A stretch of 64,000 nt of DNA from Nitrospiraceae bacterium (GTDB lineage: Bacteria > Nitrospirota > Nitrospiria > Nitrospirales > Nitrospiraceae). The stretch lies in assembly GCA_050246315.1 (NCBI GenBank), contig JBFWWG010000009.1, positions 117,812-181,811 of the forward strand, read 5' to 3'. The notes beneath the pieces were generated by a model. The model made no database searches, had not been told where the DNA came from, and saw only the letters and a program-made list of their open reading frames with translations. The translations under genes and the position numbers were made by a program. This document shows positions 1-64,000 of the stretch, one piece after another. How positions within the stretch are numbered: the first letter of the stretch is position 1; each line of letters begins with the position of its first letter.

Positions 1-221
1 TAGGTGACGATCCGGGGCGAGCGATCAACGACATGAAGATCGTCGGATTCCTTCAACTCGGCCCCCCAAGGAATGCCCTCGAAATCGCGCGGATCGTTGG
101 TCATGGTCACCGCCTGCGCGGCCAGGAACGACCAGAGCGAGGCGACCAGCGCCAGACCCAGGCCCGCGCGCCACCGTCGCCTCGGACGCTGCGTAGGATG
201 TACGTGGTTCGGGAGTGCCAC
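1..221 (-). CDS. Secreted hypothetical protein, 5' part only (runs off the window start); paralog of the adjacent gene
   Basis: Not in the ORF track. Manual translation from GTG at 221 (AGGAG upstream): MALPNHVHPTQRPRRRWRAGLGLALVASLWSFLAAQAVTMTNDPRDFEGIPWGAEL; signal-peptide-like, and MTNDPxxFxGIxWG is shared with 243..776. Confidence 0.75.
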   Translation of the reverse strand, partial: MALPNHVHPTQRPRRRWRAGLGLALVASLWSFLAAQAVTMTNDPRDFEGIPWGAELKESDDLHVVDRSPRIVT

Positions 222-242
222 GGTGCTCCTTGGACGAGTGGC

Positions 243-776
243 CTACTCGCCCGAATCGGTCAACGCATCGTTGAATCGAGGAGACAACACGCGGCTTTCG
301 ATAAAGACGAACCCGCGTCCGCTCTGCGCTTGGAAGGTGACGTTGATCTCCGTTTCCGGTCCTCTCCAATTAAACTGTTGGTTGAGCCCGCGGACCATCT
401 GTCCCGGAGTCTTGTCGAGGGCGCCGTATTGCTCCTCCAGGTACGCCATCACCTGCTGATGGGCGTCATTCCCGCGGTAGCGGATCGTCACGCGCGCAAA
501 ACGATCTTGCCAGGCGGTGAAGGTGACGCTCTCCACAGGAATGGTTCCCAGCAATGGAGGGCCGTTCTTGCACTGATAGTCGGCCACGTCCTTGCTCGAA
601 TAGGTCTGCTGCACATCCGACCGGCCGGCCAGCGCATCGCCCCAACGGATGCCGAGAAAGCTGCCGGGGTCGTTGGTCATCTCCGCAGCCCCAGCCGGGA
701 CGACGAGGAGGACGAGCCAGGCGAGTCCCAAGAGAACCGAGATGCGCTGAGCCCCTGTGTGTGAGGCCTGTAGCAT
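243..776 (-). CDS. Secreted hypothetical protein (start uncertain; ORF extends to 866)
   Basis: Hydrophobic signal ending in AGA-AE, then MTNDPGSFLGIRWG; paralogous to the neighbouring ORF. Confidence 0.75.
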   Translation of the reverse strand: MLQASHTGAQRISVLLGLAWLVLLVVPAGAAEMTNDPGSFLGIRWGDALAGRSDVQQTYSSKDVADYQCKNGPPLLGTIPVESVTFTAWQDRFARVTIRYRGNDAHQQVMAYLEEQYGALDKTPGQMVRGLNQQFNWRGPETEINVTFQAQSGRGFVFIESRVLSPRFNDALTDSGE

Positions 777-846
777 GGCGAACGCTAGCACGGTCGGCCC
801 GATCCGCGCAACGGACCGACGGGTGTGGAGGAGCACGGCGTAGGCA

Positions 847-882
847 TGACGATTGAGAATCGTCAAAGGGCTTGGCTATAAT
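847..882 (+). promoter_or_regulatory. Putative sigma70 promoter of the lipid operon, overlapped by an inverted repeat
   Basis: TTGAGA(853)-18 bp-TATAAT(877); TGACGATT-gag-AATCGTCA (847-865) covers the -35. Confidence 0.55.
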
Positions 883-910
883 CCGTTTTCTTTATCGATG
901 GCGAGGGGAC

Positions 911-1426
911 ATGACCGACGGCAACCAAATGATCGAGAGCGATGTCTTCGTCCAGGCGCTCCAAGAGATCGGAATCGAATTTTTTACCGGTGTGCCGGAC
1001 TCTATTCTCGGCGGAATCATCGAAACCCTGATGGAGCGGCGCTTGTATGTGCCGGCCACGCGTGAGGATGAAGCGCTGGCCATGGCGGCCGGGGCTTATA
1101 TGGCGGGGAAGGTCCCGGCCGTCTTGATGCAGAACTCAGGGCTGGGGACCTCGCTGAACACGCTGATCTCGTTGAATCTGATCTATCAGCAGCCCTGCGT
1201 GTTGATCGTGTCATGGCGCGGCTTTCAGGGGAAGGATGCGCCGGAGCATCTGGTGATGGGGCAAACCATGCCGCAGCTCCTGGATTTGATGAAGATACCC
1301 CACCGGACGCTGTCCGCCGGCACATTTGCCGACGACCTGCGTTGGACGGCCGAAACCTTCATGAAGCAGCAGATCCCCCTGGCCCTGATCATCAAGAAGG
1401 GCGTCATCAAGAGTTTGCATCCGTGA
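911..1426 (+). CDS. TPP-dependent phosphonopyruvate/sulfopyruvate decarboxylase, alpha subunit
   Basis: FFTGVPDS, TREDEALAMAAG, LMQNSGLG, SWRG..G.DAPEH motifs typical of the Ppd/ComD N-terminal domain; GAGGGG RBS before ATG 911. Confidence 0.9.
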   Translation: MTDGNQMIESDVFVQALQEIGIEFFTGVPDSILGGIIETLMERRLYVPATREDEALAMAAGAYMAGKVPAVLMQNSGLGTSLNTLISLNLIYQQPCVLIVSWRGFQGKDAPEHLVMGQTMPQLLDLMKIPHRTLSAGTFADDLRWTAETFMKQQIPLALIIKKGVIKSLHP

Positions 1427-1453
1427 GTGGGATCACAGAATGAGAGACCACCT

Positions 1454-2038
1454 ATGACACTCAGACCGGAACAAGGGGCCATGCAGAGCCGCGCGCGAGC
1501 CATGGAAGCCTTGCTAGAACTGCTGACCGATCAACCGGTCATTATCTGCAACGGATTTCCCTCCCGCGAGGCCTTCACGATCGCAGACCGGCCCACACAC
1601 TTCTACATGATCGGGTCCATGGGCGTTGCCGCCGCCATCGGGTTGGGTGTGGCCCTCGCGAAGCCCCAGAAAAAGGTCGTCGTGTTCGACGGCGACGGCA
1701 ACGTTCTGATGGGAATGGGCACACTCGCGACGGTCGGCGCGACCAGACCGAAAAATCTTGTCCATGTCGTGTTCGACAACGAAGTCTACGGCAGTACGGG
1801 CAATCAGCCGACTTATTCTCGGCTGGTCCGGCTGGATCTCGTGGCCAAGGCCGCGGGCTATGTCCATGTCGAGCGGGTAATCGAACGCGAGGACTTGGTG
1901 TATGAGTTCAAGGAGATGCTCGGTAAAGACGGGCCGAGCTTCCTGCTCGTGAAGGTCAACGAATGGGTGGAGGACGTCGGACGGGTTCTGCACGATCCTC
2001 CCGAGATCACGCAACGGTTCAAGAAGGCGATCGCATGA
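1454..2038 (+). CDS. TPP-dependent phosphonopyruvate/sulfopyruvate decarboxylase, beta subunit
   Basis: NGFPSRE, FYMIGSMG, DGDGNVLMGMG...DN TPP/Mg motif, STGNQPT; alternative start 1427. Confidence 0.9.
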   Translation: MTLRPEQGAMQSRARAMEALLELLTDQPVIICNGFPSREAFTIADRPTHFYMIGSMGVAAAIGLGVALAKPQKKVVVFDGDGNVLMGMGTLATVGATRPKNLVHVVFDNEVYGSTGNQPTYSRLVRLDLVAKAAGYVHVERVIEREDLVYEFKEMLGKDGPSFLLVKVNEWVEDVGRVLHDPPEITQRFKKAIA

Positions 2039-2139
2039 CGTCAATCGTCAAGCGTCATTCGTCAACAGTAAGGCGAGATCATTATGGTGCTGATTCCAGC
2101 GGTCACCCTCGATTGACGAGTGACCAATGACGATTGACG
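2039..2139. repeat. Inverted array of heptamer repeats (4x CGTCAAN ... 4x ANTGACG)
   Basis: CGTCAAT CGTCAAG CGTCATT CGTCAAC (2039-2066) and ATTGACG AGTGACC AATGACG ATTGACG (2112-2139). Confidence 0.8.
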
Positions 2140-2149
2140 GAGGTTTCCT

Positions 2150-3244
2150 GTGATCCTACTGAATCCCGGTCCAGTCAACGTGTCCGAACGAGTCCGGCAG
2201 GCCCTGCATCGGCCGGATCTGTGCCACCGCGAGCGCGAGTTCACCGACCTGTTGCATCGTATCCAGGACAAGCTACTGAAGGCATTTGTGCCGGGCGCGG
2301 AGCACGACTACACCGCAGCCATCATCACGGGGTCCGGAACCTCGGCGGTGGAGGCCGCGATCGGATCGGCTCTCCCGCAAGGCAAGCGTTCTATGGTGAT
2401 CAATAACGGCGTGTACGGCGACCGCATGTCGCAGATGACGCTGACCCACCGGATGGGTGTCCCGGACTTGAAGCTTGATTGGGGAAAGCGCCCCGACCCG
2501 GAGGTTGTGAGACTCGCCCTGCGGCAGCATCAAGAAGTCCACCTGGTGGCGATGGTACACCACGAGACGACGCTGGGACTGGTCAACCCGGCGAAGGAGA
2601 TCGCCGACGTGGTTGACAGTCAGAACCGCGTGTTCATGCTCGATGCCGTCAGCAGCTTGGCCGGTGACCCATTGGATATCGCCGGCTCCCACATCTATCT
2701 GGTGGCCGGCACTTCGGGAAAATGCATCCAAGGGTTCCCGGGCGTCTCGTTCGTCCTCATCCGGCGCGGATTCTTGCAGCGCATGCGGAGCTACCCTCGG
2801 AAATCCTGGTACCTGCACCTGCCCCACTATCTGGACGATGAAGGTCGGCCGACGGTGCCCTTCACCCCCGCGGTGCAGGTCTATTATGCGTTCGACGAGG
2901 CCCTGTCCGAGCTGTTGGAGGAAGGGGTGCCGAAGCGGATCGAGCGGTATAAGCGTGCCGCGAAGCTGATTCGAGACCGGATGAAGACGCTCGGTCTCAA
3001 ACCGGTGGTGCCGCCGGAGTTTCAGTCAAACACGCTGACCGCCTACCACCTGCCGGAGGGCCTGAGCTACGATCTGTTACATGACCGCCTCAAAGAGCGG
3101 GGCTACGTGATCTATGCCGGTCAAGGCCAGCTCGAGTCCAAGATTTTCCGCGTGGCCAACATGGGGGTCTTGTCGGCACAAGACCTGGAAGGGTTTCTGG
3201 CCGCCTTTCAGGAGGTGCTGGAACAGGCAGCGGTGTCTCGTTGA
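2150..3244 (+). CDS. PLP class V aminotransferase, 2-aminoethylphosphonate transaminase-like (PhnW/AepZ family)
   Basis: LLNPGP, DLCHRE, GSGT..VE, NGVYG.RM, VHHETTLG..NP, DAVSS, SGKCIQGFPG (PLP lysine), PFTP, GYVIYAGQG, FRVANMG. Confidence 0.88.
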   Translation: MILLNPGPVNVSERVRQALHRPDLCHREREFTDLLHRIQDKLLKAFVPGAEHDYTAAIITGSGTSAVEAAIGSALPQGKRSMVINNGVYGDRMSQMTLTHRMGVPDLKLDWGKRPDPEVVRLALRQHQEVHLVAMVHHETTLGLVNPAKEIADVVDSQNRVFMLDAVSSLAGDPLDIAGSHIYLVAGTSGKCIQGFPGVSFVLIRRGFLQRMRSYPRKSWYLHLPHYLDDEGRPTVPFTPAVQVYYAFDEALSELLEEGVPKRIERYKRAAKLIRDRMKTLGLKPVVPPEFQSNTLTAYHLPEGLSYDLLHDRLKERGYVIYAGQGQLESKIFRVANMGVLSAQDLEGFLAAFQEVLEQAAVSR

Positions 3245-3963
3245 AGGCCGTCATCCTCGCCGCCGGTATCGGCAAGCGGCTCTGGGACATTACGCAGCAC
3301 CGACCCAAATGTTTGATCGAGTTCGCCGGCAAGAGCCTTCTCGTTCGCCATCTGGAACACCTGGCCTCCCAGGGTGTGCAGCGGGCCACCGTGGTCGTCG
3401 GCTACAAGCAGGAGATGATTCGGAACGCCATTGGAACAGTTCATGCGGGAGTGGATCTGACGTATCTCGTCAATGACCAGTATCACCGCGGGAGCATCTC
3501 CTCGCTGTGGTTGGCGCGAACGGAGTTCGACGACGATGCGATCGTGATGGATGCCGACGTGTTGTACCATCGAGATATCATGAAGCGGCTGATCCACTCG
3601 CCCTATGCGAACTGTTTGTTAATGGACGAGACGGTCGTCCAGCAGGGCGAAGAGTGCATGGTGGTCGTGCGGGGAGGGCGGGTGATTGCGCTCACGAAGC
3701 GGGTCCCTTCCGTGTATGATTATGCGGGGGAAGGCGTCGGTTTTCTCAAGGTTGGCCGCCAGGACGCGGAGCACCTGGTCGGCTCGCTGCGGGCGCACAT
3801 CGATCGAGGTGCCTGGGAGATGGAATATGAAGACGGGCTGCTCGAATTTTTTGACCGGGTCCGCGTGGGCCACGAAAAAATCGGTGGGCTGCCCTGGACC
3901 GAGATCGACTTCCCGGAGGACGTGACCCGTGCGGAACGGGAAATCCTGCCGAAGCTGGACTAA
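3241..3963 (+). CDS. Phosphocholine/phosphonate cytidylyltransferase family NTP transferase (LicC/PntC-like)
   Basis: AVILAAGIGKRL..PKCL, VVGYK, MDADV, GEGVG, EYED, WTEIDFPED; overlaps the aminotransferase stop. Confidence 0.88.
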   Translation: MKAVILAAGIGKRLWDITQHRPKCLIEFAGKSLLVRHLEHLASQGVQRATVVVGYKQEMIRNAIGTVHAGVDLTYLVNDQYHRGSISSLWLARTEFDDDAIVMDADVLYHRDIMKRLIHSPYANCLLMDETVVQQGEECMVVVRGGRVIALTKRVPSVYDYAGEGVGFLKVGRQDAEHLVGSLRAHIDRGAWEMEYEDGLLEFFDRVRVGHEKIGGLPWTEIDFPEDVTRAEREILPKLD

Positions 3964-4017
3964 GCCACTCGGTCGCGTTAGAGTGCCGAAAGACAGGCCG
4001 ACCCTGGATACGGAACG

Positions 4018-5517
4018 ATGAGTCAGAGTGCGCTGCAACGCTTTGCCCAGACCCGAGAACTGACCTCCGCGATTGTGGTGACGGCGCGCAACGTCTTCAC
4101 CTCCACGCCCGTCTCAGTCCACACCGGCATCAGCCCGCTCACCCGAATCGCCGGCGTGACGATCTTTCAGCGCGGCATCCTGACCCTGCAGCGGGCCGGC
4201 GTGAACCAGATTTTTGTGTTGGCGGGTGACGAAGCGGAAACGCTCAAAGCGGTCGTACGCGACGGGCCGCCGATCACGGCGGGCATCCGGTGGATTCCGG
4301 TCCGGGAGTTCCCGCTCGACGACCCCCGGACATGGGAAACACTGGCGGCCGACGCCAAAGGCGCCTGCCTCGTGATTGGGCCGCAGGCCGCTTTTTCGCG
4401 AAACCTGATCGAAACGTTGCGTGGCAAGGGGCCGATCGAGGACCTCCTGCTCGTGTTGCAGCCCGACGAGCGCCATCGGACCGCGCCTGGTCGTTCCGAT
4501 CGTGCCGATCGCGTGTTGCCGACGAAACGGGATCGTCTGGCTCGATTGGCTGCCATCGGGTTGGGCGGAGAACGAGAGATGCGCGAAGCCCGTTCCGGAC
4601 GCGTCGCGGCCGAGGTACTCGTTCTGCCCGCCGGTCTACTTTCAAACGGACATTCTTTCGTCGATGCCCTGCTTGCTCAATCAGGGGAGGAACACCGAGG
4701 GGATGGCGAGCCGCTCCTGTCCCGACTCGTCGGGTTGGCAGCGGCAGAACGACGCATTCAGGTTGTTGAAGCGGCGCGGGATGCCAACCTCTGGGCGAGG
4801 GACATTCACGACGAACGGGACGCGTCGGCGGTCGAGCGGGATCTCTATCGCTCCTTTAAGAACCATTCCGAAGGGTTCATCGATCGGTATTTTAATCGGA
4901 AGCTTTCTCCATTCTTCACCAAGCTCTTCTTAAAGCTGAAACTGAGCCCCAACGCGGTCACGGTACTGGCCACCCTGATCGGGCTGGCCGGCGCGGCTTC
5001 CTTCGGGATGGGGACATACGAGGCCGGTCTGCTGGGAGCCCTCCTGTTTCAATTGGCCGCGGTGATCGACTGTTGCGACGGCGAGGTGGCGAGGCTGACG
5101 TTCACAGAGTCCCCGTTGGGAGCCAAGCTCGATCTCGCTCTCGACAACGTGGTGCACATGGCGGTATTTGCCGGCATCGCCTACGGCGCCTATGAGACGC
5201 AGGATGCGAGCGGGGAGGCGTGGCTGTACCTGGCACTTGGCGCGGTGGCGGTCGTCTCCAATGCCCTGGCCTTCTGGCTGGTCACAAGGCTGACTGCGAA
5301 GCCGAGCGGGGCCATCCCGGGCTCAACCGCGCGGGCCAGATGGAAGGATTTTATTCTCAAGAACATCGCGACACGTGATTTTTCCATGATCGTGCTGCTC
5401 TTCGCCGTGATCGGTCGTCTGGATTGGTTCCTGCTCTTGGCGGTCATCGGATCGGCCTTCTTCGGTCTGGTGCTGACCTGGCTGGTTTTCTCGACCCGCT
5501 CCGCTCGTGCTTCTTAA
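4018..5517 (+). CDS. CDP-alcohol phosphotransferase with degenerate N-terminal NTP-transferase-like domain
   Basis: DRYFNRKLS, SPNAVT and DCCDGEVAR..ESPLGAKLDLALD (CDP-alcohol signature); multiple TM helices at the C-terminus. Confidence 0.85.
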   Translation: MSQSALQRFAQTRELTSAIVVTARNVFTSTPVSVHTGISPLTRIAGVTIFQRGILTLQRAGVNQIFVLAGDEAETLKAVVRDGPPITAGIRWIPVREFPLDDPRTWETLAADAKGACLVIGPQAAFSRNLIETLRGKGPIEDLLLVLQPDERHRTAPGRSDRADRVLPTKRDRLARLAAIGLGGEREMREARSGRVAAEVLVLPAGLLSNGHSFVDALLAQSGEEHRGDGEPLLSRLVGLAAAERRIQVVEAARDANLWARDIHDERDASAVERDLYRSFKNHSEGFIDRYFNRKLSPFFTKLFLKLKLSPNAVTVLATLIGLAGAASFGMGTYEAGLLGALLFQLAAVIDCCDGEVARLTFTESPLGAKLDLALDNVVHMAVFAGIAYGAYETQDASGEAWLYLALGAVAVVSNALAFWLVTRLTAKPSGAIPGSTARARWKDFILKNIATRDFSMIVLLFAVIGRLDWFLLLAVIGSAFFGLVLTWLVFSTRSARAS

Positions 5518-6511
5518 AATTACCCTCCTCGCCGTCGGGACCCTCACCCTGACGGCCCTCGTGTGGCACATTGGGCCGACCCGCATCCTGGATGCCGCCG
5601 GGCAAGTCGGGCCGCTCGGCCTGCTACTGGTGTTACTCCCGTCGCTGGTCATGTACCTGCTCGAAGCCTACGGTTGGAAATTGACCATGGGGCCCTATGC
5701 CGGGGCCGTTTCCTTTCCGCACCTGTTGGCCATCCGGACGGCCGGTGAAGTCGTCAACATGACCACGCCGACCGCCTATGTAGGCGGCGAGCCGCTCAAA
5801 GCCTATCTGCTCAAACGTGCAGAGGTCCCGTTCGTCGACGGATTGGCCTCGGTCGTGCTGGCGAAGACCCTGATGACGATCGCGCAGGTACTGTTCATCC
5901 TGTTAGGGCTGGTGATCGCGTTCTGGCTGCTCGGATCGGAAGGGTCCTCCGGGCAGATGGTGATGGCCTCCATCGTCAGTGTCGGCATCTTGGCGTTCGG
6001 CGTCGCCGGCTTCATCGCAGTGCAGCGATGGGGCCTATTCACCGGTGCGCTTGGGCTGTTGCGGAGAGTCAATCTCCGAGTGGCCTACCTCGAAGCTCGG
6101 GAAAGCAAGCTGCGCGAACTGGACCGGACGATCCTGAATTTCTACGCCAAGGATCGGCGGAATTTTCTCTGCTCCACGGGATTGTATTTCGGCGGCTGGC
6201 TCGCTGAGGCCGTGGAAGTCTACGTGATGCTGGCCTGCCTCGGCCTTCCCGTGACGGCTCTCGCGGCGCTCGCCATCGGATCGCTGTCGGCCTTCATCAA
6301 GGGCGGGACCTTCTTCATTCCCGGGAGCTTGGGCGCACAGGATGGAGGCAATCTCCTCCTGGTCACGGCGTTCGGCTACAGCGACGTGGCCGGCATCACC
6401 TTCGCTCTGCTGCGACGCTTCCGCGAGATCGTCTGGATCGGCATCGGTCTGGTATGCCTGGCCCTGTTGGATGGGCGGACGGTGGCAAGTCGAGGCGATC
6501 AATCAGGCTGA
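5507..6511 (+). CDS. Lysylphosphatidylglycerol synthase TM domain / flippase-like membrane protein
   Basis: Polytopic; VNMTTPT..VGGEPLK, IPGSLGAQDG, LLRRFRE motifs of the UPF0104/LPG_synthase_TM family. Confidence 0.8.
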   Translation: MLLKITLLAVGTLTLTALVWHIGPTRILDAAGQVGPLGLLLVLLPSLVMYLLEAYGWKLTMGPYAGAVSFPHLLAIRTAGEVVNMTTPTAYVGGEPLKAYLLKRAEVPFVDGLASVVLAKTLMTIAQVLFILLGLVIAFWLLGSEGSSGQMVMASIVSVGILAFGVAGFIAVQRWGLFTGALGLLRRVNLRVAYLEARESKLRELDRTILNFYAKDRRNFLCSTGLYFGGWLAEAVEVYVMLACLGLPVTALAALAIGSLSAFIKGGTFFIPGSLGAQDGGNLLLVTAFGYSDVAGITFALLRRFREIVWIGIGLVCLALLDGRTVASRGDQSG

Positions 6512-6932
6512 CGTTCTGGCTGCGAACTACGCCAGCCGGTGTTTCGAAAGGGCTCTGGTGGGATCGACTTTCCTTGCCGGCACGGTGCTCGCGTTCCAAG
6601 ACGGCGTGCAATGGAGCCAGCGCATTGCGAAGAAGACCGCTGAGATCACGGAGGGGAAAGGGATCACGGTCCCGGACGTTGATGCAGCCGACGCCGGATG
6701 GAATGTTCGGATTAAACGCGACGATCCGAACCGACGAGCAGGTATGAACCGAGAGGTAGTGCTTCTTGTTGGCCCGGGAGAAAAACCGCTCGCCGACGTG
6801 ATAGGTCGGCATCCTGTGGCCGAAATCATAACGAGTCTTCGGAAAGAGTTTCATGACCAACTGATGCACCGGTTGGCATCTTGCCTTGTGCCGCTCCGGT
6901 AGTGACGTTAGGTGCTGCTGAATCGTGTTCGC
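6396..6932 (-). pseudogene. Degenerate DUF1801 (YdhG-like) gene
   Basis: In-frame NTIQQHLTSLPERHKARCQPVHQLVMKLFPKTRYDFGHRMPTY..ANKKHYLSV..GVGCIN resembles DUF1801; no ATG at the expected N-terminus; the frame reads through into the 3' end of the flippase gene. Confidence 0.45.
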
Positions 6933-7038
6933 GATCCTCGTCGTTCCGACCTTCCGAACAGTTCCTGCGAATTGTCATAACGAATCACCGCGCTGGAGGC
7001 TCGATCGTGCACCCTCGCGCGGGGGCCGTCGCGCAAGA

Positions 7039-7710
7039 TCAGCGAATTTGGCGATGGGCGGGAGAGGAAGGCTTCGCCAGCCCGCGGTGCCACCGGCGTA
7101 AGTGAGGCAAGGTCGGCAGCCTCGTCTTTCGGTTGAAGAGATAGTTTTCGACCACACCAAAGAGACTGTAATCCACGAAGAGGGGGCGATCGGCAATCAG
7201 GAACGGTGACGATGCCAACAGGTTGTCGAGCGGTTTCAACAGTTCCTCGAATTGAGCACAGAGATATGTGCGGTGGCTCGTCCATTCCTGGAGACAGCCT
7301 CGTCCGAATTTCCGCTCCTTGTGCCGAACCACCATGACGCGCTCGACAAGGGGACGAGACGGGATCACGTAGGTGTCGTTCACCTTGAACCCGACCATTT
7401 CAAGATCATTTTCAATGTAGCGGGATAGGATGAGCTGCAAGCCTTCGAGTGCTTTTGGAAACAGATTCAGGTTGAAGCGGCGATCGAGATACCGTGCCAC
7501 CTCTTGCCCGAAATCCGTGACATCACACACTGCGTGCCTGCCATCGAGTACACAAGGCACCGTGTGGCCGCGACCGTTGGTGGCGCTGATTATTGAGGCC
7601 CGCTCGTGATAGGGAATGTTGCGCAGACGGAACGGGATGCCGTTCCGTTCAAGCATATGCCGCACCGCGATACAGAACGGCGACCAGGGAAATTGAATCA
7701 GCGTGAGCAT
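7039..7710 (-). CDS. Glutathione S-transferase family protein
   Basis: N-terminal WSPFC, TVP (cis-Pro) motif, ARYLD, C-terminal FLIADRPLFVDYSLFG...LRRW. Confidence 0.8.
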   Translation of the reverse strand: MLTLIQFPWSPFCIAVRHMLERNGIPFRLRNIPYHERASIISATNGRGHTVPCVLDGRHAVCDVTDFGQEVARYLDRRFNLNLFPKALEGLQLILSRYIENDLEMVGFKVNDTYVIPSRPLVERVMVVRHKERKFGRGCLQEWTSHRTYLCAQFEELLKPLDNLLASSPFLIADRPLFVDYSLFGVVENYLFNRKTRLPTLPHLRRWHRGLAKPSSPAHRQIR

Positions 7711-7796
7711 GAGGATGAGACGTTATATGGCGCAAGCGGGGACAGAATTCAAGTGCGGCGGCGCCGAGTGTGAGTGACACGATCCAGGACCGATCC

Positions 7797-8813
7797 TCAT
7801 CCTGGAGACGTCCTCTGCGTGTTAAGGCCGGCGGTTTCGAGGACCGCTCGAACGGCCTCGATGACGAGCTCCGGCTGATCGAATTGAATGAAGTGGCTGC
7901 TCCGGTCGGCGAAGACTTGCCGGCTGTTGGTGGAGAGCTTCATGAGGTCCGCCTGTAGTTGAAGCCACATCTGCCGGAACCGCGCCATGTCCACGGTGGG
8001 CGGCATGTCGGGCCACCAGGTTGGTCCGGTGGCGGTGAGAATGGTCAACGGCAGATCACCGAGCGGGTCTGTGCGCTGGACTTGAATGCAGGTCTCCTCC
8101 AACGCGGAGCCTTCGTCGGCCATGGTCGCGAAATAGCGTGTTTGCGTCCATCCGGCTCGGAGCATGGGACGAATCTCGGGAGGCACCTTTTCTTCATGCT
8201 CGGCGAAGAGCGGCGGCAGGAGATCGAACGCTGTCAACAGTCGCGTGACGCCCAGTGATGTCACGGCGCCGATGATCGGGAACGCGATCTTGCCGGGCGC
8301 GACAAATTTGCGGAACTCTTCCTGTGCAAATTGACGCTCGTGTCCCGCATCGACCAGGACGATTCCCAGCACGTCCTTTGGATGAATCTGCCGATAGAGC
8401 CGGACAATGAAACCGCCGAGCGAATGGCCGACGAGGACATAGGGGCCGGCGATACCGGAGCGAGTGAGCAGGGTATGGAGCTCGTTGGCAATGCGCCGGC
8501 CGGTTCTCGGCGAAGGCCCCGATTCACTCCAGCCGAATCCCGCCCGATCATACGAACAGACCCGCGTGACCTTCGCGAGAGCCGGTTGGACGTTGCTCCA
8601 ATAGACCGACCAACCCAGACCCGATGCCTCCAAGATCACGGTGGGACTGCCCTCGCCCGTGCAGTAGAGATGGAGCTGATGCCCGCCGACGTCGATGAGA
8701 TCGCCGGGAGGCGGATGGCGCGCTTGATCGATCGCCGTACCGACGGCCTGATACCCCACGCCGATCAGCGCGAGCAGAAACAATCCGCCAAGCAGCCGAA
8801 TCAGCCAGCGCAT
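7797..8813 (-). CDS. Alpha/beta hydrolase with N-terminal membrane anchor
   Basis: YDRAGFGWS, GHSLGG nucleophile elbow, SSHFIQFDQP catalytic His. Confidence 0.9.
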   Translation of the reverse strand: MRWLIRLLGGLFLLALIGVGYQAVGTAIDQARHPPPGDLIDVGGHQLHLYCTGEGSPTVILEASGLGWSVYWSNVQPALAKVTRVCSYDRAGFGWSESGPSPRTGRRIANELHTLLTRSGIAGPYVLVGHSLGGFIVRLYRQIHPKDVLGIVLVDAGHERQFAQEEFRKFVAPGKIAFPIIGAVTSLGVTRLLTAFDLLPPLFAEHEEKVPPEIRPMLRAGWTQTRYFATMADEGSALEETCIQVQRTDPLGDLPLTILTATGPTWWPDMPPTVDMARFRQMWLQLQADLMKLSTNSRQVFADRSSHFIQFDQPELVIEAVRAVLETAGLNTQRTSPG

Positions 8814-9129
8814 GGAGGGGTATTGTCTACATTTATAGAATCTGAATCAAACTGAGAAGGCCGGCGTGGAGACTTGTGCGGGATGTCGCCTCCGTCGTCA
8901 AATGGCATGCCAAATGACGACTCTGTCGACATGGTCGTGCGTGAGAAATAGGGGTAGGGCGACTTAGTGCATCTCAAACTTCGCGCGTCCAACGAGGGCC
9001 TCCGATTCAATAGCCTGCTCCCGTCCAATCCTTCTGAGGCCGCGCATTGCGCGAGCACAAGAGATGGATCAGGTCGTCCCTTTGCTCCTTGTGTTACGAT
9101 GCGGCGCTGTCGGTCTCAAGATTGAGAAA

Positions 9130-9382
9130 AAACGTTTCATATCCCATCCTAGATGCCATGATCACGCTTGCTGGACTGGTTGACGTGGTGGGAAGGAAAA
9201 CGAAATCGTGACGCTCACTGACCAAGGAGGTCCGTCCGCTGTTCTGCTCGGTAACGGATCAGTACGAGGGGCTCATTGAGACGGTCGAGATCCTCAGCGA
9301 CCGGAGGGCGATGCGTTCGATTGGGCGATCAATGAAGCAGGTTGAGAGGGGGAGAGGGTGTGTGACGGAGAAGTGTTTGACC
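9130..9382 (+). pseudogene. Frameshifted Phd/YefM antitoxin remnant, paralog of 10304..10582
   Basis: Fragments PSAVLL / DQYEGLIETVEILSDRRAMRSIGRSMKQVERG align with PSAVLLSMDQFEGLMETIEILSDQKSMRILRRSLKQAEKG; frameshifted, no intact start. Confidence 0.8.
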
Positions 9383-9419
9383 TTGCTCATGATCGATGAC
9401 GTGTCCCTTGAACACCTTT

Positions 9420-9764
9420 TTATGGTGCAAACATTTCCTGTAAGACTCCAAGGACTGCGGTAAGGGTTCCAGGGGTCACGCGTCCGAGCCGCCTGACGAA
9501 GCGCTCAGGATCGACCGCGCGCAATTGATCTAGTCCGACGAATCCCGTACGGTCGCGGAAGCGACAGCGTACACGCCAGGGATAGGCGTGCCCTCCGGTG
9601 GTCATGGGTGCCACGATCACCGTTTGCAGGTGGTGATTGATCTCATCGGGAGAAATGACCAGGCAGGGCCTTGGTTTTCGGATTTCGCTGCCTCGGATGG
9701 GATCGAGCTCGATCAGGTAGACTTCACCACGTGTTGGTGGAGCGTGCTCTACCGCCACTTCCAC
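9420..9764 (-). CDS. mazF: Type II toxin, PemK/MazF endoribonuclease
   Basis: RGEVY..LDP..GSEIRK.RPCLVIS, VIVAPMTT, DQLRAVD..R. Confidence 0.92.
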   Translation of the reverse strand: MEVAVEHAPPTRGEVYLIELDPIRGSEIRKPRPCLVISPDEINHHLQTVIVAPMTTGGHAYPWRVRCRFRDRTGFVGLDQLRAVDPERFVRRLGRVTPGTLTAVLGVLQEMFAP

Positions 9765-10000
9765 TCTTCCTTATCGAATCGAGTCGGCGTTGGCTGGTCG
9801 AGGAGCTGGTCCTCGCCCCGCTCTCGCATGCGCCGGGCGGCTTCAGCCCAACCAGCCCGTGGTTTCGCCGCCTTGGAAATCAGAATTCGGCCAGGCTCCG
9901 CTTGGAGATCGACTTCACCCTCAAGCTGGGCTTCCTGAAGCAACGGCTTGGGGATGCGGATTCCTTTGGAGTTGCCGATCCGAACGATTTGCGCTTTCAT
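9749..10000 (-). CDS. mazE: Type II antitoxin, AbrB/MazE family
   Basis: IVRIGNSKGIRIPK swapped-hairpin motif; C-terminal FDKEEWKW; overlaps the toxin start. Confidence 0.92.
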   Translation of the reverse strand: MKAQIVRIGNSKGIRIPKPLLQEAQLEGEVDLQAEPGRILISKAAKPRAGWAEAARRMRERGEDQLLDQPTPTRFDKEEWKWR

Positions 10001-10021
10001 CCGTATCTCCTATGAGCCTAC

Positions 10022-10050
10022 ATTGTAATCACATTCCGGGTCCCGAGCAA
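10022..10050 (-). promoter_or_regulatory. Putative sigma70 promoter of mazEF
   Basis: Minus strand TTGCTC-17 bp-TACAAT, -10 inside the near-palindrome TACAATGTA; AGGAG RBS downstream. Confidence 0.6.
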
Positions 10051-10092
10051 ACCCGTCTTGGTTGATTTACAAGCAACCGGCGGGTTGCTAGG

Positions 10093-10225
10093 ATGCGTCG
10101 CGTGAAACACCTTGTCGTCCTGATCTGGGCCGCGCTGGCTGTTCTCGAATCGGGCGCCCTCGCCCTCGTTACCGGTCTCATCAATCCCCATGAAAAAGTG
10201 AGGGGGCCAGGCCGGTCGTCGTGGT
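10093..10225 (+). pseudogene. Truncated, diverged duplicate of the cstA 5' end
   Basis: ALALVTGLINPHEKVRG versus CstA ALAHVTGLVNPHEKVNG; DNA similarity is lost after about 10225. Confidence 0.8.
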
Positions 10226-10245
10226 GGGCTGAAGGATCCTCCGGC

Positions 10246-10278
10246 TTGCCAGGGTCACTATCGGCCATTATAATGGCC
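10246..10278 (+). promoter_or_regulatory. phd-relE promoter with palindromic operator
   Basis: TTGCCA(10246)-17 bp-TATAAT(10269); perfect 16-bp palindrome GGCCATTATAATGGCC (10263-10278) containing the -10. Confidence 0.8.
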
Positions 10279-10303
10279 ACTAATAAAGCTATACGAGGTG
10301 GCC

Positions 10304-10582
10304 ATGCCGCAAGTGGATGAGTTTGTCTCTGTCAGCGAGGCCAAGAATAAGCTGTTGGATTTGATCCGGAGGATGAAGCACAAGCAGGAGGTCGTGGCCA
10401 TTACGCGGGACGGCGTCCCGTCCGCCGTGCTTCTGAGCATGGATCAGTTTGAGGGCCTCATGGAGACAATCGAGATTCTGAGCGATCAGAAATCGATGCG
10501 GATCCTGAGACGGTCCTTGAAACAGGCTGAGAAAGGGAAGTGGGTTCGCCATGAGGCCGTGTTTGGCCGCGAGGATCTGTGA
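10304..10582 (+). CDS. Type II antitoxin, Phd/YefM family
   Basis: VSVSEAKNKL, ITRDG.PSAVLLS, ETIEIL. Confidence 0.92.
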   Translation: MPQVDEFVSVSEAKNKLLDLIRRMKHKQEVVAITRDGVPSAVLLSMDQFEGLMETIEILSDQKSMRILRRSLKQAEKGKWVRHEAVFGREDL

Positions 10583-10875
10583 AAGGGTATCGGGCGCGGT
10601 ATACCACAGATGCCGCCGAGCGAATTCGGAAGCTGCACCCACAGGTCAAGCGTGAAATTCGGGAAGGGATCAGAGAACTCCTTGTTTCTCCCCTTGCAGG
10701 GCGTCTTCTCCAGTTTGAGTTAGCCGGGCTTCGATCCTATCGCGTTCGGACCTATCGAATTATCTATCGCGTTCATGATGACGAGTCTTGTCTTGATATC
10801 ATCTTTGTCGGACCTCGCCGCAATGTCTATGAGGAACTGAGAACACTACTGCTCGCGCAACGCGGAGATGAATAA
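10579..10875 (+). CDS. Type II toxin, RelE/ParE superfamily
   Basis: P.AG..L..ELAGLRSYRVRTYRIIYRV..IIFVGPRRNVY; GTGA overlap with the antitoxin. Confidence 0.9.
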   Translation: MKGYRARYTTDAAERIRKLHPQVKREIREGIRELLVSPLAGRLLQFELAGLRSYRVRTYRIIYRVHDDESCLDIIFVGPRRNVYEELRTLLLAQRGDE

Positions 10876-10926
10876 TGCCTCGCCTTTTAACCCGTTCTCC
10901 ATTTTGTTAGCATCCTTTGGCGATTT

Positions 10927-12924
10927 ATGATGAGGGCCTTCCTTTGGGGTTCCCTTTCGATCCTTGGTGCAATCGCGCTCGCCCACGTCACCGGCCTCGT
11001 CAATCCCCACGAAAAAGTGAACGGACTCTGGCTGGTCGTGGCGGCGGCGTGCATCTATGTGCTGGCCTTCCGGTTTTATGGCCGGTGGATCGCCCGGCGC
11101 GTGGTCGAGCTTGACGATCGGCGGATCACCCCCGCGGTCCGACTGAACGACGGGGTCAATTACCACCCCACCAACAAGGCCGTGCTGTTCGGCCATCACT
11201 TCGCGGCCATCGCCGGTGCCGGTCCGTTACTCGGTCCGGTGCTGGCAGCGCAGTTCGGCTTCCTGCCGGGCTTTCTCTGGCTGGTGATCGGCGCGGTGCT
11301 GGCTGGCGCGGTGCAGGATTTCATCATCTTGGTTGCCTCGATGCGTCGCAATGGCCGGTCGCTTCCGGAGATCGCGCGTGACGAGTTGGGGTTGGTCACC
11401 GGGACAGCCACCGCCGTCGCGGTGTTATTCATTGTCGTGGTGGCGCTGGCCGGTTTAGGGTTCGCGGTTGTCAATGCACTGTATCGGAATGCTTGGGGTA
11501 CCTTCACCATTGCGATGACGATCCCTATCGGCTTCGTCATGGGGTTGTATCTCCAGCGATTGCGCCCCGGCCGGATCGTCGAGGTGTCGCTGCTCGGCAT
11601 CGTCCTGCTGGTTGCCGCGGTGCTGTCCGGCCGCCTCGTCGCGCAGTCGTCTCTTGCTTGGCTGTTTGAATTCGAGCGACCGACCCTGGTTTGGTTGCTG
11701 GCCGGCTATGGCTTTCTTGCCTCGGTACTGCCCGGCTGGATGTTGCTGGTGCCGCGTGGCTACCTCTCCACCTTTATGAAGCTGGGCGTGGTGTTCCTCC
11801 TGGGCGTCGGTGTGATCCTGATGGCTCCGACGATCGAAATGCCGCGTGTGACCATCTTTGCTCGCGGCGGCGGGCCAATTATTCCGGGCACGCTCTTCCC
11901 GTTCCTCTTTATCACGATCGCCTGCGGGGCCGTGTCCGGCTTTCATGCGCTCGTCTCCTCCGGCACCACGCCGAAGATGATCGAACAGGAATCCCAGGCG
12001 ACGGTCGGCTACGGCGCAATGTTGCTGGAAAGTTTCGTGGGCGTCATGGCGCTGATTGCCGCGTCGGTGCTGATCCCGGGCGATTACCTGGCGATCAACA
12101 CGATGTTGTCGTTCGAATCACTGGCCTCGATGGGTTTCCCTGTCTCGCGAGTTCAGGAACTGTCTCAGTTGGTGGAGGTGGATGTGGTCGGTCGGCCGGG
12201 CGGGGCGGTCTCGCTCGCGGTCGGCATGGCGTCCATTTTTGCGGCGCTCCCTGGCATGGCCGGCTTGATGGCCTATTGGTATCAGTTTGCGCTGGTGTTC
12301 GAGGCACTGTTCATCCTGACCACGATCGATACCGGCACGAGGGTGGCTCGCTATCTGATTCAAGAAATGGCTGGACGGCTCTATCCTCCCTTTCGCCGCA
12401 TGAATTGGTGGCCCGGCGTTCTGTTGAGCAGCGGCTTGGTGGTAGGAGGGTGGGGTTACCTCATTGGGACCGGGAGCATTTCGACAATCTGGCCGATGTT
12501 CGGCGCGGCGAATCAATTGCTCGGCACTTTGGCTCTTTGCATCGGGACTACAGTCTTGATCAAAATGTGGAAGTCGCAGTATCTCTGGGTGACGGCGGTG
12601 CCGATGCTGTTCGTGGGGGCGATCACATTGACCGGCTCCTATGAGATGTTCGGCCTGTTCCTGTCAAAAGCGGCGACGCTCGGAGCAAGCGGCCAGGCCT
12701 TTGCTCTTTACCTGGATGCTGTGCTTGTGGCGGCGGTAGCGATCTTGGGCGTGATCGTTCTGGTGGACGGTTTGAGACAGTGGTATGGCTACATCATCTT
12801 AAAGCGGCCCTTTACCAGCAGCGAAGTGGTCGCCATGGCCGGGGCGGGATCGGCCGGGCGCATGCAACCGACCATGCGGGATGAGTCGGAGGGTTTCCAT
12901 ATTCCAGGCGGAGGCTGTTGCTAG
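10927..12924 (+). CDS. cstA: Carbon starvation protein A (CstA/BtsT family transporter)
   Basis: TPA..NDG..YHPT, GHHFAAIAGAGPL.GP, IACGAVSGFHAL.SSGTT, LFILTTIDTGTR, IWPMFGAANQLL. Confidence 0.95.
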   Translation: MMRAFLWGSLSILGAIALAHVTGLVNPHEKVNGLWLVVAAACIYVLAFRFYGRWIARRVVELDDRRITPAVRLNDGVNYHPTNKAVLFGHHFAAIAGAGPLLGPVLAAQFGFLPGFLWLVIGAVLAGAVQDFIILVASMRRNGRSLPEIARDELGLVTGTATAVAVLFIVVVALAGLGFAVVNALYRNAWGTFTIAMTIPIGFVMGLYLQRLRPGRIVEVSLLGIVLLVAAVLSGRLVAQSSLAWLFEFERPTLVWLLAGYGFLASVLPGWMLLVPRGYLSTFMKLGVVFLLGVGVILMAPTIEMPRVTIFARGGGPIIPGTLFPFLFITIACGAVSGFHALVSSGTTPKMIEQESQATVGYGAMLLESFVGVMALIAASVLIPGDYLAINTMLSFESLASMGFPVSRVQELSQLVEVDVVGRPGGAVSLAVGMASIFAALPGMAGLMAYWYQFALVFEALFILTTIDTGTRVARYLIQEMAGRLYPPFRRMNWWPGVLLSSGLVVGGWGYLIGTGSISTIWPMFGAANQLLGTLALCIGTTVLIKMWKSQYLWVTAVPMLFVGAITLTGSYEMFGLFLSKAATLGASGQAFALYLDAVLVAAVAILGVIVLVDGLRQWYGYIILKRPFTSSEVVAMAGAGSAGRMQPTMRDESEGFHIPGGGCC

Positions 12925-12933
12925 GAGATCACC

Positions 12934-13431
12934 ATGGCGGATCAATTTTCATTCGATGTCGTATCGGAAGTGAACATGCAGGAGATGAAGAACGTCGTCG
13001 ATCAGGCGACGAAGGAGATCAAGCAGCGATTCGACTTCAAGGACTCCAAGACGGAGATCACGCTGAAGGAGAAGGAAAAGGAACTGGTCGTGATCTCCGA
13101 TGACGACTATAAGTTGAATGCGGTGAACGAGATTATCAAGGCGAAATGCGTCAAGCGCGGCGTCTCGCTCAAGGCCCTGAACTACGGCGCGATCGAGCCG
13201 GCGTTAGGGGGAACGGTCCGGCAGGTCGTCAAGATTCAGAGCGGCATCGTGGCGGACAAGGCTAAGGAGATCACCAGGTCCGTAAAGGACTCGAAGCTGA
13301 AAGTGCAGGCGCAGATCCAAGGCGAGCAAGTCCGCATCGTGAGCAAGAGCAAGGATGAACTCCAATCCGCCATCGCCTTCTTGAAACAGCAAGACTTCGG
13401 GATCGATCTCCAGTTCACGAACTACCGGTAA
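12934..13431 (+). CDS. yajQ: YajQ family nucleotide/c-di-GMP-binding protein
   Basis: SFDVVSEV, RFDFK, KLKVQAQIQGEQVR, LQFTNYR. Confidence 0.95.
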   Translation: MADQFSFDVVSEVNMQEMKNVVDQATKEIKQRFDFKDSKTEITLKEKEKELVVISDDDYKLNAVNEIIKAKCVKRGVSLKALNYGAIEPALGGTVRQVVKIQSGIVADKAKEITRSVKDSKLKVQAQIQGEQVRIVSKSKDELQSAIAFLKQQDFGIDLQFTNYR

Positions 13432-14477
13432 TGCGCGACCTATCACGCGGCTTGCCTTGGGCAGCCGGCCCCTGCTTAGTGCTGTTCTTCCTGCTTCTGC
13501 TGACGGGGTGCGGCGGCAGTGACGCCATTGTCGTGATCGCCGCCCACCCGCAGAACCCCAACATCCTCTACGTGGCGACCAACGACTATATCTATAAGAC
13601 ACGCGACTCGGGGCAGACCTGGGAGAATATTTCGAGGGGAATGACGCATTCGCGCGTCATTGCGCTGGCCATTGATCCGGCCTACCCGGCCACGGTCTAC
13701 GCCGGCACCAAGGGCGATGCGATCTTCAAGAGTCACAATGGCGGCCAGTCATGGGTATCGAAACGGGCCGGGTTGGACGACGTGACGATCAGCTCCGTCG
13801 TGAATCAATTCGTGTTCGATCCCCAGGACGCCAACCACGTCTATGTTGCGACGACCATGGGGGTCTCCGAATCGAAGGACGGTGGCGATATTTGGCGCAA
13901 ACGGATGGAGGGAATGAAGGAAGTGTTGATGGTCGTCACGCTCTGTTTGGACCCTACCAGGCCGAACATCATGTATGCAGGCACGAGCGGCGGCGTGTAC
14001 CGCAGTTTCTCCGGGGCCGAGATTTGGGAGAAGACCAACGAGGGACTCGTCCCGGCCGAATTGGTGAAATCGAGCCGTGCCCTGGGCGTGACGATGATCG
14101 AGGTTGACCGTTTCGAGCCTGACACGGTCTATGCGGCAACGCTCAACGGCCTCTACAAATCGGTGGACAAGGGCGCGATGTGGAAGCGGATCGGGGAGAA
14201 GCTGACGGACCCCATTATTCCCGTGATGGTGCTGGATCGAACCCGAAGGGGCGTTCTCTATATTGCCGGGCGGTTTGGTGTGCTGCGTAGCGAGGACGGA
14301 GGTGACACCTGGCAGCCAGTCAATCAGGGGTTGGCCACATTGAATGTGCGCTCGCTCGTGCAGAGCCCGATCAATTCGAACCTATATTATCTCGGCACGA
14401 ACGGCAGCGGCATGTATCGGAGCGAGGATGCGGGGGCAACGTGGCATGCGATGCCGCCGGTGAAAGCCAAAACCTGA
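13431..14477 (+). CDS. BNR/Asp-box beta-propeller lipoprotein (Ycf48/sortilin-like)
   Basis: Lipobox LTGC; repeated SxDxGxxW Asp-boxes (TRDSGQTW, SKDGGDIW, SEDGGDTW, SEDAGATW). Confidence 0.85.
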   Translation: MRDLSRGLPWAAGPCLVLFFLLLLTGCGGSDAIVVIAAHPQNPNILYVATNDYIYKTRDSGQTWENISRGMTHSRVIALAIDPAYPATVYAGTKGDAIFKSHNGGQSWVSKRAGLDDVTISSVVNQFVFDPQDANHVYVATTMGVSESKDGGDIWRKRMEGMKEVLMVVTLCLDPTRPNIMYAGTSGGVYRSFSGAEIWEKTNEGLVPAELVKSSRALGVTMIEVDRFEPDTVYAATLNGLYKSVDKGAMWKRIGEKLTDPIIPVMVLDRTRRGVLYIAGRFGVLRSEDGGDTWQPVNQGLATLNVRSLVQSPINSNLYYLGTNGSGMYRSEDAGATWHAMPPVKAKT

Positions 14478-14478
14478 A

Positions 14479-14538
14479 CAGGATGGTGGAAGAGCCCGCG
14501 AGCGTTGTTCCTATGTCGCTCAGTGGTTCGACGTATGG
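14479..14538. repeat. Degenerate partial MITE-like element related to 50177..50400
   Basis: CAGGATGGTGGAAGAGCCCGC resembles CAGGATGTTGAAAAAGTCCGC; both lie just after a stop codon. Confidence 0.5.
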
Positions 14539-14551
14539 GGCAGAGACGTCG

Positions 14552-15547
14552 TCAACGATTCAGGTCGGAGTCGCCGATCTCTCCGCCCACTCGTGCCGGC
14601 AATGAGGAGGACGGTCTGTTTCCTCCGCCTATTTGGTCGCCGTAGCGTGGGTCGAGGCTGGTGTCCTGGAGGTCTTGGCCCGGTCTGATGGGGAGCGTGC
14701 TGTCTTGCGTATTCAGACCGGCTTTGGGTCGCAGAGCGCGTGATAGATCGCTATAGGGCGAGACGACCTCGCCGATTTCGGACCCCGTGGCATTCGGCAG
14801 GTCGGAGGATTCAATCGTCGGCCCGATGCGATTGGGGAGAGAACTATCGGAGATGTCCTTTCCGGTGCGAGCCCGTTGCGACGCGTCAGGAGGCCGAAAC
14901 TCTTGTTGAAGGCTCTCCCGGTCTTCATCGAGCGCTCTGGTTCTGACGCCGGCCTCCTCGTAGTCGAGCCGATCGACTTGGATCTGGGCATCCCCGATTT
15001 TGCCCAACCGTTGTCGGATCGTTTGAAGATTTCGTTGCGCGATCGCGACTTGGACGATTATCCCGTTGATCAACTGAGGCCTGGTGGAGGTGGCGACGTT
15101 CAGCGCTCCGGATCGTTGAATCTCGCTCAAGAGATGGGACGCCTGCTCCTCCAGATCGATGACCTCTCCGAGTTGGCCGACGTTTGCGGCACAGCAGACA
15201 AGAAAGGCGCGGTAATCGCTTAGGAAGCGTGCGGCCGTCGATTCGATGTCCTCGCTTTTGATCGCCGGCCGGCCGGGTGACGGCGATGCGGTTCCGGCGG
15301 CCTTCCGATTCGGCGACACCAAGGGATTGCATCCGGCCTCCGGGTTAGCGATGATTTGCTGGCCATCCGGTCTATCGGGGCACCAGTAGATAACGGAGGT
15401 GCGGTTTGCGAGGGAGCCTTTCTGTCCTGCCGGTTGCGCCGGCTGGGCCGAGATGCTCATGAGCACCGCCGAGCCGATGAAGAGCCGAGTCGTCAATGGA
15501 AAACCGAAGCCTTTGAGTAAGGATCGAGCGAATCCTTGATGTGTCAT
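14552..15547 (-). CDS. Secreted hypothetical protein with coiled coil and C-terminal ~12-aa repeats
   Basis: Signal-like N-terminus; helical middle; repeats such as LPNRIGPTIESSD, LPIRPGQDLQDTS, LPARVGGEIGDSD. Confidence 0.7.
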   Translation of the reverse strand: MTHQGFARSLLKGFGFPLTTRLFIGSAVLMSISAQPAQPAGQKGSLANRTSVIYWCPDRPDGQQIIANPEAGCNPLVSPNRKAAGTASPSPGRPAIKSEDIESTAARFLSDYRAFLVCCAANVGQLGEVIDLEEQASHLLSEIQRSGALNVATSTRPQLINGIIVQVAIAQRNLQTIRQRLGKIGDAQIQVDRLDYEEAGVRTRALDEDRESLQQEFRPPDASQRARTGKDISDSSLPNRIGPTIESSDLPNATGSEIGEVVSPYSDLSRALRPKAGLNTQDSTLPIRPGQDLQDTSLDPRYGDQIGGGNRPSSSLPARVGGEIGDSDLNR

Positions 15548-15707
15548 GGAATGATTGTCCAGTCGAGGCCACGATCCGTCAAGATTGATCCTATTTTGAG
15601 CAGCCGAAATGTCTGAACAGGTGCGACCATCATCCGCCGCACCTGCCCGTCAGGTGATGGTGTGATAAGGCGGTGTCGAGACCGATCACGATAGGAGTAC
15701 CTGCGTT

Positions 15708-17000
15708 ATGACGACTGTCTCTATCGAGAACATCGGCCAGTACGTTGGCCAAGAGATCACGGTTCAGGGGTGGTTACGGAGCCGACGCGACAGCGGCAAG
15801 CTCCACTTTCTCACCCTGCGGGATGGAACGGCCGATCTCCAAGCCGTGATCAGCAAGGCGGCAGTGGGAGATGAACAGTTCGCCCTGTCGGCCCGCCTGA
15901 CGCAGGAATCTTCGCTTAAGGTTCGGGGCAAGGTTCGTGCGGAGAAGCGGGCACCCGGCGGATACGAATTGGAGGTGGCCGCCATCGAGTTGGTGCAACT
16001 GGCCGAGCCGTTCCCGATTCAACCGAAAGAACACGGGGTCGGGTTTTTAATGGAACATCGGCATCTGTGGCTGCGCTCGCACCGGCAACATGCCATTCTG
16101 CGCATTCGGCATGAAATCATCCGCGCCTGTCGGAACTTCTTCGATGATCGTGGATTCGTCTTGGTGGATGCGCCGATTTTTACCCCGAACGCCTGTGAAG
16201 GCACGACCACCCTGTTCCAGACTCAATACTTCGACGAGACGGCCTATCTGACCCAAAGTGGACAACTCTATAGTGAGGCCACGGCTGCCGCCTTCGGTAA
16301 GGTCTACTGTTTTGGACCCACCTTTCGCGCAGAAAAATCAAAGACGCGCCGCCACCTGATGGAATTCTGGATGGTGGAGCCCGAGGTCGCCTGGGCGGAA
16401 TTGGCTGATATGATGGATCTGGCCGAAGAGTTCATTTGCTCCATCGTCGAGCGGGTGCTGGAGAATCGGCGTGCGGATCTTCTGGTGCTCGAACGCGATA
16501 TTGCCAAGCTGGAGCGGATTCACCCGCCATTTCCCCGAATGACCTATTATGAGGCGGTGGCGGCGCTGCAGCGGAAAGGCAATGCCATCCAGCGGGGTGA
16601 TGACTTCGGAGGTGACGAAGAAACGCTCTTGTCGAACGAGGTTGATCGGCCGCTGATCGTACATCGTTACCCCTCTACACTTAAGGCGTTTTACATGCAG
16701 AGCGATCCGGTTCATCCGGAACTGGCCCTCTGCATGGACGTGCTCGCACCGGAAGGCTATGGAGAGATCATCGGTGGAGGCCAGCGCATCCATGAGCACG
16801 ATAAGCTGCTAGGACGGATCAAAGAGCATCATCTGCCGGAGGAGGCCTTCCGGTGGTACCTGGACCTTCGCCGATTTGGTTCGGTGCCGCACGCCGGCTT
16901 TGGGATGGGCATCGAACGGGCTGTGGCCTGGATTTGCGGGCTTGAACATGTGCGCGAGACAATTCCGTTCCCTCGGATGCTCTATAAACTCTATCCGTGA
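15708..17000 (+). CDS. asnS: Asparagine--tRNA ligase
   Basis: N-terminal OB fold (LRDGT), [41 protein letters not shown]. Confidence 0.95.
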
Positions 17001-17191
17001 CAGACCGCGGGCGGATAGGACCGGGCGACAGCCCGGCGGGTTTAAATCAGATCCTCTCCGAACAACCTCCGTGTCGCTCCTCCTCGTTGTGAAACTACCT
17101 CCTGAATTGGTCCAATTTGGGGTCTCTTAGCCCCATGAATCCTCGCTCCGGCTGGTCGTCCTAAGAATTTGATGAAACATTGAAAAATCTG

Positions 17192-17260
17192 TTGACTGTC
17201 CATTCTGTGGGTGTATACTTCGCCACCAAGTGGGAGAAAGTGGTGGGAAATGGTGGGGAG
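17192..17260 (+). promoter_or_regulatory. dcw promoter followed by MraZ-box-like 10-bp-phased repeats
   Basis: TTGACT(17192)-16 bp-TATACT(17214); AAGTGGGAGA AAGTGGTGGG AAATGGTGGG from 17228. Confidence 0.7.
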
Positions 17261-18168
17261 AGGCAAGTGCTGAGGAATCGCATGCTCCGGTTCTTGCCGA
17301 CGAGGTCATCACGTGGCTGCAACCCAGGAGCGGCGGCCGCTACCTTGATTGCACCGTGGGATATGGAGGATTGGCCGAGCGGCTGTTGTCCAGAGTGCCT
17401 GGTGATTCCATGTTGATTGGCCTCGACCATGATGCCAAGGCTCTTGAGGCCAGCCGGACCCGTCTCCGTCCCTTCAGCGAGCGCGTCCAATTGATCCATG
17501 GAAATTTTCGAGATGTGAAACAGCACTTGGCCCAGGTCGGGGTTGTGAACGTTGATGGGGTGGTATTGGACTTGGGCGTCTCGACTCCTCAGTTAGCGAG
17601 TCCGGAGCGGGGCTTCAGTTTCTCCGAGAGCGGGCCACTCGATATGCGGATGGATCAAGCCGGTTCTCTGACAGCGGCGGACGTTGTAAATCGCTGGAAC
17701 GAGCCCGATCTGGCCTGGGCGATATCTCACTATGGAGAGGAACGTTATGCAAGGCGGATCGCACGGGCTATCGCGATCGCCAGGAAGGAAACTCCACTTC
17801 GTACCACCTTCGATCTGGTCGAGGTGATCCGGCATGCCGTTCCGGCCCACTCCCGGCACGGCAGAATCCACTTTGCAACGCGAACGTTTCAGGCGATCAG
17901 AATTGCGGTGAACCGTGAACTCGATGCGCTCGAAGCGGCGCTGCCGCAAGTGATCGACGCCCTGACCGTCGGAGGGCGACTGTGTGTGATCTCGTTCCAC
18001 TCCCTTGAGGATCGGATTGTCAAGCAGGCCTTTCGCTCTCGGGCGGCGAGCGCGGATTCGGACGTGAGGATTTTGACCAAGAAGCCGCAAGTCGCAACGG
18101 CGCAGGAAGTGGAGAGGAATCCGAGAGCGCGGAGCGCCAAGCTGCGCGTTCTGGAGCGAGCGGCCTAG
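17230..18168 (+). CDS. rsmH: 16S rRNA m4C1402 methyltransferase
   Basis: HAPVL, DCTVGYGG, DLGVS..QL...RGFSF, PLDMRMD, FQAIRIAVN, ISFHSLEDRIVK, NPRARSAKLR. Confidence 0.97.
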   Translation: MGESGGKWWGEASAEESHAPVLADEVITWLQPRSGGRYLDCTVGYGGLAERLLSRVPGDSMLIGLDHDAKALEASRTRLRPFSERVQLIHGNFRDVKQHLAQVGVVNVDGVVLDLGVSTPQLASPERGFSFSESGPLDMRMDQAGSLTAADVVNRWNEPDLAWAISHYGEERYARRIARAIAIARKETPLRTTFDLVEVIRHAVPAHSRHGRIHFATRTFQAIRIAVNRELDALEAALPQVIDALTVGGRLCVISFHSLEDRIVKQAFRSRAASADSDVRILTKKPQVATAQEVERNPRARSAKLRVLERAA

Positions 18169-18179
18169 GAGAAGATGAT

Positions 18180-18500
18180 ATGAAGCCTTTGCTGATTCTC
18201 GGCGTGCTCCTCTTTTTACTCGGGTATGTCTGGGAGCGGGTTGATGTCGTGCGGGTCGGCTATCGAGTCGAGCAGTTGAAAGGCCAGAAGGTGTTGCTGG
18301 AACGGGAGCGGGACGAATTGAGTGTGAAGCTGGCCTCGCTCAGCGCGCCGGACCGAGTGGCCCGGCTGGCGAAGGAAAAACTAGGGATGATGCCGGCGCA
18401 GCCGGGGCAGGTCGTTGTCGTGCATCGCGTGGAACCGAGGCAGCCGCCCGATCGTCCTTCCATTGAAGCGGTGCGCGTTGCGAAGCGCGAGGTGCGCTAG
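18180..18500 (+). CDS. ftsL: Cell division protein FtsL
   Basis: Single TM helix plus leucine heptads, A...LGM..; position between rsmH and ftsI. Confidence 0.85.
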   Translation: MKPLLILGVLLFLLGYVWERVDVVRVGYRVEQLKGQKVLLERERDELSVKLASLSAPDRVARLAKEKLGMMPAQPGQVVVVHRVEPRQPPDRPSIEAVRVAKREVR

Positions 18501-20219
18501 GTGAAGCAGGTGCGGCCTCATTACGCCATCCGGCGAACTGCTACCCTGGTGGGGCTGTTGGCAGGCTTTGTCGTCGTCTTGATCCGCCTGCTTCATCTTC
18601 AGGTCTTGCAGGCCGCGGAGCTGACCCAGCGTGCGGATCGGCAACATTGGAAATCCGTCTCACTGGAAGGGCCGCGCGGCACCATTTATGATCGAAACGG
18701 GAAGGTCCTGGCAATCAACGTTGAGGTGCCGTCGGCGTTCGGTGTGCCCACGGCGCTGGAGGATCTCCGCGGGGCGGCAAAGCGGCTGGCCCCCGTATTG
18801 AATGTGCGGCAGACGGAGTTGGAAAAGAAATTACGGCAGGACCGGTCGTTTGTCTGGCTGGCCAGGAAATTGGATCCGGAACAGGGGCGGCGATTGAAGG
18901 CCCTCTCGCTTGATGGCATCGGGGTGGTGATGGAAGGGCGGCGCTTCTATCCAAAGGGTGCCCTGCTCTCTCATGTGCTGGGGTTTGCGGGCATGGACGG
19001 GGAGGGGTTGGAAGGCATCGAGCGCCGGTATGACCGGTATCTGCACGGCGAGAAGCAGGTCATGATGCTGGAACGCGATGCGCTCGGGCGGACGGTGTTT
19101 CCACGCGGTTTGCGGGAGCAGGGTCCCGATGGCGGCCGGCATGTCGTCCTGACGATCGACGAAGTCGTGCAGTATATCGCGGAGAAAGAACTGGAGGAGG
19201 CGGTGGCCACCACGCGAGCCAAAGGTGGCATGGCCATCGTCATGGATCCTCACACCGGTGCCGTTCTGGGCATGGCGGTGAATCCACGGTTCGATCCCAA
19301 CATCCTCAAGTCGCTCACCCCGGACCGGTGGCGCAACCGGGCCATTGCCGATGTGTTCGAGCCGGGCAGTACAATGAAGCTGTTCATCGCGGCGGCGGCG
19401 CTGGAGGAACAGATCATGACGCCCACGACCATGCTGTACGGCGAGAATGGGCAGATGACGGTGGCGAACACCGTGATTCATGACCATGAGAAGATGGGAT
19501 GGATGACTTTCTCCGAGGTGATTCAGAAATCAAGCAATATCGGGGCGGCGAAAGCGGCCGCTCGGCTCGGCGAGCGTCGCTCGTATGATTATCTAAAACG
19601 ATTCGGATTCGGCGAGCGCACCGACGTGGACCTTCCGGGAGAGGTTGCCGGCCTGCTGAAGTCGCCCCGCGAGTGGGGGAGGAGGACGTTGGCCTCCATC
19701 GCCATGGGGCAGGAGATCGGGGTGACCGGAGTACAACTGGCGAGTGCGGTTTCGGCCATCGCGAACGGCGGGGTCCTAATGAAACCCTATGTCGTCGCCG
19801 AAGTGCAGGATGCGAAGGGACGCGTGTTGGCCGAGATGGGTCCGCAGCAACGTCGTCAAGTCGTTTCTCGGGAGACGGCGAGGGCCGTCAGCGAGATGCT
19901 CGAGAAAGTAGTGGCCAACGGCACGGGGGGCAAGGCGGCCGTCTCCGGCATCCGGGTCGCGGGCAAAACCGGAACCGCCCAGAAGGTCGATCCGCGAACC
20001 GGAGCCTATTCCTCCACCCTCGTCGTGGGATCCTTCGTCGGGTTTCTCCCTGCCGATGACCCCAAAATCGTGATCGCCGTGATGGTGGACGAGCCGCAGA
20101 TCGATGCGTGGGGCGGAGCGGTGGCGGCGCCGGCGTTCCGCCGGATCGCAGAGCAGGTACTGCCGTACCTCGGCGTGACACCGAATTCAGCAGTCAATCT
20201 GGCAATGGTCGTGGAGTAG
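18501..20219 (+). CDS. ftsI: Penicillin-binding protein FtsI (PBP3)
   Basis: RGTIYDRNG, EPGSTMK (SxxK), SSN, GKTGT. Confidence 0.95.
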   Translation: MKQVRPHYAIRRTATLVGLLAGFVVVLIRLLHLQVLQAAELTQRADRQHWKSVSLEGPRGTIYDRNGKVLAINVEVPSAFGVPTALEDLRGAAKRLAPVLNVRQTELEKKLRQDRSFVWLARKLDPEQGRRLKALSLDGIGVVMEGRRFYPKGALLSHVLGFAGMDGEGLEGIERRYDRYLHGEKQVMMLERDALGRTVFPRGLREQGPDGGRHVVLTIDEVVQYIAEKELEEAVATTRAKGGMAIVMDPHTGAVLGMAVNPRFDPNILKSLTPDRWRNRAIADVFEPGSTMKLFIAAAALEEQIMTPTTMLYGENGQMTVANTVIHDHEKMGWMTFSEVIQKSSNIGAAKAAARLGERRSYDYLKRFGFGERTDVDLPGEVAGLLKSPREWGRRTLASIAMGQEIGVTGVQLASAVSAIANGGVLMKPYVVAEVQDAKGRVLAEMGPQQRRQVVSRETARAVSEMLEKVVANGTGGKAAVSGIRVAGKTGTAQKVDPRTGAYSSTLVVGSFVGFLPADDPKIVIAVMVDEPQIDAWGGAVAAPAFRRIAEQVLPYLGVTPNSAVNLAMVVE

Positions 20220-20247
20220 CGCCTCGACCCGACCCTGGCAGTATGGT

Positions 20248-21756
20248 GTGCAGGTGACCTTGGCCGACATGCTCGACTCCCCGGTCATCCGATCGGAAAT
20301 CCTGGAACAGCACGGCAATTTGACGCCAAACGTGACAGGCGTTACCGACGATTCACGCCGGGTCATGCCGGGAACCGTGTTTGTCGCCGTCCGGGGCGAG
20401 CGAGTGGATGGCCATCGGTTCCTTCCTCAGGCCCTTCAGTCGGGAGCTGCGGCTTTGATCGTCCAACAACCGCAGTCGCCGGAGACTGTTCCCGTGATCC
20501 GGGTCAAAGACTCACGCAGAGCCTTGGGGCTCCTCGGCAGCCGCTTCTACGGCGCCCCCTCCTCTCGACTCCGAATGGTGGGGGTAACGGGCACCAACGG
20601 GAAAACGACCATTACGTATCTAACAAAAGCGGTCCTTGAATCGGCCGGACGGAAGGTTGGATTGATCGGAACCGTAGCCTATCAGATCGGTGAGGAAGTG
20701 GTGTCCGCCTCGCACACGACGCCTGGGGCGCTGGAACTCCAAGCGTTGTTGAGTCGGATGGTTTCGGCCGGTATGGATGCGGCCGTCATGGAAGTCTCCT
20801 CCCATGCGCTGGCGCTGGATCGGACCGTTGGGTGCGAATACGATGTGGCGGTCTTCACCAATCTGACGCAAGATCATCTCGACTTCCATCGGGATATGGA
20901 AGACTACTTCTCCGCCAAGTTGCGGCTGTTCACTGGATTGGCCGACGGGAAGCTGAAGTCGTCCAAGCGCGCGATCGTGAACGCGGACGATCCGTGGAGC
21001 GAGCGCATCCGCCAGGCTACCGCCGTCCCGCTCTGGACCTATGGGATCAAGGAGGCGGCAGATCTCCGCGCGGAGGGTCTGCGGCTGTCGGCATCGGGCA
21101 CCACGTTTGCCGTGGCCACTCCTCATGGTCGGGCGAAGGTGGAGAGCCGTCTGGTCGGCGAACACAATGTCTATAACGCGCTGGCCGCGATCGGCGTGGG
21201 GTTGCAGGAAGGGCTCGCGCTCGACCGAGTCTGTGAGGGGATCGCGTCCGTGCGCAACGTGCCTGGGCGGTTCGAACGGGTGGAGGCCGGGCAACCCTTT
21301 ACCGTCGTCGTAGATTATGCCCACACCGAAGATGCGTTGGTGCGGCTGCTGTCCGCGGCGCGCGCGCTTCGGCCTGGTCGGATCATCACAGTCTTCGGAT
21401 GCGGCGGCGATCGAGATCGGACAAAACGTCCCAAGATGGGGCGGGTGGCGGTGGAGCACAGCGATGTCGTGATGTTGACCTCCGACAACCCCAGGACCGA
21501 AGACCCGCAGGCTATCCTGCGGGATGTGGAGGTCGGCGTGAAGGAAGCGCTTCGCCGGCGACCTCAGGTGCGCTATCACCTGATCGCTGATCGCCGCGAA
21601 GCCATCAAGTGCGCGGTGCAGGAGGCGAGGTCCGGCGAACTGGTCCTGATCGCGGGTAAGGGGCACGAGGACTATCAAATCGTCGGCACGACCAAGCACC
21701 ATTTTGACGACCGCGAGGTGGCCCGGGAGGCCATCCTCAACGCGAAAGCGCTTTGA
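20248..21756 (+). CDS. murE: UDP-MurNAc-tripeptide ligase (meso-DAP type)
   Basis: TGTNGKTT, MEVSSH, FTNLTQDHLD, DYAHT, DNPR (DAP specificity), GKGHE. Confidence 0.97.
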   Translation: MQVTLADMLDSPVIRSEILEQHGNLTPNVTGVTDDSRRVMPGTVFVAVRGERVDGHRFLPQALQSGAAALIVQQPQSPETVPVIRVKDSRRALGLLGSRFYGAPSSRLRMVGVTGTNGKTTITYLTKAVLESAGRKVGLIGTVAYQIGEEVVSASHTTPGALELQALLSRMVSAGMDAAVMEVSSHALALDRTVGCEYDVAVFTNLTQDHLDFHRDMEDYFSAKLRLFTGLADGKLKSSKRAIVNADDPWSERIRQATAVPLWTYGIKEAADLRAEGLRLSASGTTFAVATPHGRAKVESRLVGEHNVYNALAAIGVGLQEGLALDRVCEGIASVRNVPGRFERVEAGQPFTVVVDYAHTEDALVRLLSAARALRPGRIITVFGCGGDRDRTKRPKMGRVAVEHSDVVMLTSDNPRTEDPQAILRDVEVGVKEALRRRPQVRYHLIADRREAIKCAVQEARSGELVLIAGKGHEDYQIVGTTKHHFDDREVAREAILNAKAL

Positions 21757-21814
21757 AGGCAAACTCGAAAGTCTGTTCCCGAAACCTGTGCAAGCACCAT
21801 ATGTGGGTCAGGTG

Positions 21815-23266
21815 ATGGCAGGGTCCCTCTACACGGTAGAAGAAGTCCTCGAGGTCGTCGGCGCCAGGCTTTTGACTGGTGACACGTCGATAGCGTCGAA
21901 AGCAACGATCAAGCGCCTGTGGACCGACTCCCGGACCGTGCGCCCGGGCGACTGTTTTGTCGCATTGCGGGGTGATCGGTTCGACGGCCACGCCTTTGTT
22001 CCGGAAACCTTCCGGAAGGGGGCGGTGGCGGCGTTGGTCGAAGATTCCTACCGAGTGCCGGCCGATCCCCTCCTGCGCGGCCCCGCGCGTCGGCCGGCCA
22101 TTATTTTAGCGGTGCGCGATTCGCTCCTCGCCTTTCAGCAATTGGCCACGCACCATCGCAACCGGTTCGCAATTCCGGTGGTGGCGGTGACCGGGAGCAA
22201 CGGGAAGACGACGACGAAAGACATGGTTGCCGGTGTCTTGGCCATGCGCTGGACGACGTTCAAGACCGAAGGTAATCTCAACAACCGAATCGGTGTGCCG
22301 CAGACGTTATTGCGATTGACCGCTCGGCACAAGGCTGCCGTGATCGAGATGGGCGTGGACGCGCGGGGACAGACGACGCGCCTCTGCGAGGTCGTCCGCC
22401 CGACGGTCGGGATCATCACCAATATCGGCGCCGATCATTTGGAATTTTTCGGGGACCTGGAAGGGTCCGCTCAAGCCAAAGCGGAGCTGTTGGACCAGAT
22501 GCCGGCCGAGGGGGTGGTCGCGCTGAACGGCGACGATCCGTATTTCGATTACCTGGCGGCGCGTGCGACCTGTCGCGTGGTGTCGTTCGGACTCTCGGAG
22601 CGCGCGGATGTGCGGGCGACGGACATCAACCATCACGGCAAACTTGGGACGACGTTCAAGTTGCATTTGCCGGGCCGCCATCGTGCCCCGGTGATCGCCA
22701 TACGGGTACATGGTGACCACAATGTTCTGAATGCTCTGGCCGCCGCGGCGGTCGGGTATGCGCTGGGATTCAGCGGCATATTGATCGGTAAGGGATTGGC
22801 GGTATTCCGACCGGCTCACCTGCGGTCCCAGGTCGTGACGGTGCGCGGCGCGCGGGTGATCAACGACTGCTACAACGCGAACCCCTCGTCGATGAAGGCG
22901 GCCCTGCGGCTCCTGGCCCAAATCGGCCGGGGGGGGCGGACGATCGCCGTGGTGGGCGACATGTTGGAATTGGGAGCAAAGGCGGAAGAGTTTCACCGGG
23001 AGGTCGGCGCCTTGGCGGCTGAACTCGGCATTCAGCGACTGATTACCTGCGGACCGCTCGGGCAACGGATCGCGGCGGGCGCAAGACGGGCCGGGATGAC
23101 CCAGGATTGTGTGCTGGCGGTCAACGACGCGGGGGAAGCGGCGGCGGTCTTAAAGAATCTGCTCCAGGCGGGGGATACGGTGTTGGTCAAGGCCTCGCGC
23201 GGAATGAAACTGGAACGAGTGCTCGACGCCTTACAGGGGCGGGCCCGGATGGCGGCCGGCGCCTAG
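21815..23266 (+). CDS. murF: UDP-MurNAc-pentapeptide synthetase
   Basis: GSNGKTTTK, GNLNNRIG, EMG, NDCYNANP, KASRG; start placed at ATG 21815 to avoid overlap with murE. Confidence 0.95.
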   Translation: MAGSLYTVEEVLEVVGARLLTGDTSIASKATIKRLWTDSRTVRPGDCFVALRGDRFDGHAFVPETFRKGAVAALVEDSYRVPADPLLRGPARRPAIILAVRDSLLAFQQLATHHRNRFAIPVVAVTGSNGKTTTKDMVAGVLAMRWTTFKTEGNLNNRIGVPQTLLRLTARHKAAVIEMGVDARGQTTRLCEVVRPTVGIITNIGADHLEFFGDLEGSAQAKAELLDQMPAEGVVALNGDDPYFDYLAARATCRVVSFGLSERADVRATDINHHGKLGTTFKLHLPGRHRAPVIAIRVHGDHNVLNALAAAAVGYALGFSGILIGKGLAVFRPAHLRSQVVTVRGARVINDCYNANPSSMKAALRLLAQIGRGGRTIAVVGDMLELGAKAEEFHREVGALAAELGIQRLITCGPLGQRIAAGARRAGMTQDCVLAVNDAGEAAAVLKNLLQAGDTVLVKASRGMKLERVLDALQGRARMAAGA

Positions 23267-23270
23267 TCCA

Positions 23271-23370
23271 CATGGGTCATGACGGTTCGAGACGGTTCAC
23301 CCGTTGCAATCTGTGATCAACGGGTGTCCGCGGCGTATCGGTGGTTCCAGTAGAGGCGGTCATGAATCAT
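23271..23370 (+). promoter_or_regulatory. Intergenic motif with phased ACGGTTC repeats and hairpins; second copy at 39936
   Basis: 29/33 identity with 39936..39968; perfect stem CACCCGTTG/CAACGGGTG (23298-23326). Confidence 0.55.
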
Positions 23371-23423
23371 CTGGGTTAGCTGAACGAACGATTCTCGCAG
23401 GGAATTGGGCGGGTTGAATCGGT

Positions 23424-24503
23424 ATGCTCTACAACTGGTTGTATCCTCTCCACACCGAGTTCTCCATTCTCAATGTCTTCCGATACCTGAGCTTTCGGAT
23501 CATCTACGCCTCTGTCACGGCCTTTCTGATCGCCTTCGTCCTGGCTCCGTGGTTGATCAAGAAACTTCAGGCGATCAAGCTGGGGCAACAGGTCAGGGAC
23601 GACGGGCCGAAGCGGCATCTGGCCAAGAGCGGCACCCCGACGATGGGCGGAATGCTGATCATTTTTGCGGTGGTGTTGACCACCCTCCTCTGGGCGGACC
23701 TCACGAACAAGTACGTCTGGCTGGTCATCCTCTCGACCTTGGGGTTCGGATTGATCGGATTTGTGGACGACTATCTGAAATTTGTCAAGGCTCAATCGAA
23801 GGGCCTTTCGGCGTCACAAAAATTTGCTGGACAGGTGGCGATTGCGCTGGCGATCGGTCTGATTCTGTATTTCTTCCTTCCGGGGTACTCCACCAAACTG
23901 AGCGTGCCGTTCTTCAAGAATTTCACTCCGGAGCTGGGATGGCTCTATATCCCATTCGTCATCCTCGTGATCGTCGGCAGCTCCAATGCGGTCAATCTGA
24001 CGGACGGTCTGGACGGACTGGCCGTTGGACCGGTCATGATCGCCTCGATGGCCTATACGATCGTGGCCTATGCGGCGGGGCATCGTCTGTTTGCCGACTA
24101 TCTGTTGATCCCCCATATCGAGGGCGCCGGGGAAGTCGGGGTCTTTACCGCGGCGATCTTCGGGGCGAGTCTCGGTTTCCTCTGGTTCAATACCTATCCG
24201 GCGACGGTCTTCATGGGCGATGTGGGCTCGCTCCCCTTGGGCGCCGCGCTTGGCACCGTCGCGGTCATCAGCAAGCATGAGTTGCTGCTCATGCTGGTCG
24301 GGGGCGTGTTCGTGATCGAGGCGGTGTCCGTGATTTTCCAGGTCTTGTCCTTCAAGTCGCGCGGCAAACGGATCTTTCTGATGGCCCCGATCCATCACCA
24401 TTTCGAGATGAAGGGCTGGGAGGAGCCTAAAGTGGTGGTCCGATTGTGGATCATCGCGATCCTGCTCGCGCTTTTGAGCCTGAGCACCTTGAAACTGCGA
24501 TGA
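23424..24503 (+). CDS. mraY: Phospho-MurNAc-pentapeptide transferase
   Basis: [39 protein letters not shown]. Confidence 0.98.
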
Positions 24504-25927
24504 TGCCGATACCGGGCCGTTCGCACAGAGGAGCCGAATTGGCCGGGAAGGCCGTTGTGGTAGTCGGATTGGCCCGAAGCGGAGTGGCGGCGGCAAGGCT
24601 GCTCGCGCGGATCGGTGCCCGCGTGACCCTGGCCGATCGCAAGGACGAACGGGAGTTGCACGAGGTTCTGGGCCAACTCGATCGGGAACAGGTTGCGCTT
24701 GCCTTGGGAGCGCAATACGAGCGGGCATTTCAGCAGGCCGACCTCGTAGTCATCAGTCCCGGTGTGCCGACACGCGCGCCCGTACTGGAAGCCGTTCGCC
24801 GTCGCGGCATCCGAGTGATCGGGGAGCTGGAGCTGGCCTCTCGCTTGTTGTCCGTCCCCGTCGTCGCCGTCACCGGGACCAACGGCAAGAGCACAACCGT
24901 GACGCTGATCGGAAAGTTTCTCCAGGAAAGCGGAAAACGGGCGTTTGTGGGCGGCAACCTGGGCACAGCCGTCTCCGAAGCGGCCTTGGCCGGTCTTGAG
25001 GCGGACGAGCAGAGGGGCGTCGGTCGATCACCCTATGAAGTCATCGTCGCGGAAGTATCGAGTTTTCAGTTGGAAACGATCGAGCGGTTCCAACCTTGGA
25101 TCGCGGCGCTGCTCAACATTACGACCGATCACATGGATCGTTACGATTCGATCGACGACTACGTACGGGCAAAGTGTCGGATCTTCGAGAATCAGAATGC
25201 CACGGATTATGCCGTGATCAATCTGGACGATCCCAGAGTCGCGGCGATCGGCCGTACGGTTCGGGCTCACGGGATGGGCTTTACGCGCCGCCAGACCATT
25301 CCGACCGCTTCAACCGGGGGGGCCTTTCTCGACGGTGAGGAGGTGATCGTGTTGCTTGAAGGACAGCGACGGACGATCGCATCTCGCTCGGAGATCCGGT
25401 TGCTGGGGACGCATAACGTGGAAAACGTCCTGGCGGCCGCCACCATCGGTCTATTGTGCGGCTGCGAGGTGGACGCCATGCGGCGCGTCCTCCGCTCGTT
25501 TTCCGGGCTCGAACATGCGCTGGAGCTCGTCCGGGAAATCAACGGCGTCCGATTCGTGAACGATTCCAAAGGCACGAACGTCGATGCCACGGTGAAGGCC
25601 TTGGAGAGCCTGGATCAGCCGATCTGGCTGATCGCCGGGGGAAAGGACAAGGGCGGAGATCTCGCTCGCCTCAGAGAGCCGATCGCGCGCAAGGCAAAGG
25701 GCGTCGTCTTAATCGGAGAAGCTGCGCCGCTCATCACGGCAGCCATTCGACCCTATGATCGCATCAGACAGGCAGCCTCGTTACAAGAGGCCGTGCGGCT
25801 CGCAGCCGAACAGGCGGAGGCGGGCGATATCGTGCTCCTGTCTCCGGCCTGCGCCAGTTTCGACATGTTCGCGGATTATCAGGATCGAGGACGCCAATTC
25901 AAGGCGGCAGTGGCGGCGCTGCCGTAA
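24500..25927 (+). CDS. murD: UDP-MurNAc-L-Ala--D-Glu ligase
   Basis: [48 protein letters not shown] overlap with mraY. Confidence 0.97.
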
Positions 25928-25959
25928 TGGGCGTTCCTGGATCGATTGACGGGAGAATC

Positions 25960-27132
25960 ATGGCCGACAAAACAGCCGGAACCCTGGCCTTTCCGTGGCC
26001 GAGTGCGGGCCGGCGCGCCCGCAAGCTCGTGGCCTTGGATCACACGCTCGTCGTGCTGACACTCGCCCTGTCATTGGCGGGGCTGGTGATGGTCTTCAGC
26101 GCCAGCGCGGTGGTGGCCGGCAACCGGTTCCAGGACCCCTGGTATTTCCTCAAGCGGCAGCTCGCGTGGCTGGCCTTGGGCCTCGCCCTGATGCATCTCA
26201 CGTCGCGCATCGACTATGCGGTGTGGAAGAAGCTGGCCGTCCCGCTGTTGGCCGTGACCGGGGGCCTGTTGCTGTTGGTGCTGATTCCCTCTGTGGGCGT
26301 GTTGGCGAAGGGCGCCCGTCGCTGGTTGCGAGCAGGACCTCTCCTGGTTCAGCCGACGGAAATCGCGAAGGTGGTGGCCGTGATCTATCTTGCGGCGTAT
26401 CTCGCGGCCAAGGAAGCGCGTCTCCTGTCGTTCCAGAAAGGGGTCCTTCCGCCGCTCATTTTAGTCGGTGCCATCTGCGCCCTGATTTTTCTCCAGCCTG
26501 ACTTGGGGAGCGTGGTCGTCATCGGGTTGGTGACCTTCGGCCTGTTGTTCTTGGCGGGAGCTAAGCTGAGTCATCTCTTCGGGTTGGTGCTCTGTGCCGT
26601 ACCGGCGGTCTTGGCACTGGTCGTCAGCTCGCCCTATCGGTGGAAGCGAGTGATGACCTTTCTCTTCCCGGAAAAGGACGTGTCGGGGGCTGGGTTTCAG
26701 GTCACGCAATCGTTCCTCGCGTTCGGCAGCGGAGGGCCGTTCGGAGTCGGGCTCGGGGAAGGCAAGCAGAAGCTGTTCTTCCTGCCGGAGGCGCACACGG
26801 ATTTCGTGCTCGCGCTGGTCGGAGAGGAGCTCGGCTTTCTGGGGACGGCCGCCCTGCTGATGCTGTTTCTGGCCTTTGTGGTCCGCGGTTTCTCGATCGC
26901 CGCCCGCGCACGCATGCCATTCGGTTACTTCTTGGGCATGGGCATCACCTTGTTGATTGCGACCCAGACGCTGATCAATGCCGGCGTGGTCACCGGGTTG
27001 CTGCCGACGAAAGGATTGACGCTGCCATTCGTGAGTTACGGGGGCTCGTCGCTGGTGATCAGTTTGATCGGGGTGGGCATCTTATTGAGCATTTCGCGCG
27101 ACCGGTGCGGTGGGCAGGAACGCAACGAATGA
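25960..27132 (+). CDS. ftsW: SEDS peptidoglycan glycosyltransferase FtsW
   Basis: GARRW, QPDLG, LPEAHTDF, PTKGLTLPFVSYGGSS. Confidence 0.96.
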   Translation: MADKTAGTLAFPWPSAGRRARKLVALDHTLVVLTLALSLAGLVMVFSASAVVAGNRFQDPWYFLKRQLAWLALGLALMHLTSRIDYAVWKKLAVPLLAVTGGLLLLVLIPSVGVLAKGARRWLRAGPLLVQPTEIAKVVAVIYLAAYLAAKEARLLSFQKGVLPPLILVGAICALIFLQPDLGSVVVIGLVTFGLLFLAGAKLSHLFGLVLCAVPAVLALVVSSPYRWKRVMTFLFPEKDVSGAGFQVTQSFLAFGSGGPFGVGLGEGKQKLFFLPEAHTDFVLALVGEELGFLGTAALLMLFLAFVVRGFSIAARARMPFGYFLGMGITLLIATQTLINAGVVTGLLPTKGLTLPFVSYGGSSLVISLIGVGILLSISRDRCGGQERNE

Positions 27133-27161
27133 TCCGGGTTACGGGGTGAGCGAGCCGGTGA

Positions 27162-28286
27162 ATGAATATCGTCATTGCGGCAGGGGGGACCGGCGGGCAT
27201 CTGTATCCGGCGATCGCCCTCGCCAGGGAGTTTCAGCGGGTCAAACCCGGCGCCTCCGTGCTCTTTGTTGGAACGACCAGAGGAATGGAATCGCGTGTGG
27301 TGCCGCACGAAGGGTTTCCGCTCCGAATGATCACCGCCAAGCCCTTCATGGGGATGGGGCGCCTCGGTGCGCTGAAGGCACTGGTGGCGCTGCCTGTGGG
27401 CGTCCGGGAGTCGGTGCAGTTGCTCAGAGAGCAGCGCACCGATCTGGTTATCGGAGTGGGAGGGTATACCTCTCCGGCGGTGTTGCTGGCGGCGGCGCTT
27501 TTGCGGCGCCCCACCGTGATCCTGGAACCCAATTCCTATCCGGGATTGGCCAACAAGCTGTTGGGTCCGTTGGTCCAGCGGATATTTCTGGCCTTCGGCT
27601 CAGCCGCCGAGTTTTTTCCTCAGGCCAAGGTGCGGGTCGTCGGGACGCCCCTTCGCCGAGAATTTGTCGAACCGCTTCATGCACAGACACCAGGAAGTGA
27701 GGATGGGCGTATGCATCTGGTGATTTTCGGAGGCAGTCAGGGCGCCAAGGCCATTAACGCCGCGATGGTCGAAGCGCTCCCCTATTTGTCGGATCTGCGG
27801 GACCGTCTATTGATCACTCACCAGACCGGTGAGGCGGACCGGGAATCCGTGGCTCAGGGCTATGCGAAGTACCGATTCCGTGCGGACGTTCGGCCGTTTC
27901 TCTACGACATGCCGATGGTGCTTCGGTCGGCCGACCTGGTGGTGTCGCGGGCCGGCGCGATGACGATCGCGGAGCTGGCCGCCTGCGGCTGTCCGGCCAT
28001 TCTTGTGCCGCTGCCCCAGGCCATTTACAACCATCAGGCGAAGAACGCTGCGGTGATGGAAACGGCGGGCGCCGCAATCGTCCTGCCGCAGTACGAATTA
28101 TCCGGAGAGCGGACGGCATCCACCATTCGCAGCATCCTCACCAATTCACAGCGCCTCCAGGACATGCGAGCCCGGAGTCTGGCCTTACGGCGTGTGGACG
28201 CAGCCGGGCGTATCGTGGAGGAATGCCTGTCTCTGCTAGGGAGGTCTCATGAAGCCGATGAGTCTATTGGAGTCACGGGATCGTGA
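27162..28286 (+). CDS. murG: Lipid II GlcNAc transferase
   Basis: GGTGGH, GGY, GGSQGA, RAGAMT, HQAKNA. Confidence 0.97.
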   Translation: MNIVIAAGGTGGHLYPAIALAREFQRVKPGASVLFVGTTRGMESRVVPHEGFPLRMITAKPFMGMGRLGALKALVALPVGVRESVQLLREQRTDLVIGVGGYTSPAVLLAAALLRRPTVILEPNSYPGLANKLLGPLVQRIFLAFGSAAEFFPQAKVRVVGTPLRREFVEPLHAQTPGSEDGRMHLVIFGGSQGAKAINAAMVEALPYLSDLRDRLLITHQTGEADRESVAQGYAKYRFRADVRPFLYDMPMVLRSADLVVSRAGAMTIAELAACGCPAILVPLPQAIYNHQAKNAAVMETAGAAIVLPQYELSGERTASTIRSILTNSQRLQDMRARSLALRRVDAAGRIVEECLSLLGRSHEADESIGVTGS

Positions 28287-28347
28287 TGGAGTCGAGATGC
28301 GCGAGCCGGGCAACGGCCGGCCGCTGAGACGGGGAGTCAGAACATCG

Positions 28348-29733
28348 ATGTTTCGTAAGATCCAACATATTCACCTTGTCGGAATCGGCGGCTCCGGGAT
28401 GAGCGGGATTGCCGAAGTCCTCTTGACGCTCGGGTACCAGGTGACCGGGTCGGACCTGAACGCATCGGACACGACCAGGCGGTTGGAGGAACTTGGCGGA
28501 CGGATCTTCATCGGCCACCAAGAATCCAACATCGGGCAGGCACAAGTGGTGGTCGTGTCCTCGGCGGTCTCTCCGGTCAATCCGGAAGTCTTGGCCGCCA
28601 AGGCGAGGCCGATCCCGGTGATTCCGCGGGCCGAGATGCTTGCCGAATTGATGCGGCTCAAGTACGGGATCGCCATCGCGGGCGCGCACGGCAAGACCAC
28701 CACCACCTCGATGGTGGCGAGCGTGCTGGCCGAGGGCGGACTCGATCCGACGGTGGTGATCGGCGGCAAGGTCAATGCCTTGGGCAGCCATGCCAGGCTC
28801 GGGCGAGGCGAATTGCTGGTGGCGGAGGCCGACGAAAGTGACGGGTCATTTCTACGGCTCTCACCGTCGATCGTCGCTGTGACCAATCTCGATCGTGAAC
28901 ATCTTGATCACTACGGGTCGATGGAACGGATCACCGAGAGTTTTCTGGAATTCATCAACCGCATCCCCTTCTATGGATTGGCGGTGCTGTGTTTGGACGA
29001 TGACCGCCTCCGCGGCTTACTCGGCGGTGTGGTCAAACGTTATCTGACCTACGGCCTGAAAGAGCATGAAGGCGTGGCGCCGCCCGATTACCGTGCGACC
29101 GACATCGTACTGAAACAATGGGGGGCTGAATTCCGAGCCCACTTCCGGTCCAAGAATCTCGGGCCGTTCCGCCTGTGTATCCCGGGCATTCACAACGTGT
29201 CGAACGCGCTCGCCGCCATCGCGATTGGGATTGAGTTGGACGTGCCGGTGGACTTGATCCGACGGGGGTTGGCCGCCTTCACAGGCGTCGAACGACGCTT
29301 TCACCTTCGAGGCGAGAAACATGGTGTGACCGTGGTGGACGACTACGGACACCATCCGACCGAGATCAAGGCCACGCTTGCGGCGGCCAAGCAGGGATGG
29401 AACCGGCGTCTGGTCGTGCTGTTCCAGCCGCATCGTTATACAAGAACGCGCGATCTGTTAAGTGAGTTCGCCGGCGCGTTCACCGACGCCGATGTGCTGC
29501 TCGTCACAGAGATTTATGCGGCGAGCGAGCAACCGATCCCGGGAGTGAGCGGCGAATGCCTGGTGGAAGCGACCCGGGCAGCCGGCCATCCGAACGTCAC
29601 CTATGTGCCGGTCAAACAGGACTTGCCGGACCGAACCGTGCCGTTGCTCCAACCGGGCGACATGGTGCTGACGCTGGGCGCAGGCGACATCTGGAAGGCC
29701 GGCCTGGGTATCCTGGACCGTTTGCCGTCGTGA
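28348..29733 (+). CDS. murC: UDP-MurNAc--L-Ala ligase
   Basis: GIGGSGMSG, GAHGKTTT, EADESD, DDYGHHPTE, FQPHRY. Confidence 0.97.
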   Translation: MFRKIQHIHLVGIGGSGMSGIAEVLLTLGYQVTGSDLNASDTTRRLEELGGRIFIGHQESNIGQAQVVVVSSAVSPVNPEVLAAKARPIPVIPRAEMLAELMRLKYGIAIAGAHGKTTTTSMVASVLAEGGLDPTVVIGGKVNALGSHARLGRGELLVAEADESDGSFLRLSPSIVAVTNLDREHLDHYGSMERITESFLEFINRIPFYGLAVLCLDDDRLRGLLGGVVKRYLTYGLKEHEGVAPPDYRATDIVLKQWGAEFRAHFRSKNLGPFRLCIPGIHNVSNALAAIAIGIELDVPVDLIRRGLAAFTGVERRFHLRGEKHGVTVVDDYGHHPTEIKATLAAAKQGWNRRLVVLFQPHRYTRTRDLLSEFAGAFTDADVLLVTEIYAASEQPIPGVSGECLVEATRAAGHPNVTYVPVKQDLPDRTVPLLQPGDMVLTLGAGDIWKAGLGILDRLPS

Positions 29734-29742
29734 GCTGCCGTC

Positions 29743-30696
29743 ATGAGCCACGGCCCCGGAAGGGTGCGATCGCGAAAAACGACGGGACTGACTCCGTCGG
29801 GATTGGACTTGAAATCGGCGCTCGATGGGGTGCGAGGAGAGATTCGGTTCAATGTTCCGCTCAAGACGTTCACCTCTTTCAAGATCGGAGGTCCGGCCGA
29901 CGCATTCGTGACACCAGCGGACGAGGAGGATGTCGCGCGGCTCTCTCGTCAGGCCCATTGCCTGCGGATTCCGGTGTTCGTGCTGGGCGGCACGAACGTG
30001 TTGATTCGCGACGGAGGGGTTCGCGGCATCGTTGTCGGGCTTTCGCAGCTCAAGACCGTCCGGCTCGAAGCCGGCCATGTGCTCTATGCGGAGGCCGGAG
30101 TCGGCATGCCGACTCTGATCAAGCGGGCCATCACGCTGGGATTGAGCGGGTTGGAGTGGGCCGCGGGGATTCCCGGAACCGTCGGAGGTTGTGTCGTGAT
30201 GAATGCCGGCACCAGGCTTGGTGAGATGAAGGATGTCCTGTCCGGCGTACGGATGGCGTTTCCGGACGGCAGTCTCCGCGATTTGGTCAGAGCGGAGATC
30301 GGATTTGAGTACCGGCGCGCACTCTTGCCGGAGGGGATCGTGGTGGGAGCCCGACTTCAGTTGAAACCGGCTTCGAAGGGGGAGATCGAGCGTGTCGTGA
30401 AAGACTACTTGCGGTACCGGAAAGCCACGCAGCCGCTGACCGAGCCCAATGCCGGCTGCGTGTTCAAGAATCCGGGCCCCCGGACGGCCGGCCAATTGGT
30501 CGAGGCGGCCGGCCTCAAGGGAGAGAAAGTGGGAGGGGCGCAGGTCTCAACCAAACACGCGAACTTCATCGTCAACACCGGTCGGGCCTCCGCGTCGGAT
30601 GTGCTGGCGTTGATCCGGTTGGTCCAGGAGCGGGTCAAGAAAGCCAGCGGCGTGGAGTTGCAACTTGAGCTGAAGGTTGTCGGGGAAGGCTCATGA
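29743..30696 (+). CDS. murB: UDP-N-acetylenolpyruvoylglucosamine reductase
   Basis: KIGGPA, GIPGTVGG..MNAG, QP...NAGCVFKNP, HANF. Confidence 0.95.
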   Translation: MSHGPGRVRSRKTTGLTPSGLDLKSALDGVRGEIRFNVPLKTFTSFKIGGPADAFVTPADEEDVARLSRQAHCLRIPVFVLGGTNVLIRDGGVRGIVVGLSQLKTVRLEAGHVLYAEAGVGMPTLIKRAITLGLSGLEWAAGIPGTVGGCVVMNAGTRLGEMKDVLSGVRMAFPDGSLRDLVRAEIGFEYRRALLPEGIVVGARLQLKPASKGEIERVVKDYLRYRKATQPLTEPNAGCVFKNPGPRTAGQLVEAAGLKGEKVGGAQVSTKHANFIVNTGRASASDVLALIRLVQERVKKASGVELQLELKVVGEGS

Positions 30697-30733
30697 TGCC
30701 GCCTCAACCATCGTCTGACATGAGAGGGACTTC

Positions 30734-31681
30734 ATGCCGTTGACCACAGCGCGAGTCGGCGTGCTCATGGGAGGCCAGTCCGCGGAGCGGGACGTCTCCC
30801 TGCGCACTGGACAGGCCGTCCAGCAGGCTCTGGTCCGTCTGGGCTATGACGTGGTCGCCATCGACGTCGGCCCAAACGTTGTGAGGGATTTGCATGAGCT
30901 GAAGGTAGGGTTGGCTTTCATCGCTCTCCATGGACCGGGAGGCGAGGACGGTACCATGCAGGGGTTGCTCGAAACGCTCGCCATTCCCTACACGGGCTCT
31001 GGGGTGCGCGCGAGTGCGGTCGCCATGCATAAGGTGCTGACAAAGGTGGTCCTGGCCTCGCAGGACATTCCGGTTCCGCCTGGAGCGGTCGTGGTCAAAG
31101 GAAGGGCCAAGGGAAAACGACCTCCTCTACCGCACGGGTTGAAATGGCCCGTGGTCGTGAAGCCGGCCACGCAGGGATCTACGATCGGCGTGAGTATCGT
31201 CCGCCAGCCGGCCGCATGGATGGAAGCCTTGGAACTGGCCCATCGGTACGACGACGAGGCGGTGGTAGAGGCCTTTATCGACGGCCATGAGATCACGGTC
31301 GGCGTGCTTCGCTCCGCCGCAACCCTTCAAGCCTTGCCGGCGGTTGAGATCGCCGCGCCGGAGGGCTTCTACGATTTCTCGGCCAAGTATCAAAAGGGGC
31401 AGACTCGGTACCTCTGCCCGGCCCCGTTGACCGGTAAGATCGCACGCGAGGTGCGCGACCTGGCCGTTCGATCGTACGAGACGATCGGCTGCGAGGGCGC
31501 CGCGCGGGTGGATTTTCGTGTGACCCCGAAAGGCAAACCTTATGTATTGGAGATCAACACGGTTCCGGGGATGACGGAAACCAGCCTGTTGCCGATGGCG
31601 GCGGCGCAGGCCGGCATCGACTACGATCGGTTGACGGAGCGGATTCTGGAGTCGGCGCTTGCCCGCTGCAAGCGGGCGTGA
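30734..31681 (+). CDS. ddl: D-alanine--D-alanine ligase
   Basis: GGQSAER, LHGPGGEDG, FYDFSAKY, EINTVPGMT. Confidence 0.97.
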   Translation: MPLTTARVGVLMGGQSAERDVSLRTGQAVQQALVRLGYDVVAIDVGPNVVRDLHELKVGLAFIALHGPGGEDGTMQGLLETLAIPYTGSGVRASAVAMHKVLTKVVLASQDIPVPPGAVVVKGRAKGKRPPLPHGLKWPVVVKPATQGSTIGVSIVRQPAAWMEALELAHRYDDEAVVEAFIDGHEITVGVLRSAATLQALPAVEIAAPEGFYDFSAKYQKGQTRYLCPAPLTGKIAREVRDLAVRSYETIGCEGAARVDFRVTPKGKPYVLEINTVPGMTETSLLPMAAAQAGIDYDRLTERILESALARCKRA

Positions 31682-32556
31682 CGCGAACGGAGCACACCAC
31701 CGTGTTCAGGCATCGTAAATCCAAGCGACCGACGGAACCGCGGGAGAACCAGAAGCGGGGTTTGGGCGGTCAAGCCGGCTCCCTGCGAGCAGGCACTCGT
31801 TCATTGGTCCGGCTCCTACTTGGGACGACGAAACTCGTGGCCGTGCTCGGATTGCTTGTGTTGGCCGGTTGGTGCGGCTCGCTCCTGTGGCGCCATGCCG
31901 GCCCCTGGATGGCTGAGCTATTCCGCGTCCGCGAGATTGTCGTCGTCGGTCTCCACCAGATCACGCGCGCCGAAGTTGTGACGAGGCTCAGGCTGGACAA
32001 CCAGGCGGTCCTCTACGAGATCGAGCCGGAGAAGCTCGTCGATCGATTGCGCACACATCCCTGGATTCGACATGCGGAGGTGACCAGATTGCCGCTTCAC
32101 CAGGTGCAGGTCACGATTGTGGAGCGTCGGCCGGCCGCCGTCGTGCAACGGTCCGAGGTCAACGTGTTGGTGGATGAGGAAGGGCACATCCTCAAATGGC
32201 TGGGTCGCGTCGATGAGCCCTCGCTCCCCCTGTGCGTCGGTGTCGAGCCCAGAAACCTCGCACAGGGCGCGGGCCGCGAACGGCGGACGGTCAAGGCGGC
32301 GGTGACGCTTGCGGGGATCTTGGCCGAGACCACGAGTGATCGGATCGTCATCGATGCGACGAATCCGGCCAATCTGGTCGCGACGGTCAAGGATTTGCGC
32401 CTGTCGTTCGGCAACGCCGGTTTTCAAGAAAAATGGAGTCTGTACGCCCGGCTCAGGCCGAATTTGGCCTTCGAACATCGCGCCGTTGGCGACCCGTCGC
32501 CCGTCGATGTGGATCTTCGGTTCGCCGGCCGCGTGATCGTGCGAGAAAGGGGGTAG
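31678..32556 (+). CDS. ftsQ: Cell division protein FtsQ
   Basis: TM helix, POTRA-like region (HPWI..AEV.R..P...V.IVER), C-terminal VDLRF; between ddl and ftsA. Confidence 0.88.
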   Translation: MTRTEHTTVFRHRKSKRPTEPRENQKRGLGGQAGSLRAGTRSLVRLLLGTTKLVAVLGLLVLAGWCGSLLWRHAGPWMAELFRVREIVVVGLHQITRAEVVTRLRLDNQAVLYEIEPEKLVDRLRTHPWIRHAEVTRLPLHQVQVTIVERRPAAVVQRSEVNVLVDEEGHILKWLGRVDEPSLPLCVGVEPRNLAQGAGRERRTVKAAVTLAGILAETTSDRIVIDATNPANLVATVKDLRLSFGNAGFQEKWSLYARLRPNLAFEHRAVGDPSPVDVDLRFAGRVIVRERG

Positions 32557-32559
32557 CGC

Positions 32560-33801
32560 GTGCCCAAACGAGAACAAATCCTAGTGGGGCTTGATATCGG
32601 CACCACCAAGATCTGCGCGATCGTGGCCGAGATCACGGAAACCGGCTCGCTGAATGTCATCGGGGTGGGGTCGAGCCCGTCGCGCGGCCTTCGCAAAGGG
32701 GTGGTGGTCAATATCGAGAGCACGGTGGAATCGATCAAGAAGGCTGTGGACGATGCCGAGTTGATGGCGGGAGTCGAGATCCATTCGGTCTATACCGGCA
32801 TCGCGGGCGGTCACATTGCCGGCGAGAACTGTAAGGGCGTCGTCGTGCTGAAGAAACAGGAAGTGACGCGCGAGGACGTGCAACGGGCGATCGATAGCGC
32901 CAGGACCATGGCGGTGATCCCCCAGGAGCGGCGCGTGCTCCATGTCTTGCCGCGCGAATTCATGGTGGACGATCAAGACGGGATCCGCGACCCCGTCGGC
33001 CTTCTGGGAACCCGCCTGGAGGTCAATGTGCACATCATCACGGGCGCTGTCACCTCCGCGCAGAATCTCATCAAGGGCGTCAATCGGGCGGGCTTGGATG
33101 TCGTGGACATCGTGCTCCAGCCGCTGGCCTCCAGTGAAGCGGTGTTGAGCCCCGAGGAGAAGGAACTGGGCGTGGCGATGGTGGACTTCGGCGGCGGGAC
33201 GACCGACTTGGCCATCTTCCTGGACGGGAGCGTGCGCCACACGGCGGTGCTGCCGCTCGGCGGACAGAATCTGACCAAGGATCTGGCGATCGGTCTGCTG
33301 ACTTCACAGAGCGAAGCGGAGAAGATCAAGCTCCAATACGGCATCGCCAGGGCGGATCTGCTTCAGGGGCACCAGATGGTCGAGGTGCCGTCGGTCGGCG
33401 AGCGCCCGGCGCGCATGTTCACGCGCCGCGACATCGCCGACATCCTTGAGCCGCGCGTCGAGGAGATGTTCGAGCTGGTTCGGCGTGAAATCGCCCGCGC
33501 GGGCTATGAAGGCATGCTCGGCGCCGGCGTCGTGCTCACCGGGGGAACGTCTTTGCTGGAAGGGATGCTGGATGCAGCGGAAAAACTGCTCAATCTGCCG
33601 GCTCGGCGCGGGGTCCCGGGCGGCGTCGGAGGGCTCCGGGATATCGTCAGCAATCCAATCTATTCGACCGGTGTGGGGCTGTTGCTGCATGCTCGCCAAC
33701 ATGCGGAAGCGCAGGAACTCGCCGGGATTGGTAGCGGAGGGCCGATCAAGGGGGCGCTCAGCAGACTCGTGGGGAAGCTGACCGACATCTTTCTAACCTA
33801 G
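32560..33801 (+). CDS. ftsA: Cell division protein FtsA
   Basis: [32 protein letters not shown]. Confidence 0.97.
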
Positions 33802-33851
33802 CCATCAGTGGGAACGGAAGCCCGGGATACTTCCGAGAGGGAGGGAGCCAC

Positions 33852-35045
33852 ATGTTTTCATTTCAAGAGGATCTTCTGTCCCCCGTGCACATCAAGGTCT
33901 TCGGCGTCGGCGGAGCCGGGTGCAACGCGGTCAATACGATGATTCACTCCGGCCTGAGCCGGGTGGAGTTCATCGCCGCCAACACGGACGTGCAGGCGCT
34001 GGAACGGTCGCAGGCGGCCTTCAAGATCCAATTGGGACCGGAGCGGACGCGCGGGCTCGGCGCCGGGGCAAGACCGGAAATCGGCAAAGACGCAGCCTTG
34101 GAAAGCAAGGACCAGATCCGCGAAGCGATGCAAGGGGCGGATATGGTCTTCGTCACGGCCGGCATGGGCGGCGGCACCGGCACAGGGGCGGCGCCCATCG
34201 TGGCGAGTGTGGCCCGGGAACTGGGTATCCTGACCGTCGGCGTCGTCACGAAACCCTTCCAGTTCGAAGGGCATCGGCGGATGAGTCATGCGGAAGAAGG
34301 GTTGCGGGACCTGCGCCGCCACGTGGACACGCTGCTGATTATTCCCAATCAGCGGTTGCTGGCTATCGTGGATAAGGCGACGCCGCTTTTGGATGCGTTC
34401 AAGGTGGCGGACGATGTCCTGCGGCAGGCGATTCAAGGCATCGCGGACGTGATTACGACCACCGGCCATGTCAACGTGGACTTTGCGGACGTGCGCACCG
34501 TGATGGCCCACACCGGACGGGCGGTCATGGGGATGGGACGGGCCTGTGGCGCCAATCGTGCGGTCGAAGCCGCCCATAAGGCGATCAACAGCCCGCTGCT
34601 GGAAGACGGAACGGTGGAGGGAGCCAAGGGCGTGCTGCTGAACATCACCGGCGGTGCCGACCTCTCGCTGCACGAGGTGGACGAAGCGGCGTCGATCATC
34701 AAGGAGGCGGCAGACGCGGAAGCCAACATCATCGTCGGACAGGTGATCAATCAGGAGATAGGGGATGAGCTGGTGGTGACGGTGATCGCGACGGGCTTCG
34801 AGCACGGGGAGGACGGAGCCAAGATTCCCGTTTCGTCAGATCGGGCCGCGACGCGTCCGGTTCGGACGGGACAGCAGGTGCTGGCGGCGGTCTCTACCGG
34901 AGGGAATGAGAAGCCTGTTAGGGATTTGGATCGTCCGGCGTTTCTCCGAAAGCTGAGCGAACAGCGGGATCTCAAGGAACGAGTGGGGTTACTGCCGGAT
35001 GACGAGTGGGATGTGCCGACGTTCTTGCGGAAGCAGGCGGATTAG
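33852..35045 (+). CDS. ftsZ: Cell division protein FtsZ
   Basis: GGGTGTG, NVDFAD, C-terminal [11 protein letters not shown]. Confidence 0.99.
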
Positions 35046-35087
35046 GATTGGGTTGGCGGGCGTGCTTCAGCGTGGCACAATGAGCCG

Positions 35088-35876
35088 GTGAGCCGCACAT
35101 CGATGATCACCCTGTCCGCCTTCGCCTCGAACGGAGACCGTCTGCATCATTTCTTCGGGACGCGCCACACGGCGCAGCTTCTTCCCGGTGAGCACGGCGA
35201 TCGTGAGGTGGAGATCCTGGCCCACCGCATCACGCAGGACGTGGTGTCGCGGCAGGACGGATCGTTGGCCGAGCTCATCCATGAGTGCCGATTCGTGGCC
35301 GTCAAACAGGTCCATGGGACGGATGTCCTCGCAGTTGATGAACAGGCGCCAAACCGCGAGCTGCTGGAGCAGGGGTGGGATGCCCTAATCACGGACGAAC
35401 CGCGGCTCTGCCTCACGATCAAGACGGCCGACTGCGTGCCGGTTCTGTTATTCGATCCCGTCCGCCGCGTCATCGGCGCCATTCATGCGGGCTGGCGCGG
35501 AACCCTCGCAGCCGTTGTTCCCAAAACCATCGACACCATGTGCGAGCGGTACGGAAGTCGGGCTCAGACCCTGCGGGTGGCGATCGGGCCGTCGGCCGCC
35601 TCCTGCTGTTACGAAGTCGATGAGCCGGTGTTGAGTCGCCTTCGCGACGTCTTTCCCGACTGGTCTTCGGTTGTACGACCGACCGGCGTCAACCGAGCGA
35701 CGCTTGATTTGCGCCGAGTGATCCGCCGCCAGGCCGAAAGAGCCGGCGTGGGGACGGAGTCTATTTCCGCGGCCGACCACTGCACGATTTGCGAGCCGGA
35801 CCGCTTCTATTCATATCGACGAGAGGGGAGTGTCCGGGGTACGATGATCAGCGGCATTGCCCTGCGGGCGCGGTAA
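35088..35876 (+). CDS. pgeF: Peptidoglycan editing factor PgeF (YfiH/YlmD)
   Basis: QVHG, TADCVPV, HAGWRG, CYEV, SYRR. Confidence 0.93.
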   Translation: MSRTSMITLSAFASNGDRLHHFFGTRHTAQLLPGEHGDREVEILAHRITQDVVSRQDGSLAELIHECRFVAVKQVHGTDVLAVDEQAPNRELLEQGWDALITDEPRLCLTIKTADCVPVLLFDPVRRVIGAIHAGWRGTLAAVVPKTIDTMCERYGSRAQTLRVAIGPSAASCCYEVDEPVLSRLRDVFPDWSSVVRPTGVNRATLDLRRVIRRQAERAGVGTESISAADHCTICEPDRFYSYRREGSVRGTMISGIALRAR

Positions 35877-35942
35877 GAGGAGATTCGGAAAGGGACGCGT
35901 CCTGCGTTCGCAAGCCGATGATGGATTCACCTGAGAGAGGCC

Positions 35943-36671
35943 GTGGTCACCGCTGAGTCCGGTGCTAGCGAGCCGGCGATAGCCGACGCACTCCATCGCA
36001 TCAGACGGACGATGGAGGCAGCGGCGACGCGGGTCGGACGGAACCCGGGGACGATTCGCTTGCTCGGCGCGACCAAATCAGTGGACATTGCCAGAATCCG
36101 AGCGGCCATCCACGCGGGGCTCACACTCTGCGGAGAAAATCGGGTTCAGGAAGCGCTGCCGAAAATGGAATCGCTCCGGGGGCTGCCTATCGAATGGCAT
36201 TTTATCGGGCGGTTGCAGCGGCGGAAGGTCAAGAGCGTCGTCGGGCGATTCAGCCTGATCCAGTCGGTCGAAAGTCTCGAATTGGCGGAAGAGATTCAAC
36301 GGCGCAGCGAAGAGGCCGGAGTCGATCAGCCGGTTCTCCTCGAGGTCAACATCGCGAGCGAAGCCAGCAAGGGAGGCTTCGAGCCCGGTGCACTTGAGCA
36401 GGCCATCCCGGAGTTGCTGGTGATGCGGCGATTGCGCATCAGGGGGCTCATGACGATCCCACCGTTCGAGGATGATTCGGAACGGGCCCGTCCCTATTTT
36501 CTGAGATTGCGGGAGCTCTCGCATTCGCTGACCCGCTCTGAATGGCCGACTGTGAGCATGGCGGAGCTTTCTATGGGTATGTCCCATGACTATGACGTCG
36601 CGATCGAGGCAGGAGCGACCCTGGTGCGGATTGGGGCCGCTCTTTTTGGGATGAGGGCACAGCCACAGTGA
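35943..36671 (+). CDS. yggS: PLP homeostasis protein (YggS/YlmE)
   Basis: GENRVQE, WHFIG.LQ, GLMTIP, LSMGMS.D, VRIG. Confidence 0.95.
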   Translation: MVTAESGASEPAIADALHRIRRTMEAAATRVGRNPGTIRLLGATKSVDIARIRAAIHAGLTLCGENRVQEALPKMESLRGLPIEWHFIGRLQRRKVKSVVGRFSLIQSVESLELAEEIQRRSEEAGVDQPVLLEVNIASEASKGGFEPGALEQAIPELLVMRRLRIRGLMTIPPFEDDSERARPYFLRLRELSHSLTRSEWPTVSMAELSMGMSHDYDVAIEAGATLVRIGAALFGMRAQPQ

Positions 36672-37486
36672 TTCAACCCGACCGGCATGAGCGCCTTGCG
36701 CTGATTGGAGGCGGCCAGATGGCCGAAGCCTTGATCGGTGGATTGTTGGCGGCCGGGACGTGGAAGCCGGACCGAATCATAGCCACTGATCCCAGTCGAG
36801 CGCGCCGTGAAGTTCTTCATAACCGGTTCGGCGTGACGGTCGGGACGGACAATCGGGAGGCAGTCGCAGGCGCACGGGCGGTGATTCTGGCTGTCAAGCC
36901 TCAGGTCCTGGCGGACGTGCTGGAGGAGCTTCGGTCGGGATGGGACAACCAGCTTGTGATTTCCATTGCAGCCGGCATCCGGCTCGCTTGGCTCAGAGAA
37001 CGGATGCCGGCCGGTGTCCGGCTCATCCGCGTGATGCCCAATGCGCCGGCATTGGTGGGCGCGGGCATGTCGGTTCTGGCCTTGCATGAGAGCGCGACGA
37101 GGGAGGACGAACGACTGGCTTTTGGCTTGTTCGAATCAGTGGGTCGCGCGGTTGTCCTTCAAGAAGACCTTTTGGACGCGGTGACGGGGTTGAGCGGCAG
37201 CGGGCCGGCCTATGTCTGCGTGGCGCTGGAGGCGCTGTCCGACGGAGGAGTCAAGATGGGCTTGCCGAGGGAGTCGGCACAACGGTGGGCCGCACAGGCT
37301 GCCATGGGAGCGGCGGCGCTGATGCTCACCTCCGATCCGGCGGAATCCTGTTGGCAGGAAACCGTCCTTGCCGATTGTCCTCCTGCGTCGCGAGGGATCG
37401 AGGTGTTGAGGCGAGCTCAGGCGGGATCGGCGTTGAGCCATGCGGTCGAGGCCGCGACGAGCCGCTCGCGAGAATTGGGGGTCTGA
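36668..37486 (+). CDS. proC: Pyrroline-5-carboxylate reductase-like protein with altered substrate loop
   Basis: IGGGQMA, LAVKPQ, ISIAAG, RVMPN, GLSGSGPAY present; SPGGTT absent. Confidence 0.85.
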   Translation: MIQPDRHERLALIGGGQMAEALIGGLLAAGTWKPDRIIATDPSRARREVLHNRFGVTVGTDNREAVAGARAVILAVKPQVLADVLEELRSGWDNQLVISIAAGIRLAWLRERMPAGVRLIRVMPNAPALVGAGMSVLALHESATREDERLAFGLFESVGRAVVLQEDLLDAVTGLSGSGPAYVCVALEALSDGGVKMGLPRESAQRWAAQAAMGAAALMLTSDPAESCWQETVLADCPPASRGIEVLRRAQAGSALSHAVEAATSRSRELGV

Positions 37487-37782
37487 TGTTCGTCCTCGGC
37501 AATGTCCTGCAGGGGTTGGCGACGATTCTGAGCTGGGTGCTGACGATGTATCAATGGATCATCATCGCGCGCGCGTTGATCTCCTGGGTGAATCCCGATC
37601 CGTGGAATCCCATCGTCCAGTTCTTGGAACGGGCGACCGAGCCGGTCCTGGCCCCGATTCGCAGCCTGCTGGGTTGGCGCATGGGGATCGATATTTCTCC
37701 GCTGGTTGCGATCTTCGCGATTATCTTCCTACAATATGCACTGGTTGCGACGCTTCAGGATGTGGCCGTCCGACTTCGTTGA
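37486..37782 (+). CDS. yggT: YggT/YlmG family membrane protein
   Basis: LISWVNPDPWNPIV..L...TEPVLAPIR, GIDISP. Confidence 0.93.
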   Translation: MFVLGNVLQGLATILSWVLTMYQWIIIARALISWVNPDPWNPIVQFLERATEPVLAPIRSLLGWRMGIDISPLVAIFAIIFLQYALVATLQDVAVRLR

Positions 37783-37803
37783 TCACCGGCACGAGGTAGA
37801 TCC

Positions 37804-38316
37804 ATGAAACTGACACCGCTCGAAATTCAGCAGATGGTTTTTCAGGTGCGCATGCGGGGCTACGACAGAGAGGAGGTCAACCGTTTTCTGGAAGAGGTGG
37901 CACAGACCCTTGAAACCGCCAACCGCGAAAATGCCTCGCTCCGGGAACGGACGTCCTACATGGAGCAGCAATTGGCCGATATGAAGCGGAACGAAGCCAC
38001 GCTGTCCAATACGCTGCTCTCTGCGCAATCCCTGGCAGATGACGTGAAGCGGACCGCCCACCGCGACGCCGAACTGGCCATGAAGGAGGCCGAATTGAAG
38101 GCGTCCGAACTGCTGAGAGAAGCGCGGGTCGAGTTGGCGGAGACTCAGCGGGACATTTCGGAACTCCGCAAGCAGCGGTTGCTCATGATCGAACGGTTGC
38201 GGGCGACGATCCGCACATTCGAGCGGATGCTTGAAGTCGAAGAAGAGGACGAAGATTCCTCCGAACCGGCAGCGCCGAGCAACAAGCTTACCGGCGAGTC
38301 CACCCGGTATCAATAA
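37804..38316 (+). CDS. DivIVA domain protein
   Basis: MKLTPLEIQQ..F...MRGYDREEVNRFL followed by coiled coil. Confidence 0.92.
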   Translation: MKLTPLEIQQMVFQVRMRGYDREEVNRFLEEVAQTLETANRENASLRERTSYMEQQLADMKRNEATLSNTLLSAQSLADDVKRTAHRDAELAMKEAELKASELLREARVELAETQRDISELRKQRLLMIERLRATIRTFERMLEVEEEDEDSSEPAAPSNKLTGESTRYQ

Positions 38317-38320
38317 GCTC

Positions 38321-39475
38321 GTGCCCGCAATCGTGCGGTTTTCTGAATTATCCCACGATCAGGTCCGCACGATCCTACGTACCGCGGTAGATGCCGGGGT
38401 GTTCCCCGGCGCCGTGCTTCATGTGCGGCGACGGGGGATGGTGTGGTGTGAGGCGGCGGTCGGGCGCTCAGCGTATCCCCCTCTCGGCACGTCGGTGACT
38501 CCGCAGACCATCTACGATTTGGCTTCCCTCACCAAGCCTCTTGCAACGACTGCTGCGATCCTGCACCTGGTTCAAGATGAAACGCTGCGACTTGACGATC
38601 CGCTCGCGCGACACCTTCACGAACTGCACGGCACGGCGATCGGAGAAGCCACGATCTGGCATCTGCTGACGCACAGCTCAGGCTTGCCGGGTTGGCGGCC
38701 GTTCTACCAAATGTTGACTCAGGATGCAGCGACAGCCGGATCCGTGACGGGAGATCGTTCCAACGCCGAGCGGGTGTTGCAACTCATTCGTTCCGAACGA
38801 TTGGAGTTTGTGACGGGCGAACGCAGCCTTTACAGCGACCTGGGGTACATGTTGCTGGGCTGGACCGTGGAGCGGCTTTCCGGATACACGCTCGACGTGT
38901 TTTGCCAGAACCGGCTCTATCATCCGATCGGGGCCTGGCCCCTTGCCTTTATCCCCCGTAGCCGGACGGTCGCCGACATCTTTGGGCCGGGATCCGTGGT
39001 GGCGCCGACAGAGCAGGATCCTTGGCGTGGCCGGCTGCTCGAGGGGGAGGTGCATGACGAGAATGCCGCGGCGCTGGGAGGCGTTGCGGGGCATGCCGGG
39101 TTGTTCGGGACGGCTCAGGCCGTAGCCTGCGTGGGACAGGCCTGGTTGGATGCGTGGAATGGAATGCCCGGTCTCTTGGCGCCCGATCTGGTACGTCGGT
39201 TCGTCGCCCGGCAGACGTTGATCCCTTCTTCGACGTGGGCCATGGGTTGGGATACGCCGTCGGTCTCCGCCTCATCGGCCGGGGTCCATGTCTCACCCGA
39301 GTCGTTCGGCCACCTGGGTTTCACAGGGACGTCGATGTGGATCAATCCGACCGAGCAGATGGTTGTTGTGCTGTTATCCAACCGTGTGCATCCGACCAGA
39401 GATAATGAGGGTATCAAGCGCTTCCGGCCGAAAATTCACGATGTGATTTGGGACGCGTGCCGTGGAGGTCTGTGA
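38321..39475 (+). CDS. Serine hydrolase, beta-lactamase class C-like family
   Basis: YDLASLTK (SxxK), LLTHSSGL, YSD, VHDEN, GHAGLF, GHLGFTG, NRVHP. Confidence 0.9.
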   Translation: MPAIVRFSELSHDQVRTILRTAVDAGVFPGAVLHVRRRGMVWCEAAVGRSAYPPLGTSVTPQTIYDLASLTKPLATTAAILHLVQDETLRLDDPLARHLHELHGTAIGEATIWHLLTHSSGLPGWRPFYQMLTQDAATAGSVTGDRSNAERVLQLIRSERLEFVTGERSLYSDLGYMLLGWTVERLSGYTLDVFCQNRLYHPIGAWPLAFIPRSRTVADIFGPGSVVAPTEQDPWRGRLLEGEVHDENAAALGGVAGHAGLFGTAQAVACVGQAWLDAWNGMPGLLAPDLVRRFVARQTLIPSSTWAMGWDTPSVSASSAGVHVSPESFGHLGFTGTSMWINPTEQMVVVLLSNRVHPTRDNEGIKRFRPKIHDVIWDACRGGL

Positions 39476-39476
39476 G

Positions 39477-39788
39477 TCAGTCTGCGTAGTCGATCCATGT
39501 TTCTTTTTCCGCCAAGTAACGCTTGCCTTTGAAGTTCAATCGGGTCCGCATCTTTTGAAAGCCCAGACGCCGCAGCCGGTCGATCACGTCTGTGACAGCC
39601 TCGGCGACGGTTCGGTGGACCTGCCCTTCTACCACGAGCGCCTCATACATCACCTGGGCTTTGTAACCGGCCCCTGTGCGGCTGATGGCGATCGAACGAT
39701 TGAAATAGCGATCGCTCGGGTCGGTCCCTTCGATCTGGTGACGCTCGACGAGACCTTCTTTCTTCAACGAGAGCGGAAGCGTGCTCAT
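39477..39788 (-). CDS. Small hypothetical protein
   Basis: GGAGGAG RBS before ATG 39788; 103 aa of ordinary composition. Confidence 0.7.
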   Translation of the reverse strand: MSTLPLSLKKEGLVERHQIEGTDPSDRYFNRSIAISRTGAGYKAQVMYEALVVEGQVHRTVAEAVTDVIDRLRRLGFQKMRTRLNFKGKRYLAEKETWIDYAD

Positions 39789-39866
39789 GTGCTCCTCCGG
39801 TGTTCCGCTGCGGACCTTGGCAACGAAGTGCATTATAAGAGGGCGCGAATGGGTGTGCAACCGCGG

Positions 39867-39896
39867 TTGACAAGGCCGGAACGCCATTCCTATCAT
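39867..39896 (+). promoter_or_regulatory. Putative sigma70 promoter
   Basis: TTGACA-18 bp-TATCAT, about 300 nt upstream of the next CDS. Confidence 0.65.
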
Positions 39897-39902
39897 GCCG
39901 CG

Positions 39903-40110
39903 TTTTCGACGGACGCCCGCAGGCGTCGTAGCCCGCATGATTCATAACGGTTCGTGACGGTTCACCCGGTTCCTATCCAGGGCACGGGTACCTCCACGCG
40001 AAGCCGCGAGCAAGGGAGGCGTACTTGAAGCTGGATGTTGACCGACCGAGCAGCGAGCCTGTCCGCTTGGGTGCGGAAGACCGGCGGCCAGATCTGTCGC
40101 AGCCTGGACA
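39903..40110 (+). ncRNA. Candidate structured RNA (long leader or small RNA; 6S-like rod fold possible)
   Basis: Follows a strong promoter; no credible ORF; nested complementarity CCGCA/TGCGG, GGTTCG/CGAGCC, ATCCAG/CTGGAT, GGGTAC/GTACTT, CTCC/GGAG. Confidence 0.4.
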
Positions 40111-40202
40111 CTCGTTGCCCTTGACCGGCAACAGGTTGCACAGTGGTTGCGGCAGAAGCGTTCACGGATAATATGAGTTGGCCCGCCGGATCGTAGAAGC
40201 GG

Positions 40203-40739
40203 ATGAATATCCCCAACAGTCTGACCACGCTGCGGATTTTGCTCATTCCCGTCTTTGTCGGTTTTCTCGTCTATGAACAGGTCGATCGAGCCCTGCTCGT
40301 GCTTGTGATCGCGGGATTGACGGACGCGCTGGATGGCACGGTGGCGCGGATCATCAACCAGCGGACGCGCCTTGGCGCGATCTTGGATCCGCTGGCGGAC
40401 AAGCTCCTCATGGTGTCTGGCTTTGTTGCCCTGGCGGCGTTGCATCTGATTCCATCCTGGGTGGCGATTTTGGTCGTCAGCCGCGACTTTATTCTGATTG
40501 TGGGGACGCTCGTCGCCCGGTTGACTGAATCGCCACTCGACATCACGCCCACCGTGCTGGGCAAGGGCACCACAGTGTTTCAACTCTCCTACCTGGTCCT
40601 GGTCCTGCTGTTTCGAGCCACGAGCCGGGATGTCGCGCTGCTCGACCCTCTCCTCTATACGACCGCTGCGGTGACCCTCGCCTCCGGGCTTCATTACCTG
40701 TACCGCGGCTTTCTGCGGGTCAGCACACGAGATATCTGA
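40203..40739 (+). CDS. CDP-alcohol phosphatidyltransferase (PgsA-like)
   Basis: NIPNSLT..R, DALDGTVAR...T.LGAILDPLADK. Confidence 0.92.
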   Translation: MNIPNSLTTLRILLIPVFVGFLVYEQVDRALLVLVIAGLTDALDGTVARIINQRTRLGAILDPLADKLLMVSGFVALAALHLIPSWVAILVVSRDFILIVGTLVARLTESPLDITPTVLGKGTTVFQLSYLVLVLLFRATSRDVALLDPLLYTTAAVTLASGLHYLYRGFLRVSTRDI

Positions 40740-40816
40740 TCTGGTTCGGTGCTGGTCCGTGGCCGCTGATCCGGTGCGCTGACAGATGCCAGAGCCGCGG
40801 GGAAAACGCGTTTTCT

Positions 40817-40845
40817 TTGACAGGGTTTCGCCCCACCACTAGACT
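40817..40845 (+). promoter_or_regulatory. Putative sigma70 promoter of pilC
   Basis: TTGACA-17 bp-TAGACT. Confidence 0.6.
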
Positions 40846-40937
40846 GCCTGAAGGTCACTCAACCCAGGTTTCTACTGAGTCCGTCTCGCTGGCGCGAGCC
40901 GGACGGAATCGTTCAGTCCACCCACCCGAGGACGTCC

Positions 40938-42155
40938 ATGGCTACATTCGCCTATGTCGGGAAAACGCGGCAAGGAGCGGTTAAAAAAGGGGAACTCACC
41001 GCAAAGACCCGCGATGAGGCGGTGGACCAGTTGCGCAAGCAGAACGTGATCGTCACCAGCTTGGAGGAGAGGCAGGGTGGCGAAGGTCTCCGCAAGCTGT
41101 CTCTCGGATCGGGCATCAAGGACAAGGACATCGTGGTGTTTACCCGGCAGTTCGGCACGATGATCAACGCTGGCCTTCCGCTGGTGCAATGCCTGGACAT
41201 TCTCGGTACGCAGTCGGAAAACAAGGTGCTGGGCCGGGCGGTGACGGAGGTAAAAACCTCGGTCGAAAGCGGCAGCACGTTGGCCGATGCGCTGCGCAAA
41301 CATCCCAAAGTCTTCGACGAACTCTACGTGAACATGATCCACGCGGGAGAGGTCGGCGGATTGCTCGACACGATTCTCGGTCGTCTGGCCAAACACATCG
41401 AAAAGGCCATGAAACTGAAGGGGCAGATCAAATCGGCCATGGTCTACCCCTCGGCCATCGTCGGCGTGGCGGTCGTCGTCATCACCATCCTGATGATCTG
41501 GGTCATTCCAATTTTCGCCAAGATGTTCGCCGAAATGTCCGGTGGGAAGATGGGGCTTCCGACGCCGACCCAGATCGTGATCGATCTCAGCAACTTCATG
41601 AAAAACTATATTCTCTTCATGATCGCGGGCGCCATTGCGGCGATCGTGGCGCTCAAGCGGTATTACAAGACGTCCAACGGCAAACTGAGAATCGACCGCT
41701 TCTTGTTGAGAACGCCGATTTTCGGCGACCTGATCCGGAAGGCCGCGGTGGCCAAGTTCACGCGGACGCTGGGCACGCTGATCACGAGCGGAGTACCGCT
41801 GCTGGAAGGTCTGGCGATTTGTGCAAAGACTGCCGGGAACAAGATTATTGAACTCGCCATTATGGAAGCACGTGTCAGCATCAGCGGCGGGAAGACGATC
41901 GCCGAGCCCCTCTCCAAAAGCAATGTCTTTCCGAAAATGGTGACGCACATGATCGCGGTTGGTGAGTCCACCGGTGCGCTCGACAACATGTTGGGCAAGA
42001 TCGCGGATTTCTACGATGATGAAGTCGACCAAGCGGTTGCGGCGCTGACTTCGCTCCTGGAGCCTGTGATGATGGTGTTTCTCGGAACCATCATCGGGTT
42101 TATCGTAATTGCGATGTATTTGCCGATCTTTCAGATGGCGTCGGCTATCGGGTAA
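40938..42155 (+). CDS. pilC: Type IV pilus inner membrane platform protein
   Basis: FTRQF..M..AGLPL, AGEVGG.LD, AMVYP, GESTGALD, EP..M...G..IG.I.IAMYLPIF. Confidence 0.95.
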   Translation: MATFAYVGKTRQGAVKKGELTAKTRDEAVDQLRKQNVIVTSLEERQGGEGLRKLSLGSGIKDKDIVVFTRQFGTMINAGLPLVQCLDILGTQSENKVLGRAVTEVKTSVESGSTLADALRKHPKVFDELYVNMIHAGEVGGLLDTILGRLAKHIEKAMKLKGQIKSAMVYPSAIVGVAVVVITILMIWVIPIFAKMFAEMSGGKMGLPTPTQIVIDLSNFMKNYILFMIAGAIAAIVALKRYYKTSNGKLRIDRFLLRTPIFGDLIRKAAVAKFTRTLGTLITSGVPLLEGLAICAKTAGNKIIELAIMEARVSISGGKTIAEPLSKSNVFPKMVTHMIAVGESTGALDNMLGKIADFYDDEVDQAVAALTSLLEPVMMVFLGTIIGFIVIAMYLPIFQMASAIG

Positions 42156-42196
42156 CGGGCCAGCCCCGGTTTGCCGCACTGGTCCTGACACTGTGC

Positions 42197-43888
42197 ATGG
42201 ACAGCCTTCGCGCACGACTCCAGTGGCTGATGGGGATTCGCGTCATCGTGGTGACGCTGCTCCTGGGATTTTCGCTCGGCCTACAGATCTCCGGGGGGCA
42301 GCCTGTTCGGATGTCCTATGGCCTCATCGGCTGCTCCTACCTGATTACCGTACCTTATCTCTGGATCTTGCCCCGCCTGCGGAACGAGCGGTGGATCGCC
42401 GGCCTCTCGTACAGCCAGATCGCTGTCGATCTGTTACTGGAAACGGTGTTGATCGCGAAAACCGGCGGGGTGGAGAGCCCGTTCGTCGTGCTGTACGTGA
42501 TTACGGTCAGTTTGGCGAGCCTCGTGCCTGGCCAGCGAGTAGCGCAGGTCACGGGGACGAGCGCCGTCCTGCTCTTTGCCGCTGTGGTGTTCGGTCAGTT
42601 GGGGGAGGTCGGTGCGGCGTCGGACTGGACCGGGCCAGCCCGTGTGGCGACTCAAGAAGCGCTCTGGACCTTCGGCGTCAACGGTCTGGCCGTGCTTCTC
42701 GTCGGGCTGCTGAGCGGGGCATTGGCGGAGCAGCTTCGGCGCGCCGACGAAACGCTGCACGAGAAGGAAGAAGGGTTTGCGAGGCTGCAGGTCTTCCACG
42801 AAAGCGTGGTGCAGAGCATCAGCAGCGGTGTCTTTACAACGGACGAACAGGGCCGGCTGACCGCGTTCAATCGAGCGGCCTGCGAGATTACCGGCTATGA
42901 ATGGGGAGACATCCATCAACGTTCATGGCTGGACGTCTTCAATTGGCGGCCGGACGACCACGAAGTCGGCGGCGCCGTCGCTGCCGGACCGGCGCGCTTC
43001 GAGGTGGAATGCAAGCGTTCGAACGGAGCCCGTTTGGTGCTCGGTATGACGGTTTCTCCCTTGCACGAGCGGGGGGTGCAGACGGGTCTTGTCGGCGTCT
43101 TCAAGGACCTGACCGAAATCCGCGATCTCGAAGAAGAGATGCGACGCAAGGAGTGGCTGGCCAAGCTGGGAGAAATGTCTGCCGGCATGGCCCATGAGAT
43201 CAGGAATCCGCTCGGGGCGTTGGCGGGAGCCATGCAGATGCTCAGTAAGGAGCCGTCTCACGATCAGGCCAACCGCCACCTTATGGACATTGCTGTGCGT
43301 GAAGCGCGGCGGCTGGACGGTATCATCACGGCGTTCTTGCACTATGCCAAACCCCCCGCGTTGAATCTGACCGAACAGGACATCAATGCAATTTTGGAAG
43401 ACACGTTGGAGCTGATCGGTCACGAAGCGAACAAGCGCCCTGGCCTGTCCATTGAGACGCGGTTTCTGCCGGGCAAGGTAATGGCGCAGGTCGATCCGAA
43501 TCAGATGAATCAGGTGTTTTGGAACCTGGCGGTGAACGCGTTTGATGCCATGCCGGGAGGAGGGCGATTGCTGATCACGACTGAACGGCGACGGATCGAT
43601 GCGGGAGAACGGCGCGGAGAGGTCGTCGAGATCGCGTTTCGCGATACGGGGGCCGGGATCGCAAAAGAACAACTGGACAAGATCTTTCTCCCGTTCTTCA
43701 CGACCAAACACCATGGATCCGGATTGGGGTTGGCGGCTGTGCATCGAATCGTCGACCAGCACGGTGGGTGGATCAGGGTAGAGAGTCAGGCGGGACAGGG
43801 CTCGCAGTTTGTCGTGTGTCTGCCGCGGACGGCGGGGGCCGGTCCGCGATTGTGGCACGAAGGACGGGAACCGTGGAAAAAATCTTAG
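42197..43888 (+). CDS. pilS: PAS sensor histidine kinase PilS-like
   Basis: N-terminal TM helices, PAS, AHEIRNPL, NLAVNA, DTGAG, FFTTK..GSGLGL. Confidence 0.88.
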   Translation: MDSLRARLQWLMGIRVIVVTLLLGFSLGLQISGGQPVRMSYGLIGCSYLITVPYLWILPRLRNERWIAGLSYSQIAVDLLLETVLIAKTGGVESPFVVLYVITVSLASLVPGQRVAQVTGTSAVLLFAAVVFGQLGEVGAASDWTGPARVATQEALWTFGVNGLAVLLVGLLSGALAEQLRRADETLHEKEEGFARLQVFHESVVQSISSGVFTTDEQGRLTAFNRAACEITGYEWGDIHQRSWLDVFNWRPDDHEVGGAVAAGPARFEVECKRSNGARLVLGMTVSPLHERGVQTGLVGVFKDLTEIRDLEEEMRRKEWLAKLGEMSAGMAHEIRNPLGALAGAMQMLSKEPSHDQANRHLMDIAVREARRLDGIITAFLHYAKPPALNLTEQDINAILEDTLELIGHEANKRPGLSIETRFLPGKVMAQVDPNQMNQVFWNLAVNAFDAMPGGGRLLITTERRRIDAGERRGEVVEIAFRDTGAGIAKEQLDKIFLPFFTTKHHGSGLGLAAVHRIVDQHGGWIRVESQAGQGSQFVVCLPRTAGAGPRLWHEGREPWKKS

Positions 43889-45249
43889 TCGTCGATGATG
43901 AGCCGAGTTTGCGGGATGTGTTGGGCATCATGCTCAAGAAGGCCGGCTATACGACCACGTTGGCGGCCGACGGAGAAGAAGCCGTCTCGCAGCTCAACAA
44001 GGAGATTTACGATCTGGTCATTACCGATCTCAAGATGCCAGGAGTCGGAGGGATGGAGGTCCTGAAGGCCGTGAAGTCCGCCTCCCCGGACACGGTGGTC
44101 TTGGTCATCACGGCGTTCGGTTCTCCCGACACGGCTGTTGAGGCGATGAAACTCGGGGCGTATGACTATCTGACGAAGCCCTTTCAGGTCGATGAAGTCC
44201 AGCTCATCATCAGGAATGCGCTCGAAAAGCGCCGGCTCTCGGCCGAAAACATGCTGCTCAAGCGGGCGATGGCGAGCCATTCCTCCCTCTCCAACATCAT
44301 CGGGCAAAGCGACGCGATGCAACAGGTCTTCGACGTCATCTGCAAGGTGGCCGATACGCGGAGTAATGTGTTGATCTGCGGAGAGAGCGGGACCGGAAAG
44401 GAACTGGTCGCTCGGGCGATTCACTACAACAGCGCCAGAAGCCAAATGCCGTTCGTGGCCGTGAATTGCAGCGCGATGCCCGAGACCCTGCTGGAAAGCG
44501 AATTGTTCGGCCACATGAAAGGATCCTTCACCGGCGCGATGGCGAACAAGGCCGGTCTGTTCGAGATTGCGAACGGCGGCACGATCTTCCTGGATGAGAT
44601 CGGCGATATGACCATGGCCACGCAGGTCAAGCTCTTGCGCGTGATCCAGGAACGGGAGTTTCGCCGGGTCGGGGGAACCCAGGATGTCAAGGTGGACGTG
44701 CGGATTGTGGCGGCGACCAACCGCGATCTGGAGCGGGCGGTGGCCGAAGGTATCTTTCGGGAGGATCTCTACTATCGGCTGGACGTGATCCCTATTCGAC
44801 TTCCTCCCTTGCGGATGCGCACGGGTGATATTCCGCTGCTCGTGCAACATTTTCTGGAACGATTCTCGAAGGAATCGGGCAAGCCGAGTCTGGCCGTGAC
44901 TCCAGATGCCGTCGAGGCGCTGGTCTCGCACGAATTCAGGGGCAATGTGCGGGAGTTGGAAAACCTCATCGAGCGGGCCGTGGCCTTTTCGACCGGGGGA
45001 CCGATTACGGCCGACGATGTACGGGCGTGGTTGCACAAGCCGGCTGCGACGCAGGCGTATCCCACGGATCTCCCGCCCGAAGGGTTGGATTTGGAAGGCC
45101 TGATCTGTAAGATAGAAAAAGACCTGCTGATGAAGGCGCTGGAACGATCGGGCTGGGTCAAGAAAAAGGCCGCCCGCCTGTTGCAGCTCAACACGCGCTC
45201 ATTCCGGTATCGGCTCGAAAAGTATGCCATCAAAGGAGGGCGCGACTAA
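43873..45249 (+). CDS. pilR: Sigma54-dependent response regulator PilR-like
   Basis: Receiver (VVDDE, TDLKMP), GESGTGKE, GSFTGA, FLDEIG, C-terminal Fis-type HTH. Confidence 0.9.
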   Translation: MEKILVVDDEPSLRDVLGIMLKKAGYTTTLAADGEEAVSQLNKEIYDLVITDLKMPGVGGMEVLKAVKSASPDTVVLVITAFGSPDTAVEAMKLGAYDYLTKPFQVDEVQLIIRNALEKRRLSAENMLLKRAMASHSSLSNIIGQSDAMQQVFDVICKVADTRSNVLICGESGTGKELVARAIHYNSARSQMPFVAVNCSAMPETLLESELFGHMKGSFTGAMANKAGLFEIANGGTIFLDEIGDMTMATQVKLLRVIQEREFRRVGGTQDVKVDVRIVAATNRDLERAVAEGIFREDLYYRLDVIPIRLPPLRMRTGDIPLLVQHFLERFSKESGKPSLAVTPDAVEALVSHEFRGNVRELENLIERAVAFSTGGPITADDVRAWLHKPAATQAYPTDLPPEGLDLEGLICKIEKDLLMKALERSGWVKKKAARLLQLNTRSFRYRLEKYAIKGGRD

Positions 45250-46195
45250 CTTCAGGCCAATCTCCCCTGGAACTTCGGAAACCATCCCATCGTCTTCGCG
45301 CCGGGTGTCGGTCGCCGCGCCTGCCAAGATCAACCTGATCCTTAGAATCCTCGACCGGCGTCCCGACGAGTACCACGATCTTTGGTCCGTCATGCAGACG
45401 GTGGATTTAAAGGACGAGATCGTCTTGGGCGTCGGTTCCCGACCAGGACGGATCGACCTGACCTGTGATCAGGCGGACGTTCCCTCAGGTCTCGACAACC
45501 TTGTGTGCCGAGCCGCCGCACTGGTGTTGGAGCGCGCGCGTCTCGCTCACGGCCTCGCCATCGAGCTGCGGAAGCGCATTCCTATGGGAGCCGGACTCGG
45601 GGGAGGGAGCAGCGATGCGGCGGCTACGATCCTGGGATTGAATCGACTCTTCGACCTCGGTTGGTCTCCTCGGGAGATGGCCGAGGTTGGTGGGTTGCTG
45701 GGCAGCGACGTCCCCTTCTTTTTCTTTGCCCCCTGCGCCAAGGTGAGTGGGCGAGGCGATCGTGTCAGTCCGCTGGAGCTGATCGGGCGCCGGGCGGTGC
45801 TGCTGGTCAATCCCGGCTTCGGCGTCGAAACGAAGTGGGCCTATCGGACATTGGCGGCAACCCGTACGTCGACGCCGGTGTTGGGAAGCGCCGTCATGGA
45901 GCTGGATCGGCAGGCATCGACATCGTGGGAGGAATTACGGCCGTTGATGGGGAATGACTTCGAAGACGTGGTCTTTCCGCACCATCCGGTCCTGCTGGCG
46001 ATCAAAGAAGCGTTGTTCTCTCACGGGGCCGAATCGGCCTTCCTGTCCGGGACAGGTGCAACCGTCTTTGGAATTTTTAAGTCCATCTCCGCGGCGACTC
46101 AGGCTGGACGGGTATTCGCCGAGAGGCCGGGATGGCGCACCGTGGCGGCCGAAACGGAAGCGAGGCCGTTGAGCGTCGCTCTGGACAGTGCGTGA
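45224..46195 (+). CDS. ispE: 4-diphosphocytidyl-2-C-methyl-D-erythritol kinase
   Basis: APAKINL, IPMGAGLGGGSSDAA, GSDVPFF, NDFE; start uncertain. Confidence 0.93.
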   Translation: MPSKEGATNFRPISPGTSETIPSSSRRVSVAAPAKINLILRILDRRPDEYHDLWSVMQTVDLKDEIVLGVGSRPGRIDLTCDQADVPSGLDNLVCRAAALVLERARLAHGLAIELRKRIPMGAGLGGGSSDAAATILGLNRLFDLGWSPREMAEVGGLLGSDVPFFFFAPCAKVSGRGDRVSPLELIGRRAVLLVNPGFGVETKWAYRTLAATRTSTPVLGSAVMELDRQASTSWEELRPLMGNDFEDVVFPHHPVLLAIKEALFSHGAESAFLSGTGATVFGIFKSISAATQAGRVFAERPGWRTVAAETEARPLSVALDSA

Positions 46196-46383
46196 TCGGA
46201 GTTGCTTGGTGGAAAGCCGGTACCGGCAGCCGTTAGAGCGGTCCCAAGCCGACATGATTGATGATGGCTTCTCCTGCTACCACCGTGCGACCTCTTTCTC
46301 GGGGCACCTCGGCTCCGCCAGCGACAATGGACTCAGGAACGGGTGAAACGTCACGAACCGTTATAGATAATATGGGCCGGCGA

Positions 46384-46413
46384 TTGACAGTTCTCGTCGC
46401 TCTTCGCTAGAGT
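46384..46413 (+). promoter_or_regulatory. Putative sigma70 promoter of prs
   Basis: TTGACA-18 bp-TAGAGT. Confidence 0.55.
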
Positions 46414-46521
46414 GTCCTGTTTTTGAGGCTCCCTACCCGGTGGGTTCTGACGACTACGGATCAACGGATTGGATCGGAACTGACGGAGGACAGGGCCATG
46501 GCAAGGAGCTACCAGGGCACC

Positions 46522-47463
46522 ATGAACCGTGATCTGAAGCTGTTTTCCGGATCGGCGAACCCTGCGCTGGCCCGAGAGATGGGCCAATATTTGGATATTC
46601 CCGTGGGGGAGGCGACCGTCTCTTCATTCAGCGACGGAGAGATCCGGGTCAAGATCGAAGAGAACGTGCGGGGTGCGGATGTTTTTGTTGTGCAATCCTG
46701 TTGTCAACCGGTCAATGACTCCATTATGGAGTTGTTGATCATGATCGATGCGTTGAAGCGATCGTCGGCGTCGCGCATTACCGCGGTCATCCCCTATTTC
46801 GGCTATGCCAGACAAGATCGCAAGGACCAGCCGCGCGTCCCGATCTCGGCCAAGTTGGTTGCGGATCTCATTACGACCGCAGGGACCGACCGCGTCCTGA
46901 CCATGGACTTGCACGCCGGACAAATCCAGGGGTTTTTCAATATCCCCGTCGATCACCTATACGCGGCGCCGGTCCTGTTGGATTACATCATGAAGAAGCA
47001 GATTTCGGATCTGGTCGTGGTTTCGCCCGACGCGGGCGGTGTGGAACGTGCCAGGGCCATCGCGAAACGGATGCAGGCCAATTTGGCAATTATTGACAAA
47101 CGCCGGGAGGGGCCTAACCAGGCTCAGATCATGAACATCATCGGGGACGTTGAAGGCCGCAGCGCGCTGCTGCTCGACGACATGATCGATACCGCCGGCA
47201 CCATTGTGCAGGGTGCGCAGGCCTGTGCCGAAAAGGGCGCCAGCCAGGTCTGGACAGCCTGCACACATGCCGTCTTGTCCGGTCCCGCCCTCGATCGGTT
47301 ACAGCAGTCCTGCCTCACGGAAGTGGTGGTGACCAACACCATTCCGCTCAAGGGCAAGGAACTGACGTGTCCGAAGTTGCATGTGTTATCGGTGGCGTCG
47401 TTACTCGGAGAAGCGATCGCGAGGATTCATTCGGAGGAGTCGGTGAGTTCGCTGTTTGCCTAG
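46522..47463 (+). CDS. prs: Ribose-phosphate pyrophosphokinase
   Basis: [42 protein letters not shown]. Confidence 0.97.
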
Positions 47464-47555
47464 AAGTCATTTCAAAACCCCATGACCGTGCTTCGACAAG
47501 CTCCGCACGAACGGACTTTAGGGATACAACACGGGCAGGATTTTGAAAACAGTCC
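47464..47555. repeat. MITE/REP-like element
   Basis: TTTCAAAA...TTTTGAAA inverted ends flanking CTTCGACAAGCTCCGCACGAACG, a motif also seen near 50487 and 63879. Confidence 0.5.
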
Positions 47556-47639
47556 GCTTTTCGACTCCGCGATTTCTCGACGAAGTATCATGAATGATGT
47601 GCACTAGCGTGCAGGACCAAGGAAAGGTTCTCATTCCGG

Positions 47640-47720
47640 ATGTATTTTCTCCGGCGGCGTTATTGAAGAGGGGCTTCGCCCAGTGAGCCGCCGGTTCTAG
47701 CAAAGCGTGGTATGGAGGAA
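47640..47720 (+). promoter_or_regulatory. Structured rplY leader; its 3' 54 bp recur upstream of the PRTase at 59544
   Basis: Stem CCGGCGGC/GCCGCCGG enclosing TTATTG/CAGTGA and GGGC-TTC-GCCC, then GGAGGA RBS. Confidence 0.6.
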
Positions 47721-47726
47721 TAGGTC

Positions 47727-48506
47727 ATGAAGTTCGAGGTGGCGGCGGATATCAGAGATCGGGGGGGGAAGGGTGTGGCGAGGCAATTACGGCGCAGCGG
47801 GAAGATTCCGGCCGTCCTCTATGGGCAGGGTGAGTGTCTTCTGCTGACCATGTCGCCGGACGCGCTGGTCAACATTGTGAAATCGCATGCGGCCACCACG
47901 GCCTTGATTTCCGTGACCCTTGCGGGGACCGTCTCCGGGGCCAAGACTCGCACGGCTCTGCTCCGTGATTTTCAGGTCGATCCCGTGACGGGTGAAGTCT
48001 TGCATGCGGACCTATTTGAAGTATCCATGGATAAGGTGATTCGTATCAAGGTGCCGCTTACCCTCGTCGGAGGGACACCGGCCGGGTTGAAGGAAGGCGG
48101 TGTGTTGCACCATAACCTGCGCGAACTCCATGTGGAGTGTTTGCCGTCACAGATTCCGGATGCCATCCAGGTGGATGCATCGGCGCTGAACATCGGACAG
48201 GGCATTCACGTCAAGGAACTTCAGGCCGTCGAGGGTGTGCGGATCCTGGATGATCCGGATCAAATGGTGGTCAGTGTGGCCGTGCCGATGTCCGAGGCCA
48301 AACTTGAAGCCTTACTCACCACCGGAGCTGCTGCGGAGCCGGGCAAAGAACCGGAGGTGATAGCCAAGGGCAAGGAAGCGGCCGCGGCGAAGGAAGGGGC
48401 TGCTCCTGCAGCGGCGGGTGAAAAGGCCGGCGCGGCTGCGGCTCCGGCGGCCGGTGCTGAAAAGAAAGAAGCCCCAAAGGCCGAGAAGAAAGAAGCTAAG
48501 AAATAG
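47727..48506 (+). CDS. rplY: 50S ribosomal protein bL25/Ctc
   Basis: ARQLRR.GKIPAVLYG, QVDPV...LHAD, GGVL, Ala/Lys/Glu-rich tail. Confidence 0.96.
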   Translation: MKFEVAADIRDRGGKGVARQLRRSGKIPAVLYGQGECLLLTMSPDALVNIVKSHAATTALISVTLAGTVSGAKTRTALLRDFQVDPVTGEVLHADLFEVSMDKVIRIKVPLTLVGGTPAGLKEGGVLHHNLRELHVECLPSQIPDAIQVDASALNIGQGIHVKELQAVEGVRILDDPDQMVVSVAVPMSEAKLEALLTTGAAAEPGKEPEVIAKGKEAAAAKEGAAPAAAGEKAGAAAAPAAGAEKKEAPKAEKKEAKK

Positions 48507-48508
48507 CC

Positions 48509-49081
48509 TTGTGGATTCTCGTCGGTCTTGGCAACCCCGGTTCGCGGTATGCCATGACCCGCCACAATGTCGGCGCGCTTACTCTCAAGCGCGCCGCCGC
48601 GTCGTGGAGCATCCCGGTCCGACAGGCGGGAGCCCGAATGTTCGGCGAAGGGTCGATCGGGTCCAACCGCGTGCTGCTGGCCGGTCCGCTCGGATGGATG
48701 AACGAGTCCGGCCCACCTCTCCGTGCATTGCTGAACGACCATCAGGTCTCTCCTGACAGGCTGATCGTGATCCATGACGATCTCGACTTGGAGTTCGGGC
48801 GGCTGCGTCTCCGCCGTTCCGGAGGGTCGGGCGGACACAACGGCCTCAAGTCGATTCTCGAATCGCTTGGGACACCGGATTTTTGCCGCATCAAGATCGG
48901 CATCGGCCGTCCGGCGCCGGGACAAGACTCGGCCGACTACGTGTTGGAGCCCTTCGCGGACGAGGAGGAGGAGCGCCTGCCGGACCTCCTGGAACGTGCG
49001 GTCCGTTCGGTGGAATGTGTGATGGCGGAAGGGATCGAGGTGGCCATGAACCGGTTCAACCCGTTAGCGTCGGAGGTCTGA
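48509..49081 (+). CDS. pth: Peptidyl-tRNA hydrolase
   Basis: VGLGNPG..Y..TRHNVG, MN.SG, HDDLD, GGHNGLKS, IGIGRP. Confidence 0.96.
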   Translation: MWILVGLGNPGSRYAMTRHNVGALTLKRAAASWSIPVRQAGARMFGEGSIGSNRVLLAGPLGWMNESGPPLRALLNDHQVSPDRLIVIHDDLDLEFGRLRLRRSGGSGGHNGLKSILESLGTPDFCRIKIGIGRPAPGQDSADYVLEPFADEEEERLPDLLERAVRSVECVMAEGIEVAMNRFNPLASEV

Positions 49082-49084
49082 ACG

Positions 49085-50176
49085 ATGGGACTGTGCTGCG
49101 GTATGATCGGACTCCCGAACGTCGGCAAGACCACGGTTTTCAACGCGTTGGTTGGAGGCGGCGCTCTCGCGGCTAACTATCCCTTCGCCACGGTCGATCC
49201 CAACATCGGGATCGCCCCGGTGCCAGATCCCCGTTTGGTCAAACTGACCGAGATCTTTACATCCAAGAAGACTACGCCCAGCACACTCGAAGTCCGCGAT
49301 ATCGCGGGTCTCGTGGAAGGGGCCAGCAAAGGGGAAGGCCTAGGGAATCAATTCCTGGGACACATTCGTGAAGTCGATGCGCTTCTTCATGTCGTCCGTT
49401 GCTTTCAGGGGACGGACGTGGTGCACGTCAGCGGCAAGGTCGATCCACTGAGGGATATCGGGACGATCGAAACGGAACTGATGCTGGCCGATCTGGAGAC
49501 GCTTGATCGGCGGAAGCAACGAGTCGAGAAAAAGGTCCGGTCCGGGGACAAGAAGGCCGCCATGGAGCTGGAATTCCTCGGGCGGTTGATGGAGCGGCTC
49601 GACAAGGGCGAGTGGCTCGGAAACCTCTCCTACACGGCGGACGAGCGGGCGATTCTGACCGAGTGCCAGCTCCTGGCGGCCAAGCCGGTGCTGTTCGTCG
49701 CGAACGTGACCGAAGGGACTGGGTCAGACGAGGCATTGGTCGCCAAGGTGCGGGAATTTGCGGATCAGCGCGGAGCGAGGGTCGTGACGATCTGCGGCCA
49801 GTTGGAATCAGAGTTGGCGTCCCTACCCGAGAGCGAACGGGCCGACTATCTGAAAGAAATGGGCCTGAAGGAATCTGGGCTTGTGCGTCTGACGCGCGAA
49901 GCCTATACCCTCCTGCACCTGATCACGTTTTTCACGGCGGGCGAACAGGAATCCAGGGCCTGGCCCATCCTACAAGGTACCAAAGCCCCTCAAGCGGCAG
50001 GGAAGATCCACTCCGACATGGAGCGAGGGTTTATCCGCGCCGAGGTCTACCACTATGACGATCTGCTCGCCTGCGGCTCGGAAGTCAAGGTCAAGGAAAA
50101 GGGACTGTTCCGGCTGGAGGGAAAAGACTACGTGATGAAGGAAGGCGATATCGTCTTCTTCCGCTTCAACGTGTAG
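49085..50176 (+). CDS. ychF: Ribosome-binding ATPase YchF
   Basis: GLPNVGKTT, NYPFAT, DIAGLV.GASKGEGLGNQFL, IHSD..RGFIRAE. Confidence 0.97.
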   Translation: MGLCCGMIGLPNVGKTTVFNALVGGGALAANYPFATVDPNIGIAPVPDPRLVKLTEIFTSKKTTPSTLEVRDIAGLVEGASKGEGLGNQFLGHIREVDALLHVVRCFQGTDVVHVSGKVDPLRDIGTIETELMLADLETLDRRKQRVEKKVRSGDKKAAMELEFLGRLMERLDKGEWLGNLSYTADERAILTECQLLAAKPVLFVANVTEGTGSDEALVAKVREFADQRGARVVTICGQLESELASLPESERADYLKEMGLKESGLVRLTREAYTLLHLITFFTAGEQESRAWPILQGTKAPQAAGKIHSDMERGFIRAEVYHYDDLLACGSEVKVKEKGLFRLEGKDYVMKEGDIVFFRFNV

Positions 50177-50400
50177 CAGGATGTTGAAAAAGTCCGCCGG
50201 CCTGGTTCTCGCTTTTTGGTTTGGCCGTCATACGTCAAACGTCAGTCGTCATTCGACCGACGATGAAACATCATACAGGGTGAAAAAACCTGCCGCCTCG
50301 ATTCGTTCCACGAGTGACGGATGCACGTACCTCTGCCATCGTTCGTGATCGCCTGCCGTTCCGACTTCAGGGGATACTCGAATGGTTTTTCACCAGCTTG
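50177..50400. mobile_element. MITE-like non-autonomous element
   Basis: Terminal inverted repeats CAGGATGTTGAAAAA / TTTTTCACCAGCTTG, flanked by GTAG and CTAG; non-coding; contains a CGTCANN heptamer array (50226-50253). Confidence 0.7.
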
Positions 50401-50433
50401 CTAGAGTTGTGCCCCTTGAACTCCGTTCATAGT

Positions 50434-50511
50434 CCGTTCGCCCTGAGCGTGTCGAAGGGCGCTCGATTTCAAGAAGCTTCGTTCATGGTTCGACGGGCTC
50501 ACCACGAACGA
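50434..50511. repeat. Inverted pair of REP-like units
   Basis: CCGTTCGCCCTGAGCGTGTCGAAG and, inverted, GTTCGACGGGCTCACCACGAACG. Confidence 0.6.
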
Positions 50512-50851
50512 ACATCCTGGACGCTTCACTAGCGGGCGGTACCACCAACCCAACGCACCGCATCTTCACCAAGTCCTCGATCCTTCGACCGCTGCACTGT
50601 TCCCCACTCCCAACCGACTCCGTGCGTAGCGAGGTCATGGCTCGATAGGTTCCGGGCCGATATCTGGATGCATCGCGAGGTCAGGCGTGTTATCCGGGCG
50701 AGCGAGGCTTGACACCAGCGCGCAACGTGGGGATATTGGGGCCACTTTCGTCACAACAGCCAAGAGACCAAACGGGATATCCCGCAAACCCGTTTTGGTG
50801 ATCCAGTGGTTCACTCGATAGTTAGGCGACCGACAACGTGGGACTAGGTTG

Positions 50852-51049
50852 ATGCCGCTCAAGATAAGGGACTTGATTGCCGAATTGGAACAGGCTGGGT
50901 TCGTGAATCGCGGCGGCAAAGGCAGCCATCGGAACTTCGTTCACCAGAGGGCCCAGAAACCCGTGACCATTTCAGGTAAACTCGGGGATGACGCCAAACA
51001 TTATCAGGTCCGAGCGGTACGCTTGGCCTTGGAGGAGTCGAAGAAATGA
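50852..51049 (+). CDS. hicA: HicA toxin
   Basis: LE..GF...GGKGSHRNF.H....VTI. Confidence 0.9.
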   Translation: MPLKIRDLIAELEQAGFVNRGGKGSHRNFVHQRAQKPVTISGKLGDDAKHYQVRAVRLALEESKK

Positions 51050-51285
51050 AAGACACCGCCAAATACGCAAAGATTGTGGAGTGGTCTGAGGAGGACCAGT
51101 GCTACGTCGGGAGCGCACCTGGGCTGATCCTTGGAGGTTGTCATGGCGATGACGAGAAAGAGGTCTTCGAAGAGCTTTGTCAGATCGTCGAGGAAGCGAT
51201 CGTGCTCTACCGCAAAGATGGCAAGGCACTACCGCCGTCCACCTCGGGTCGCGACTTCGCCAACAAGATGCAGCACGTCGCCTAA
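51046..51285 (+). CDS. hicB: Short HicB-like antitoxin (no C-terminal DNA-binding domain)
   Basis: WSEEDQCYVG..P.L..GCHGD..E.......E.......G..LP; ATGA overlap with hicA. Confidence 0.88.
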   Translation: MKDTAKYAKIVEWSEEDQCYVGSAPGLILGGCHGDDEKEVFEELCQIVEEAIVLYRKDGKALPPSTSGRDFANKMQHVA

Positions 51286-51763
51286 CCACCGGCCCGCTCG
51301 GACGCCGGTGACAGTGGCCCTGGTTCCTGGCATGTCATCGGCCGGCGCCGCACAGCCGGAACGATAGACGGACAGGAGGCGATGAAACCGAAGCTGACGC
51401 ATGAAACCTTGCAGCCACGGGGAATGGGGTCAGGCCGGGATATCTTGACAATCTGCCACGATCAGAGAATGTGCCCTGAGAATCGTGATCGGAGCTGAAG
51501 GGGCAAATGACAGTGGTCACTCACCGTGGCGATCGTAGCGCGGTGGATGTGCGATGCGCGGGGCGGTCGCGGCACAGCTCGGGCGCGACGAGATACCGCA
51601 CCGAGCGGCATACTCTCGCGCGTCGCGGATCGTGTCAACTGAGAGGCAAGGAGTTGGAGGACCGTAGAGCAGGTGAGGAAGGTAGTTAAGATGTAAAAGC
51701 CTGAGATGGCCCTGATTTGACAGACACCTTTGAATGGGGACACGATCCCCGAGGAGGTGTCCG

Positions 51764-52039
51764 ATGGGTGCACGCAAACAGTTCACGCCCGAGTTCAAGC
51801 GCGAAGCCGTCCAGTTGCTCGAGAGCGGGACTCGCCCCGCCTCGCAGATCGCCCGCAATCAACTCTATAAATGGCAGACGGAACTGCGGGCCCGCGGGGT
51901 GGGCGCCTTCCCGGGGTGCGGGGCCCGCAAGGAACGGACGACCGAGATCGCTCGCTTGAAACGCGAGTTGACCCGCGTCACCGAAGAGCGAGATATTTTA
52001 AAAAAAGCGGCGGCGTACTTCGCCAGAGCGTCCCAGTGA
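51764..52039 (+). CDS. IS3 OrfA (HTH), probably with a short internal deletion
   Basis: RKQFTPEFKREAV...QIAR-NQLYKW...EERDILKKAAAYFA; the usual ELGI segment is missing. Confidence 0.8.
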   Translation: MGARKQFTPEFKREAVQLLESGTRPASQIARNQLYKWQTELRARGVGAFPGCGARKERTTEIARLKRELTRVTEERDILKKAAAYFARASQ

Positions 52040-52878
52040 AGTACGCCTTTATCCGCGCCCACCGGCAGGAGTTTCGCCTGGCTCGGATGTGTCGAGTCCT
52101 CCAGGCGAGTCGCCGTGGCTTCTACGGCTGGCGACGGCGACAGCCGAGTATTCGGACGCAGGCCAACCAGCGGCTGATGGAGCGGATGCAGGTGTTGCAT
52201 CACCAGACGCGGGAAGCCTACGGGGCGCGCAAGATGTGGCAGCTGTTGAAGCGCGACGGGCTTCAGTGTGGTCGGCATCGGGTGGCGCGACGGCGGCGCA
52301 TGGCTGGGATCGTCGCGCGCCGCCGTCAGCGGTTTGTCCGCACGACGCAGGCCCGGCATCAGGACGCGGCCGCGATCCCCAATCGCCTGAACCAGCAGTT
52401 GACGATCTCGACCAGGAACCGCGTCTGGGCCGCGGATTTCACCTTCGTGCCGACCCGGACCGGGTGGTTGTATGTGGCCGTGGTGCTGGATTTGTATTCC
52501 CGGCGGGTCGTGGGGTGGGCGATGAGCCCACGCCAAAGTTCCGTGGTGGTGATCGACGTCTGGCTCATGGCTTGGCACCGTCGCCGCCCCGCGCCGGGAC
52601 TCATCCATCATAGGGATCAAGGCAACCAGTATCGGGCCTGCGTGTATCAACGAATGCTCGCACGTCGCGGGGTCGTGCCCAGCATGAGTCGCAAGGGCAA
52701 TGGCTATGACAATGCGCCGGTGGAGAGCTTCTTCAGCTCCTTGAAGAACGAGTTGGTGCGGCATCGGCGCTTCGCGCACCACGCGGAAGCCCGCGATGCC
52801 ATCGCGGAATATATCGAAGTGTTCTACAATCGCCAGCGCCTCCATCAAGCGCTCGCATGGAGTCAGGGTCAGGCATGA
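52036..52878 (+). pseudogene. IS3 OrfB DDE transposase, C-terminally truncated
   Basis: YGARK, NRVWAADFT, DLYSR, HHRDQG.QY, DNAPVESFF, FYN..RLH; ends before the LGY.SP motif. Confidence 0.8.
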
Positions 52879-52975
52879 GTATTGACTCGGAGCGGTTATG
52901 ATTGTGCTGCTCGGTCCGGTTTCTTGACTAGTTGCGGACTGGCAGACGAACGCACGCTCGTTGAGATCGCCCTGG

Positions 52976-54361
52976 CTACGCCTCCGCAGGCAGTTCTTCA
53001 AACCGCGCCGTGAAATGCCGGAGCACCGGCGCTTCATAGATCATTTTTAATCCGCGAATATTTTCTCTGCGCCGGTGCAGCGCCACGATCGATTCCGCCA
53101 CATAGGTGATCTGCATGTTCGTGTACACGCGCCGAGGGATCGCGAGCCGGACCAGCTCAAGCTGCGGATGCAGCGCCTGCCCAGTCGCCGGGTCCTTCTT
53201 TCCAAACATCACCGTCCCGATCTCGACTCCGCGGATGCCGTATTCTCGATAGAGCGCCGCGGCCAGCGCTTGAGCCGGAAACTGAGCCTGGGAGAGCTGC
53301 GGTAGGAACTCCTTGGCGTTCAGGTACACGGCATGGCCGCCGACGGGCTTGACGATCGGAACGCCGGCCTGGTCGAGCAGCTCGCCCAGGTATCGGACCT
53401 GTCCGATGCGGAAGCTCAAATAGTCCTCGTCGAGCACCTCTCGCAGTCCGCGGGCCATCGCTTCCAGGTCGCGTCCGGCCAATCCTCCATAGGTCGGAAA
53501 CCCTTCGACCAGGATCAACATGTTGGTAATGTCTTGGGTCCATTGGTCATGGTTCAAGCTCAAAAACCCGCCGATGTTTACCAACCCGTCTTTTTTGGCC
53601 GACATGGTACAGCCGTCTCCATAACTGAACAGCTCCCGGGCGATGTCGAGTATCGACCGGTCTTCATAGCCCGGCTCCCGCTCCTTAATGAAGTAGCAGT
53701 TCTCCGCAAAGCGGCAGGCGTCGAAGAACAACGGAATGCCGTAGCGCGTGAGCAACCTTCTCGTGTCGCGGATATTCGCCATCGAGACCGGTTGGCCGCC
53801 CCCGCTGTTGTTGGTGATCGTGAGCAGCACCAGCGGGATGCGTTCACGCCCGATCCGGTTGATCGCCTCTTCCAGGCGAGAGAGATCCATATTGCCCTTG
53901 AATGGGAGGTCGCAATGCGGGTCGTAGGCCTCCTTGATGACCAGATCCAGGGCCTCGGCCTGCTGGTGTTCGACGTTGGCGCGGGTGGTGTCGAAGTGGA
54001 TGTTGTTCGGCACGCACATACCGGGCTTCACGACCGTCGAGAAGAGCAGGTTTTCTGCCATCCGTCCTTGGTGGGTCGGGATGACATGCCGGTACCCGAA
54101 GATCGAGCGCACGGTCTCTTCAAAGTGATAGTAGTTCTTGCTGCCCGCATAAGACTCGTCGCCGAGCATCATGCCCGCCCACTGGTTGTCGCTCATGGCC
54201 GCGGTGCCGCTGTCCGTAAGTAGATCAACATAGACGCTGTCGGCCGGAACCTGGAAGAGGTTGTAGCCGGCCTCCCGCAACAGGCTGTCACGTTCTTCGC
54301 GGGTGGTCCTGCGGATGGGCTCGACGACCTTGATCTTGAACGGCTCGGAAGGAAACTTCAT
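52976..54361 (-). CDS. tnaA: Tryptophanase (tryptophan indole-lyase)
   Basis: EPFKIK.VE, DLLTDSGT, GDESYAG, HQGR, FDTT, SAKKD (PLP Lys), LRHFTARF; Asp in FDTT and His in LRHF favour tryptophanase over tyrosine phenol-lyase (FTTT/LRFF); ATGA overlap with the upstream regulator. Confidence 0.88.
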   Translation of the reverse strand: MKFPSEPFKIKVVEPIRRTTREERDSLLREAGYNLFQVPADSVYVDLLTDSGTAAMSDNQWAGMMLGDESYAGSKNYYHFEETVRSIFGYRHVIPTHQGRMAENLLFSTVVKPGMCVPNNIHFDTTRANVEHQQAEALDLVIKEAYDPHCDLPFKGNMDLSRLEEAINRIGRERIPLVLLTITNNSGGGQPVSMANIRDTRRLLTRYGIPLFFDACRFAENCYFIKEREPGYEDRSILDIARELFSYGDGCTMSAKKDGLVNIGGFLSLNHDQWTQDITNMLILVEGFPTYGGLAGRDLEAMARGLREVLDEDYLSFRIGQVRYLGELLDQAGVPIVKPVGGHAVYLNAKEFLPQLSQAQFPAQALAAALYREYGIRGVEIGTVMFGKKDPATGQALHPQLELVRLAIPRRVYTNMQITYVAESIVALHRRRENIRGLKMIYEAPVLRHFTARFEELPAEA

Positions 54362-55329
54362 GGGAAGGCTTTCTGGAAGCGCGCCAGTTCGGCTTTGAAA
54401 GCCTGACGTCCTGCATATTCGAACACGTACCGCGTCATGTCGAACAGCGGAGCGGGATTCAAGTCGCGGATGGCCTCCGGCTTCCACGTGATTTCGAGTT
54501 GGCTGATCATCGTGATCGGCGTCGGTTTGCCGACCATTCCCAGCGGCACCTGTCCGTATGATTGGGAAAAGATCAGGATCTCGCCGTCGAACATGGCCGC
54601 GTTGATATCATGGGCCGCCCCCTGTTTCCGATAATCCTCTTCGAACCGACAAAAGGCCGGGGAGCGATCCAATTCCTCCCGGAACGAGAAAAAGATCTTG
54701 ATCCCGGCGCGCTGCTGATTGTCCATCACTTCAATGGCGTCCGATACAAGCGACTCGTCGCGCATCTGCTCACTCGATAGCACTAAGAGTCGGCGAATGA
54801 CGACTCCTCGTTTGGCTGCGGCTTGGTTGGCCAGGAGATAATTGGGATAGAGCGCTTCGCCCTTTTTCCAGATGTTCCATCGTTCCATGACCGCATCGAT
54901 CGAGCGTTCAGCCGTCTCCACCAGACGAACGGCCTCGGCATTGGCGGCCGCGCCTTCATAGACAAGCGTCTGCGATTCGAGCTGCCGCAGCTCTCGTCCG
55001 ATCGCCTCAACCTTCTTCGGGAGGTATTTGGGCTGTTTCGGGACATGGAGCATCACGTCAACCGCGGTCCGGGCCAGCGTCCAATATTGTTTGGCGGAGG
55101 CGGGAGCCTTGTCCTTCTGAGCCACCAGCAACAGTTCCACCGGATTGCGATCGAGGAGCTTGGCAATCTTGATGCACAGTTCCGGTTTGGGAATCTTGAG
55201 CCCGCGACGCATCAGGTTGGCCTCGGGCTGGGCGATGCCGAGCTTATCGGCCAGCGCATAATCGCTGGTCAGCCCATATCGCTCCTTCACCGCGTCAAAA
55301 TAGCCTGCGATCTCTGTCATGCTGGCCAC
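54358..55329 (-). CDS. XRE/phage-repressor-like HTH protein with uncharacterised C-terminal domain
   Basis: YFDAVKERYGLTSDYALADKLGI..P....MRRG HTH-like N-terminus; about 230-aa alpha/beta C-terminal domain (AAKRGVVIRRLLV). Confidence 0.75.
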   Translation of the reverse strand: MASMTEIAGYFDAVKERYGLTSDYALADKLGIAQPEANLMRRGLKIPKPELCIKIAKLLDRNPVELLLVAQKDKAPASAKQYWTLARTAVDVMLHVPKQPKYLPKKVEAIGRELRQLESQTLVYEGAAANAEAVRLVETAERSIDAVMERWNIWKKGEALYPNYLLANQAAAKRGVVIRRLLVLSSEQMRDESLVSDAIEVMDNQQRAGIKIFFSFREELDRSPAFCRFEEDYRKQGAAHDINAAMFDGEILIFSQSYGQVPLGMVGKPTPITMISQLEITWKPEAIRDLNPAPLFDMTRYVFEYAGRQAFKAELARFQKAFP

Positions 55330-55333
55330 GCCT

Positions 55334-55603
55334 TCATCCTTTCGAGGGTCCGCCGATCAGGTACTCCACCTCTCCATCCGAATCCGAACTCCAATCGGAG
55401 AGACTCCGGCAGAGTCTCCAGTTGCGGATGTGCGGATGCAACCCATATCGGGCGGGCGCTTGATGGACAAAATGGACAAAGAGGTGAAGGCACGCAGGAT
55501 CGTCGAAGTGAGTCTCGAGCAAATCATGCGCCAGCGGTCTGCGGAGCGTATAGCCGGGCAGTCTGGTCGCATACTCATCTGCCGGTGAGGAGATCCAGCG
55601 CAC
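55334..55603 (-). CDS. Small hypothetical protein
   Basis: 89-aa ORF that fills the gap between the diiron enzyme and the regulator; its stop lies in the regulator's RBS region; weak own RBS. Confidence 0.4.
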   Translation of the reverse strand: MRWISSPADEYATRLPGYTLRRPLAHDLLETHFDDPACLHLFVHFVHQAPARYGLHPHIRNWRLCRSLSDWSSDSDGEVEYLIGGPSKG

Positions 55604-55616
55604 ATATGAACTGAAC

Positions 55617-56354
55617 CTAACCGGCCCGCCGTCGAGCCAGATGCTCCCACGTCTTTGCCGAGGTTGCCGATCGGTTTGCCAGTCCCATCCAGAAGCCCTC
55701 CAGATAATTCAGGACGGTAGTGACCCCGGACCGAAAGTCGGCCTTGTCCTGATCGGACATGCCTCCATGGGTTGTGTCATGCACGGCTGCCACCGCGTGT
55801 TCCATCGCCTCCTCATGTGTGGATTCGAGCTGGCGGTGAAACGTGAAATAGGTGATGTCCATTTGAGGGTGCCGGGTCGCTCTCAGGCGAGTGAGCCCGG
55901 GGATTAGGTGGTCCCACATGGTGATGGCCATGTTCTCCAGACCGAAGGACGCGCCCAGGGCCTTGGCGTGGTTACCGTCGCTGTAGAGCCGATCCATGCC
56001 GTCGATGTAGGCGCGGGTGGAAGGCAGCATCGGGCGAGCCATGGCATCGTGGACCGAGATGCCGACCGAACGGAGAAAGTCGCGATAGAGCAACTCATGC
56101 CGATTTCGGGTTTCGCCGTCGCCCAGTTCGGAATACAGCACCTTTGTCAATTCGTCCGCCACTTGCTCATCTTCCGTGTTCACCAGTTGAGCGGCAAGGA
56201 TGCGGGGGAAAAAACGGGCGAAATTGTAAAACTCAACGGCGAACTCGCACAATTCCTGGTCGGTGATCTCGCCGGTCTTGAATCGGTCCAGGTAGGGATT
56301 GTTGATCGCGCCGTGGCGAAGGACGGATTCCCGCATTTCTCCGTGGAAGGTCAT
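55617..56354 (-). CDS. Heme-oxygenase-like diiron (HDO; PqqC/TenA/CADD-fold) redox enzyme
   Basis: Ligand-like pattern SELG..H, GLE, YFTFHRQLESTH (HxxxExxH); HxxxNNPYL N-terminus; FW C-terminus; AGGAGG RBS. Confidence 0.85.
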   Translation of the reverse strand: MTFHGEMRESVLRHGAINNPYLDRFKTGEITDQELCEFAVEFYNFARFFPRILAAQLVNTEDEQVADELTKVLYSELGDGETRNRHELLYRDFLRSVGISVHDAMARPMLPSTRAYIDGMDRLYSDGNHAKALGASFGLENMAITMWDHLIPGLTRLRATRHPQMDITYFTFHRQLESTHEEAMEHAVAAVHDTTHGGMSDQDKADFRSGVTTVLNYLEGFWMGLANRSATSAKTWEHLARRRAG

Positions 56355-56499
56355 GGGTGCCTCCTGACGCCGTATTGCCTAAGCTGCATGAATGATATTA
56401 CTTTCATATCGCCAAAACAAGAACGAACTTCTTGTAATGGAGATGCTGCCGCCGATGGCGTAGGAAAAGTCCTACGAAGCGGCTTTGGTGTGCAAAATT

Positions 56500-56580
56500 C
56501 AGGGATGCAGGTATAATAGCAAAAATATATTGGGCAATATGAATACCATTGTTATATTGCGACACATGTTGTTATACTCA
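56500..56580. promoter_or_regulatory. AT-rich divergent control region with inverted repeat
   Basis: GCAATAT(56534)-13 bp-ATATTGC(56554); extended -10 TGtTATACT at 56570-56578; TATAAT at 56512. Confidence 0.55.
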
Positions 56581-56670
56581 ACCAAGCGTTGAGTATGCAT
56601 CGCCTCTCACATGCCTGCACGACGATTCACCGGGAGCAGCAAGACTCCAGCGGCAATAGGAGGTCACATC

Positions 56671-57267
56671 ATGCGCGGCTCAATGGGCATCGATCACATC
56701 ACACTCTGCGTGGAAGACCTGGACTCAGCGGAATACCTCTTCACCAAGGTGCTCGGATTTGAGGTGATCTGGTCGGCCCGGGACGTGGGCAGCGACAAGT
56801 CCAGCATGGATACCGTCGTCGTCCAGCGGGGAGACGCCAAGATCGCGCTGATGCAGGGACGGGATAAGGTGGTTAAGTCTCAAATCAATGAATTCATCGA
56901 AAAATATGGGCAGGGCGTACAGCACGTGGCGGTTGAAGTGGACGACATCGAGGCCGTCTGCCGAGAGTGGGAGGCTCACGGTGTGAAATTCAGCGGTCCA
57001 CTCAAGGATGGGCGTGACGGGTTCGGTCCCCTCAAGCAAAGGTTCACCTACCCGCTGTTCTCGGGGGCCGGTGTGTTCCTTGAACTGACGCAACGGGAAC
57101 ACGGTGGGGAGGCATCTAAGACCTTCGTCCGGAGCACGGTCGAGTCTCTCTACAAAGACATCGAGCGGGACCAGATCAATGGAGTCGAACAGACGATCAT
57201 CGAGTACAAATCGAGTCCGGCGTCGATCCATCGAAGGCGGAAGACGAGTCACAAACGGGCATCGTGA
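56671..57267 (+). CDS. Single-domain VOC protein resembling the catalytic half of 4-hydroxyphenylpyruvate dioxygenase
   Basis: IDHI, SQINEFI...G.GVQHVA, LKQ.FT.PLF...FLELTQR...F...V..LY..IERDQ (His/His/Glu triad); AGGAGG RBS. Confidence 0.82.
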   Translation: MRGSMGIDHITLCVEDLDSAEYLFTKVLGFEVIWSARDVGSDKSSMDTVVVQRGDAKIALMQGRDKVVKSQINEFIEKYGQGVQHVAVEVDDIEAVCREWEAHGVKFSGPLKDGRDGFGPLKQRFTYPLFSGAGVFLELTQREHGGEASKTFVRSTVESLYKDIERDQINGVEQTIIEYKSSPASIHRRRKTSHKRAS

Positions 57268-57326
57268 TGGCCTTGTCTCGGGATATCTGGTAGAGATGAG
57301 ATTGCCGCGTGTGACGGAGGTCCGTC

Positions 57327-58448
57327 ATGTACTTGCTGAAAAAGGGTAAGGTGCCGGTTCAAGCGCATGTGGCCATCCCCGTGGGGCAATACGAGGAAGA
57401 GCACGGCCGACAGGGGTTTAGCGGTCCCGTTTCTCATTTATACCGCACTCATCCACCCACCGGATGGGTTCGCATTGAAGGTCCTCTTCGTCCCCGCGCA
57501 TTTGCGTGCTCCGACCTTGCGACACCGGATCTACGATCGTCGGACGGTCGGCCAACCGAAATCCTCCGCAGCCCGGACAGCGTCGTCTTCATCTCGCGGC
57601 GCACCGGCTCGATGTCCCATCTTGTTCGAAACGCGGATGGAGACGAGGTGCAGTTCATCCACGCAGGGCGAGGACGGTTTGAAACAGATTACGGTTCTCT
57701 GCCCTACGAGCCAGGCGACTACATTGTGATTCCCAAAGGCACGACCTATCGCGTCATGGTGGATTCCTCGCCCTCGTTGTTCCTGATCGTCGAATCCGAG
57801 GAAGCCGTCCGCTTGCCCGATCGGGGACTGCTTGGGCAGCATGCGCTCTTCGATCGTGGACTCTTGGCCGCTCCGGAGGTGGATGGCGGTTCGTTCCCGT
57901 CCGACAAACACTCCGCAGAGACACGCGAATGGGAGGTTCGGATCAAGCGTCATGGAGAGTACACTCGCGTCTGGTATCCGTTCGACCCATTGGATGTCGT
58001 GGGTTGGAAGGGCGACCTCTGGGTGGCCAAGCTCAACGTGCGGGATTTTCGTCCCGTGACCAGCCCGCGATATCATCTACCTCCGTCCGTCCATGCGACC
58101 TTTCAGGCCGGAGGGCTCTTGATTTCGACCTTCGTGCCACGGCCGCTGGAAAGCGATCCCGAAGCGCTCAGGGTCCCCTTTTACCATCGGAACATGGACT
58201 ACGACGAGGTATTGTTTTACCACCGAGGGGACTTCTTCAGCCGCGCCGGCATACAGCCCGGTATGCTCACGGTGCATCCGCAAGGCATCCATCACGGCCC
58301 TCAACCGCAGGCAGTCGAGGCTAGCAAGGGGAGAACGCACACCGATGAGGTGGCCGTGATGATCGAATCCCGCCGGCCTTTTGCTGTCTCATCCGAACTC
58401 GAAACGGTCGAACAAAAGGATTATGCCCTCAGTTGGAGTCGGCCATGA
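57327..58448 (+). CDS. hmgA: Homogentisate 1,2-dioxygenase
   Basis: EE.G..GF.G..S.LY, RNADGDE, PLDVVGWKG, HLPPSVH, VPFYHRNMDYDE, HPQGIHHGP. Confidence 0.93.
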   Translation: MYLLKKGKVPVQAHVAIPVGQYEEEHGRQGFSGPVSHLYRTHPPTGWVRIEGPLRPRAFACSDLATPDLRSSDGRPTEILRSPDSVVFISRRTGSMSHLVRNADGDEVQFIHAGRGRFETDYGSLPYEPGDYIVIPKGTTYRVMVDSSPSLFLIVESEEAVRLPDRGLLGQHALFDRGLLAAPEVDGGSFPSDKHSAETREWEVRIKRHGEYTRVWYPFDPLDVVGWKGDLWVAKLNVRDFRPVTSPRYHLPPSVHATFQAGGLLISTFVPRPLESDPEALRVPFYHRNMDYDEVLFYHRGDFFSRAGIQPGMLTVHPQGIHHGPQPQAVEASKGRTHTDEVAVMIESRRPFAVSSELETVEQKDYALSWSRP

Positions 58449-59431
58449 AACTCGCGAGCTTTCAGGTTCGCACACCTGTGGGAGTATTCACCAAGATCGG
58501 AGTTGTCCTCGGCGCCCACCTGATAGATCTCAACATGGCCTATACGCGTTGGCTGGCGGATCATAAGGAGGCGCAACCGTACCGGTTGGCCGCCGCCCAG
58601 ATGCCGGCGACGATGCTGGAATTTTTGGAGGGAGGCTTCTCAGCGATGGACGCGGCCCGTCGGGCTTTGGAACATGCCGTGTCTTCGGGGAGTGAAGTGA
58701 AGGGACCGGCCGGCGAGACGATCTTTTACGAGCACGCACACGTGCGGGTGATCGCTCCCTTACCCAACCCCTCGTCCCTCCGTGATTTCATTGCGTTCGA
58801 GGACCACATTGCCGCCACGTCTAAGCGACGGGGTCAACCCATCCCTCCCGAATGGTACAAGGCGCCGGTGTATTACAAGGGCAACCACCGGACGATTATC
58901 GGCCCCGATCAGGATTTGCCTTGGCCGCTGGCCACCACAAAGTTGGATTACGAACTCGAACTGGCCTGCGTTATCGGACGACAGGGCAAGGATCTCTCAG
59001 AGCAGAGCGCCGCCGAGTCCATCGCGGGCTATACGATCATGAACGATTTCAGCGCGCGGGATGTTCAATTCCAGGAGATGGCCTGCCGGTTGGGGCCCGC
59101 GAAGGGAAAGGATTTCGCCACGGCCATCGGACCCTATCTGGTGACCGCCGATGACGTACCGAATCTCAACGACCTGACGATGATCGCGCGGGTCAACGGT
59201 GAGGAGTGGTCGCGTGGGCGATTCGGATCGATCTACTGGAGCTTCCCTCAGATGATCGCACACGTGTCGCGGGGTGAGAGTCTCTATCCAGGCGACCTGT
59301 TCGGATCAGGAACGGTGAGAGGAGGCTGCGGTTTGGAGCTCGATCGCTTTCTGCAGCCGGGCGATGTTGTGGAACTGGAGATCCAGCCGATCGGAATCTT
59401 GAGAAACCGCGTGGTGAAGAAGGGGGAATAG
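58445..59431 (+). CDS. Fumarylacetoacetate hydrolase family protein
   Basis: RDFIAFEDH, PVYYKGN, LDYELE, NDFSARD.Q, AKGKDF, GDLFGSGT. Confidence 0.92.
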   Translation: MKLASFQVRTPVGVFTKIGVVLGAHLIDLNMAYTRWLADHKEAQPYRLAAAQMPATMLEFLEGGFSAMDAARRALEHAVSSGSEVKGPAGETIFYEHAHVRVIAPLPNPSSLRDFIAFEDHIAATSKRRGQPIPPEWYKAPVYYKGNHRTIIGPDQDLPWPLATTKLDYELELACVIGRQGKDLSEQSAAESIAGYTIMNDFSARDVQFQEMACRLGPAKGKDFATAIGPYLVTADDVPNLNDLTMIARVNGEEWSRGRFGSIYWSFPQMIAHVSRGESLYPGDLFGSGTVRGGCGLELDRFLQPGDVVELEIQPIGILRNRVVKKGE

Positions 59432-59543
59432 AGAACACAGGCGGTGAAATGAGAGGGCACGCAGAGAATCCCGTGCGATGTTTCTCCGCGGGCGTCAGTT
59501 CCGTGAAACGATAAAGGGCCCGGGCTCAACCGAAGGTTGGTAG

Positions 59544-59597
59544 AGAGGGGCGTCGCCCAGTGAGCCGCCGGTTCTAGCGAAGCTCGGTATGGAGGAA
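59544..59597 (+). repeat. Copy of the rplY leader 3' part including the RBS
   Basis: 50/54 identity to 47667..47720. Confidence 0.85.
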
Positions 59598-59599
59598 AG

Positions 59600-60367
59600 A
59601 TGATGAGCGTCAAGCTCACGCAGGAATCGCCCCTTTCTGAATTGATGGAACGGCACCGCAAACTCTACGTGAGCACGGAGATCGACGCGAAGCTGGAACG
59701 GCTCATTCGAAAGGGGCCGTACTCGGATCTGTCGGAGTGGGACATCCATCGCATTCTGCGCACCGCGCAGGCGGTGTTGTTCGATACCCATGTCGAGGTC
59801 GTGTCCGGCCATCACACGGCGACCTACCTGCGATTTGAATCGATCGCGCGGTACCAGGAACTCATCGGCTTGATCGTTCGTGACATGGCGACATGGTTGG
59901 CACGCACGTTCGACAAGGAACCGATTGCCGGCATCGTGGCGACTACTTCGGCAGCCGCGCAACTGGCGGAGGGAGTGGTGAAGCTGCTCCATGACCAGCA
60001 GAACCGCATGGAACTGCGCGTGATCTTGACGCCGTACAACTGTGAGACGGGACGGATCGGCACCGAGATCGCCGAGCGGTGCATTACGCTCGGCGAACGG
60101 TTCGTGGCGCTCAACGATGTGACCACCCGCGGGAATTGTGTGAGCAAGCTCGGCAAGGTGATTACGGATCACGGGGGCCGTCTGGCCGGCATGATGGTCT
60201 TCGCCCGCCGGGACAGCGGTCAATTCCCACTCATGGACGAACTGATCGCCACCTATCCCTTCTACTGCACGACGGATCTGGACATGCCGCAATGGGAGCC
60301 GGATCGTTGCCCGCTCTGTCGAGACCGGCAGCCCTTGCTGTCTTGGAGAGACATGCCAGAATTGTAG
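59600..60367 (+). CDS. Divergent type I phosphoribosyltransferase (PyrE-like)
   Basis: H.EVVSGHHTATY, PRPP-loop variant ALNDVTTRG, C-terminal WEPDRCPLC. Confidence 0.72.
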   Translation: MMSVKLTQESPLSELMERHRKLYVSTEIDAKLERLIRKGPYSDLSEWDIHRILRTAQAVLFDTHVEVVSGHHTATYLRFESIARYQELIGLIVRDMATWLARTFDKEPIAGIVATTSAAAQLAEGVVKLLHDQQNRMELRVILTPYNCETGRIGTEIAERCITLGERFVALNDVTTRGNCVSKLGKVITDHGGRLAGMMVFARRDSGQFPLMDELIATYPFYCTTDLDMPQWEPDRCPLCRDRQPLLSWRDMPEL

Positions 60368-60403
60368 GCGACGTCACCCTCACACATCGGCAGGAGGTAG
60401 CTC

Positions 60404-61405
60404 ATGGACCAGGCGGAGGTGAAACGGGATATCAAGCGGGCCGACCTGCTGCAGATGTACTACTACCTTCGGCTCACCAGAGCCATCGAGGATCGTATCA
60501 GCGCCCTCTACCGGCAGGGACGCATCGTCGGCGGCTGTTACACCAGCCATGGGATGGAGGCTATCGCCGTCGGTTATGCCTCGGCCCTGGAGCGAGACGA
60601 CGTCATCGCGCCCTTCCACCGAGATATGGGCGCCTTCCTGATCCGGGGCATCACGCCGGGCGAAGTGATCGCCCAGTACCTGGGCAAACGTGCCGGCCCT
60701 GCCAAAGGTAAGGACGGCAACGTCCATATGGGCGATCTGAAACGGGGCATCATCGGGTTTGTCAGCCACTTGGCAGACAACCTTCCGGTCGCGACCGGTG
60801 TGGCGCTGGCCTTCAAAATGCGAGGCGAAGCCCGGGTCGTGTTTACCGGTACGGGCGACGGCGGAACCAGCCGGGGCGATTTTCATGAAGCGATGAACTT
60901 CGCGGCCGTCCGCAAACTGCCGGTCGTCATCTTCTGCAACAACAACCAATATGCCTACTCCACGCCGATTCGGTATCAAATGGCGATTCAGGATGTCGTC
61001 GAGCGGGCCAAGGCCTATGGGATGCCGGGCGAGATCGTCGACGGCAACGACGTAGCGGCCGTGTATCTGTCTTCCAAGCGGGCAATCGCCCGTGCCAGGT
61101 CCGGGGCGGGACCGACGTTCCTGGAATTCAAAACGATGCGGATGCACGGTCATTCAGAACACGACCCAGCCAAGTATGTGCCGCGCGAGTTGTTGGAGGA
61201 ATGGAAACGAAAGGATCCGATCCTGAACGCGGAGCGGCTCCTGACGCAACTCGGCTATGGAGACGGCGCCTATTTCCACGAGGTCGGGGAGCGCGTCAAG
61301 AAGGAGATCGAGTCCGCCGTGGAGTTTGGGGAACAGAGTCCCTTACCGGAGGGGCCTGAAGCCTTGGAGGGGGTCTTCGCCACCCAACGGGAGGTCGCAT
61401 CATGA
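60404..61405 (+). CDS. 2-oxoacid dehydrogenase E1 alpha subunit
   Basis: GDGGTS.GDFHEAMNFA...NNQYAYSTP TPP motif, VDGND, RMHGHSEHD. Confidence 0.93.
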   Translation: MDQAEVKRDIKRADLLQMYYYLRLTRAIEDRISALYRQGRIVGGCYTSHGMEAIAVGYASALERDDVIAPFHRDMGAFLIRGITPGEVIAQYLGKRAGPAKGKDGNVHMGDLKRGIIGFVSHLADNLPVATGVALAFKMRGEARVVFTGTGDGGTSRGDFHEAMNFAAVRKLPVVIFCNNNQYAYSTPIRYQMAIQDVVERAKAYGMPGEIVDGNDVAAVYLSSKRAIARARSGAGPTFLEFKTMRMHGHSEHDPAKYVPRELLEEWKRKDPILNAERLLTQLGYGDGAYFHEVGERVKKEIESAVEFGEQSPLPEGPEALEGVFATQREVAS

Positions 61406-62406
61406 GCACGACCATGACGAGCGTCGAAGCCCGCACGGAAGTCACGTATCTGGAGGCGATCTCCCAGGCGTTGGACGAGGAGATGGCACGCGACAGCCGG
61501 GTGTTCCTGATGGGGGAAGACATCGGGATTTACGGAGGCGCGTTCAAGATCACGGAGGGGTTTATTCAGAAGTACGGGGAATGGCGTGTGCTTGACACGC
61601 CGCTGGCCGAATCTGGTTTCGTCGGTGCGGCGATCGGAGCGGCGATGATGGGACTGCGGCCGGTTGTTGAAATGCAGTTTGCGGACTTCATCTCTTGCGC
61701 CTTCGATCAGATTACCGAGGTGGCGGCCAAGAATCATTATCGTTGGGGTGCGCCGGTGCCGATGGTCATTCGGGCGCCGTTCGGCGGCGGTGTGCATGGC
61801 GGGCCCTTTCACTCCGAATGTCCCGAGGGTTGGTTCTTTCATTCACCCGGGCTCAAGCTCGTGGCGCCCTCCACCCCCTACGACGCCAAGGGGCTGCTGA
61901 AGGCCGCCATCCGCGATCCCAATCCGGTCATCTATTTCGAGCACAAGTTTCTCTACCGGCGCATCAAGGGCCAGTTGCCCAAGGAGGATTTCGTTGTGCC
62001 GATCGGGCAGGCAGACATCAAGCGGCGGGGGAACGATATCTCGGTCATGACCTACGGCGCGATGGTGCACGTCGCGCTGGAGGCGGCGGAGCTGTTGAGC
62101 CGGGAGGGGATCGATCTCGAGGTGGTTGACCTGCGAACCCTGATTCCGCTCGACAAGGACACGATCTACGAATCCGTGCGGAAGACCAGCAAGGCCATTC
62201 TCCTGCACGAGGACAACAAGACCGGCGGCATCGGCGCCGAAATCGCGGCGTTGCTGGCGGAGGACTGTTTCGATTGTTTGGATGGACCGGTGATGCGGAT
62301 TGCGGCGCCGGATACGCCGGTGCCGTTCAGTCCACCGCTGGAGGAGTTTTTCCTTCCCAAGGCCGCCGACGTGGTGGCCGCAGCGAAGAAGTTGGCAGCC
62401 TATTGA
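61402..62406 (+). CDS. 2-oxoacid dehydrogenase E1 beta subunit (branched-chain type)
   Basis: GEDIG..GG.F..T.G, DTPLAE, EMQFADF, PFGGGVHGGPFHS, FEHK.LY. Confidence 0.93.
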   Translation: MSTTMTSVEARTEVTYLEAISQALDEEMARDSRVFLMGEDIGIYGGAFKITEGFIQKYGEWRVLDTPLAESGFVGAAIGAAMMGLRPVVEMQFADFISCAFDQITEVAAKNHYRWGAPVPMVIRAPFGGGVHGGPFHSECPEGWFFHSPGLKLVAPSTPYDAKGLLKAAIRDPNPVIYFEHKFLYRRIKGQLPKEDFVVPIGQADIKRRGNDISVMTYGAMVHVALEAAELLSREGIDLEVVDLRTLIPLDKDTIYESVRKTSKAILLHEDNKTGGIGAEIAALLAEDCFDCLDGPVMRIAAPDTPVPFSPPLEEFFLPKAADVVAAAKKLAAY

Positions 62407-62410
62407 AGAT

Positions 62411-62503
62411 CGTCAATGGTCAAGCGGCATGCGTCAATCGCGGAAGCCGATAACCGTATGTTCACCCCTGAGCCGAGTGACAATTGACGAATGACGATTG
62501 ACG
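62411..62503. repeat. Inverted heptamer array, same family as 2039..2139
   Basis: CGTCAAT GGTCAAG CGGCATG CGTCAAT ... AGTGACA ATTGACG AATGACG ATTGACG. Confidence 0.8.
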
Positions 62504-62517
62504 CATAAGGGAGTGTT

Positions 62518-63687
62518 ATGGCGACCGACATCGTTATGCCTCAATTGGGCGAAAGCATCGCGGAAGGGACAGTGGTGAAGTGGCTGGTCCCGAAAGGCGG
62601 CAGAATCGAGAAGGATCAGCCGTTGCTCGAGGTGGAGACCGACAAGGTCGCGTTGGAAATTCCTTCGCCGGCGAGCGGTCTGCTTACCGAGGTGCTGGTC
62701 GCTGCCGGGAACACGGTTCCCGTCGGTACGTTGCTCGCCCGGCTCGATGGAGGCGCCCCGTCCGAACCTGGAGTTATCAACCGGGTCGGTGGAGTGGTGG
62801 TGCGTCCGGCAGAATCGAAGTCCGACACCGGTGAACATTATTCTCCTGCCGTCCGTCAACTGGCGAAGGAACAGGGAGTGGATTTGCATCTGGTCATCGG
62901 GACGGGTGAGGGAGGACGTGTGACGAAAAAGGACGTGCTGGCCTTTGTCGCTAAGCGCGAACCCACAGTGACGCAATCGACCCCGGTTGGAGTGAAATGC
63001 GAAACGCCGGACGAGCTGCGAGGTCAAGACGAAATACTCCCTCTCACTCAGATGCGTCGGACCATCGCCGAGCGAATGGTGAATAGCACACAGACCGCCG
63101 CCCACGTGGCCACCTTCTTCGAAGTCGACTGCTCCGAAATCGCCAGAGTTCGCCAGGGACGATCATTGACCTATCTGCCGTTCGTCATCTGCGCCGTGAG
63201 TCTCGCGCTCAGAGATGTGCCGGTCCTCAACGCCTCCTGGAGCGATACGGGCATCCTGCTCAAGCAGGCGATTCACATGGGCATCGCTGTCTCGCTCGAT
63301 GATGGACTGTTGGTGCCGGTGATCCGCCATGCCGACCGTAAGGGGTTGCTGGCACTGTCCAAAGAGGTGGCCGACCTCGCCGAGCGCGCGAGGAGCAGGA
63401 AGCTGACCCCGGAAGAAGTCCAAGGCGGCACCTTCACGATCACGAATCACGGCGGATTCGGGAGCCTCTTCAGCACTCCGATCATCAACCAACCCCAGAT
63501 TGCGATCCTCGGGGTCGGCGCCGTACAGAAGCGCGCCATCGTCATCAACGACGCGATCGCGATCAGGCCTATGTGTTACCTCAGCCTCTCGTTCGATCAT
63601 CGGGTGATCGACGGCGCAACGGCGGATCGCTTCATGGCCAAGATCAAGCACGAGATGGAACAGCATGACTGGGAGAAGCGGCTATGA
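62518..63687 (+). CDS. Dihydrolipoamide acyltransferase E2
   Basis: Lipoyl domain VETDKV, E3-binding SPAVR...GTGEGGRVTK.D, catalytic DHRVIDG. Confidence 0.95.
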   Translation: MATDIVMPQLGESIAEGTVVKWLVPKGGRIEKDQPLLEVETDKVALEIPSPASGLLTEVLVAAGNTVPVGTLLARLDGGAPSEPGVINRVGGVVVRPAESKSDTGEHYSPAVRQLAKEQGVDLHLVIGTGEGGRVTKKDVLAFVAKREPTVTQSTPVGVKCETPDELRGQDEILPLTQMRRTIAERMVNSTQTAAHVATFFEVDCSEIARVRQGRSLTYLPFVICAVSLALRDVPVLNASWSDTGILLKQAIHMGIAVSLDDGLLVPVIRHADRKGLLALSKEVADLAERARSRKLTPEEVQGGTFTITNHGGFGSLFSTPIINQPQIAILGVGAVQKRAIVINDAIAIRPMCYLSLSFDHRVIDGATADRFMAKIKHEMEQHDWEKRL

Positions 63688-63850
63688 CGCATCGATCGCA
63701 AGCCGTGATCGTGAGCGTGGTGAAGACTCCGAGCGGGAGCTTCAACGGGGTCTTCAGTCCCGTGTCTGCCACAGGGCTCGGCCACCTCGCCATCGCCGAA
63801 GCCTTGAAACGCATCGACCTTCGTTCAGATCGCGTGGACGAAGTCTCTAG
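63684..63850 (+). pseudogene. Thiolase (acetyl-CoA acyltransferase) N-terminus, interrupted
   Basis: Not in the ORF track. MTHRSQAVIVSVVKTPSGSFNGVFSPVSATGLGHLAIAEALKRIDLRSDRVDEV; thiolase similarity stops at CTAG 63847-63850; ATGA overlap with E2. Confidence 0.8.
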
Positions 63851-64000
63851 CAGGCTGCGGGAAAACTCGATTCGTGTGCTTCGACAGGCTGCTATGTGGA
63901 TGTCAAGTGGATGGACACAAGAATCCTCTTTCGGTTGTCAGCTGCGTGTCCTTTCAGGCCAAAGAGAGACTGGCTGCTATGCGTGGCACGGCACACGGCC
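63851..64000 (+). mobile_element. Left end of an inserted element (MITE and/or IS5/IS1182-like IS), runs off the window
   Basis: CTAG then CAGGCTGCGGGAAAA, similar to the 50177 element ends; an ORF starting MRG at 63979 could be a transposase N-terminus. Confidence 0.55.

Follow-up and report, generated by a model that had tools for sequence, protein, structure and literature searches.

A non-canonical PEP mutase-like fusion next to a predicted AEP head-group operon in Nitrospira

A 'Group 1 phosphonolipid' gene-cluster family was reportedly defined by Yu and co-workers in 2013. As described by Li & Horsman 2022 (PMC8942020), this family (Burkholderiales_CDP-OH) combines a Ppm–PntC fusion, Ppd and AEPT with a further PntC that stands alone and a pair of phospholipid-type genes, one of them for a CDP-alcohol transferase; compared by description, the Nitrospira locus reported here resembles it in each of these components. 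Unlike Group 1, the Nitrospira cluster has a mutase that reads EDNVYPKRCS and does not contain EDKX5NS, its Ppd is split in two genes and its mutase is divergent from the operon. The 2-oxoglutarate/Fe(II) oxygenase of the seven-gene Group 1 core was not found among the window genes to 8813 and the selected left ORFs; without the oxygenase the locus falls outside the core, the remaining core functions being present. The locus is, in our view, probably a new form of this known Group 1 cluster, found in a clade which motif-filtered searches leave out. The mutase domain shares with PEP mutase (TIGR02320; 1M1B from Mytilus, 5UNC from Streptomyces) the fold, the Mg- and phosphoryl-binding residues, the fusion to a nucleotidyltransferase (NTase) and the coupling to Ppd; according to Rice 2019 (PMC6697681), NTase fusion and Ppd coupling are found in about 60% of canonical Ppm enzymes. 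EDKxxxxxNS serves as the mutase criterion in Rice 2019, Li & Horsman 2022, Acker 2022 and PMC12723261.

The window, the whole stretch of DNA analysed, is 64 000 nucleotides long. Profile searches of its ORFs established the six-gene content of the operon at 911–6511, with family matches for all six functions named in the original prediction. The promoter foreseen directly before the operon corresponds to a promoter-like site, TTGAGA-18-TATAAT (853–882, + strand, 11 of 12 positions matched); the stretch scanned holds two such sites, where shuffling leads one to expect 0.5. Downstream of the site lie GAGGGG and the ATG at 911, the open frame of the first gene running from a TTG at 872. All six genes are on the + strand: the alpha subunit (911–1426, TPP_enzyme_N) and beta subunit (1427–2038, TPP_enzyme_C) of a split decarboxylase of the phosphonopyruvate decarboxylase type; a class-V aminotransferase of the AEP transaminase (AEPT / PhnW-AepZ) type (2150–3244); a stand-alone PntC/LicC-like nucleotidyltransferase, P0274 (3241–3963, NTP_transferase), with the G-loop LAAGIGKRL; a 499-aa membrane protein, P0272 (4018–5517), with a CDP-OH_P_transf domain at residues 310–449; and a flippase-like, HpnL-like membrane protein (5507–6511, LPG_synthase_TM). 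Weak evidence comes from RNA-library contigs, which cover the genes at 99–100% identity; such contigs are no proof of transcription.

The immediate neighbour beyond the left window edge, divergent from the operon, is a PepM-like/nucleotidyltransferase fusion of 559 aa (P0001; − strand; G000:C9:115725–117404 = L006:13726–15405). In extrapolated window coordinates it occupies −2086 to −407, and its start codon lies 408 bp to the left of base 1. Residues 7–276 form the PepM domain, with EDNVYPKRCS at 111–120, and the NTase begins at about residue 297; we refer to proteins with this variant motif as Cys-type. PF13714 aligns with residues 7–251 at 193.4 bits (cut-off 31.5), so that the PEP_mutase/ICL-superfamily fold is present. 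TIGR02320 is the top family, but its 278 bits are under the cut-off of 319.55, which counts against the reading we prefer; PPH (257 bits) and PrpB (206 bits) rank lower. The best solved match is the PEP mutase 5UNC (E 2e-83), followed by phosphonopyruvate hydrolase 2DUA (E 2.5e-68). The divergent arrangement of mutase and operon is also found in other Nitrospira genera. The genome has three PF13714 matches, every one outside the window; the original statement that the window holds no pepM is thus literally correct but misleading, and the absence of a PEP mutase is a window-edge artefact. The idea of a pepM elsewhere and a phosphonolipid product was essentially right, 'elsewhere' being the adjacent divergent gene and the phosphonolipid a predicted product, whereas supply in trans is unneeded because the PepM-like gene adjoins the operon.

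Fusion and operon together probably encode every step of a pathway to a 2-aminoethylphosphonate (AEP) head group, as in 'Group 1 phosphonolipid' clusters, with a non-canonical PEP mutase as the first enzyme. We infer the catalytic steps as follows. The Cys-type PepM-like domain (EDNVYPKRCS) would convert PEP to phosphonopyruvate and the split alpha/beta TPP decarboxylase would convert this to phosphonoacetaldehyde, pulling the unfavourable PEP equilibrium forward; the class-V transaminase would then yield AEP, and the PntC-like NTase, possibly with the mutase-fused domain, would yield CMP-AEP. The AF2299/DIPPS-like CDP-alcohol phosphotransferase would pass the aminoethylphosphonyl group on to an alcohol in the membrane, in the simplest case diacylglycerol (DAG), releasing CMP, and the MprF-TM-like protein would carry the product across the membrane.

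The best solved match of P0274 is 6PD1, the T. denticola PntC-AEPT fusion with an AEP-specific PntC (E 1.7e-15, residues 2–238), with LicC 1JYK second; as a LicC-like NTase that is nearest PntC and lies in a Ppm/Ppd/AEPT cluster, P0274 is assigned to PntC, and a preference for AEP is predicted. The N-terminal ~250 aa of P0272 form a degenerate NTase-like cytoplasmic domain whose G-loop is lost (AIVVTARNVF...), whilst the C-terminal part is a CDP-alcohol phosphotransferase (PF01066 38.8 bits, cut-off 22) with an intact DxxDGxxAR...G...D...D signature, reading DCCDGEVARLTFTESPLGAKLDLALD. Its best solved matches are AF2299 (4O6M, E 5.5e-17) and IPCT-DIPPS (4MND, E 1.4e-14), which have the same layout, a cytoplasmic NTase-like domain at the N-terminus followed by a CDP-alcohol phosphotransferase; the operon NTase and transferase resemble the two IPCT/DIPPS halves (NF041135: 85.5 and 84.6 bits). 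Unlike IPCT/DIPPS, P0272 has lost the NTase G-loop, and its likely donor would be CMP-AEP, not CDP-inositol. The flippase-like protein scores 104.5 bits on PF03706 and 80.2 bits on TIGR00374 (cut-off 43.2), and on the HpnL model TIGR03476 it reaches 164.2 bits, under the cut-off of 195.65. As acceptor, DAG is suggested by the simplest analogue of the last step, the eukaryotic CDP-ethanolamine/CMP-AEP:DAG transferase, and the operon and the scanned ORFs on its flanks include neither hopanoid nor glycan genes. It is conceivable, though the less probable case, that the same route to CMP-AEP ends on a hopanoid polyol, a glycolipid, a ceramide or a polyprenol-linked glycan instead: the CDP-alcohol donors of AF2299 and IPCT-DIPPS are soluble and their acceptors are not DAG, and the last operon gene is HpnL-like, HpnL being a protein whose function PMC12324291 gives as unknown. 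Even from canonical Group 1 clusters no phosphonolipid has been characterised, according to PMC8942020.

Relative to PepM, the Cys-type fusion carries Asn for Lys116 and Cys for Asn122 (Mytilus numbering, from the 1M1B alignment), so that the diagnostic EDKxxxxxNS is missing. The genome-wide motif search proposed earlier, run here on all six frames of this 100%-complete Nitrospira genome, indeed finds no EDK.{5}NS, but would have passed over the PepM-like gene. Asn122 reportedly surrounds the transferring phosphoryl group, and Liu and colleagues are said to have found in 2004 that its replacement costs the Mytilus enzyme much activity. The variant motif is judged to be under selection, since EDNV[YF]PKRCS is present in 121/121 close homologues and in all 26 Nitrospirales genomes with a readable orthologue motif region. 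D55, D82, E111, K117, S120, R156 and H187 are common to the Cys-type and canonical PepMs, and five of them (D55, D82, E111, K117 and R156, the Mg/substrate ligands) are invariant; the Cys-type also has S120, E158, H187 and N236, which occur in 81–83 of the 83 canonical PepMs and in none of five lyase sequences. A residue test for the P-C branch (Ser123, His190 and others, with the Mg/substrate ligands) places the Cys-type within it. Phosphonopyruvate hydrolase (PPH, 2DUA) belongs to the same branch and is also off-motif at the Asn122 position (EDKTFPKDTS); it differs from the Cys-type in retaining Lys116, in having Thr in place of Cys, in its catabolic role and in its lack of coupling to a decarboxylase or NTase. 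Methylisocitrate and isocitrate lyases (KRCGH; the genome's own PrpB is at C16) share the gating-loop Lys-Arg-Cys with the Cys-type, but have Gly-His after the Cys, do not have S120, E158, H187 or N236 and lie in methylcitrate-cycle operons.

Several of these features would suit an enzyme that is not isofunctional with PepM, in which a lyase-type Cys acts as acid/base, another 3-substituted pyruvate is made or a hydrolase- or lyase-like reaction is run, and the head group is not AEP. Cys119 falls at the position of the catalytic Cys in C-C lyases with KRCG(H), which leaves room for lyase-like or hydrolase-like chemistry; the Cys-type departs from PepM at three more class-specific positions (44, 122 and 127), and its F44, Y122 and R127 occur among the four lyases in the alignment. 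The Asn122 to Thr change marks phosphonopyruvate hydrolase, so the residue at the Asn122 position tunes the chemistry. Cys-type proteins also fall outside the clade that contains all 83 canonical PepMs sampled, and TIGR02320 stays under its cut-off; they are possibly a separate C-P-branch lineage (ED[NS]x[FY]PK[RKV]CS), maybe an early one, that has kept the lyase catalytic cysteine. Such a change of chemistry is nevertheless unlikely in view of the distribution of the two mutase types within Nitrospirales. The Cys-type is present in 28 of 41 genomes (motif read in 26) and the canonical EDK..NS PepM-NTase fusion alone in 10; all 10 canonical-only genomes retain matches to the beta subunit and the transaminase, and four of the five examined in detail retain the whole six-gene operon, of the same family at 67–82% identity. 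The beta subunit is matched in 38/41 genomes (54–98% identity). Cys-type and canonical PepM thus interchange inside Nitrospirales next to one operon type, and a change of substrate would therefore need five downstream enzymes that accept both. H187, R156 and S120, which handle the phosphoryl group, are retained, the NTase reaction calls for a phosph(on)ate nucleophile, and no extra gene able to supply another substrate is conserved across the Cys-type clusters. We consider it doubtful that the Cys-type reaction is something other than PEP to phosphonopyruvate at all; the likelier reading, from sequence and gene context, is that the Cys-type enzyme makes the phosphonopyruvate from which an AEP head group is built, then activated with CMP and passed to an acceptor in the membrane.

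The coupling of the Cys-type gene to the decarboxylase extends beyond Nitrospirota. At least eight further groups of phylum rank also have the Cys-type, mostly with the split decarboxylase directly after it. Alpha and beta lie within 6 kb of the Cys-type gene in 45 of 55 well-flanked loci; the other 10, mostly from Binatia, have no decarboxylase nearby, which speaks against the preferred assignment. Outside Nitrospirota, both subunits are within 6 kb in 41/57 loci, co-directional and downstream in 39. In all five complete genomes that carry it the Cys-type is the sole PepM-branch gene, with one beta homologue each. Many non-Nitrospira clusters have no transaminase within 6 kb, and AEP therefore need not be the universal product. 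A literature search that covered Nitrospira and Sorangium returned no phosphonate report for either, a further point against the preferred assignment.

The subunits of the decarboxylase match two kinds of model. Alpha reaches 132.2 bits on Ppd (TIGR03297, model positions 1–156) and 112.7 on sulfopyruvate decarboxylase alpha (TIGR03845, cut-off 147.95), and beta 180.6 bits on Ppd (positions 169–358) and 187.8 on sulfopyruvate decarboxylase beta (TIGR03846, cut-off 221.5); the rough sum of the two halves on the Ppd model is about 312.8 bits beside a cut-off of 312.5, for an enzyme split in two genes. The best family of the transaminase is TIGR03301 (342.5 bits, cut-off 360.8, aligned over 2–356 of 364 residues). 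With decarboxylase and transaminase slightly under curated cut-offs, it is formally possible chemistry that the decarboxylase acts on 3-phosphohydroxypyruvate, giving glycolaldehyde phosphate, then phosphoethanolamine and CDP-ethanolamine, and PE would be reached by a Kennedy-like route around phosphatidylserine, as had been suggested. This is very improbable, however, because a PepM-branch gene is adjacent here, many phyla show such a gene coupled with this decarboxylase, and the operon enzymes match Ppd, AEPT and PntC best. The proposed search for pssA and psd found both, adjacent in the genome and above their curated cut-offs (124.9 bits against 107 and 263.9 against 225), so a PE bypass is unneeded. 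Furthermore, a Nitrospirales genome without a PepM-branch gene (G036) has no decarboxylase match either, and its transaminase match is only at paralogue level. A sulfopyruvate decarboxylase of the ComDE type, serving taurine or a sulfonate head group, is a scarcely credible identity for the split enzyme: it shares the split architecture and beta scores marginally higher on TIGR03846, but both subunits are under the ComDE cut-offs, alpha scores higher on Ppd, no ComA, ComB, ComC or cysteate-route gene is present among the locus genes scanned, a sulfonate would be a poor substrate for a cytidylyltransferase/CDP-alcohol transferase pair, and the same split enzyme accompanies canonical PepM in 10 Nitrospirales genomes, so that the split form, noted earlier as the ComDE architecture, is no evidence for ComDE.

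The Cys-type proteins would form C-P bonds through a variant PepM mechanism or else catalyse a related reaction so far undescribed, and under either reading every motif-based census of phosphonate producers missed them. Nitrospira is a main nitrite oxidiser of soils and wastewater plants. If the assignment is true, the sources of environmental C-P compounds gain Nitrospira, Planctomycetota, Rokubacteria, Sorangium-type myxobacteria, Acidobacteriota and the ammonia-oxidising archaeon Nitrosocosmicus, and Nitrospira, with many other bacteria, may be an uncounted maker of carbon-phosphorus compounds.

The operon at window 911-6511 consists of six co-directional plus-strand genes, and family profile matches bear out the identities given to them in the original prediction. 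A promoter-like TTGAGA-18-TATAAT lies where a promoter had been placed (window 853-882), followed by GAGGGG and the ATG (911) of the TPP_enzyme_N or alpha subunit, which ends at 1426. The TPP_enzyme_C or beta subunit (1427-2038) completes the split phosphonopyruvate-decarboxylase-type enzyme (Ppd). The operon continues with a class-V aminotransferase (2150-3244), for which the best family is the 2-aminoethylphosphonate (AEP) aminotransferase TIGR03301 (342.5 bits, cut-off 360.8), the NTP_transferase P0274 (3241-3963), a 499-aa protein with a CDP-alcohol phosphotransferase domain (4018-5517) and an LPG_synthase_TM / flippase-like protein (5507-6511). Among solved structures the best match of P0274 is 6PD1, along the full length (E 1.7e-15), and the second is LicC; 6PD1 is the Treponema denticola PntC-AEPT fusion, characterised as AEP-specific according to the available text of Rice et al. 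(PMC6697681). The CDP-alcohol transferase signature is intact in the 499-aa protein, its best solved relatives AF2299 and IPCT-DIPPS both have soluble CDP-alcohol donors, and its first ~250 residues resemble an NTase fold in which the G-loop has been lost. The product of the last gene is a member of the MprF-TM / flippase-like family and resembles HpnL, with a score below the cut-off; the function of HpnL is described as not known in the accessible part of PMC12324291. Beyond the operon, on the opposite strand, are a GST-like protein (window 7039-7710) and an alpha/beta hydrolase (7797-8813), for which no sign of operon membership was seen. A further CDP-OH_P_transf gene (window 40203-40643, plus strand, G000:C9:158014-158454; 115.7 bits, 180-aa open frame) lies apart from the operon.

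The source genome (4.39 Mb, 30 contigs, rated 100% complete) was searched as a whole with TIGR02320 and PF13714, which identified three places of the PEP mutase family, two on contig C16 and one on C9, the contig on which the window occupies 117812-181811. The full-length C16 match was rejected as the mutase; it is PrpB (TIGR02317, 381 bits, cut-off 354) in a prpD-prpB-prpC operon. The C9 gene (C9:115725-117404, minus strand) encodes P0001, a 559-aa PepM-like/NTase fusion. The start codon lies outside the window, 408 bp to the left of base 1, so the premise that the operon has no PEP mutase was an artefact of the window edge. Residues 7-276 of P0001 have PEP mutase as their top-scoring family (278 bits; phosphonopyruvate hydrolase, PPH, 257; PrpB 206), a MobA-like NTase domain begins at about residue 297, and a second promoter-like site lies ahead of the gene. 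At NCBI the Nitrospira protein carries only the name 'isocitrate lyase/PEP mutase family protein', and JGI lists it as phosphoenolpyruvate phosphomutase.

Upstream of the PepM-like gene and on the same strand are tandem paralogous small proteins of 207 and 185 aa (window 243-866, and L006:15476-16033, equal to window -336..221, L006 being the stretch across the left edge). They have signal-peptide-like N-termini, the common elements MTNDPxxFxGIxWG ... RVTIRY ... FNWxGPET and no match in Pfam or NCBIfam, and their position is kept in 18/18 Nitrospira loci. A 293-aa plus-strand ORF (window 3-764, extended L006:15695-16576), which is Arg-rich, poorly conserved (30-40% identity) and without a family match, was rejected as a wrong frame because it overlaps these two conserved minus-strand ORFs. 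Directly downstream of the PepM-like gene is a HepT-like RNase and MntA-like nucleotidyltransferase pair (type VII toxin-antitoxin; L006:12841-13305 and L006:13197-13826, both minus strand), each scoring below its curated cut-off.

Alignment to solved structures reveals that P0001 has the loop EDNVYPKRCS where the PEP mutases 5UNC and 1M1B have EDKRFPKVNS and EDKLFPKTNS and the phosphonopyruvate hydrolase 2DUA has EDKTFPKDTS; in 1M1B numbering, Lys116 is replaced by Asn and Asn122 by Cys (hereafter the Cys type). The roles of Asn122, Lys120 and Leu124 in the Mytilus PEP mutase were reportedly addressed by Liu et al. in 2004. The canonical pattern EDK.{5}NS is absent from every frame of the source genome. 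The change is not an error, since EDNV[YF]PKRCS is read in P0001 and in each of its 120 best homologues (121/121; identity 79% or higher). Relatives were sought among 1.84 billion cluster representatives; within the best 150, the closest are all Cys type, ED[NS]xxxPKxCS occurs in 23, and canonical EDK..NS proteins come next at ~50% identity. Cys-type (n = 18) and canonical (n = 83) proteins are set apart by just five alignment positions (44, 113, 119, 122 and 127). Both have the ligands of Mg, substrate and phosphoryl group (D55, D82, E111, K117, S120, R156 and H187); S120, E158, H187 and N236 occur in canonical PepM and PPH as well and are missing from the lyases. We consider it likely that the Cys-type enzyme makes phosphonopyruvate; that it runs a different chemistry is improbable. 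The G-loop AAGFEKQL of the fused NTase was rejected as a marker of the Cys type, the fused domains of canonical PepMs being equally divergent.

A FastTree tree was built from 140 of 156 sequences, those with an alignment of 240 residues or more; the other 16, all fragments, were left out. One 99-tip clade (SH-like support 0.79) holds every one of the 83 canonical PepMs and no Cys-type member. The 18 Cys types lie outside it as four groups and a singleton, and whether they form a grade or a clade is left unsettled by this tree, the sampling of which is biased towards relatives of the query. Between the Cys types and the canonical clade sits a further PepM-branch set (P0147, P0152, P0186, P0214, P0226 and others) that reads EDNxxPKRNS, keeping Asn122 and losing Lys116; its members are mostly unfused proteins of ~300 aa and would likewise fail an EDKX5NS filter.

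The new route to phosphoethanolamine lipids, offered originally as the alternative to a phosphonolipid, is unsupported: the PepM-like gene adjoins the operon, and the genome has pssA (124.9 bits, cut-off 107) next to psd (263.9 bits, cut-off 225), therefore PE synthesis needs no bypass. An analogue of the arsenoenolpyruvate mutase was rejected, as the bisenarsan pathway, in which BsnN/SLI_1097 is a phosphoglycerate-mutase-type enzyme, requires an AroA-like synthase according to the available portions of PMC4943196 and PMC12159101, and this is absent at the locus.

Of 20 public runs listed with part of the locus, 19 are on record as RNA, and four runs were compared with it. In run X1, a 1,688-nt contig with zero differences covers positions 219-1887 of locus L202, in which the PepM-like ORF is L202:226-1905. 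A 1,560-nt contig (L202:3789-5348) runs from the beta-subunit gene into that of the transaminase. These RNA-library contigs weakly suggest expression, DNA carry-over being possible. Run X8 was rejected as evidence; its contigs (10-15 kb, ~96% identical) come from a relative, maybe by DNA carry-over.

Comparison of 41 Nitrospirales genomes, the source genome included, identifies the Cys type by its motif in 26, one of which (G032) has both mutase types. Two others (G003, G019) have a partial orthologue without the motif region, 10 have only a canonical EDK..NS PepM-NTase fusion and three have neither type (G017, 76% complete; G036, 96%; G038, 94%). The beta subunit is matched in 38 of the 41, with no match in G003, G036 and G039; G036 thus has neither mutase nor decarboxylase, and its sole transaminase match is at paralogue level. 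Beta subunit and transaminase are present in 10/10 canonical-only genomes. All six operon genes are found, unlinked to the mutase, in four of the five examined (G012, G014, G021, G031), where they belong to the same family (67-82% identity); the fifth, G030, has alpha, beta, transaminase and NTase, and its CDP-alcohol transferase match is confined to the C-terminal part. Judged by sequence, one orthologous downstream pathway is predicted to be served by either mutase type within the Nitrospirales. In the small-genome family f2, after the canonical fusion come genes for an aldo/keto reductase and for a protein of 361 aa without family match (L017:8277-11855 in G031; similar ORF layout in L019 of G037), with the decarboxylase operon far off; this arrangement may be a second phosphonate branch. 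In G021, an HNH endonuclease with homing-endonuclease repeats (L014:10183-10887, plus strand) is directly downstream of the canonical fusion.

A motif-pattern scan with one genome per species gave at least 120 stretches, of which 80 loci were fetched; 79 contain a PepM homologue and L052 is a chance match. Fifty-five are well flanked (at least 5 kb on both sides). Of these, 47 are NTase fusions and 45 have both decarboxylase subunits within 6 kb; transaminase (27), second NTase (35), CDP-alcohol transferase (20) and flippase-like gene (18) are less frequent. Outside the Nitrospirota, alpha and beta are nearby in 41/57 fetched loci and co-directional and downstream in 39, kin among these loci not being independent and some loci being incomplete at their ends. 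The groups listed are Planctomycetota, Methylomirabilota/Rokubacteria, Myxococcota (including Sorangium cellulosum So ce56 and Minicystis rosea), Actinomycetota (unfused), Acidobacteriota, one Binatia, Thermodesulfobacteriota and archaea (Nitrosocosmicus). In 5/5 complete genomes bearing it, the Cys type is the sole PepM-branch gene, the remaining PF13714 matches being either distant members or lyases with KRCG. A single beta homologue is present per genome, and in two genomes it is unlinked. Because the comparisons within the Nitrospirales and across phyla are independent and agree, the Cys-type mutase would feed the operon.

Fusion, alpha, beta and NTase, with no transaminase within 6 kb, are found in Rokubacteria (L029, L031, L056, L076, L083), Sorangium/Minicystis (L036, L055, L072) and Nitrosocosmicus (L103). 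The CDP-alcohol transferase is present too in L103 and all five loci from Rokubacteria, and the flippase-like gene in L029, L031, L056 and L103; neither occurs in the three from myxobacteria. The head group at these clusters may be other than AEP, e.g. hydroxyethylphosphonate. Eight Actinomycetota loci (L033, L045, L046, L057, L067, L077, L087, L098) hold a distant, unfused Cys-motif subgroup (36-40% identity to P0001) with alpha and beta always next, the transaminase in 7/8 and no NTase or lipid genes nearby.

The locus resembles the 'Group 1 phosphonolipid / Burkholderiales_CDP-OH' core (Ppm-PntC fusion, Ppd, AEPT, second PntC, two lipid genes), as outlined in the accessible text of PMC8942020, but the mutase motif differs, Ppd is split and no counterpart of the oxygenase was found among the window genes up to 8813 and selected ORFs to the left. 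As far as their available text goes, four surveys (PMC6697681, PMC8942020, PMC8931226, PMC12723261) require a perfect EDKX5NS, the working definition of a phosphonate producer, and Rice et al. (PMC6697681) removed 22 motif-less fused proteins as presumed non-Ppm. In the literature outside subscription journals, nothing was found on the Cys-type clade, on Nitrospira phosphonates or on Sorangium and aminoethylphosphonate. From gene content and motif, we infer that this is an AEP-type head-group operon, the mutase of which belongs to a conserved, multi-phylum, Cys-bearing clade dropped by the motif filter of the field.

The Cys type offers a natural experiment on the roles of Asn122 and Lys116 in PEP mutase, and it may represent an intermediate form linking C-C lyases with C-P mutases. 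If Cys-type enzymes are functional mutases, the estimate that roughly 5% of genomes are phosphonate-producing is too low, and abundant nitrifiers and phyla of soil or groundwater are among the missed producers, with consequences for where environmental C-P compounds come from and for the surface chemistry of Nitrospira.

Follow-up and report, generated by a model that had tools for sequence, protein, structure and literature searches.

Known counterparts and organization of the locus

AetD and AetE are paired in the synthesis of aetokthonotoxin, where they act on an aromatic amino acid. A heme-oxygenase-like diiron oxidase (HDO), whose closest solved relative is the biosynthetic enzyme BesC (7twa, 62 bits; next CADD, 33 bits), was found near a tryptophanase gene in the analysed stretch of 64,000 bp from a Nitrospiraceae bacterium (hereafter, the window). 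Most parts of the gene island to which both belong are ordinary and the pathway itself is known. Two genes of the locus have already been treated in the literature as part of amino-acid catabolism induced by starvation, and its genes are annotated in public genomes as HGD (the name given there to HmgA), putative HPPD, tnaA and bkd. We propose, with a probability of roughly 0.65, that the locus is the central part of an accessory island for catabolism in Nitrospiraceae, which starvation induces for amino-acid oxidation.

Gene calls were made from Pfam and NCBIfam profile matches (Table 1). The two divergent arms described earlier were confirmed by the gene content and by the 316-bp AT-rich spacer between them, which has a GC content of 47.5–50% (about 59% in the flanks) and contains four inverted repeats. 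Direct reading also confirmed the ATGA overlap of the regulator stop and the tnaA start. The small ORF assigned to the left arm did not hold: among 80 related loci, the small ORFs at 55334–55650 match only the near-identical locus L001, and since they are located in a species-specific spacer (287 bp, single-copy in the genome) they probably represent no real gene. For the one-domain HPPD-like protein (mini-HPPD, also VOC below) the start was placed at the ATG at 56671, which AGGAGG precedes, and not at 56611.

Table 1. Features of the locus (positions in the window)
Feature	Position	Strand	Basis or remark
Tryptophanase (TnaA), 461 aa	52976..54361	-	beta-eliminating lyase, 276.7 bits
Regulator, 320 aa	54358..55320	-	XRE-type HTH + PLD/Nuc-fold domain
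Species-specific spacer, probably non-coding	55321..55616		matches near-identical locus L001 only
Heme-oxygenase-like diiron oxidase (HDO), 245 aa	55617..56354	-	Haem_oxygenas_2, PF14518
Divergent control region, AT-rich	56355..56670		low GC, conserved palindromes
One-domain HPPD-like dioxygenase (mini-HPPD, VOC), 198 aa	56671..57267	+	single VOC domain
Short homogentisate 1,2-dioxygenase (HmgA), 373 aa	57327..58448	+	HgmA_N + HgmA_C
FAH-superfamily hydrolase, 332 aa	58433..59431	+	FAA_hydrolase, PF01557, 201 bits
Type I phosphoribosyltransferase-fold (PRT-fold) protein	59600..60367	+	weak pyrE_Therm match, 36.8 bits
2-oxoacid dehydrogenase E1 alpha	60404..61405	+	E1_dh, 254.6 bits
2-oxoacid dehydrogenase E1 beta	61402..62406	+	Transket_pyr + Transketolase_C
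E2 acyltransferase, lipoyl-bearing	62518..63687	+	Biotin_lipoyl, E3_binding, 2-oxoacid_dh
Thiolase gene 5' fragment, disrupted	63684..63845	+	Thiolase_N
IS end, multi-copy, with terminal inverted repeats	63846..64000		copies at other contig ends

Conservation of the island

The gene-neighbourhood comparison showed that the two arms are co-located in relatives. All 80 related loci, that of N. moscoviensis included, come from Nitrospira or Nitrospiraceae; the host is a Nitrospira and thus a chemolithoautotroph, as supposed at first. VOC adjoins HDO in 77 of them, and in the remaining three HDO lies less than 700 bp from the locus end. In all 74 testable loci (those with two or more right-arm genes), the right arm keeps its gene order and lies upstream of HDO on the opposite strand. 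HmgA always comes next after VOC. The regulator directly follows HDO (gene start less than 400 bp away) in 45 of the 80 loci, and TnaA follows the regulator in 38 of the 40 loci with room for it. In other arrangements, regulator-TnaA was split from HDO by a beta-oxidation insert longer than 5 kb (7–9 kb cassettes; 18/80 loci), the regulator was located upstream of VOC and on the opposite strand (four loci), or the order was HDO-regulator-acyl-CoA dehydrogenase (ACAD) without TnaA (locus L064).

Among 61 genomes of the family, VOC was present in 37, HmgA in 39 and E1beta in 38; HmgA and VOC were discordant in only two genomes, both times at contig starts, and HmgA and E1beta in one. Where HDO and VOC were both examined (21 genomes), 10 genomes had both, 11 had neither and none had one alone. 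TnaA is a dispensable, optional cassette of the island, absent from six of the 37 VOC-positive genomes and present without VOC in two. The island also carries a branched-chain 2-oxoacid dehydrogenase, beta-oxidation genes, acyl-CoA mutase and HMG-CoA lyase. The locus lies within a larger island for acyl-CoA, branched-chain and fatty-acid catabolism that is gained and lost as one block, and not in a dedicated regulon for Trp, Phe and Tyr as had been suggested. The island is real, conserved and co-induced, and many nitrite-oxidising Nitrospira keep it. In situ, RNA-library contigs from four studies cover both arms, which shows presence only.

Induction on nitrite starvation

The fold values are taken from the proteome of nitrite-deplete N. 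moscoviensis cells (Leung et al., 2022, Table S1) and represent one species, one study and one condition. The orthologues are 67–87% identical to the proteins studied here, and locus tags were tied to them by exact molecular weight (seven of seven proteins) and genome coordinates. On nitrite starvation the HDO orthologue increased 144-fold, VOC 62-fold, a metallo-beta-lactamase-fold protein (MBL, NITMOv2_0054) 22.6-fold, TnaA 12.6-fold, E1alpha (bkdAA) 10.9-fold, E1beta (bkdAB) 9.9-fold, the PRT-fold protein 6.1-fold, ACAD 4.9-fold, HmgA 4.3-fold, the FAH-family protein and E2 3.6-fold each and the regulator 3.5-fold, with a range of 2- to 144-fold across the block (Leung et al., 2022). HDO, VOC and TnaA rose from 0 spectral counts to 9–28, and after induction HmgA reached 67–71 counts versus 18–19 for VOC (Leung et al., 2022). 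In nitrite-fed cells the transcripts of HDO, the regulator and tnaA rank 2893, 3559 and 3416, respectively (Mundinger, 2019, supplement). HDO and mini-HPPD, the two most strongly induced proteins, have not been studied before; HmgA and FAH have a sizeable basal level. As the folds within the right arm differ widely (VOC against HmgA), this arm is no simple single operon. Co-regulation of the arms by aromatic compounds had been anticipated; the orthologues do rise together, and the only trigger shown is nitrite starvation.

We infer that the island is nearly silent with nitrite and induced once nitrite is exhausted, and that amino acids, probably from the cell's own protein turnover, are then oxidised for reductant and carbon. 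Switching would proceed from the spacer. Two of its blocks stay conserved in an alignment of 75 loci. One has a palindrome beside HDO (56390–56412), and the other (56509–56558) has an extended -10 and a further palindrome of the ATATTG-nn-CAATAT type; a perfect 9-bp inverted repeat at 56574–56596 is not conserved in this alignment. Only two sigma-70-like sites occur in 52800–57400, both in the spacer and facing VOC. The regulator may act at the two palindromes, with HDO and mini-HPPD as the genes under the tightest switching. It had been described as phage-type; instead, it joins an N-terminal XRE HTH (HTH_3, 22.6 bits, cut-off 23) to a C-terminal PLD/Nuc-fold domain. In the predicted structure (pLDDT 79), residues 108–311 align with Nuc (1byr; Z 14.8, rmsd 2.3 over 139 aa) and also resemble TrmB/TrmBL2 (Z 11–12). 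No HxK..D motif was found in this domain (alignment A2), and it is taken as a non-catalytic sensor domain.

The co-induction could be a global starvation response instead of the work of a shared regulator, and proteome remodelling in the same experiment was extensive (Leung et al., 2022). A related reading, unlikely but the strongest of the alternatives, divides the locus into two or three unrelated units, namely a tryptophan/indole unit (regulator-TnaA), an orphan HDO and an operon for tyrosine and branched-chain compounds, which would be neighbours by descent and rise jointly while starvation lifts many catabolic genes. The erratic occurrence of TnaA, the 7–9 kb cassettes, the gene order of L064 and the wide spread of folds fit such a division, whereas the spacer shared by HDO and VOC with its two conserved palindromes, the constant company of these two genes, the regulator that remains with the block even on the VOC side and the rise of HDO, VOC and TnaA alike from zero counts speak against it.

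HDO and tryptophanase

HDO matches Haem_oxygenas_2 with 91.7 bits (cut-off 28.9), and all 80 orthologues share its residues E76, H86, E140, H173, E177 and H180. Tentatively, it might use O2 to oxidise a free amino acid or else an aryl or 2-oxo acid, and its product could perhaps feed or complement the homogentisate branch. HDO showed no link to any particular compound, which counts against the explanation preferred here.

The lyase was correctly recognized as tryptophanase. It scores 688.5 bits with the tryptophanase subfamily model NF009709 (cut-off 285). Its PDB matches are TPL (556 bits) and tryptophanase (502 bits); all five positions that discriminate TIL from TPL (D124, F288, V379, I381, H449) are of the TIL type and are kept in 36–39 of 39 orthologues. 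Where present, TnaA would convert tryptophan to indole, pyruvate and ammonia; nothing in the analysis points to the indole-based signalling proposed before.

It is improbable that the left arm synthesises a small molecule instead of degrading amino acids. HDO and tryptophanase could act on an aromatic amino acid like AetD/AetE, as their proximity and the kinship of HDO with BesC would suggest; or the induced HPPD, rising far more than HmgA, could overproduce homogentisate for pyomelanin, a protectant in starvation or oxidative stress. However, the locus and its vicinity lack halogenase, P450, NRPS/PKS, transporter and tailoring genes, all neighbour genes are catabolic, HDO is retained where TnaA is lost, and HmgA far exceeds VOC in spectral counts after induction.

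The homogentisate branch and the distal genes

Mini-HPPD, HmgA and the FAH-family protein are each far below the NCBIfam equivalog cut-off. For mini-HPPD the score is 86.8 bits with TIGR01263 (cut-off 277), and it contains the C-terminal catalytic domain only: the best family of its VOC domain is 4HPPD, matched at profile positions 155–263 of 353. Its best PDB matches are HPPDs, and H9, H85, E138, Q71, Q84, Q123 and F125, invariant in 62/62 orthologues, also occur in two-domain HPPDs. Of its 33 top relatives, 19 are two-domain (11 of these pass the 4HPPD cut-off), and all 14 short ones stay below the cut-off for methylmalonyl-CoA epimerase. HmgA exceeds the Pfam cut-offs with HgmA_N (46 bits) and HgmA_C (26.2 bits); its metal ligands H287, E294 and H323 (aligned to 3zds) are invariant in 63/63 orthologues. 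The FAH-family protein, a presumed maleyl/fumaryl-acetoacetate hydrolase, is nearer in the PDB to HpcE-type enzymes (HpcE C-domain, 124.6 bits; 8sky, 110.7 bits) than to true fumarylacetoacetase (62 bits).

The earlier remark that PAH, TDO and maleylacetoacetate isomerase (maiA) are missing holds for the entire genome (marker-gene completeness 100%). Unfamiliar enzymes might fill these missing steps, as had been supposed. The whole genome likewise contains no second HPPD or hmgA and no paa genes; mini-HPPD and HmgA are its only genes of their kinds. Tyrosine would be transaminated to 4-hydroxyphenylpyruvate, from which mini-HPPD would form homogentisate; the short HmgA would open the ring, and the FAH-family hydrolase would release maleate or fumarate and acetoacetate. 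Since no maleylacetoacetate isomerase is present, this hydrolase may use the maleyl form directly. Branched-chain or other 2-oxoacids would be oxidised by the E1/E2 complex, and the downstream thiolase, hydroxyacyl-CoA dehydrogenase, acyl-CoA mutase and HMG-CoA lyase may complete the acyl-CoA chemistry.

The least probable reading, that VOC is an epimerase of methylmalonyl-CoA (or a related acyl-CoA) serving the mutase while the HmgA- and FAH-like proteins use another substrate, draws on a full-length match to TIGR03081 (60–61 bits; the best epimerase-like match in a genome where no gene is above the cut-off), the acyl-CoA mutase subunits downstream in the same arm and a 44%-identical short relative that JGI names an epimerase, but the 60 bits do not discriminate, because bona fide HPPDs reach 43–88 bits with this model, and the higher HPPD scores (86.8 vs 60 bits with NCBIfam, 52.8 vs 26 bits with PDB), the length of 198 aa, the HPPD-specific Q-H, L-x-Q-x-F-T and E..R after the last metal ligand with a C-terminal helix segment (common to two-domain HPPDs) and the constant presence of HmgA after VOC all speak against it.

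For the PRT-fold protein, as for HDO, we infer a role in the island. Its predicted structure (pLDDT 90) best matches HP1257 of the OPRT type in Foldseek (TM 0.73 on target, 17% identity), and the canonical pyrE is located elsewhere, on contig C1. Behind it, the E1 and E2 genes (60404–63687, plus strand) encode E1_dh, Transket_pyr/Transketolase_C and lipoyl-E3bd-2-oxoacid_dh domains. The thiolase fragment, aligning to thiolase residues 7–53, is broken after about 54 codons by the IS end (63846), and the contig stops there too. The rest, on contig C16 (232–1009), contains stop codons and has only 47% identity; the right-arm thiolase is a pseudogene in this genome. Copies of the IS with 95–98% identity lie at six other contig ends (C26, C4, both ends of C19, C1 and C30), and pieces of its end of about 45 bp are scattered across the genome.

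Organization of the locus

The window covers the final 64 kb of contig C9 in a 4.39 Mb genome of 30 contigs, which is 100% complete by marker genes. The initial annotation described here two gene arms diverging from an AT-rich region with an inverted repeat, and this layout was confirmed with three corrections (see the table of features). The left arm encodes a heme-oxygenase-like diiron oxidase (HDO), a regulator and a beta-eliminating lyase (TnaA), the regulator stop and the lyase start overlapping as ATGA. The right arm begins with a one-domain HPPD-like protein (VOC protein), whose gene starts at ATG 56671 with AGGAGG ahead of the start codon. A small ORF previously counted as a left-arm gene is unlikely to be one: it falls within a 287-bp spacer specific to the window species and L001, one of 80 related loci compared, and the small ORFs at 55334-55650 were rejected as genes because this spacer is restricted to these two. 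The suggestion that the host is a chemolithoautotroph was upheld, since the 80 related loci belong to Nitrospira/Nitrospiraceae, including the complete genome of N. moscoviensis (L016); the host is a nitrite oxidiser, kin of Nitrospira.

Features of the locus and its surroundings in the window
Feature	Position	Strand	Basis
dcw cell-division cluster	18501-35045		
PilS-like histidine kinase and sigma-54-dependent response regulator	42197-45249		
Segment differing from L001	50677-52949		
IS3-type transposase gene	51871-52878	+	rve, HTH_21
Beta-eliminating lyase (TnaA)	52976-54361	-	profile searches
HTH_3 protein (regulator)	54358-55320	-	profile searches
HDO	55617-56354	-	PF14518, 91.7 bits
Conserved block 1 of the spacer	56390-56412		
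Conserved block 2 of the spacer	56509-56558		
Local duplication of a -10-like motif and inverted repeat	56549-56596		
Perfect 9-bp inverted repeat	56574-56596		
Single-VOC-domain protein	56671-57267	+	profile searches
HmgA-like cupin	57327-58448	+	profile searches
FAH-family protein	58433-59431	+	profile searches
PRT-fold protein gene	59600-60367	+	weak pyrE_Therm match
2-oxoacid dehydrogenase E1alpha, E1beta, E2	60404-63687	+	profile searches
Thiolase start	63684 onward	+	profile searches

A multi-copy insertion sequence, the end of which lies at the contig end, interrupts the thiolase after about 54 codons; the remainder of the gene, with stop codons, stands at the beginning of contig C16. 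The right-arm thiolase is a pseudogene in both the window genome and L001 (63846-64000; G000:C16:1-1010, in stretch L084), its 3' part with stop codons being 47% identical to the N. moscoviensis thiolase. The element that splits it has terminal inverted repeats; its 155-bp end recurs at six other contig ends, and its tips of about 45 bp are scattered genome-wide.

Directly left of tnaA lies an IS3-type transposase gene, and a 390-aa ORF at 51865-53037 was rejected as a gene because it is an antisense frame of this transposase. A 2.3-kb segment at this side differs in sequence from L001, although L001 is 98% identical, and is thus a strain-specific insertion or replacement. Upstream of the island, the PilS-like kinase and response regulator pair is followed by ispE, prs, L25, pth and ychF; these genes and the full dcw cluster are ordinary core genome bordering the island.

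Conservation and distribution of the block

Gene order was compared by tblastn of the window proteins against the 80 related loci. The VOC gene adjoins HDO in 77 of them, and the other three end less than 700 bp from HDO. In all 74 loci holding at least two right-arm genes, the right arm is colinear and lies upstream of HDO on the opposite strand. The regulator gene is found less than 400 bp after HDO in 45 of the 80 loci (including L041, with a 2-bp overlap), 3.2 kb after it in one and more than 5 kb after it in 18 (L004, L006, L007, L009, L010, L012, L013, L017, L023, L033, L037, L051, L053, L065, L067, L069, L070, L073). Four loci have it upstream, on the other strand; in 12 it was not found, two of these having no room for it.

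In L007 and L023, the two cases that were annotated, HDO is separated from the regulator by a beta-oxidation cassette encoding an acyl-CoA synthetase, thiolase, 3-hydroxyacyl-CoA dehydrogenase, enoyl-CoA hydratase and patatin-like lipase, with an acyl-CoA dehydrogenase also encoded in L023. Locus L002 contains the beginning of the same cassette. Forty loci have 1.5 kb or more of sequence beyond the regulator gene, and in 38 of these TnaA comes next; in L064 its place is occupied by an acyl-CoA dehydrogenase. Downstream of the right-arm thiolase, L016 and contig C16 of the window genome encode a 3-hydroxyacyl-CoA dehydrogenase and the large subunit of an acyl-CoA mutase, then a YtnP-like metallo-beta-lactamase-fold protein and the B12-binding subunit and, farther on, an HMG-CoA lyase. 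The YtnP-like gene of C16 (G000:C16:3875-4735, L084) lies between the two mutase subunit genes (lactonase model, 208.7 vs 425). The beta-oxidation inserts and the downstream acyl-CoA genes indicate that the locus is the centre of a larger catabolic island, and the earlier view of a dedicated aromatic cluster was not borne out.

In total, 61 genomes from across the family, each at least 90% complete and including that of the window, were analyzed for gain and loss. Of these, 37 contained VOC, 39 HmgA and 38 E1beta. HmgA occurred without VOC in two genomes, both times at a contig start, and without an E1beta match in one of the 61; it was present in 22 of 31 genera. A TnaA orthologue, at 78% identity or more, was detected in 33 of the 61 genomes; two have TnaA without VOC and six VOC without TnaA, the latter including a genome of the same genus assembled in a single contig. 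In a separate order-level sample HDO orthologues were detected in 22 of 50 family genomes, and the 21 genomes examined for both HDO and VOC contained either both (10) or neither (11). This joint pattern argues for a single accessory block in which TnaA is optional. It should be mentioned that the joint loss of HDO and VOC is weak evidence of joint function, since the genes are adjacent and one deletion removes both.

Induction upon nitrite depletion

The proteomes of nitrite-deplete and nitrite-replete N. moscoviensis were compared by Leung et al. (ISME J 2022, PMC9381531), and the Table S1 rows for proteins of the block are summarized below. Locus tags were tied to orthologues by the molecular weights of the L016 translations, which equal the table values to the third decimal for seven of seven proteins, and by gene coordinates listed by Mundinger et al. 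2019 (PMC6606698, supplement), which match L016.

Rise of N. moscoviensis proteins on nitrite depletion (Table S1 rows, PMC9381531)
Gene	Protein	Rise
NITMOv2_0065	HDO	144x
NITMOv2_0064	VOC	62x
NITMOv2_0054	MBL-fold (metallo-beta-lactamase-fold) protein	22.6x
tnaA	TnaA	12.6x
bkdAA / bkdAB	E1alpha / E1beta	10.9x / 9.9x
NITMOv2_0061	PRT-like	6.1x
NITMOv2_0068	ACAD (acyl-CoA dehydrogenase)	4.9x
NITMOv2_0063	HmgA	4.3x
NITMOv2_0062	FAH	3.6x
NITMOv2_0058	E2	3.6x
NITMOv2_0066	regulator	3.5x

In these rows HDO, annotated as "unknown function", has the highest rise within the block, and the spectral counts of HDO, VOC and TnaA increase from 0 to 9-28. In the passages of the paper on catabolism, a 62-fold rise of a putative HPPD and a 10-fold rise of a branched-chain dehydrogenase are taken to mean that amino-acid reserves are catabolised, and only these two block proteins are named as its signs (PMC9381531). 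NITMOv2_0054 (Lactamase_B, 282 aa) is similar in size to the YtnP-like protein of C16, its orthology being assumed from position. The transcripts of HDO, tnaA and the regulator have ranks 2893, 3416 and 3559 in nitrite-fed N. moscoviensis (PMC6606698), which fits an off state. The rises are unequal (62-fold for VOC, about fourfold for HmgA and FAH), which argues for additional internal, more constitutive promoters in the right arm; the starvation switch would act mainly on HDO and VOC.

For the window species, the stretch is contained in 20 RNA-library runs from seven studies, and in four runs, each from a different study, contigs extend over both arms; as assembled contigs they indicate presence only, not level, strand or true ends. 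The HDO-side contigs of three studies end at 56358-56372, which hints only weakly, if at all, at a transcript end.

The best-supported reading, to which we assign a probability of about 0.65, takes the locus for an accessory island of amino-acid catabolism that is induced by starvation. Tyrosine would be degraded via the VOC protein, HmgA and the FAH-family hydrolase, 2-oxoacids via the E1/E2 complex and the downstream acyl-CoA enzymes, and tryptophan via TnaA where its gene is present. Independent neighbouring units instead of one island, to which the inserts between HDO and the regulator, the optional TnaA and the unequal rises could also be fitted, seem unlikely to us beside the joint occurrence of HDO and VOC, the palindromes conserved in their shared spacer and the rise of HDO, VOC and TnaA from zero counts.

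In soils, in waters and in treatment plants, Nitrospira are the main nitrite oxidisers, and their survival through gaps in substrate supply is a practical question. The most strongly induced proteins in the consulted rows of the published starvation proteome are encoded in this locus, with two members discussed there. If the island is indeed catabolic, roughly two in three of the genera sampled from the family would carry an oxygen-dependent amino-acid-burning module, which was not found in the rest, and its presence or absence among genera would constitute a testable ecological difference.

The proposed homogentisate route

The HmgA-like protein passes the Pfam cut-offs for both domains (HgmA_N, 46.0 vs 20.2; HgmA_C, 26.2 vs 21) and fails the TIGR01015 equivalog cut-off of 510.75 with 78.3-78.9 bits. 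Its His-Glu-His ligands H287, E294 and H323, the same in every one of 63 orthologues, align to the H..E..H iron ligands of 3zds. Public sources name the protein homogentisate 1,2-dioxygenase, and its gene is the only hmgA-like one in the genome. The FAH-family protein has a clear FAA_hydrolase domain (201.3 vs 23.9), lies below the cut-off for FAA_hydrolase_N (16.6 vs 25) and fails the fumarylacetoacetase equivalog TIGR01266 (87.8 vs 375.3); HpcE-type enzymes resemble it more closely than true fumarylacetoacetase does.

Phenylalanine hydroxylase, tryptophan 2,3-dioxygenase and maleylacetoacetate isomerase had been noted as missing from the window, and a genome-wide search agreed, revealing none of the three and no paa genes. 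Phenylalanine has no recognisable route in this genome. Since there is no maleylacetoacetate isomerase, the FAH-family hydrolase may take the maleyl form directly. A comparable isomerase-free shortcut, in which the maleyl form is hydrolysed directly, exists in the gentisate pathway.

The gene order HPPD-like, HmgA, FAH-family is shared with the Vibrio cholerae operon VC1344-VC1347 (hppD-hmgA-fah-maiA), and the window HmgA likewise keeps the metal ligands. The MicroScope label of the N. moscoviensis HmgA orthologue, 'putative dioxygenase VC_1345', links it to VC1345, reported as a homogentisate oxygenase proven by complementation (PMC3114702). In contrast to the Vibrio operon, in the window the HPPD has one domain, the isomerase is missing genome-wide, the FAH is closer to the HpcE type, and the arm that contains the pathway genes also encodes a PRT-fold protein and a 2-oxoacid dehydrogenase. 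A role of the locus in making a small molecule or pyomelanin we consider very improbable, the neighbouring genes all being catabolic.

The one-domain HPPD-like protein

The VOC protein has 198 aa, compared with about 350-390 aa in HPPDs, and aligns to their C-terminal catalytic domain only; the two-tandem-VOC architecture is absent, the whole N-terminal VOC domain being missing. With TIGR01263 it reached 86.8 bits over profile positions 155-263 of 353, below the equivalog cut-off of 277, and 67 bits in a whole-genome search; the genome contains no second HPPD-like gene. The His/His/Glu iron triad, the active-site Gln/Phe residues and the C-terminal helix of the HPPD family (TIGR01263; 1sqi, 1t47) all align in it. 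Seven residues (H9, H85 and E138 together with Q71, Q84, Q123 and F125) and the C-terminal helix segment do not vary among the 62 orthologues and are common to the two-domain proteins; Q71, Q84, Q123 and F125 correspond to the active-site Gln and Phe positions of HPPD. From these alignments the protein is predicted to convert 4-hydroxyphenylpyruvate to homogentisate. A natural one-domain HPPD would provide a test of the need for the N-terminal domain.

The one-domain family is rare: an exhaustive search of 1.84 billion cluster representatives gave only 124 at E < 1e-10. Outside Nitrospirales, the full-length short relatives are a handful of metagenomic proteins (172-205 aa, 30-44% identity), followed by two-domain HPPD-like proteins at 28-33% identity. 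A cluster look-up of these short relatives gave only one Kaiserbacteria record and one JGI name, 'epimerase', and two metagenome scans (queries P0134 and P0392) revealed no confirmed locus for them. The domains were scanned in 33 of 150 listed matches, 19 two-domain and 14 short: the 4HPPD cut-off was passed by 11 of the former, and the methylmalonyl-CoA epimerase cut-off by none of the latter. That the VOC protein is an acyl-CoA epimerase is hardly credible: the genome has an acyl-CoA mutase, no canonical epimerase was found in it and VOC is its best epimerase-like match, but the 60 bits of VOC with the epimerase model are uninformative because true HPPDs give 43-88 bits.

The 2-oxoacid dehydrogenase and the PRT-fold protein

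The Pfam domains of E1alpha, E1beta and the lipoyl-E2 are all above cut-offs. At the NCBIfam level only E1beta passes a model, that of the pyruvate-dehydrogenase subfamily (358.9 bits vs cut-off 321), while E1alpha and E2 lie below every equivalog cut-off. The genes share with bkd operons the order E1alpha-E1beta-E2, gene overlaps and a single lipoyl domain, and orthologues of the window E1 are annotated bkdAA/bkdAB; they differ from them in the subfamily of E1beta and in having no E3 gene in the locus.

The model of the PRT-fold protein (pLDDT 90) suggests a type I phosphoribosyltransferase fold, closest to H. pylori HP1257. Against OPRTases the Foldseek probability is 1.00 (best match 4paw, TM 0.73 by target and 0.58 by query), and the Pfam search found no PRT match. 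PRPP-binding loops have the consensus of an acidic pair followed by T/S-G-x-T/S; the loop L-N-D-V-T-T-R-G-N, invariant in 25 of 25 orthologues, resembles this consensus but is shifted. The gene was rejected as the pyrE of the cell, since a canonical pyrE is located on contig C1.

The tryptophanase-type lyase

By overall score, the lyase is nearer to solved tyrosine phenol-lyases (TPL; 556 bits) than to solved tryptophanases (TIL; 502 and 410 bits). It passes the tryptophanase subfamily model NF009709 (688.5 vs cut-off 285) and fails both the equivalog tryptophanase models (TIGR02617, 520.1 vs 825.8; NF053783, 605.7 vs 750) and the tyrosine phenol-lyase model TIGR02618 (630.7 vs 720.7). The active-site residues listed in PMC5805759 as distinguishing the two are D137, F304, V394, I396 and H463 in TIL and T124, M288, M379, R381 and F448 in TPL. 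In a gap-free alignment with C. freundii TPL, the window lyase has D, F, V, I and H at these listed positions, that is, five of five of the tryptophanase type and none of five of the TPL type, and the TIL-type residues are kept in 36-39 of 39 orthologues. On this basis we named it TnaA.

The fold, the PLP lysine pair K256/K257, Y71, R217 and R405 are common to the window lyase, E. coli TnaA and C. freundii TPL. Differences from E. coli TnaA, besides the overall proximity to TPLs, are the translational coupling to a regulator gene and the lack of any visible tnaC leader or tnaB permease. Some family genomes contain, away from the locus, a tandem pair of further beta-eliminating-lyase paralogues (G100:C3:45799-48519, G112:C19:62267-64987, G146:C6:43464-46181) that are 49-51% and 32-36% identical to the window TnaA; the pair was not found in the window genome.

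The regulator and the control region

The regulator scores 22.6 with HTH_3, against a gathering score of 23 (E 1.1e-4), and no Pfam family was found over residues 70-320. Its model (pLDDT 79) consists of a five-helix N-terminal domain, probably an HTH, a poorly modelled linker and a C-terminal domain of predicted PLD/Nuc fold, which in structure alignment of the model matches 1byr with Z 14.8 (rmsd 2.3 over 139 aa). The catalytic HxK(x)4D (HKD) motif was not seen by eye in a 26-sequence alignment, and the one His near its expected site varies among orthologues. The combination of DNA binding with a non-catalytic PLD-like effector domain is also found in TrmB (3qph/2f5t) and TrmBL2 (5bqt), with Z 11-12 to the regulator. 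In contrast to the TrmB family, the regulator has a putative XRE-type HTH_3 instead of the winged helix, and there is no sequence similarity. TrmB senses sugars.

The 316-bp spacer between the arms has 47.5-50% G+C, compared with about 59% around it, and contains four inverted repeats. Its alignment across 75 loci revealed two strongly conserved blocks, the first a palindrome, upstream of the HDO start by about 37-58 nt, and the second combining an AT-rich box with another palindrome and an extended -10. We infer that the HTH/PLD-fold regulator binds these palindromes. Only two sigma-70-like sites were detected in 52800-57400, both in the second block and directed at VOC; as their number is not above that of shuffles (mean 1.7), only their position in a conserved block counts. 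No terminator-like site was found in the scanned region. The perfect 9-bp inverted repeat (5-nt loop) is peculiar to the window species. Ahead of it, a -10-like TGTTATA(T/C)T motif is locally duplicated, an arrangement absent in most relatives.

Relation to published work

The genes of the locus are already annotated in public genomes, and two of them have been interpreted in print. Our literature search found no paper on the locus as a unit, on this HDO, the one-domain HPPD, the TIL signature of the lyase or the regulator fold, and none combining Nitrospira with 'tyrosine phenol-lyase' or with heme-oxygenase-like and diiron. Searches for Nitrospira with homogentisate or tryptophanase gave only papers irrelevant by title and abstract, and none of the catabolic terms sought was present in PMC12342949 and PMC8407350. 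The cluster is one of homogentisate and branched-chain catabolism in which the HPPD is truncated, the isomerase is missing, an HDO and a PRT-fold protein are added and the regulator is unusual; on present evidence the locus is not a categorically new system. It would be valuable for Nitrospira physiology and for the enzymology of HDOs and HPPDs, through a homogentisate route that lacks maleylacetoacetate isomerase, an HDO of a new clade and a regulator of a new HTH/PLD-fold type.

The diiron oxidase

HDO passes the PF14518 gathering score (91.7 vs 28.9), and its three-His/three-carboxylate set E76, H86, E140, H173, E177 and H180 is invariant in 80 of 80 orthologues. PF14518 membership and this ligand set are shared with BesC (7twa), its nearest solved relative (62 bits), and CADD (1rcw). 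HDO fails both the BesC model (66 vs 500) and the CADD subfamily model (64.3 vs 200), and its assignment as a CADD-type pABA synthase is unsupported at 64 bits against the cut-off of 200. Its setting is catabolic and starvation-induced, in contrast to the biosynthetic or folate settings of BesC and CADD. All of the best 120 homologues listed are at least 74% identical, and those with organism names belong to Nitrospira/Nitrospiraceae; by sequence, HDO would form a clade of its own. ESM Atlas places HDO relatives in generic 'iron-containing redox enzyme / TenA' clusters.

Our working guess, held with low confidence, is that HDO may be an O2-dependent oxidase of a free amino acid or an aryl/2-oxo acid, feeding or complementing the homogentisate branch. 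HDO shares its promoter region with the VOC gene and was not found apart from it in the genomes examined. This shared region, the joint gain and loss and the fact that the two are the most starvation-induced proteins of the block lead to the bolder idea, which we regard as rather improbable, that they form a new oxygenase pair and an undescribed entry into the homogentisate pathway. In one version, phenylalanine would pass through phenylpyruvate and a hydroxyphenylacetate, in a genome without phenylalanine hydroxylase or the paa pathway; in another, HDO would perform a new oxidation of a free amino acid as the key step of endogenous amino-acid respiration when nitrite oxidisers starve.

A second HDO paralogue is encoded on contig C2 (G000:C2:260628-262312; L083:1339-3023). 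It scores 78 bits with PF14518 and is about 21-23% identical to the window HDO. Its gene overlaps by 4 bp that of a formylglycine-generating-enzyme / EgtB-C-like protein, and the two may constitute a separate small oxidative system.
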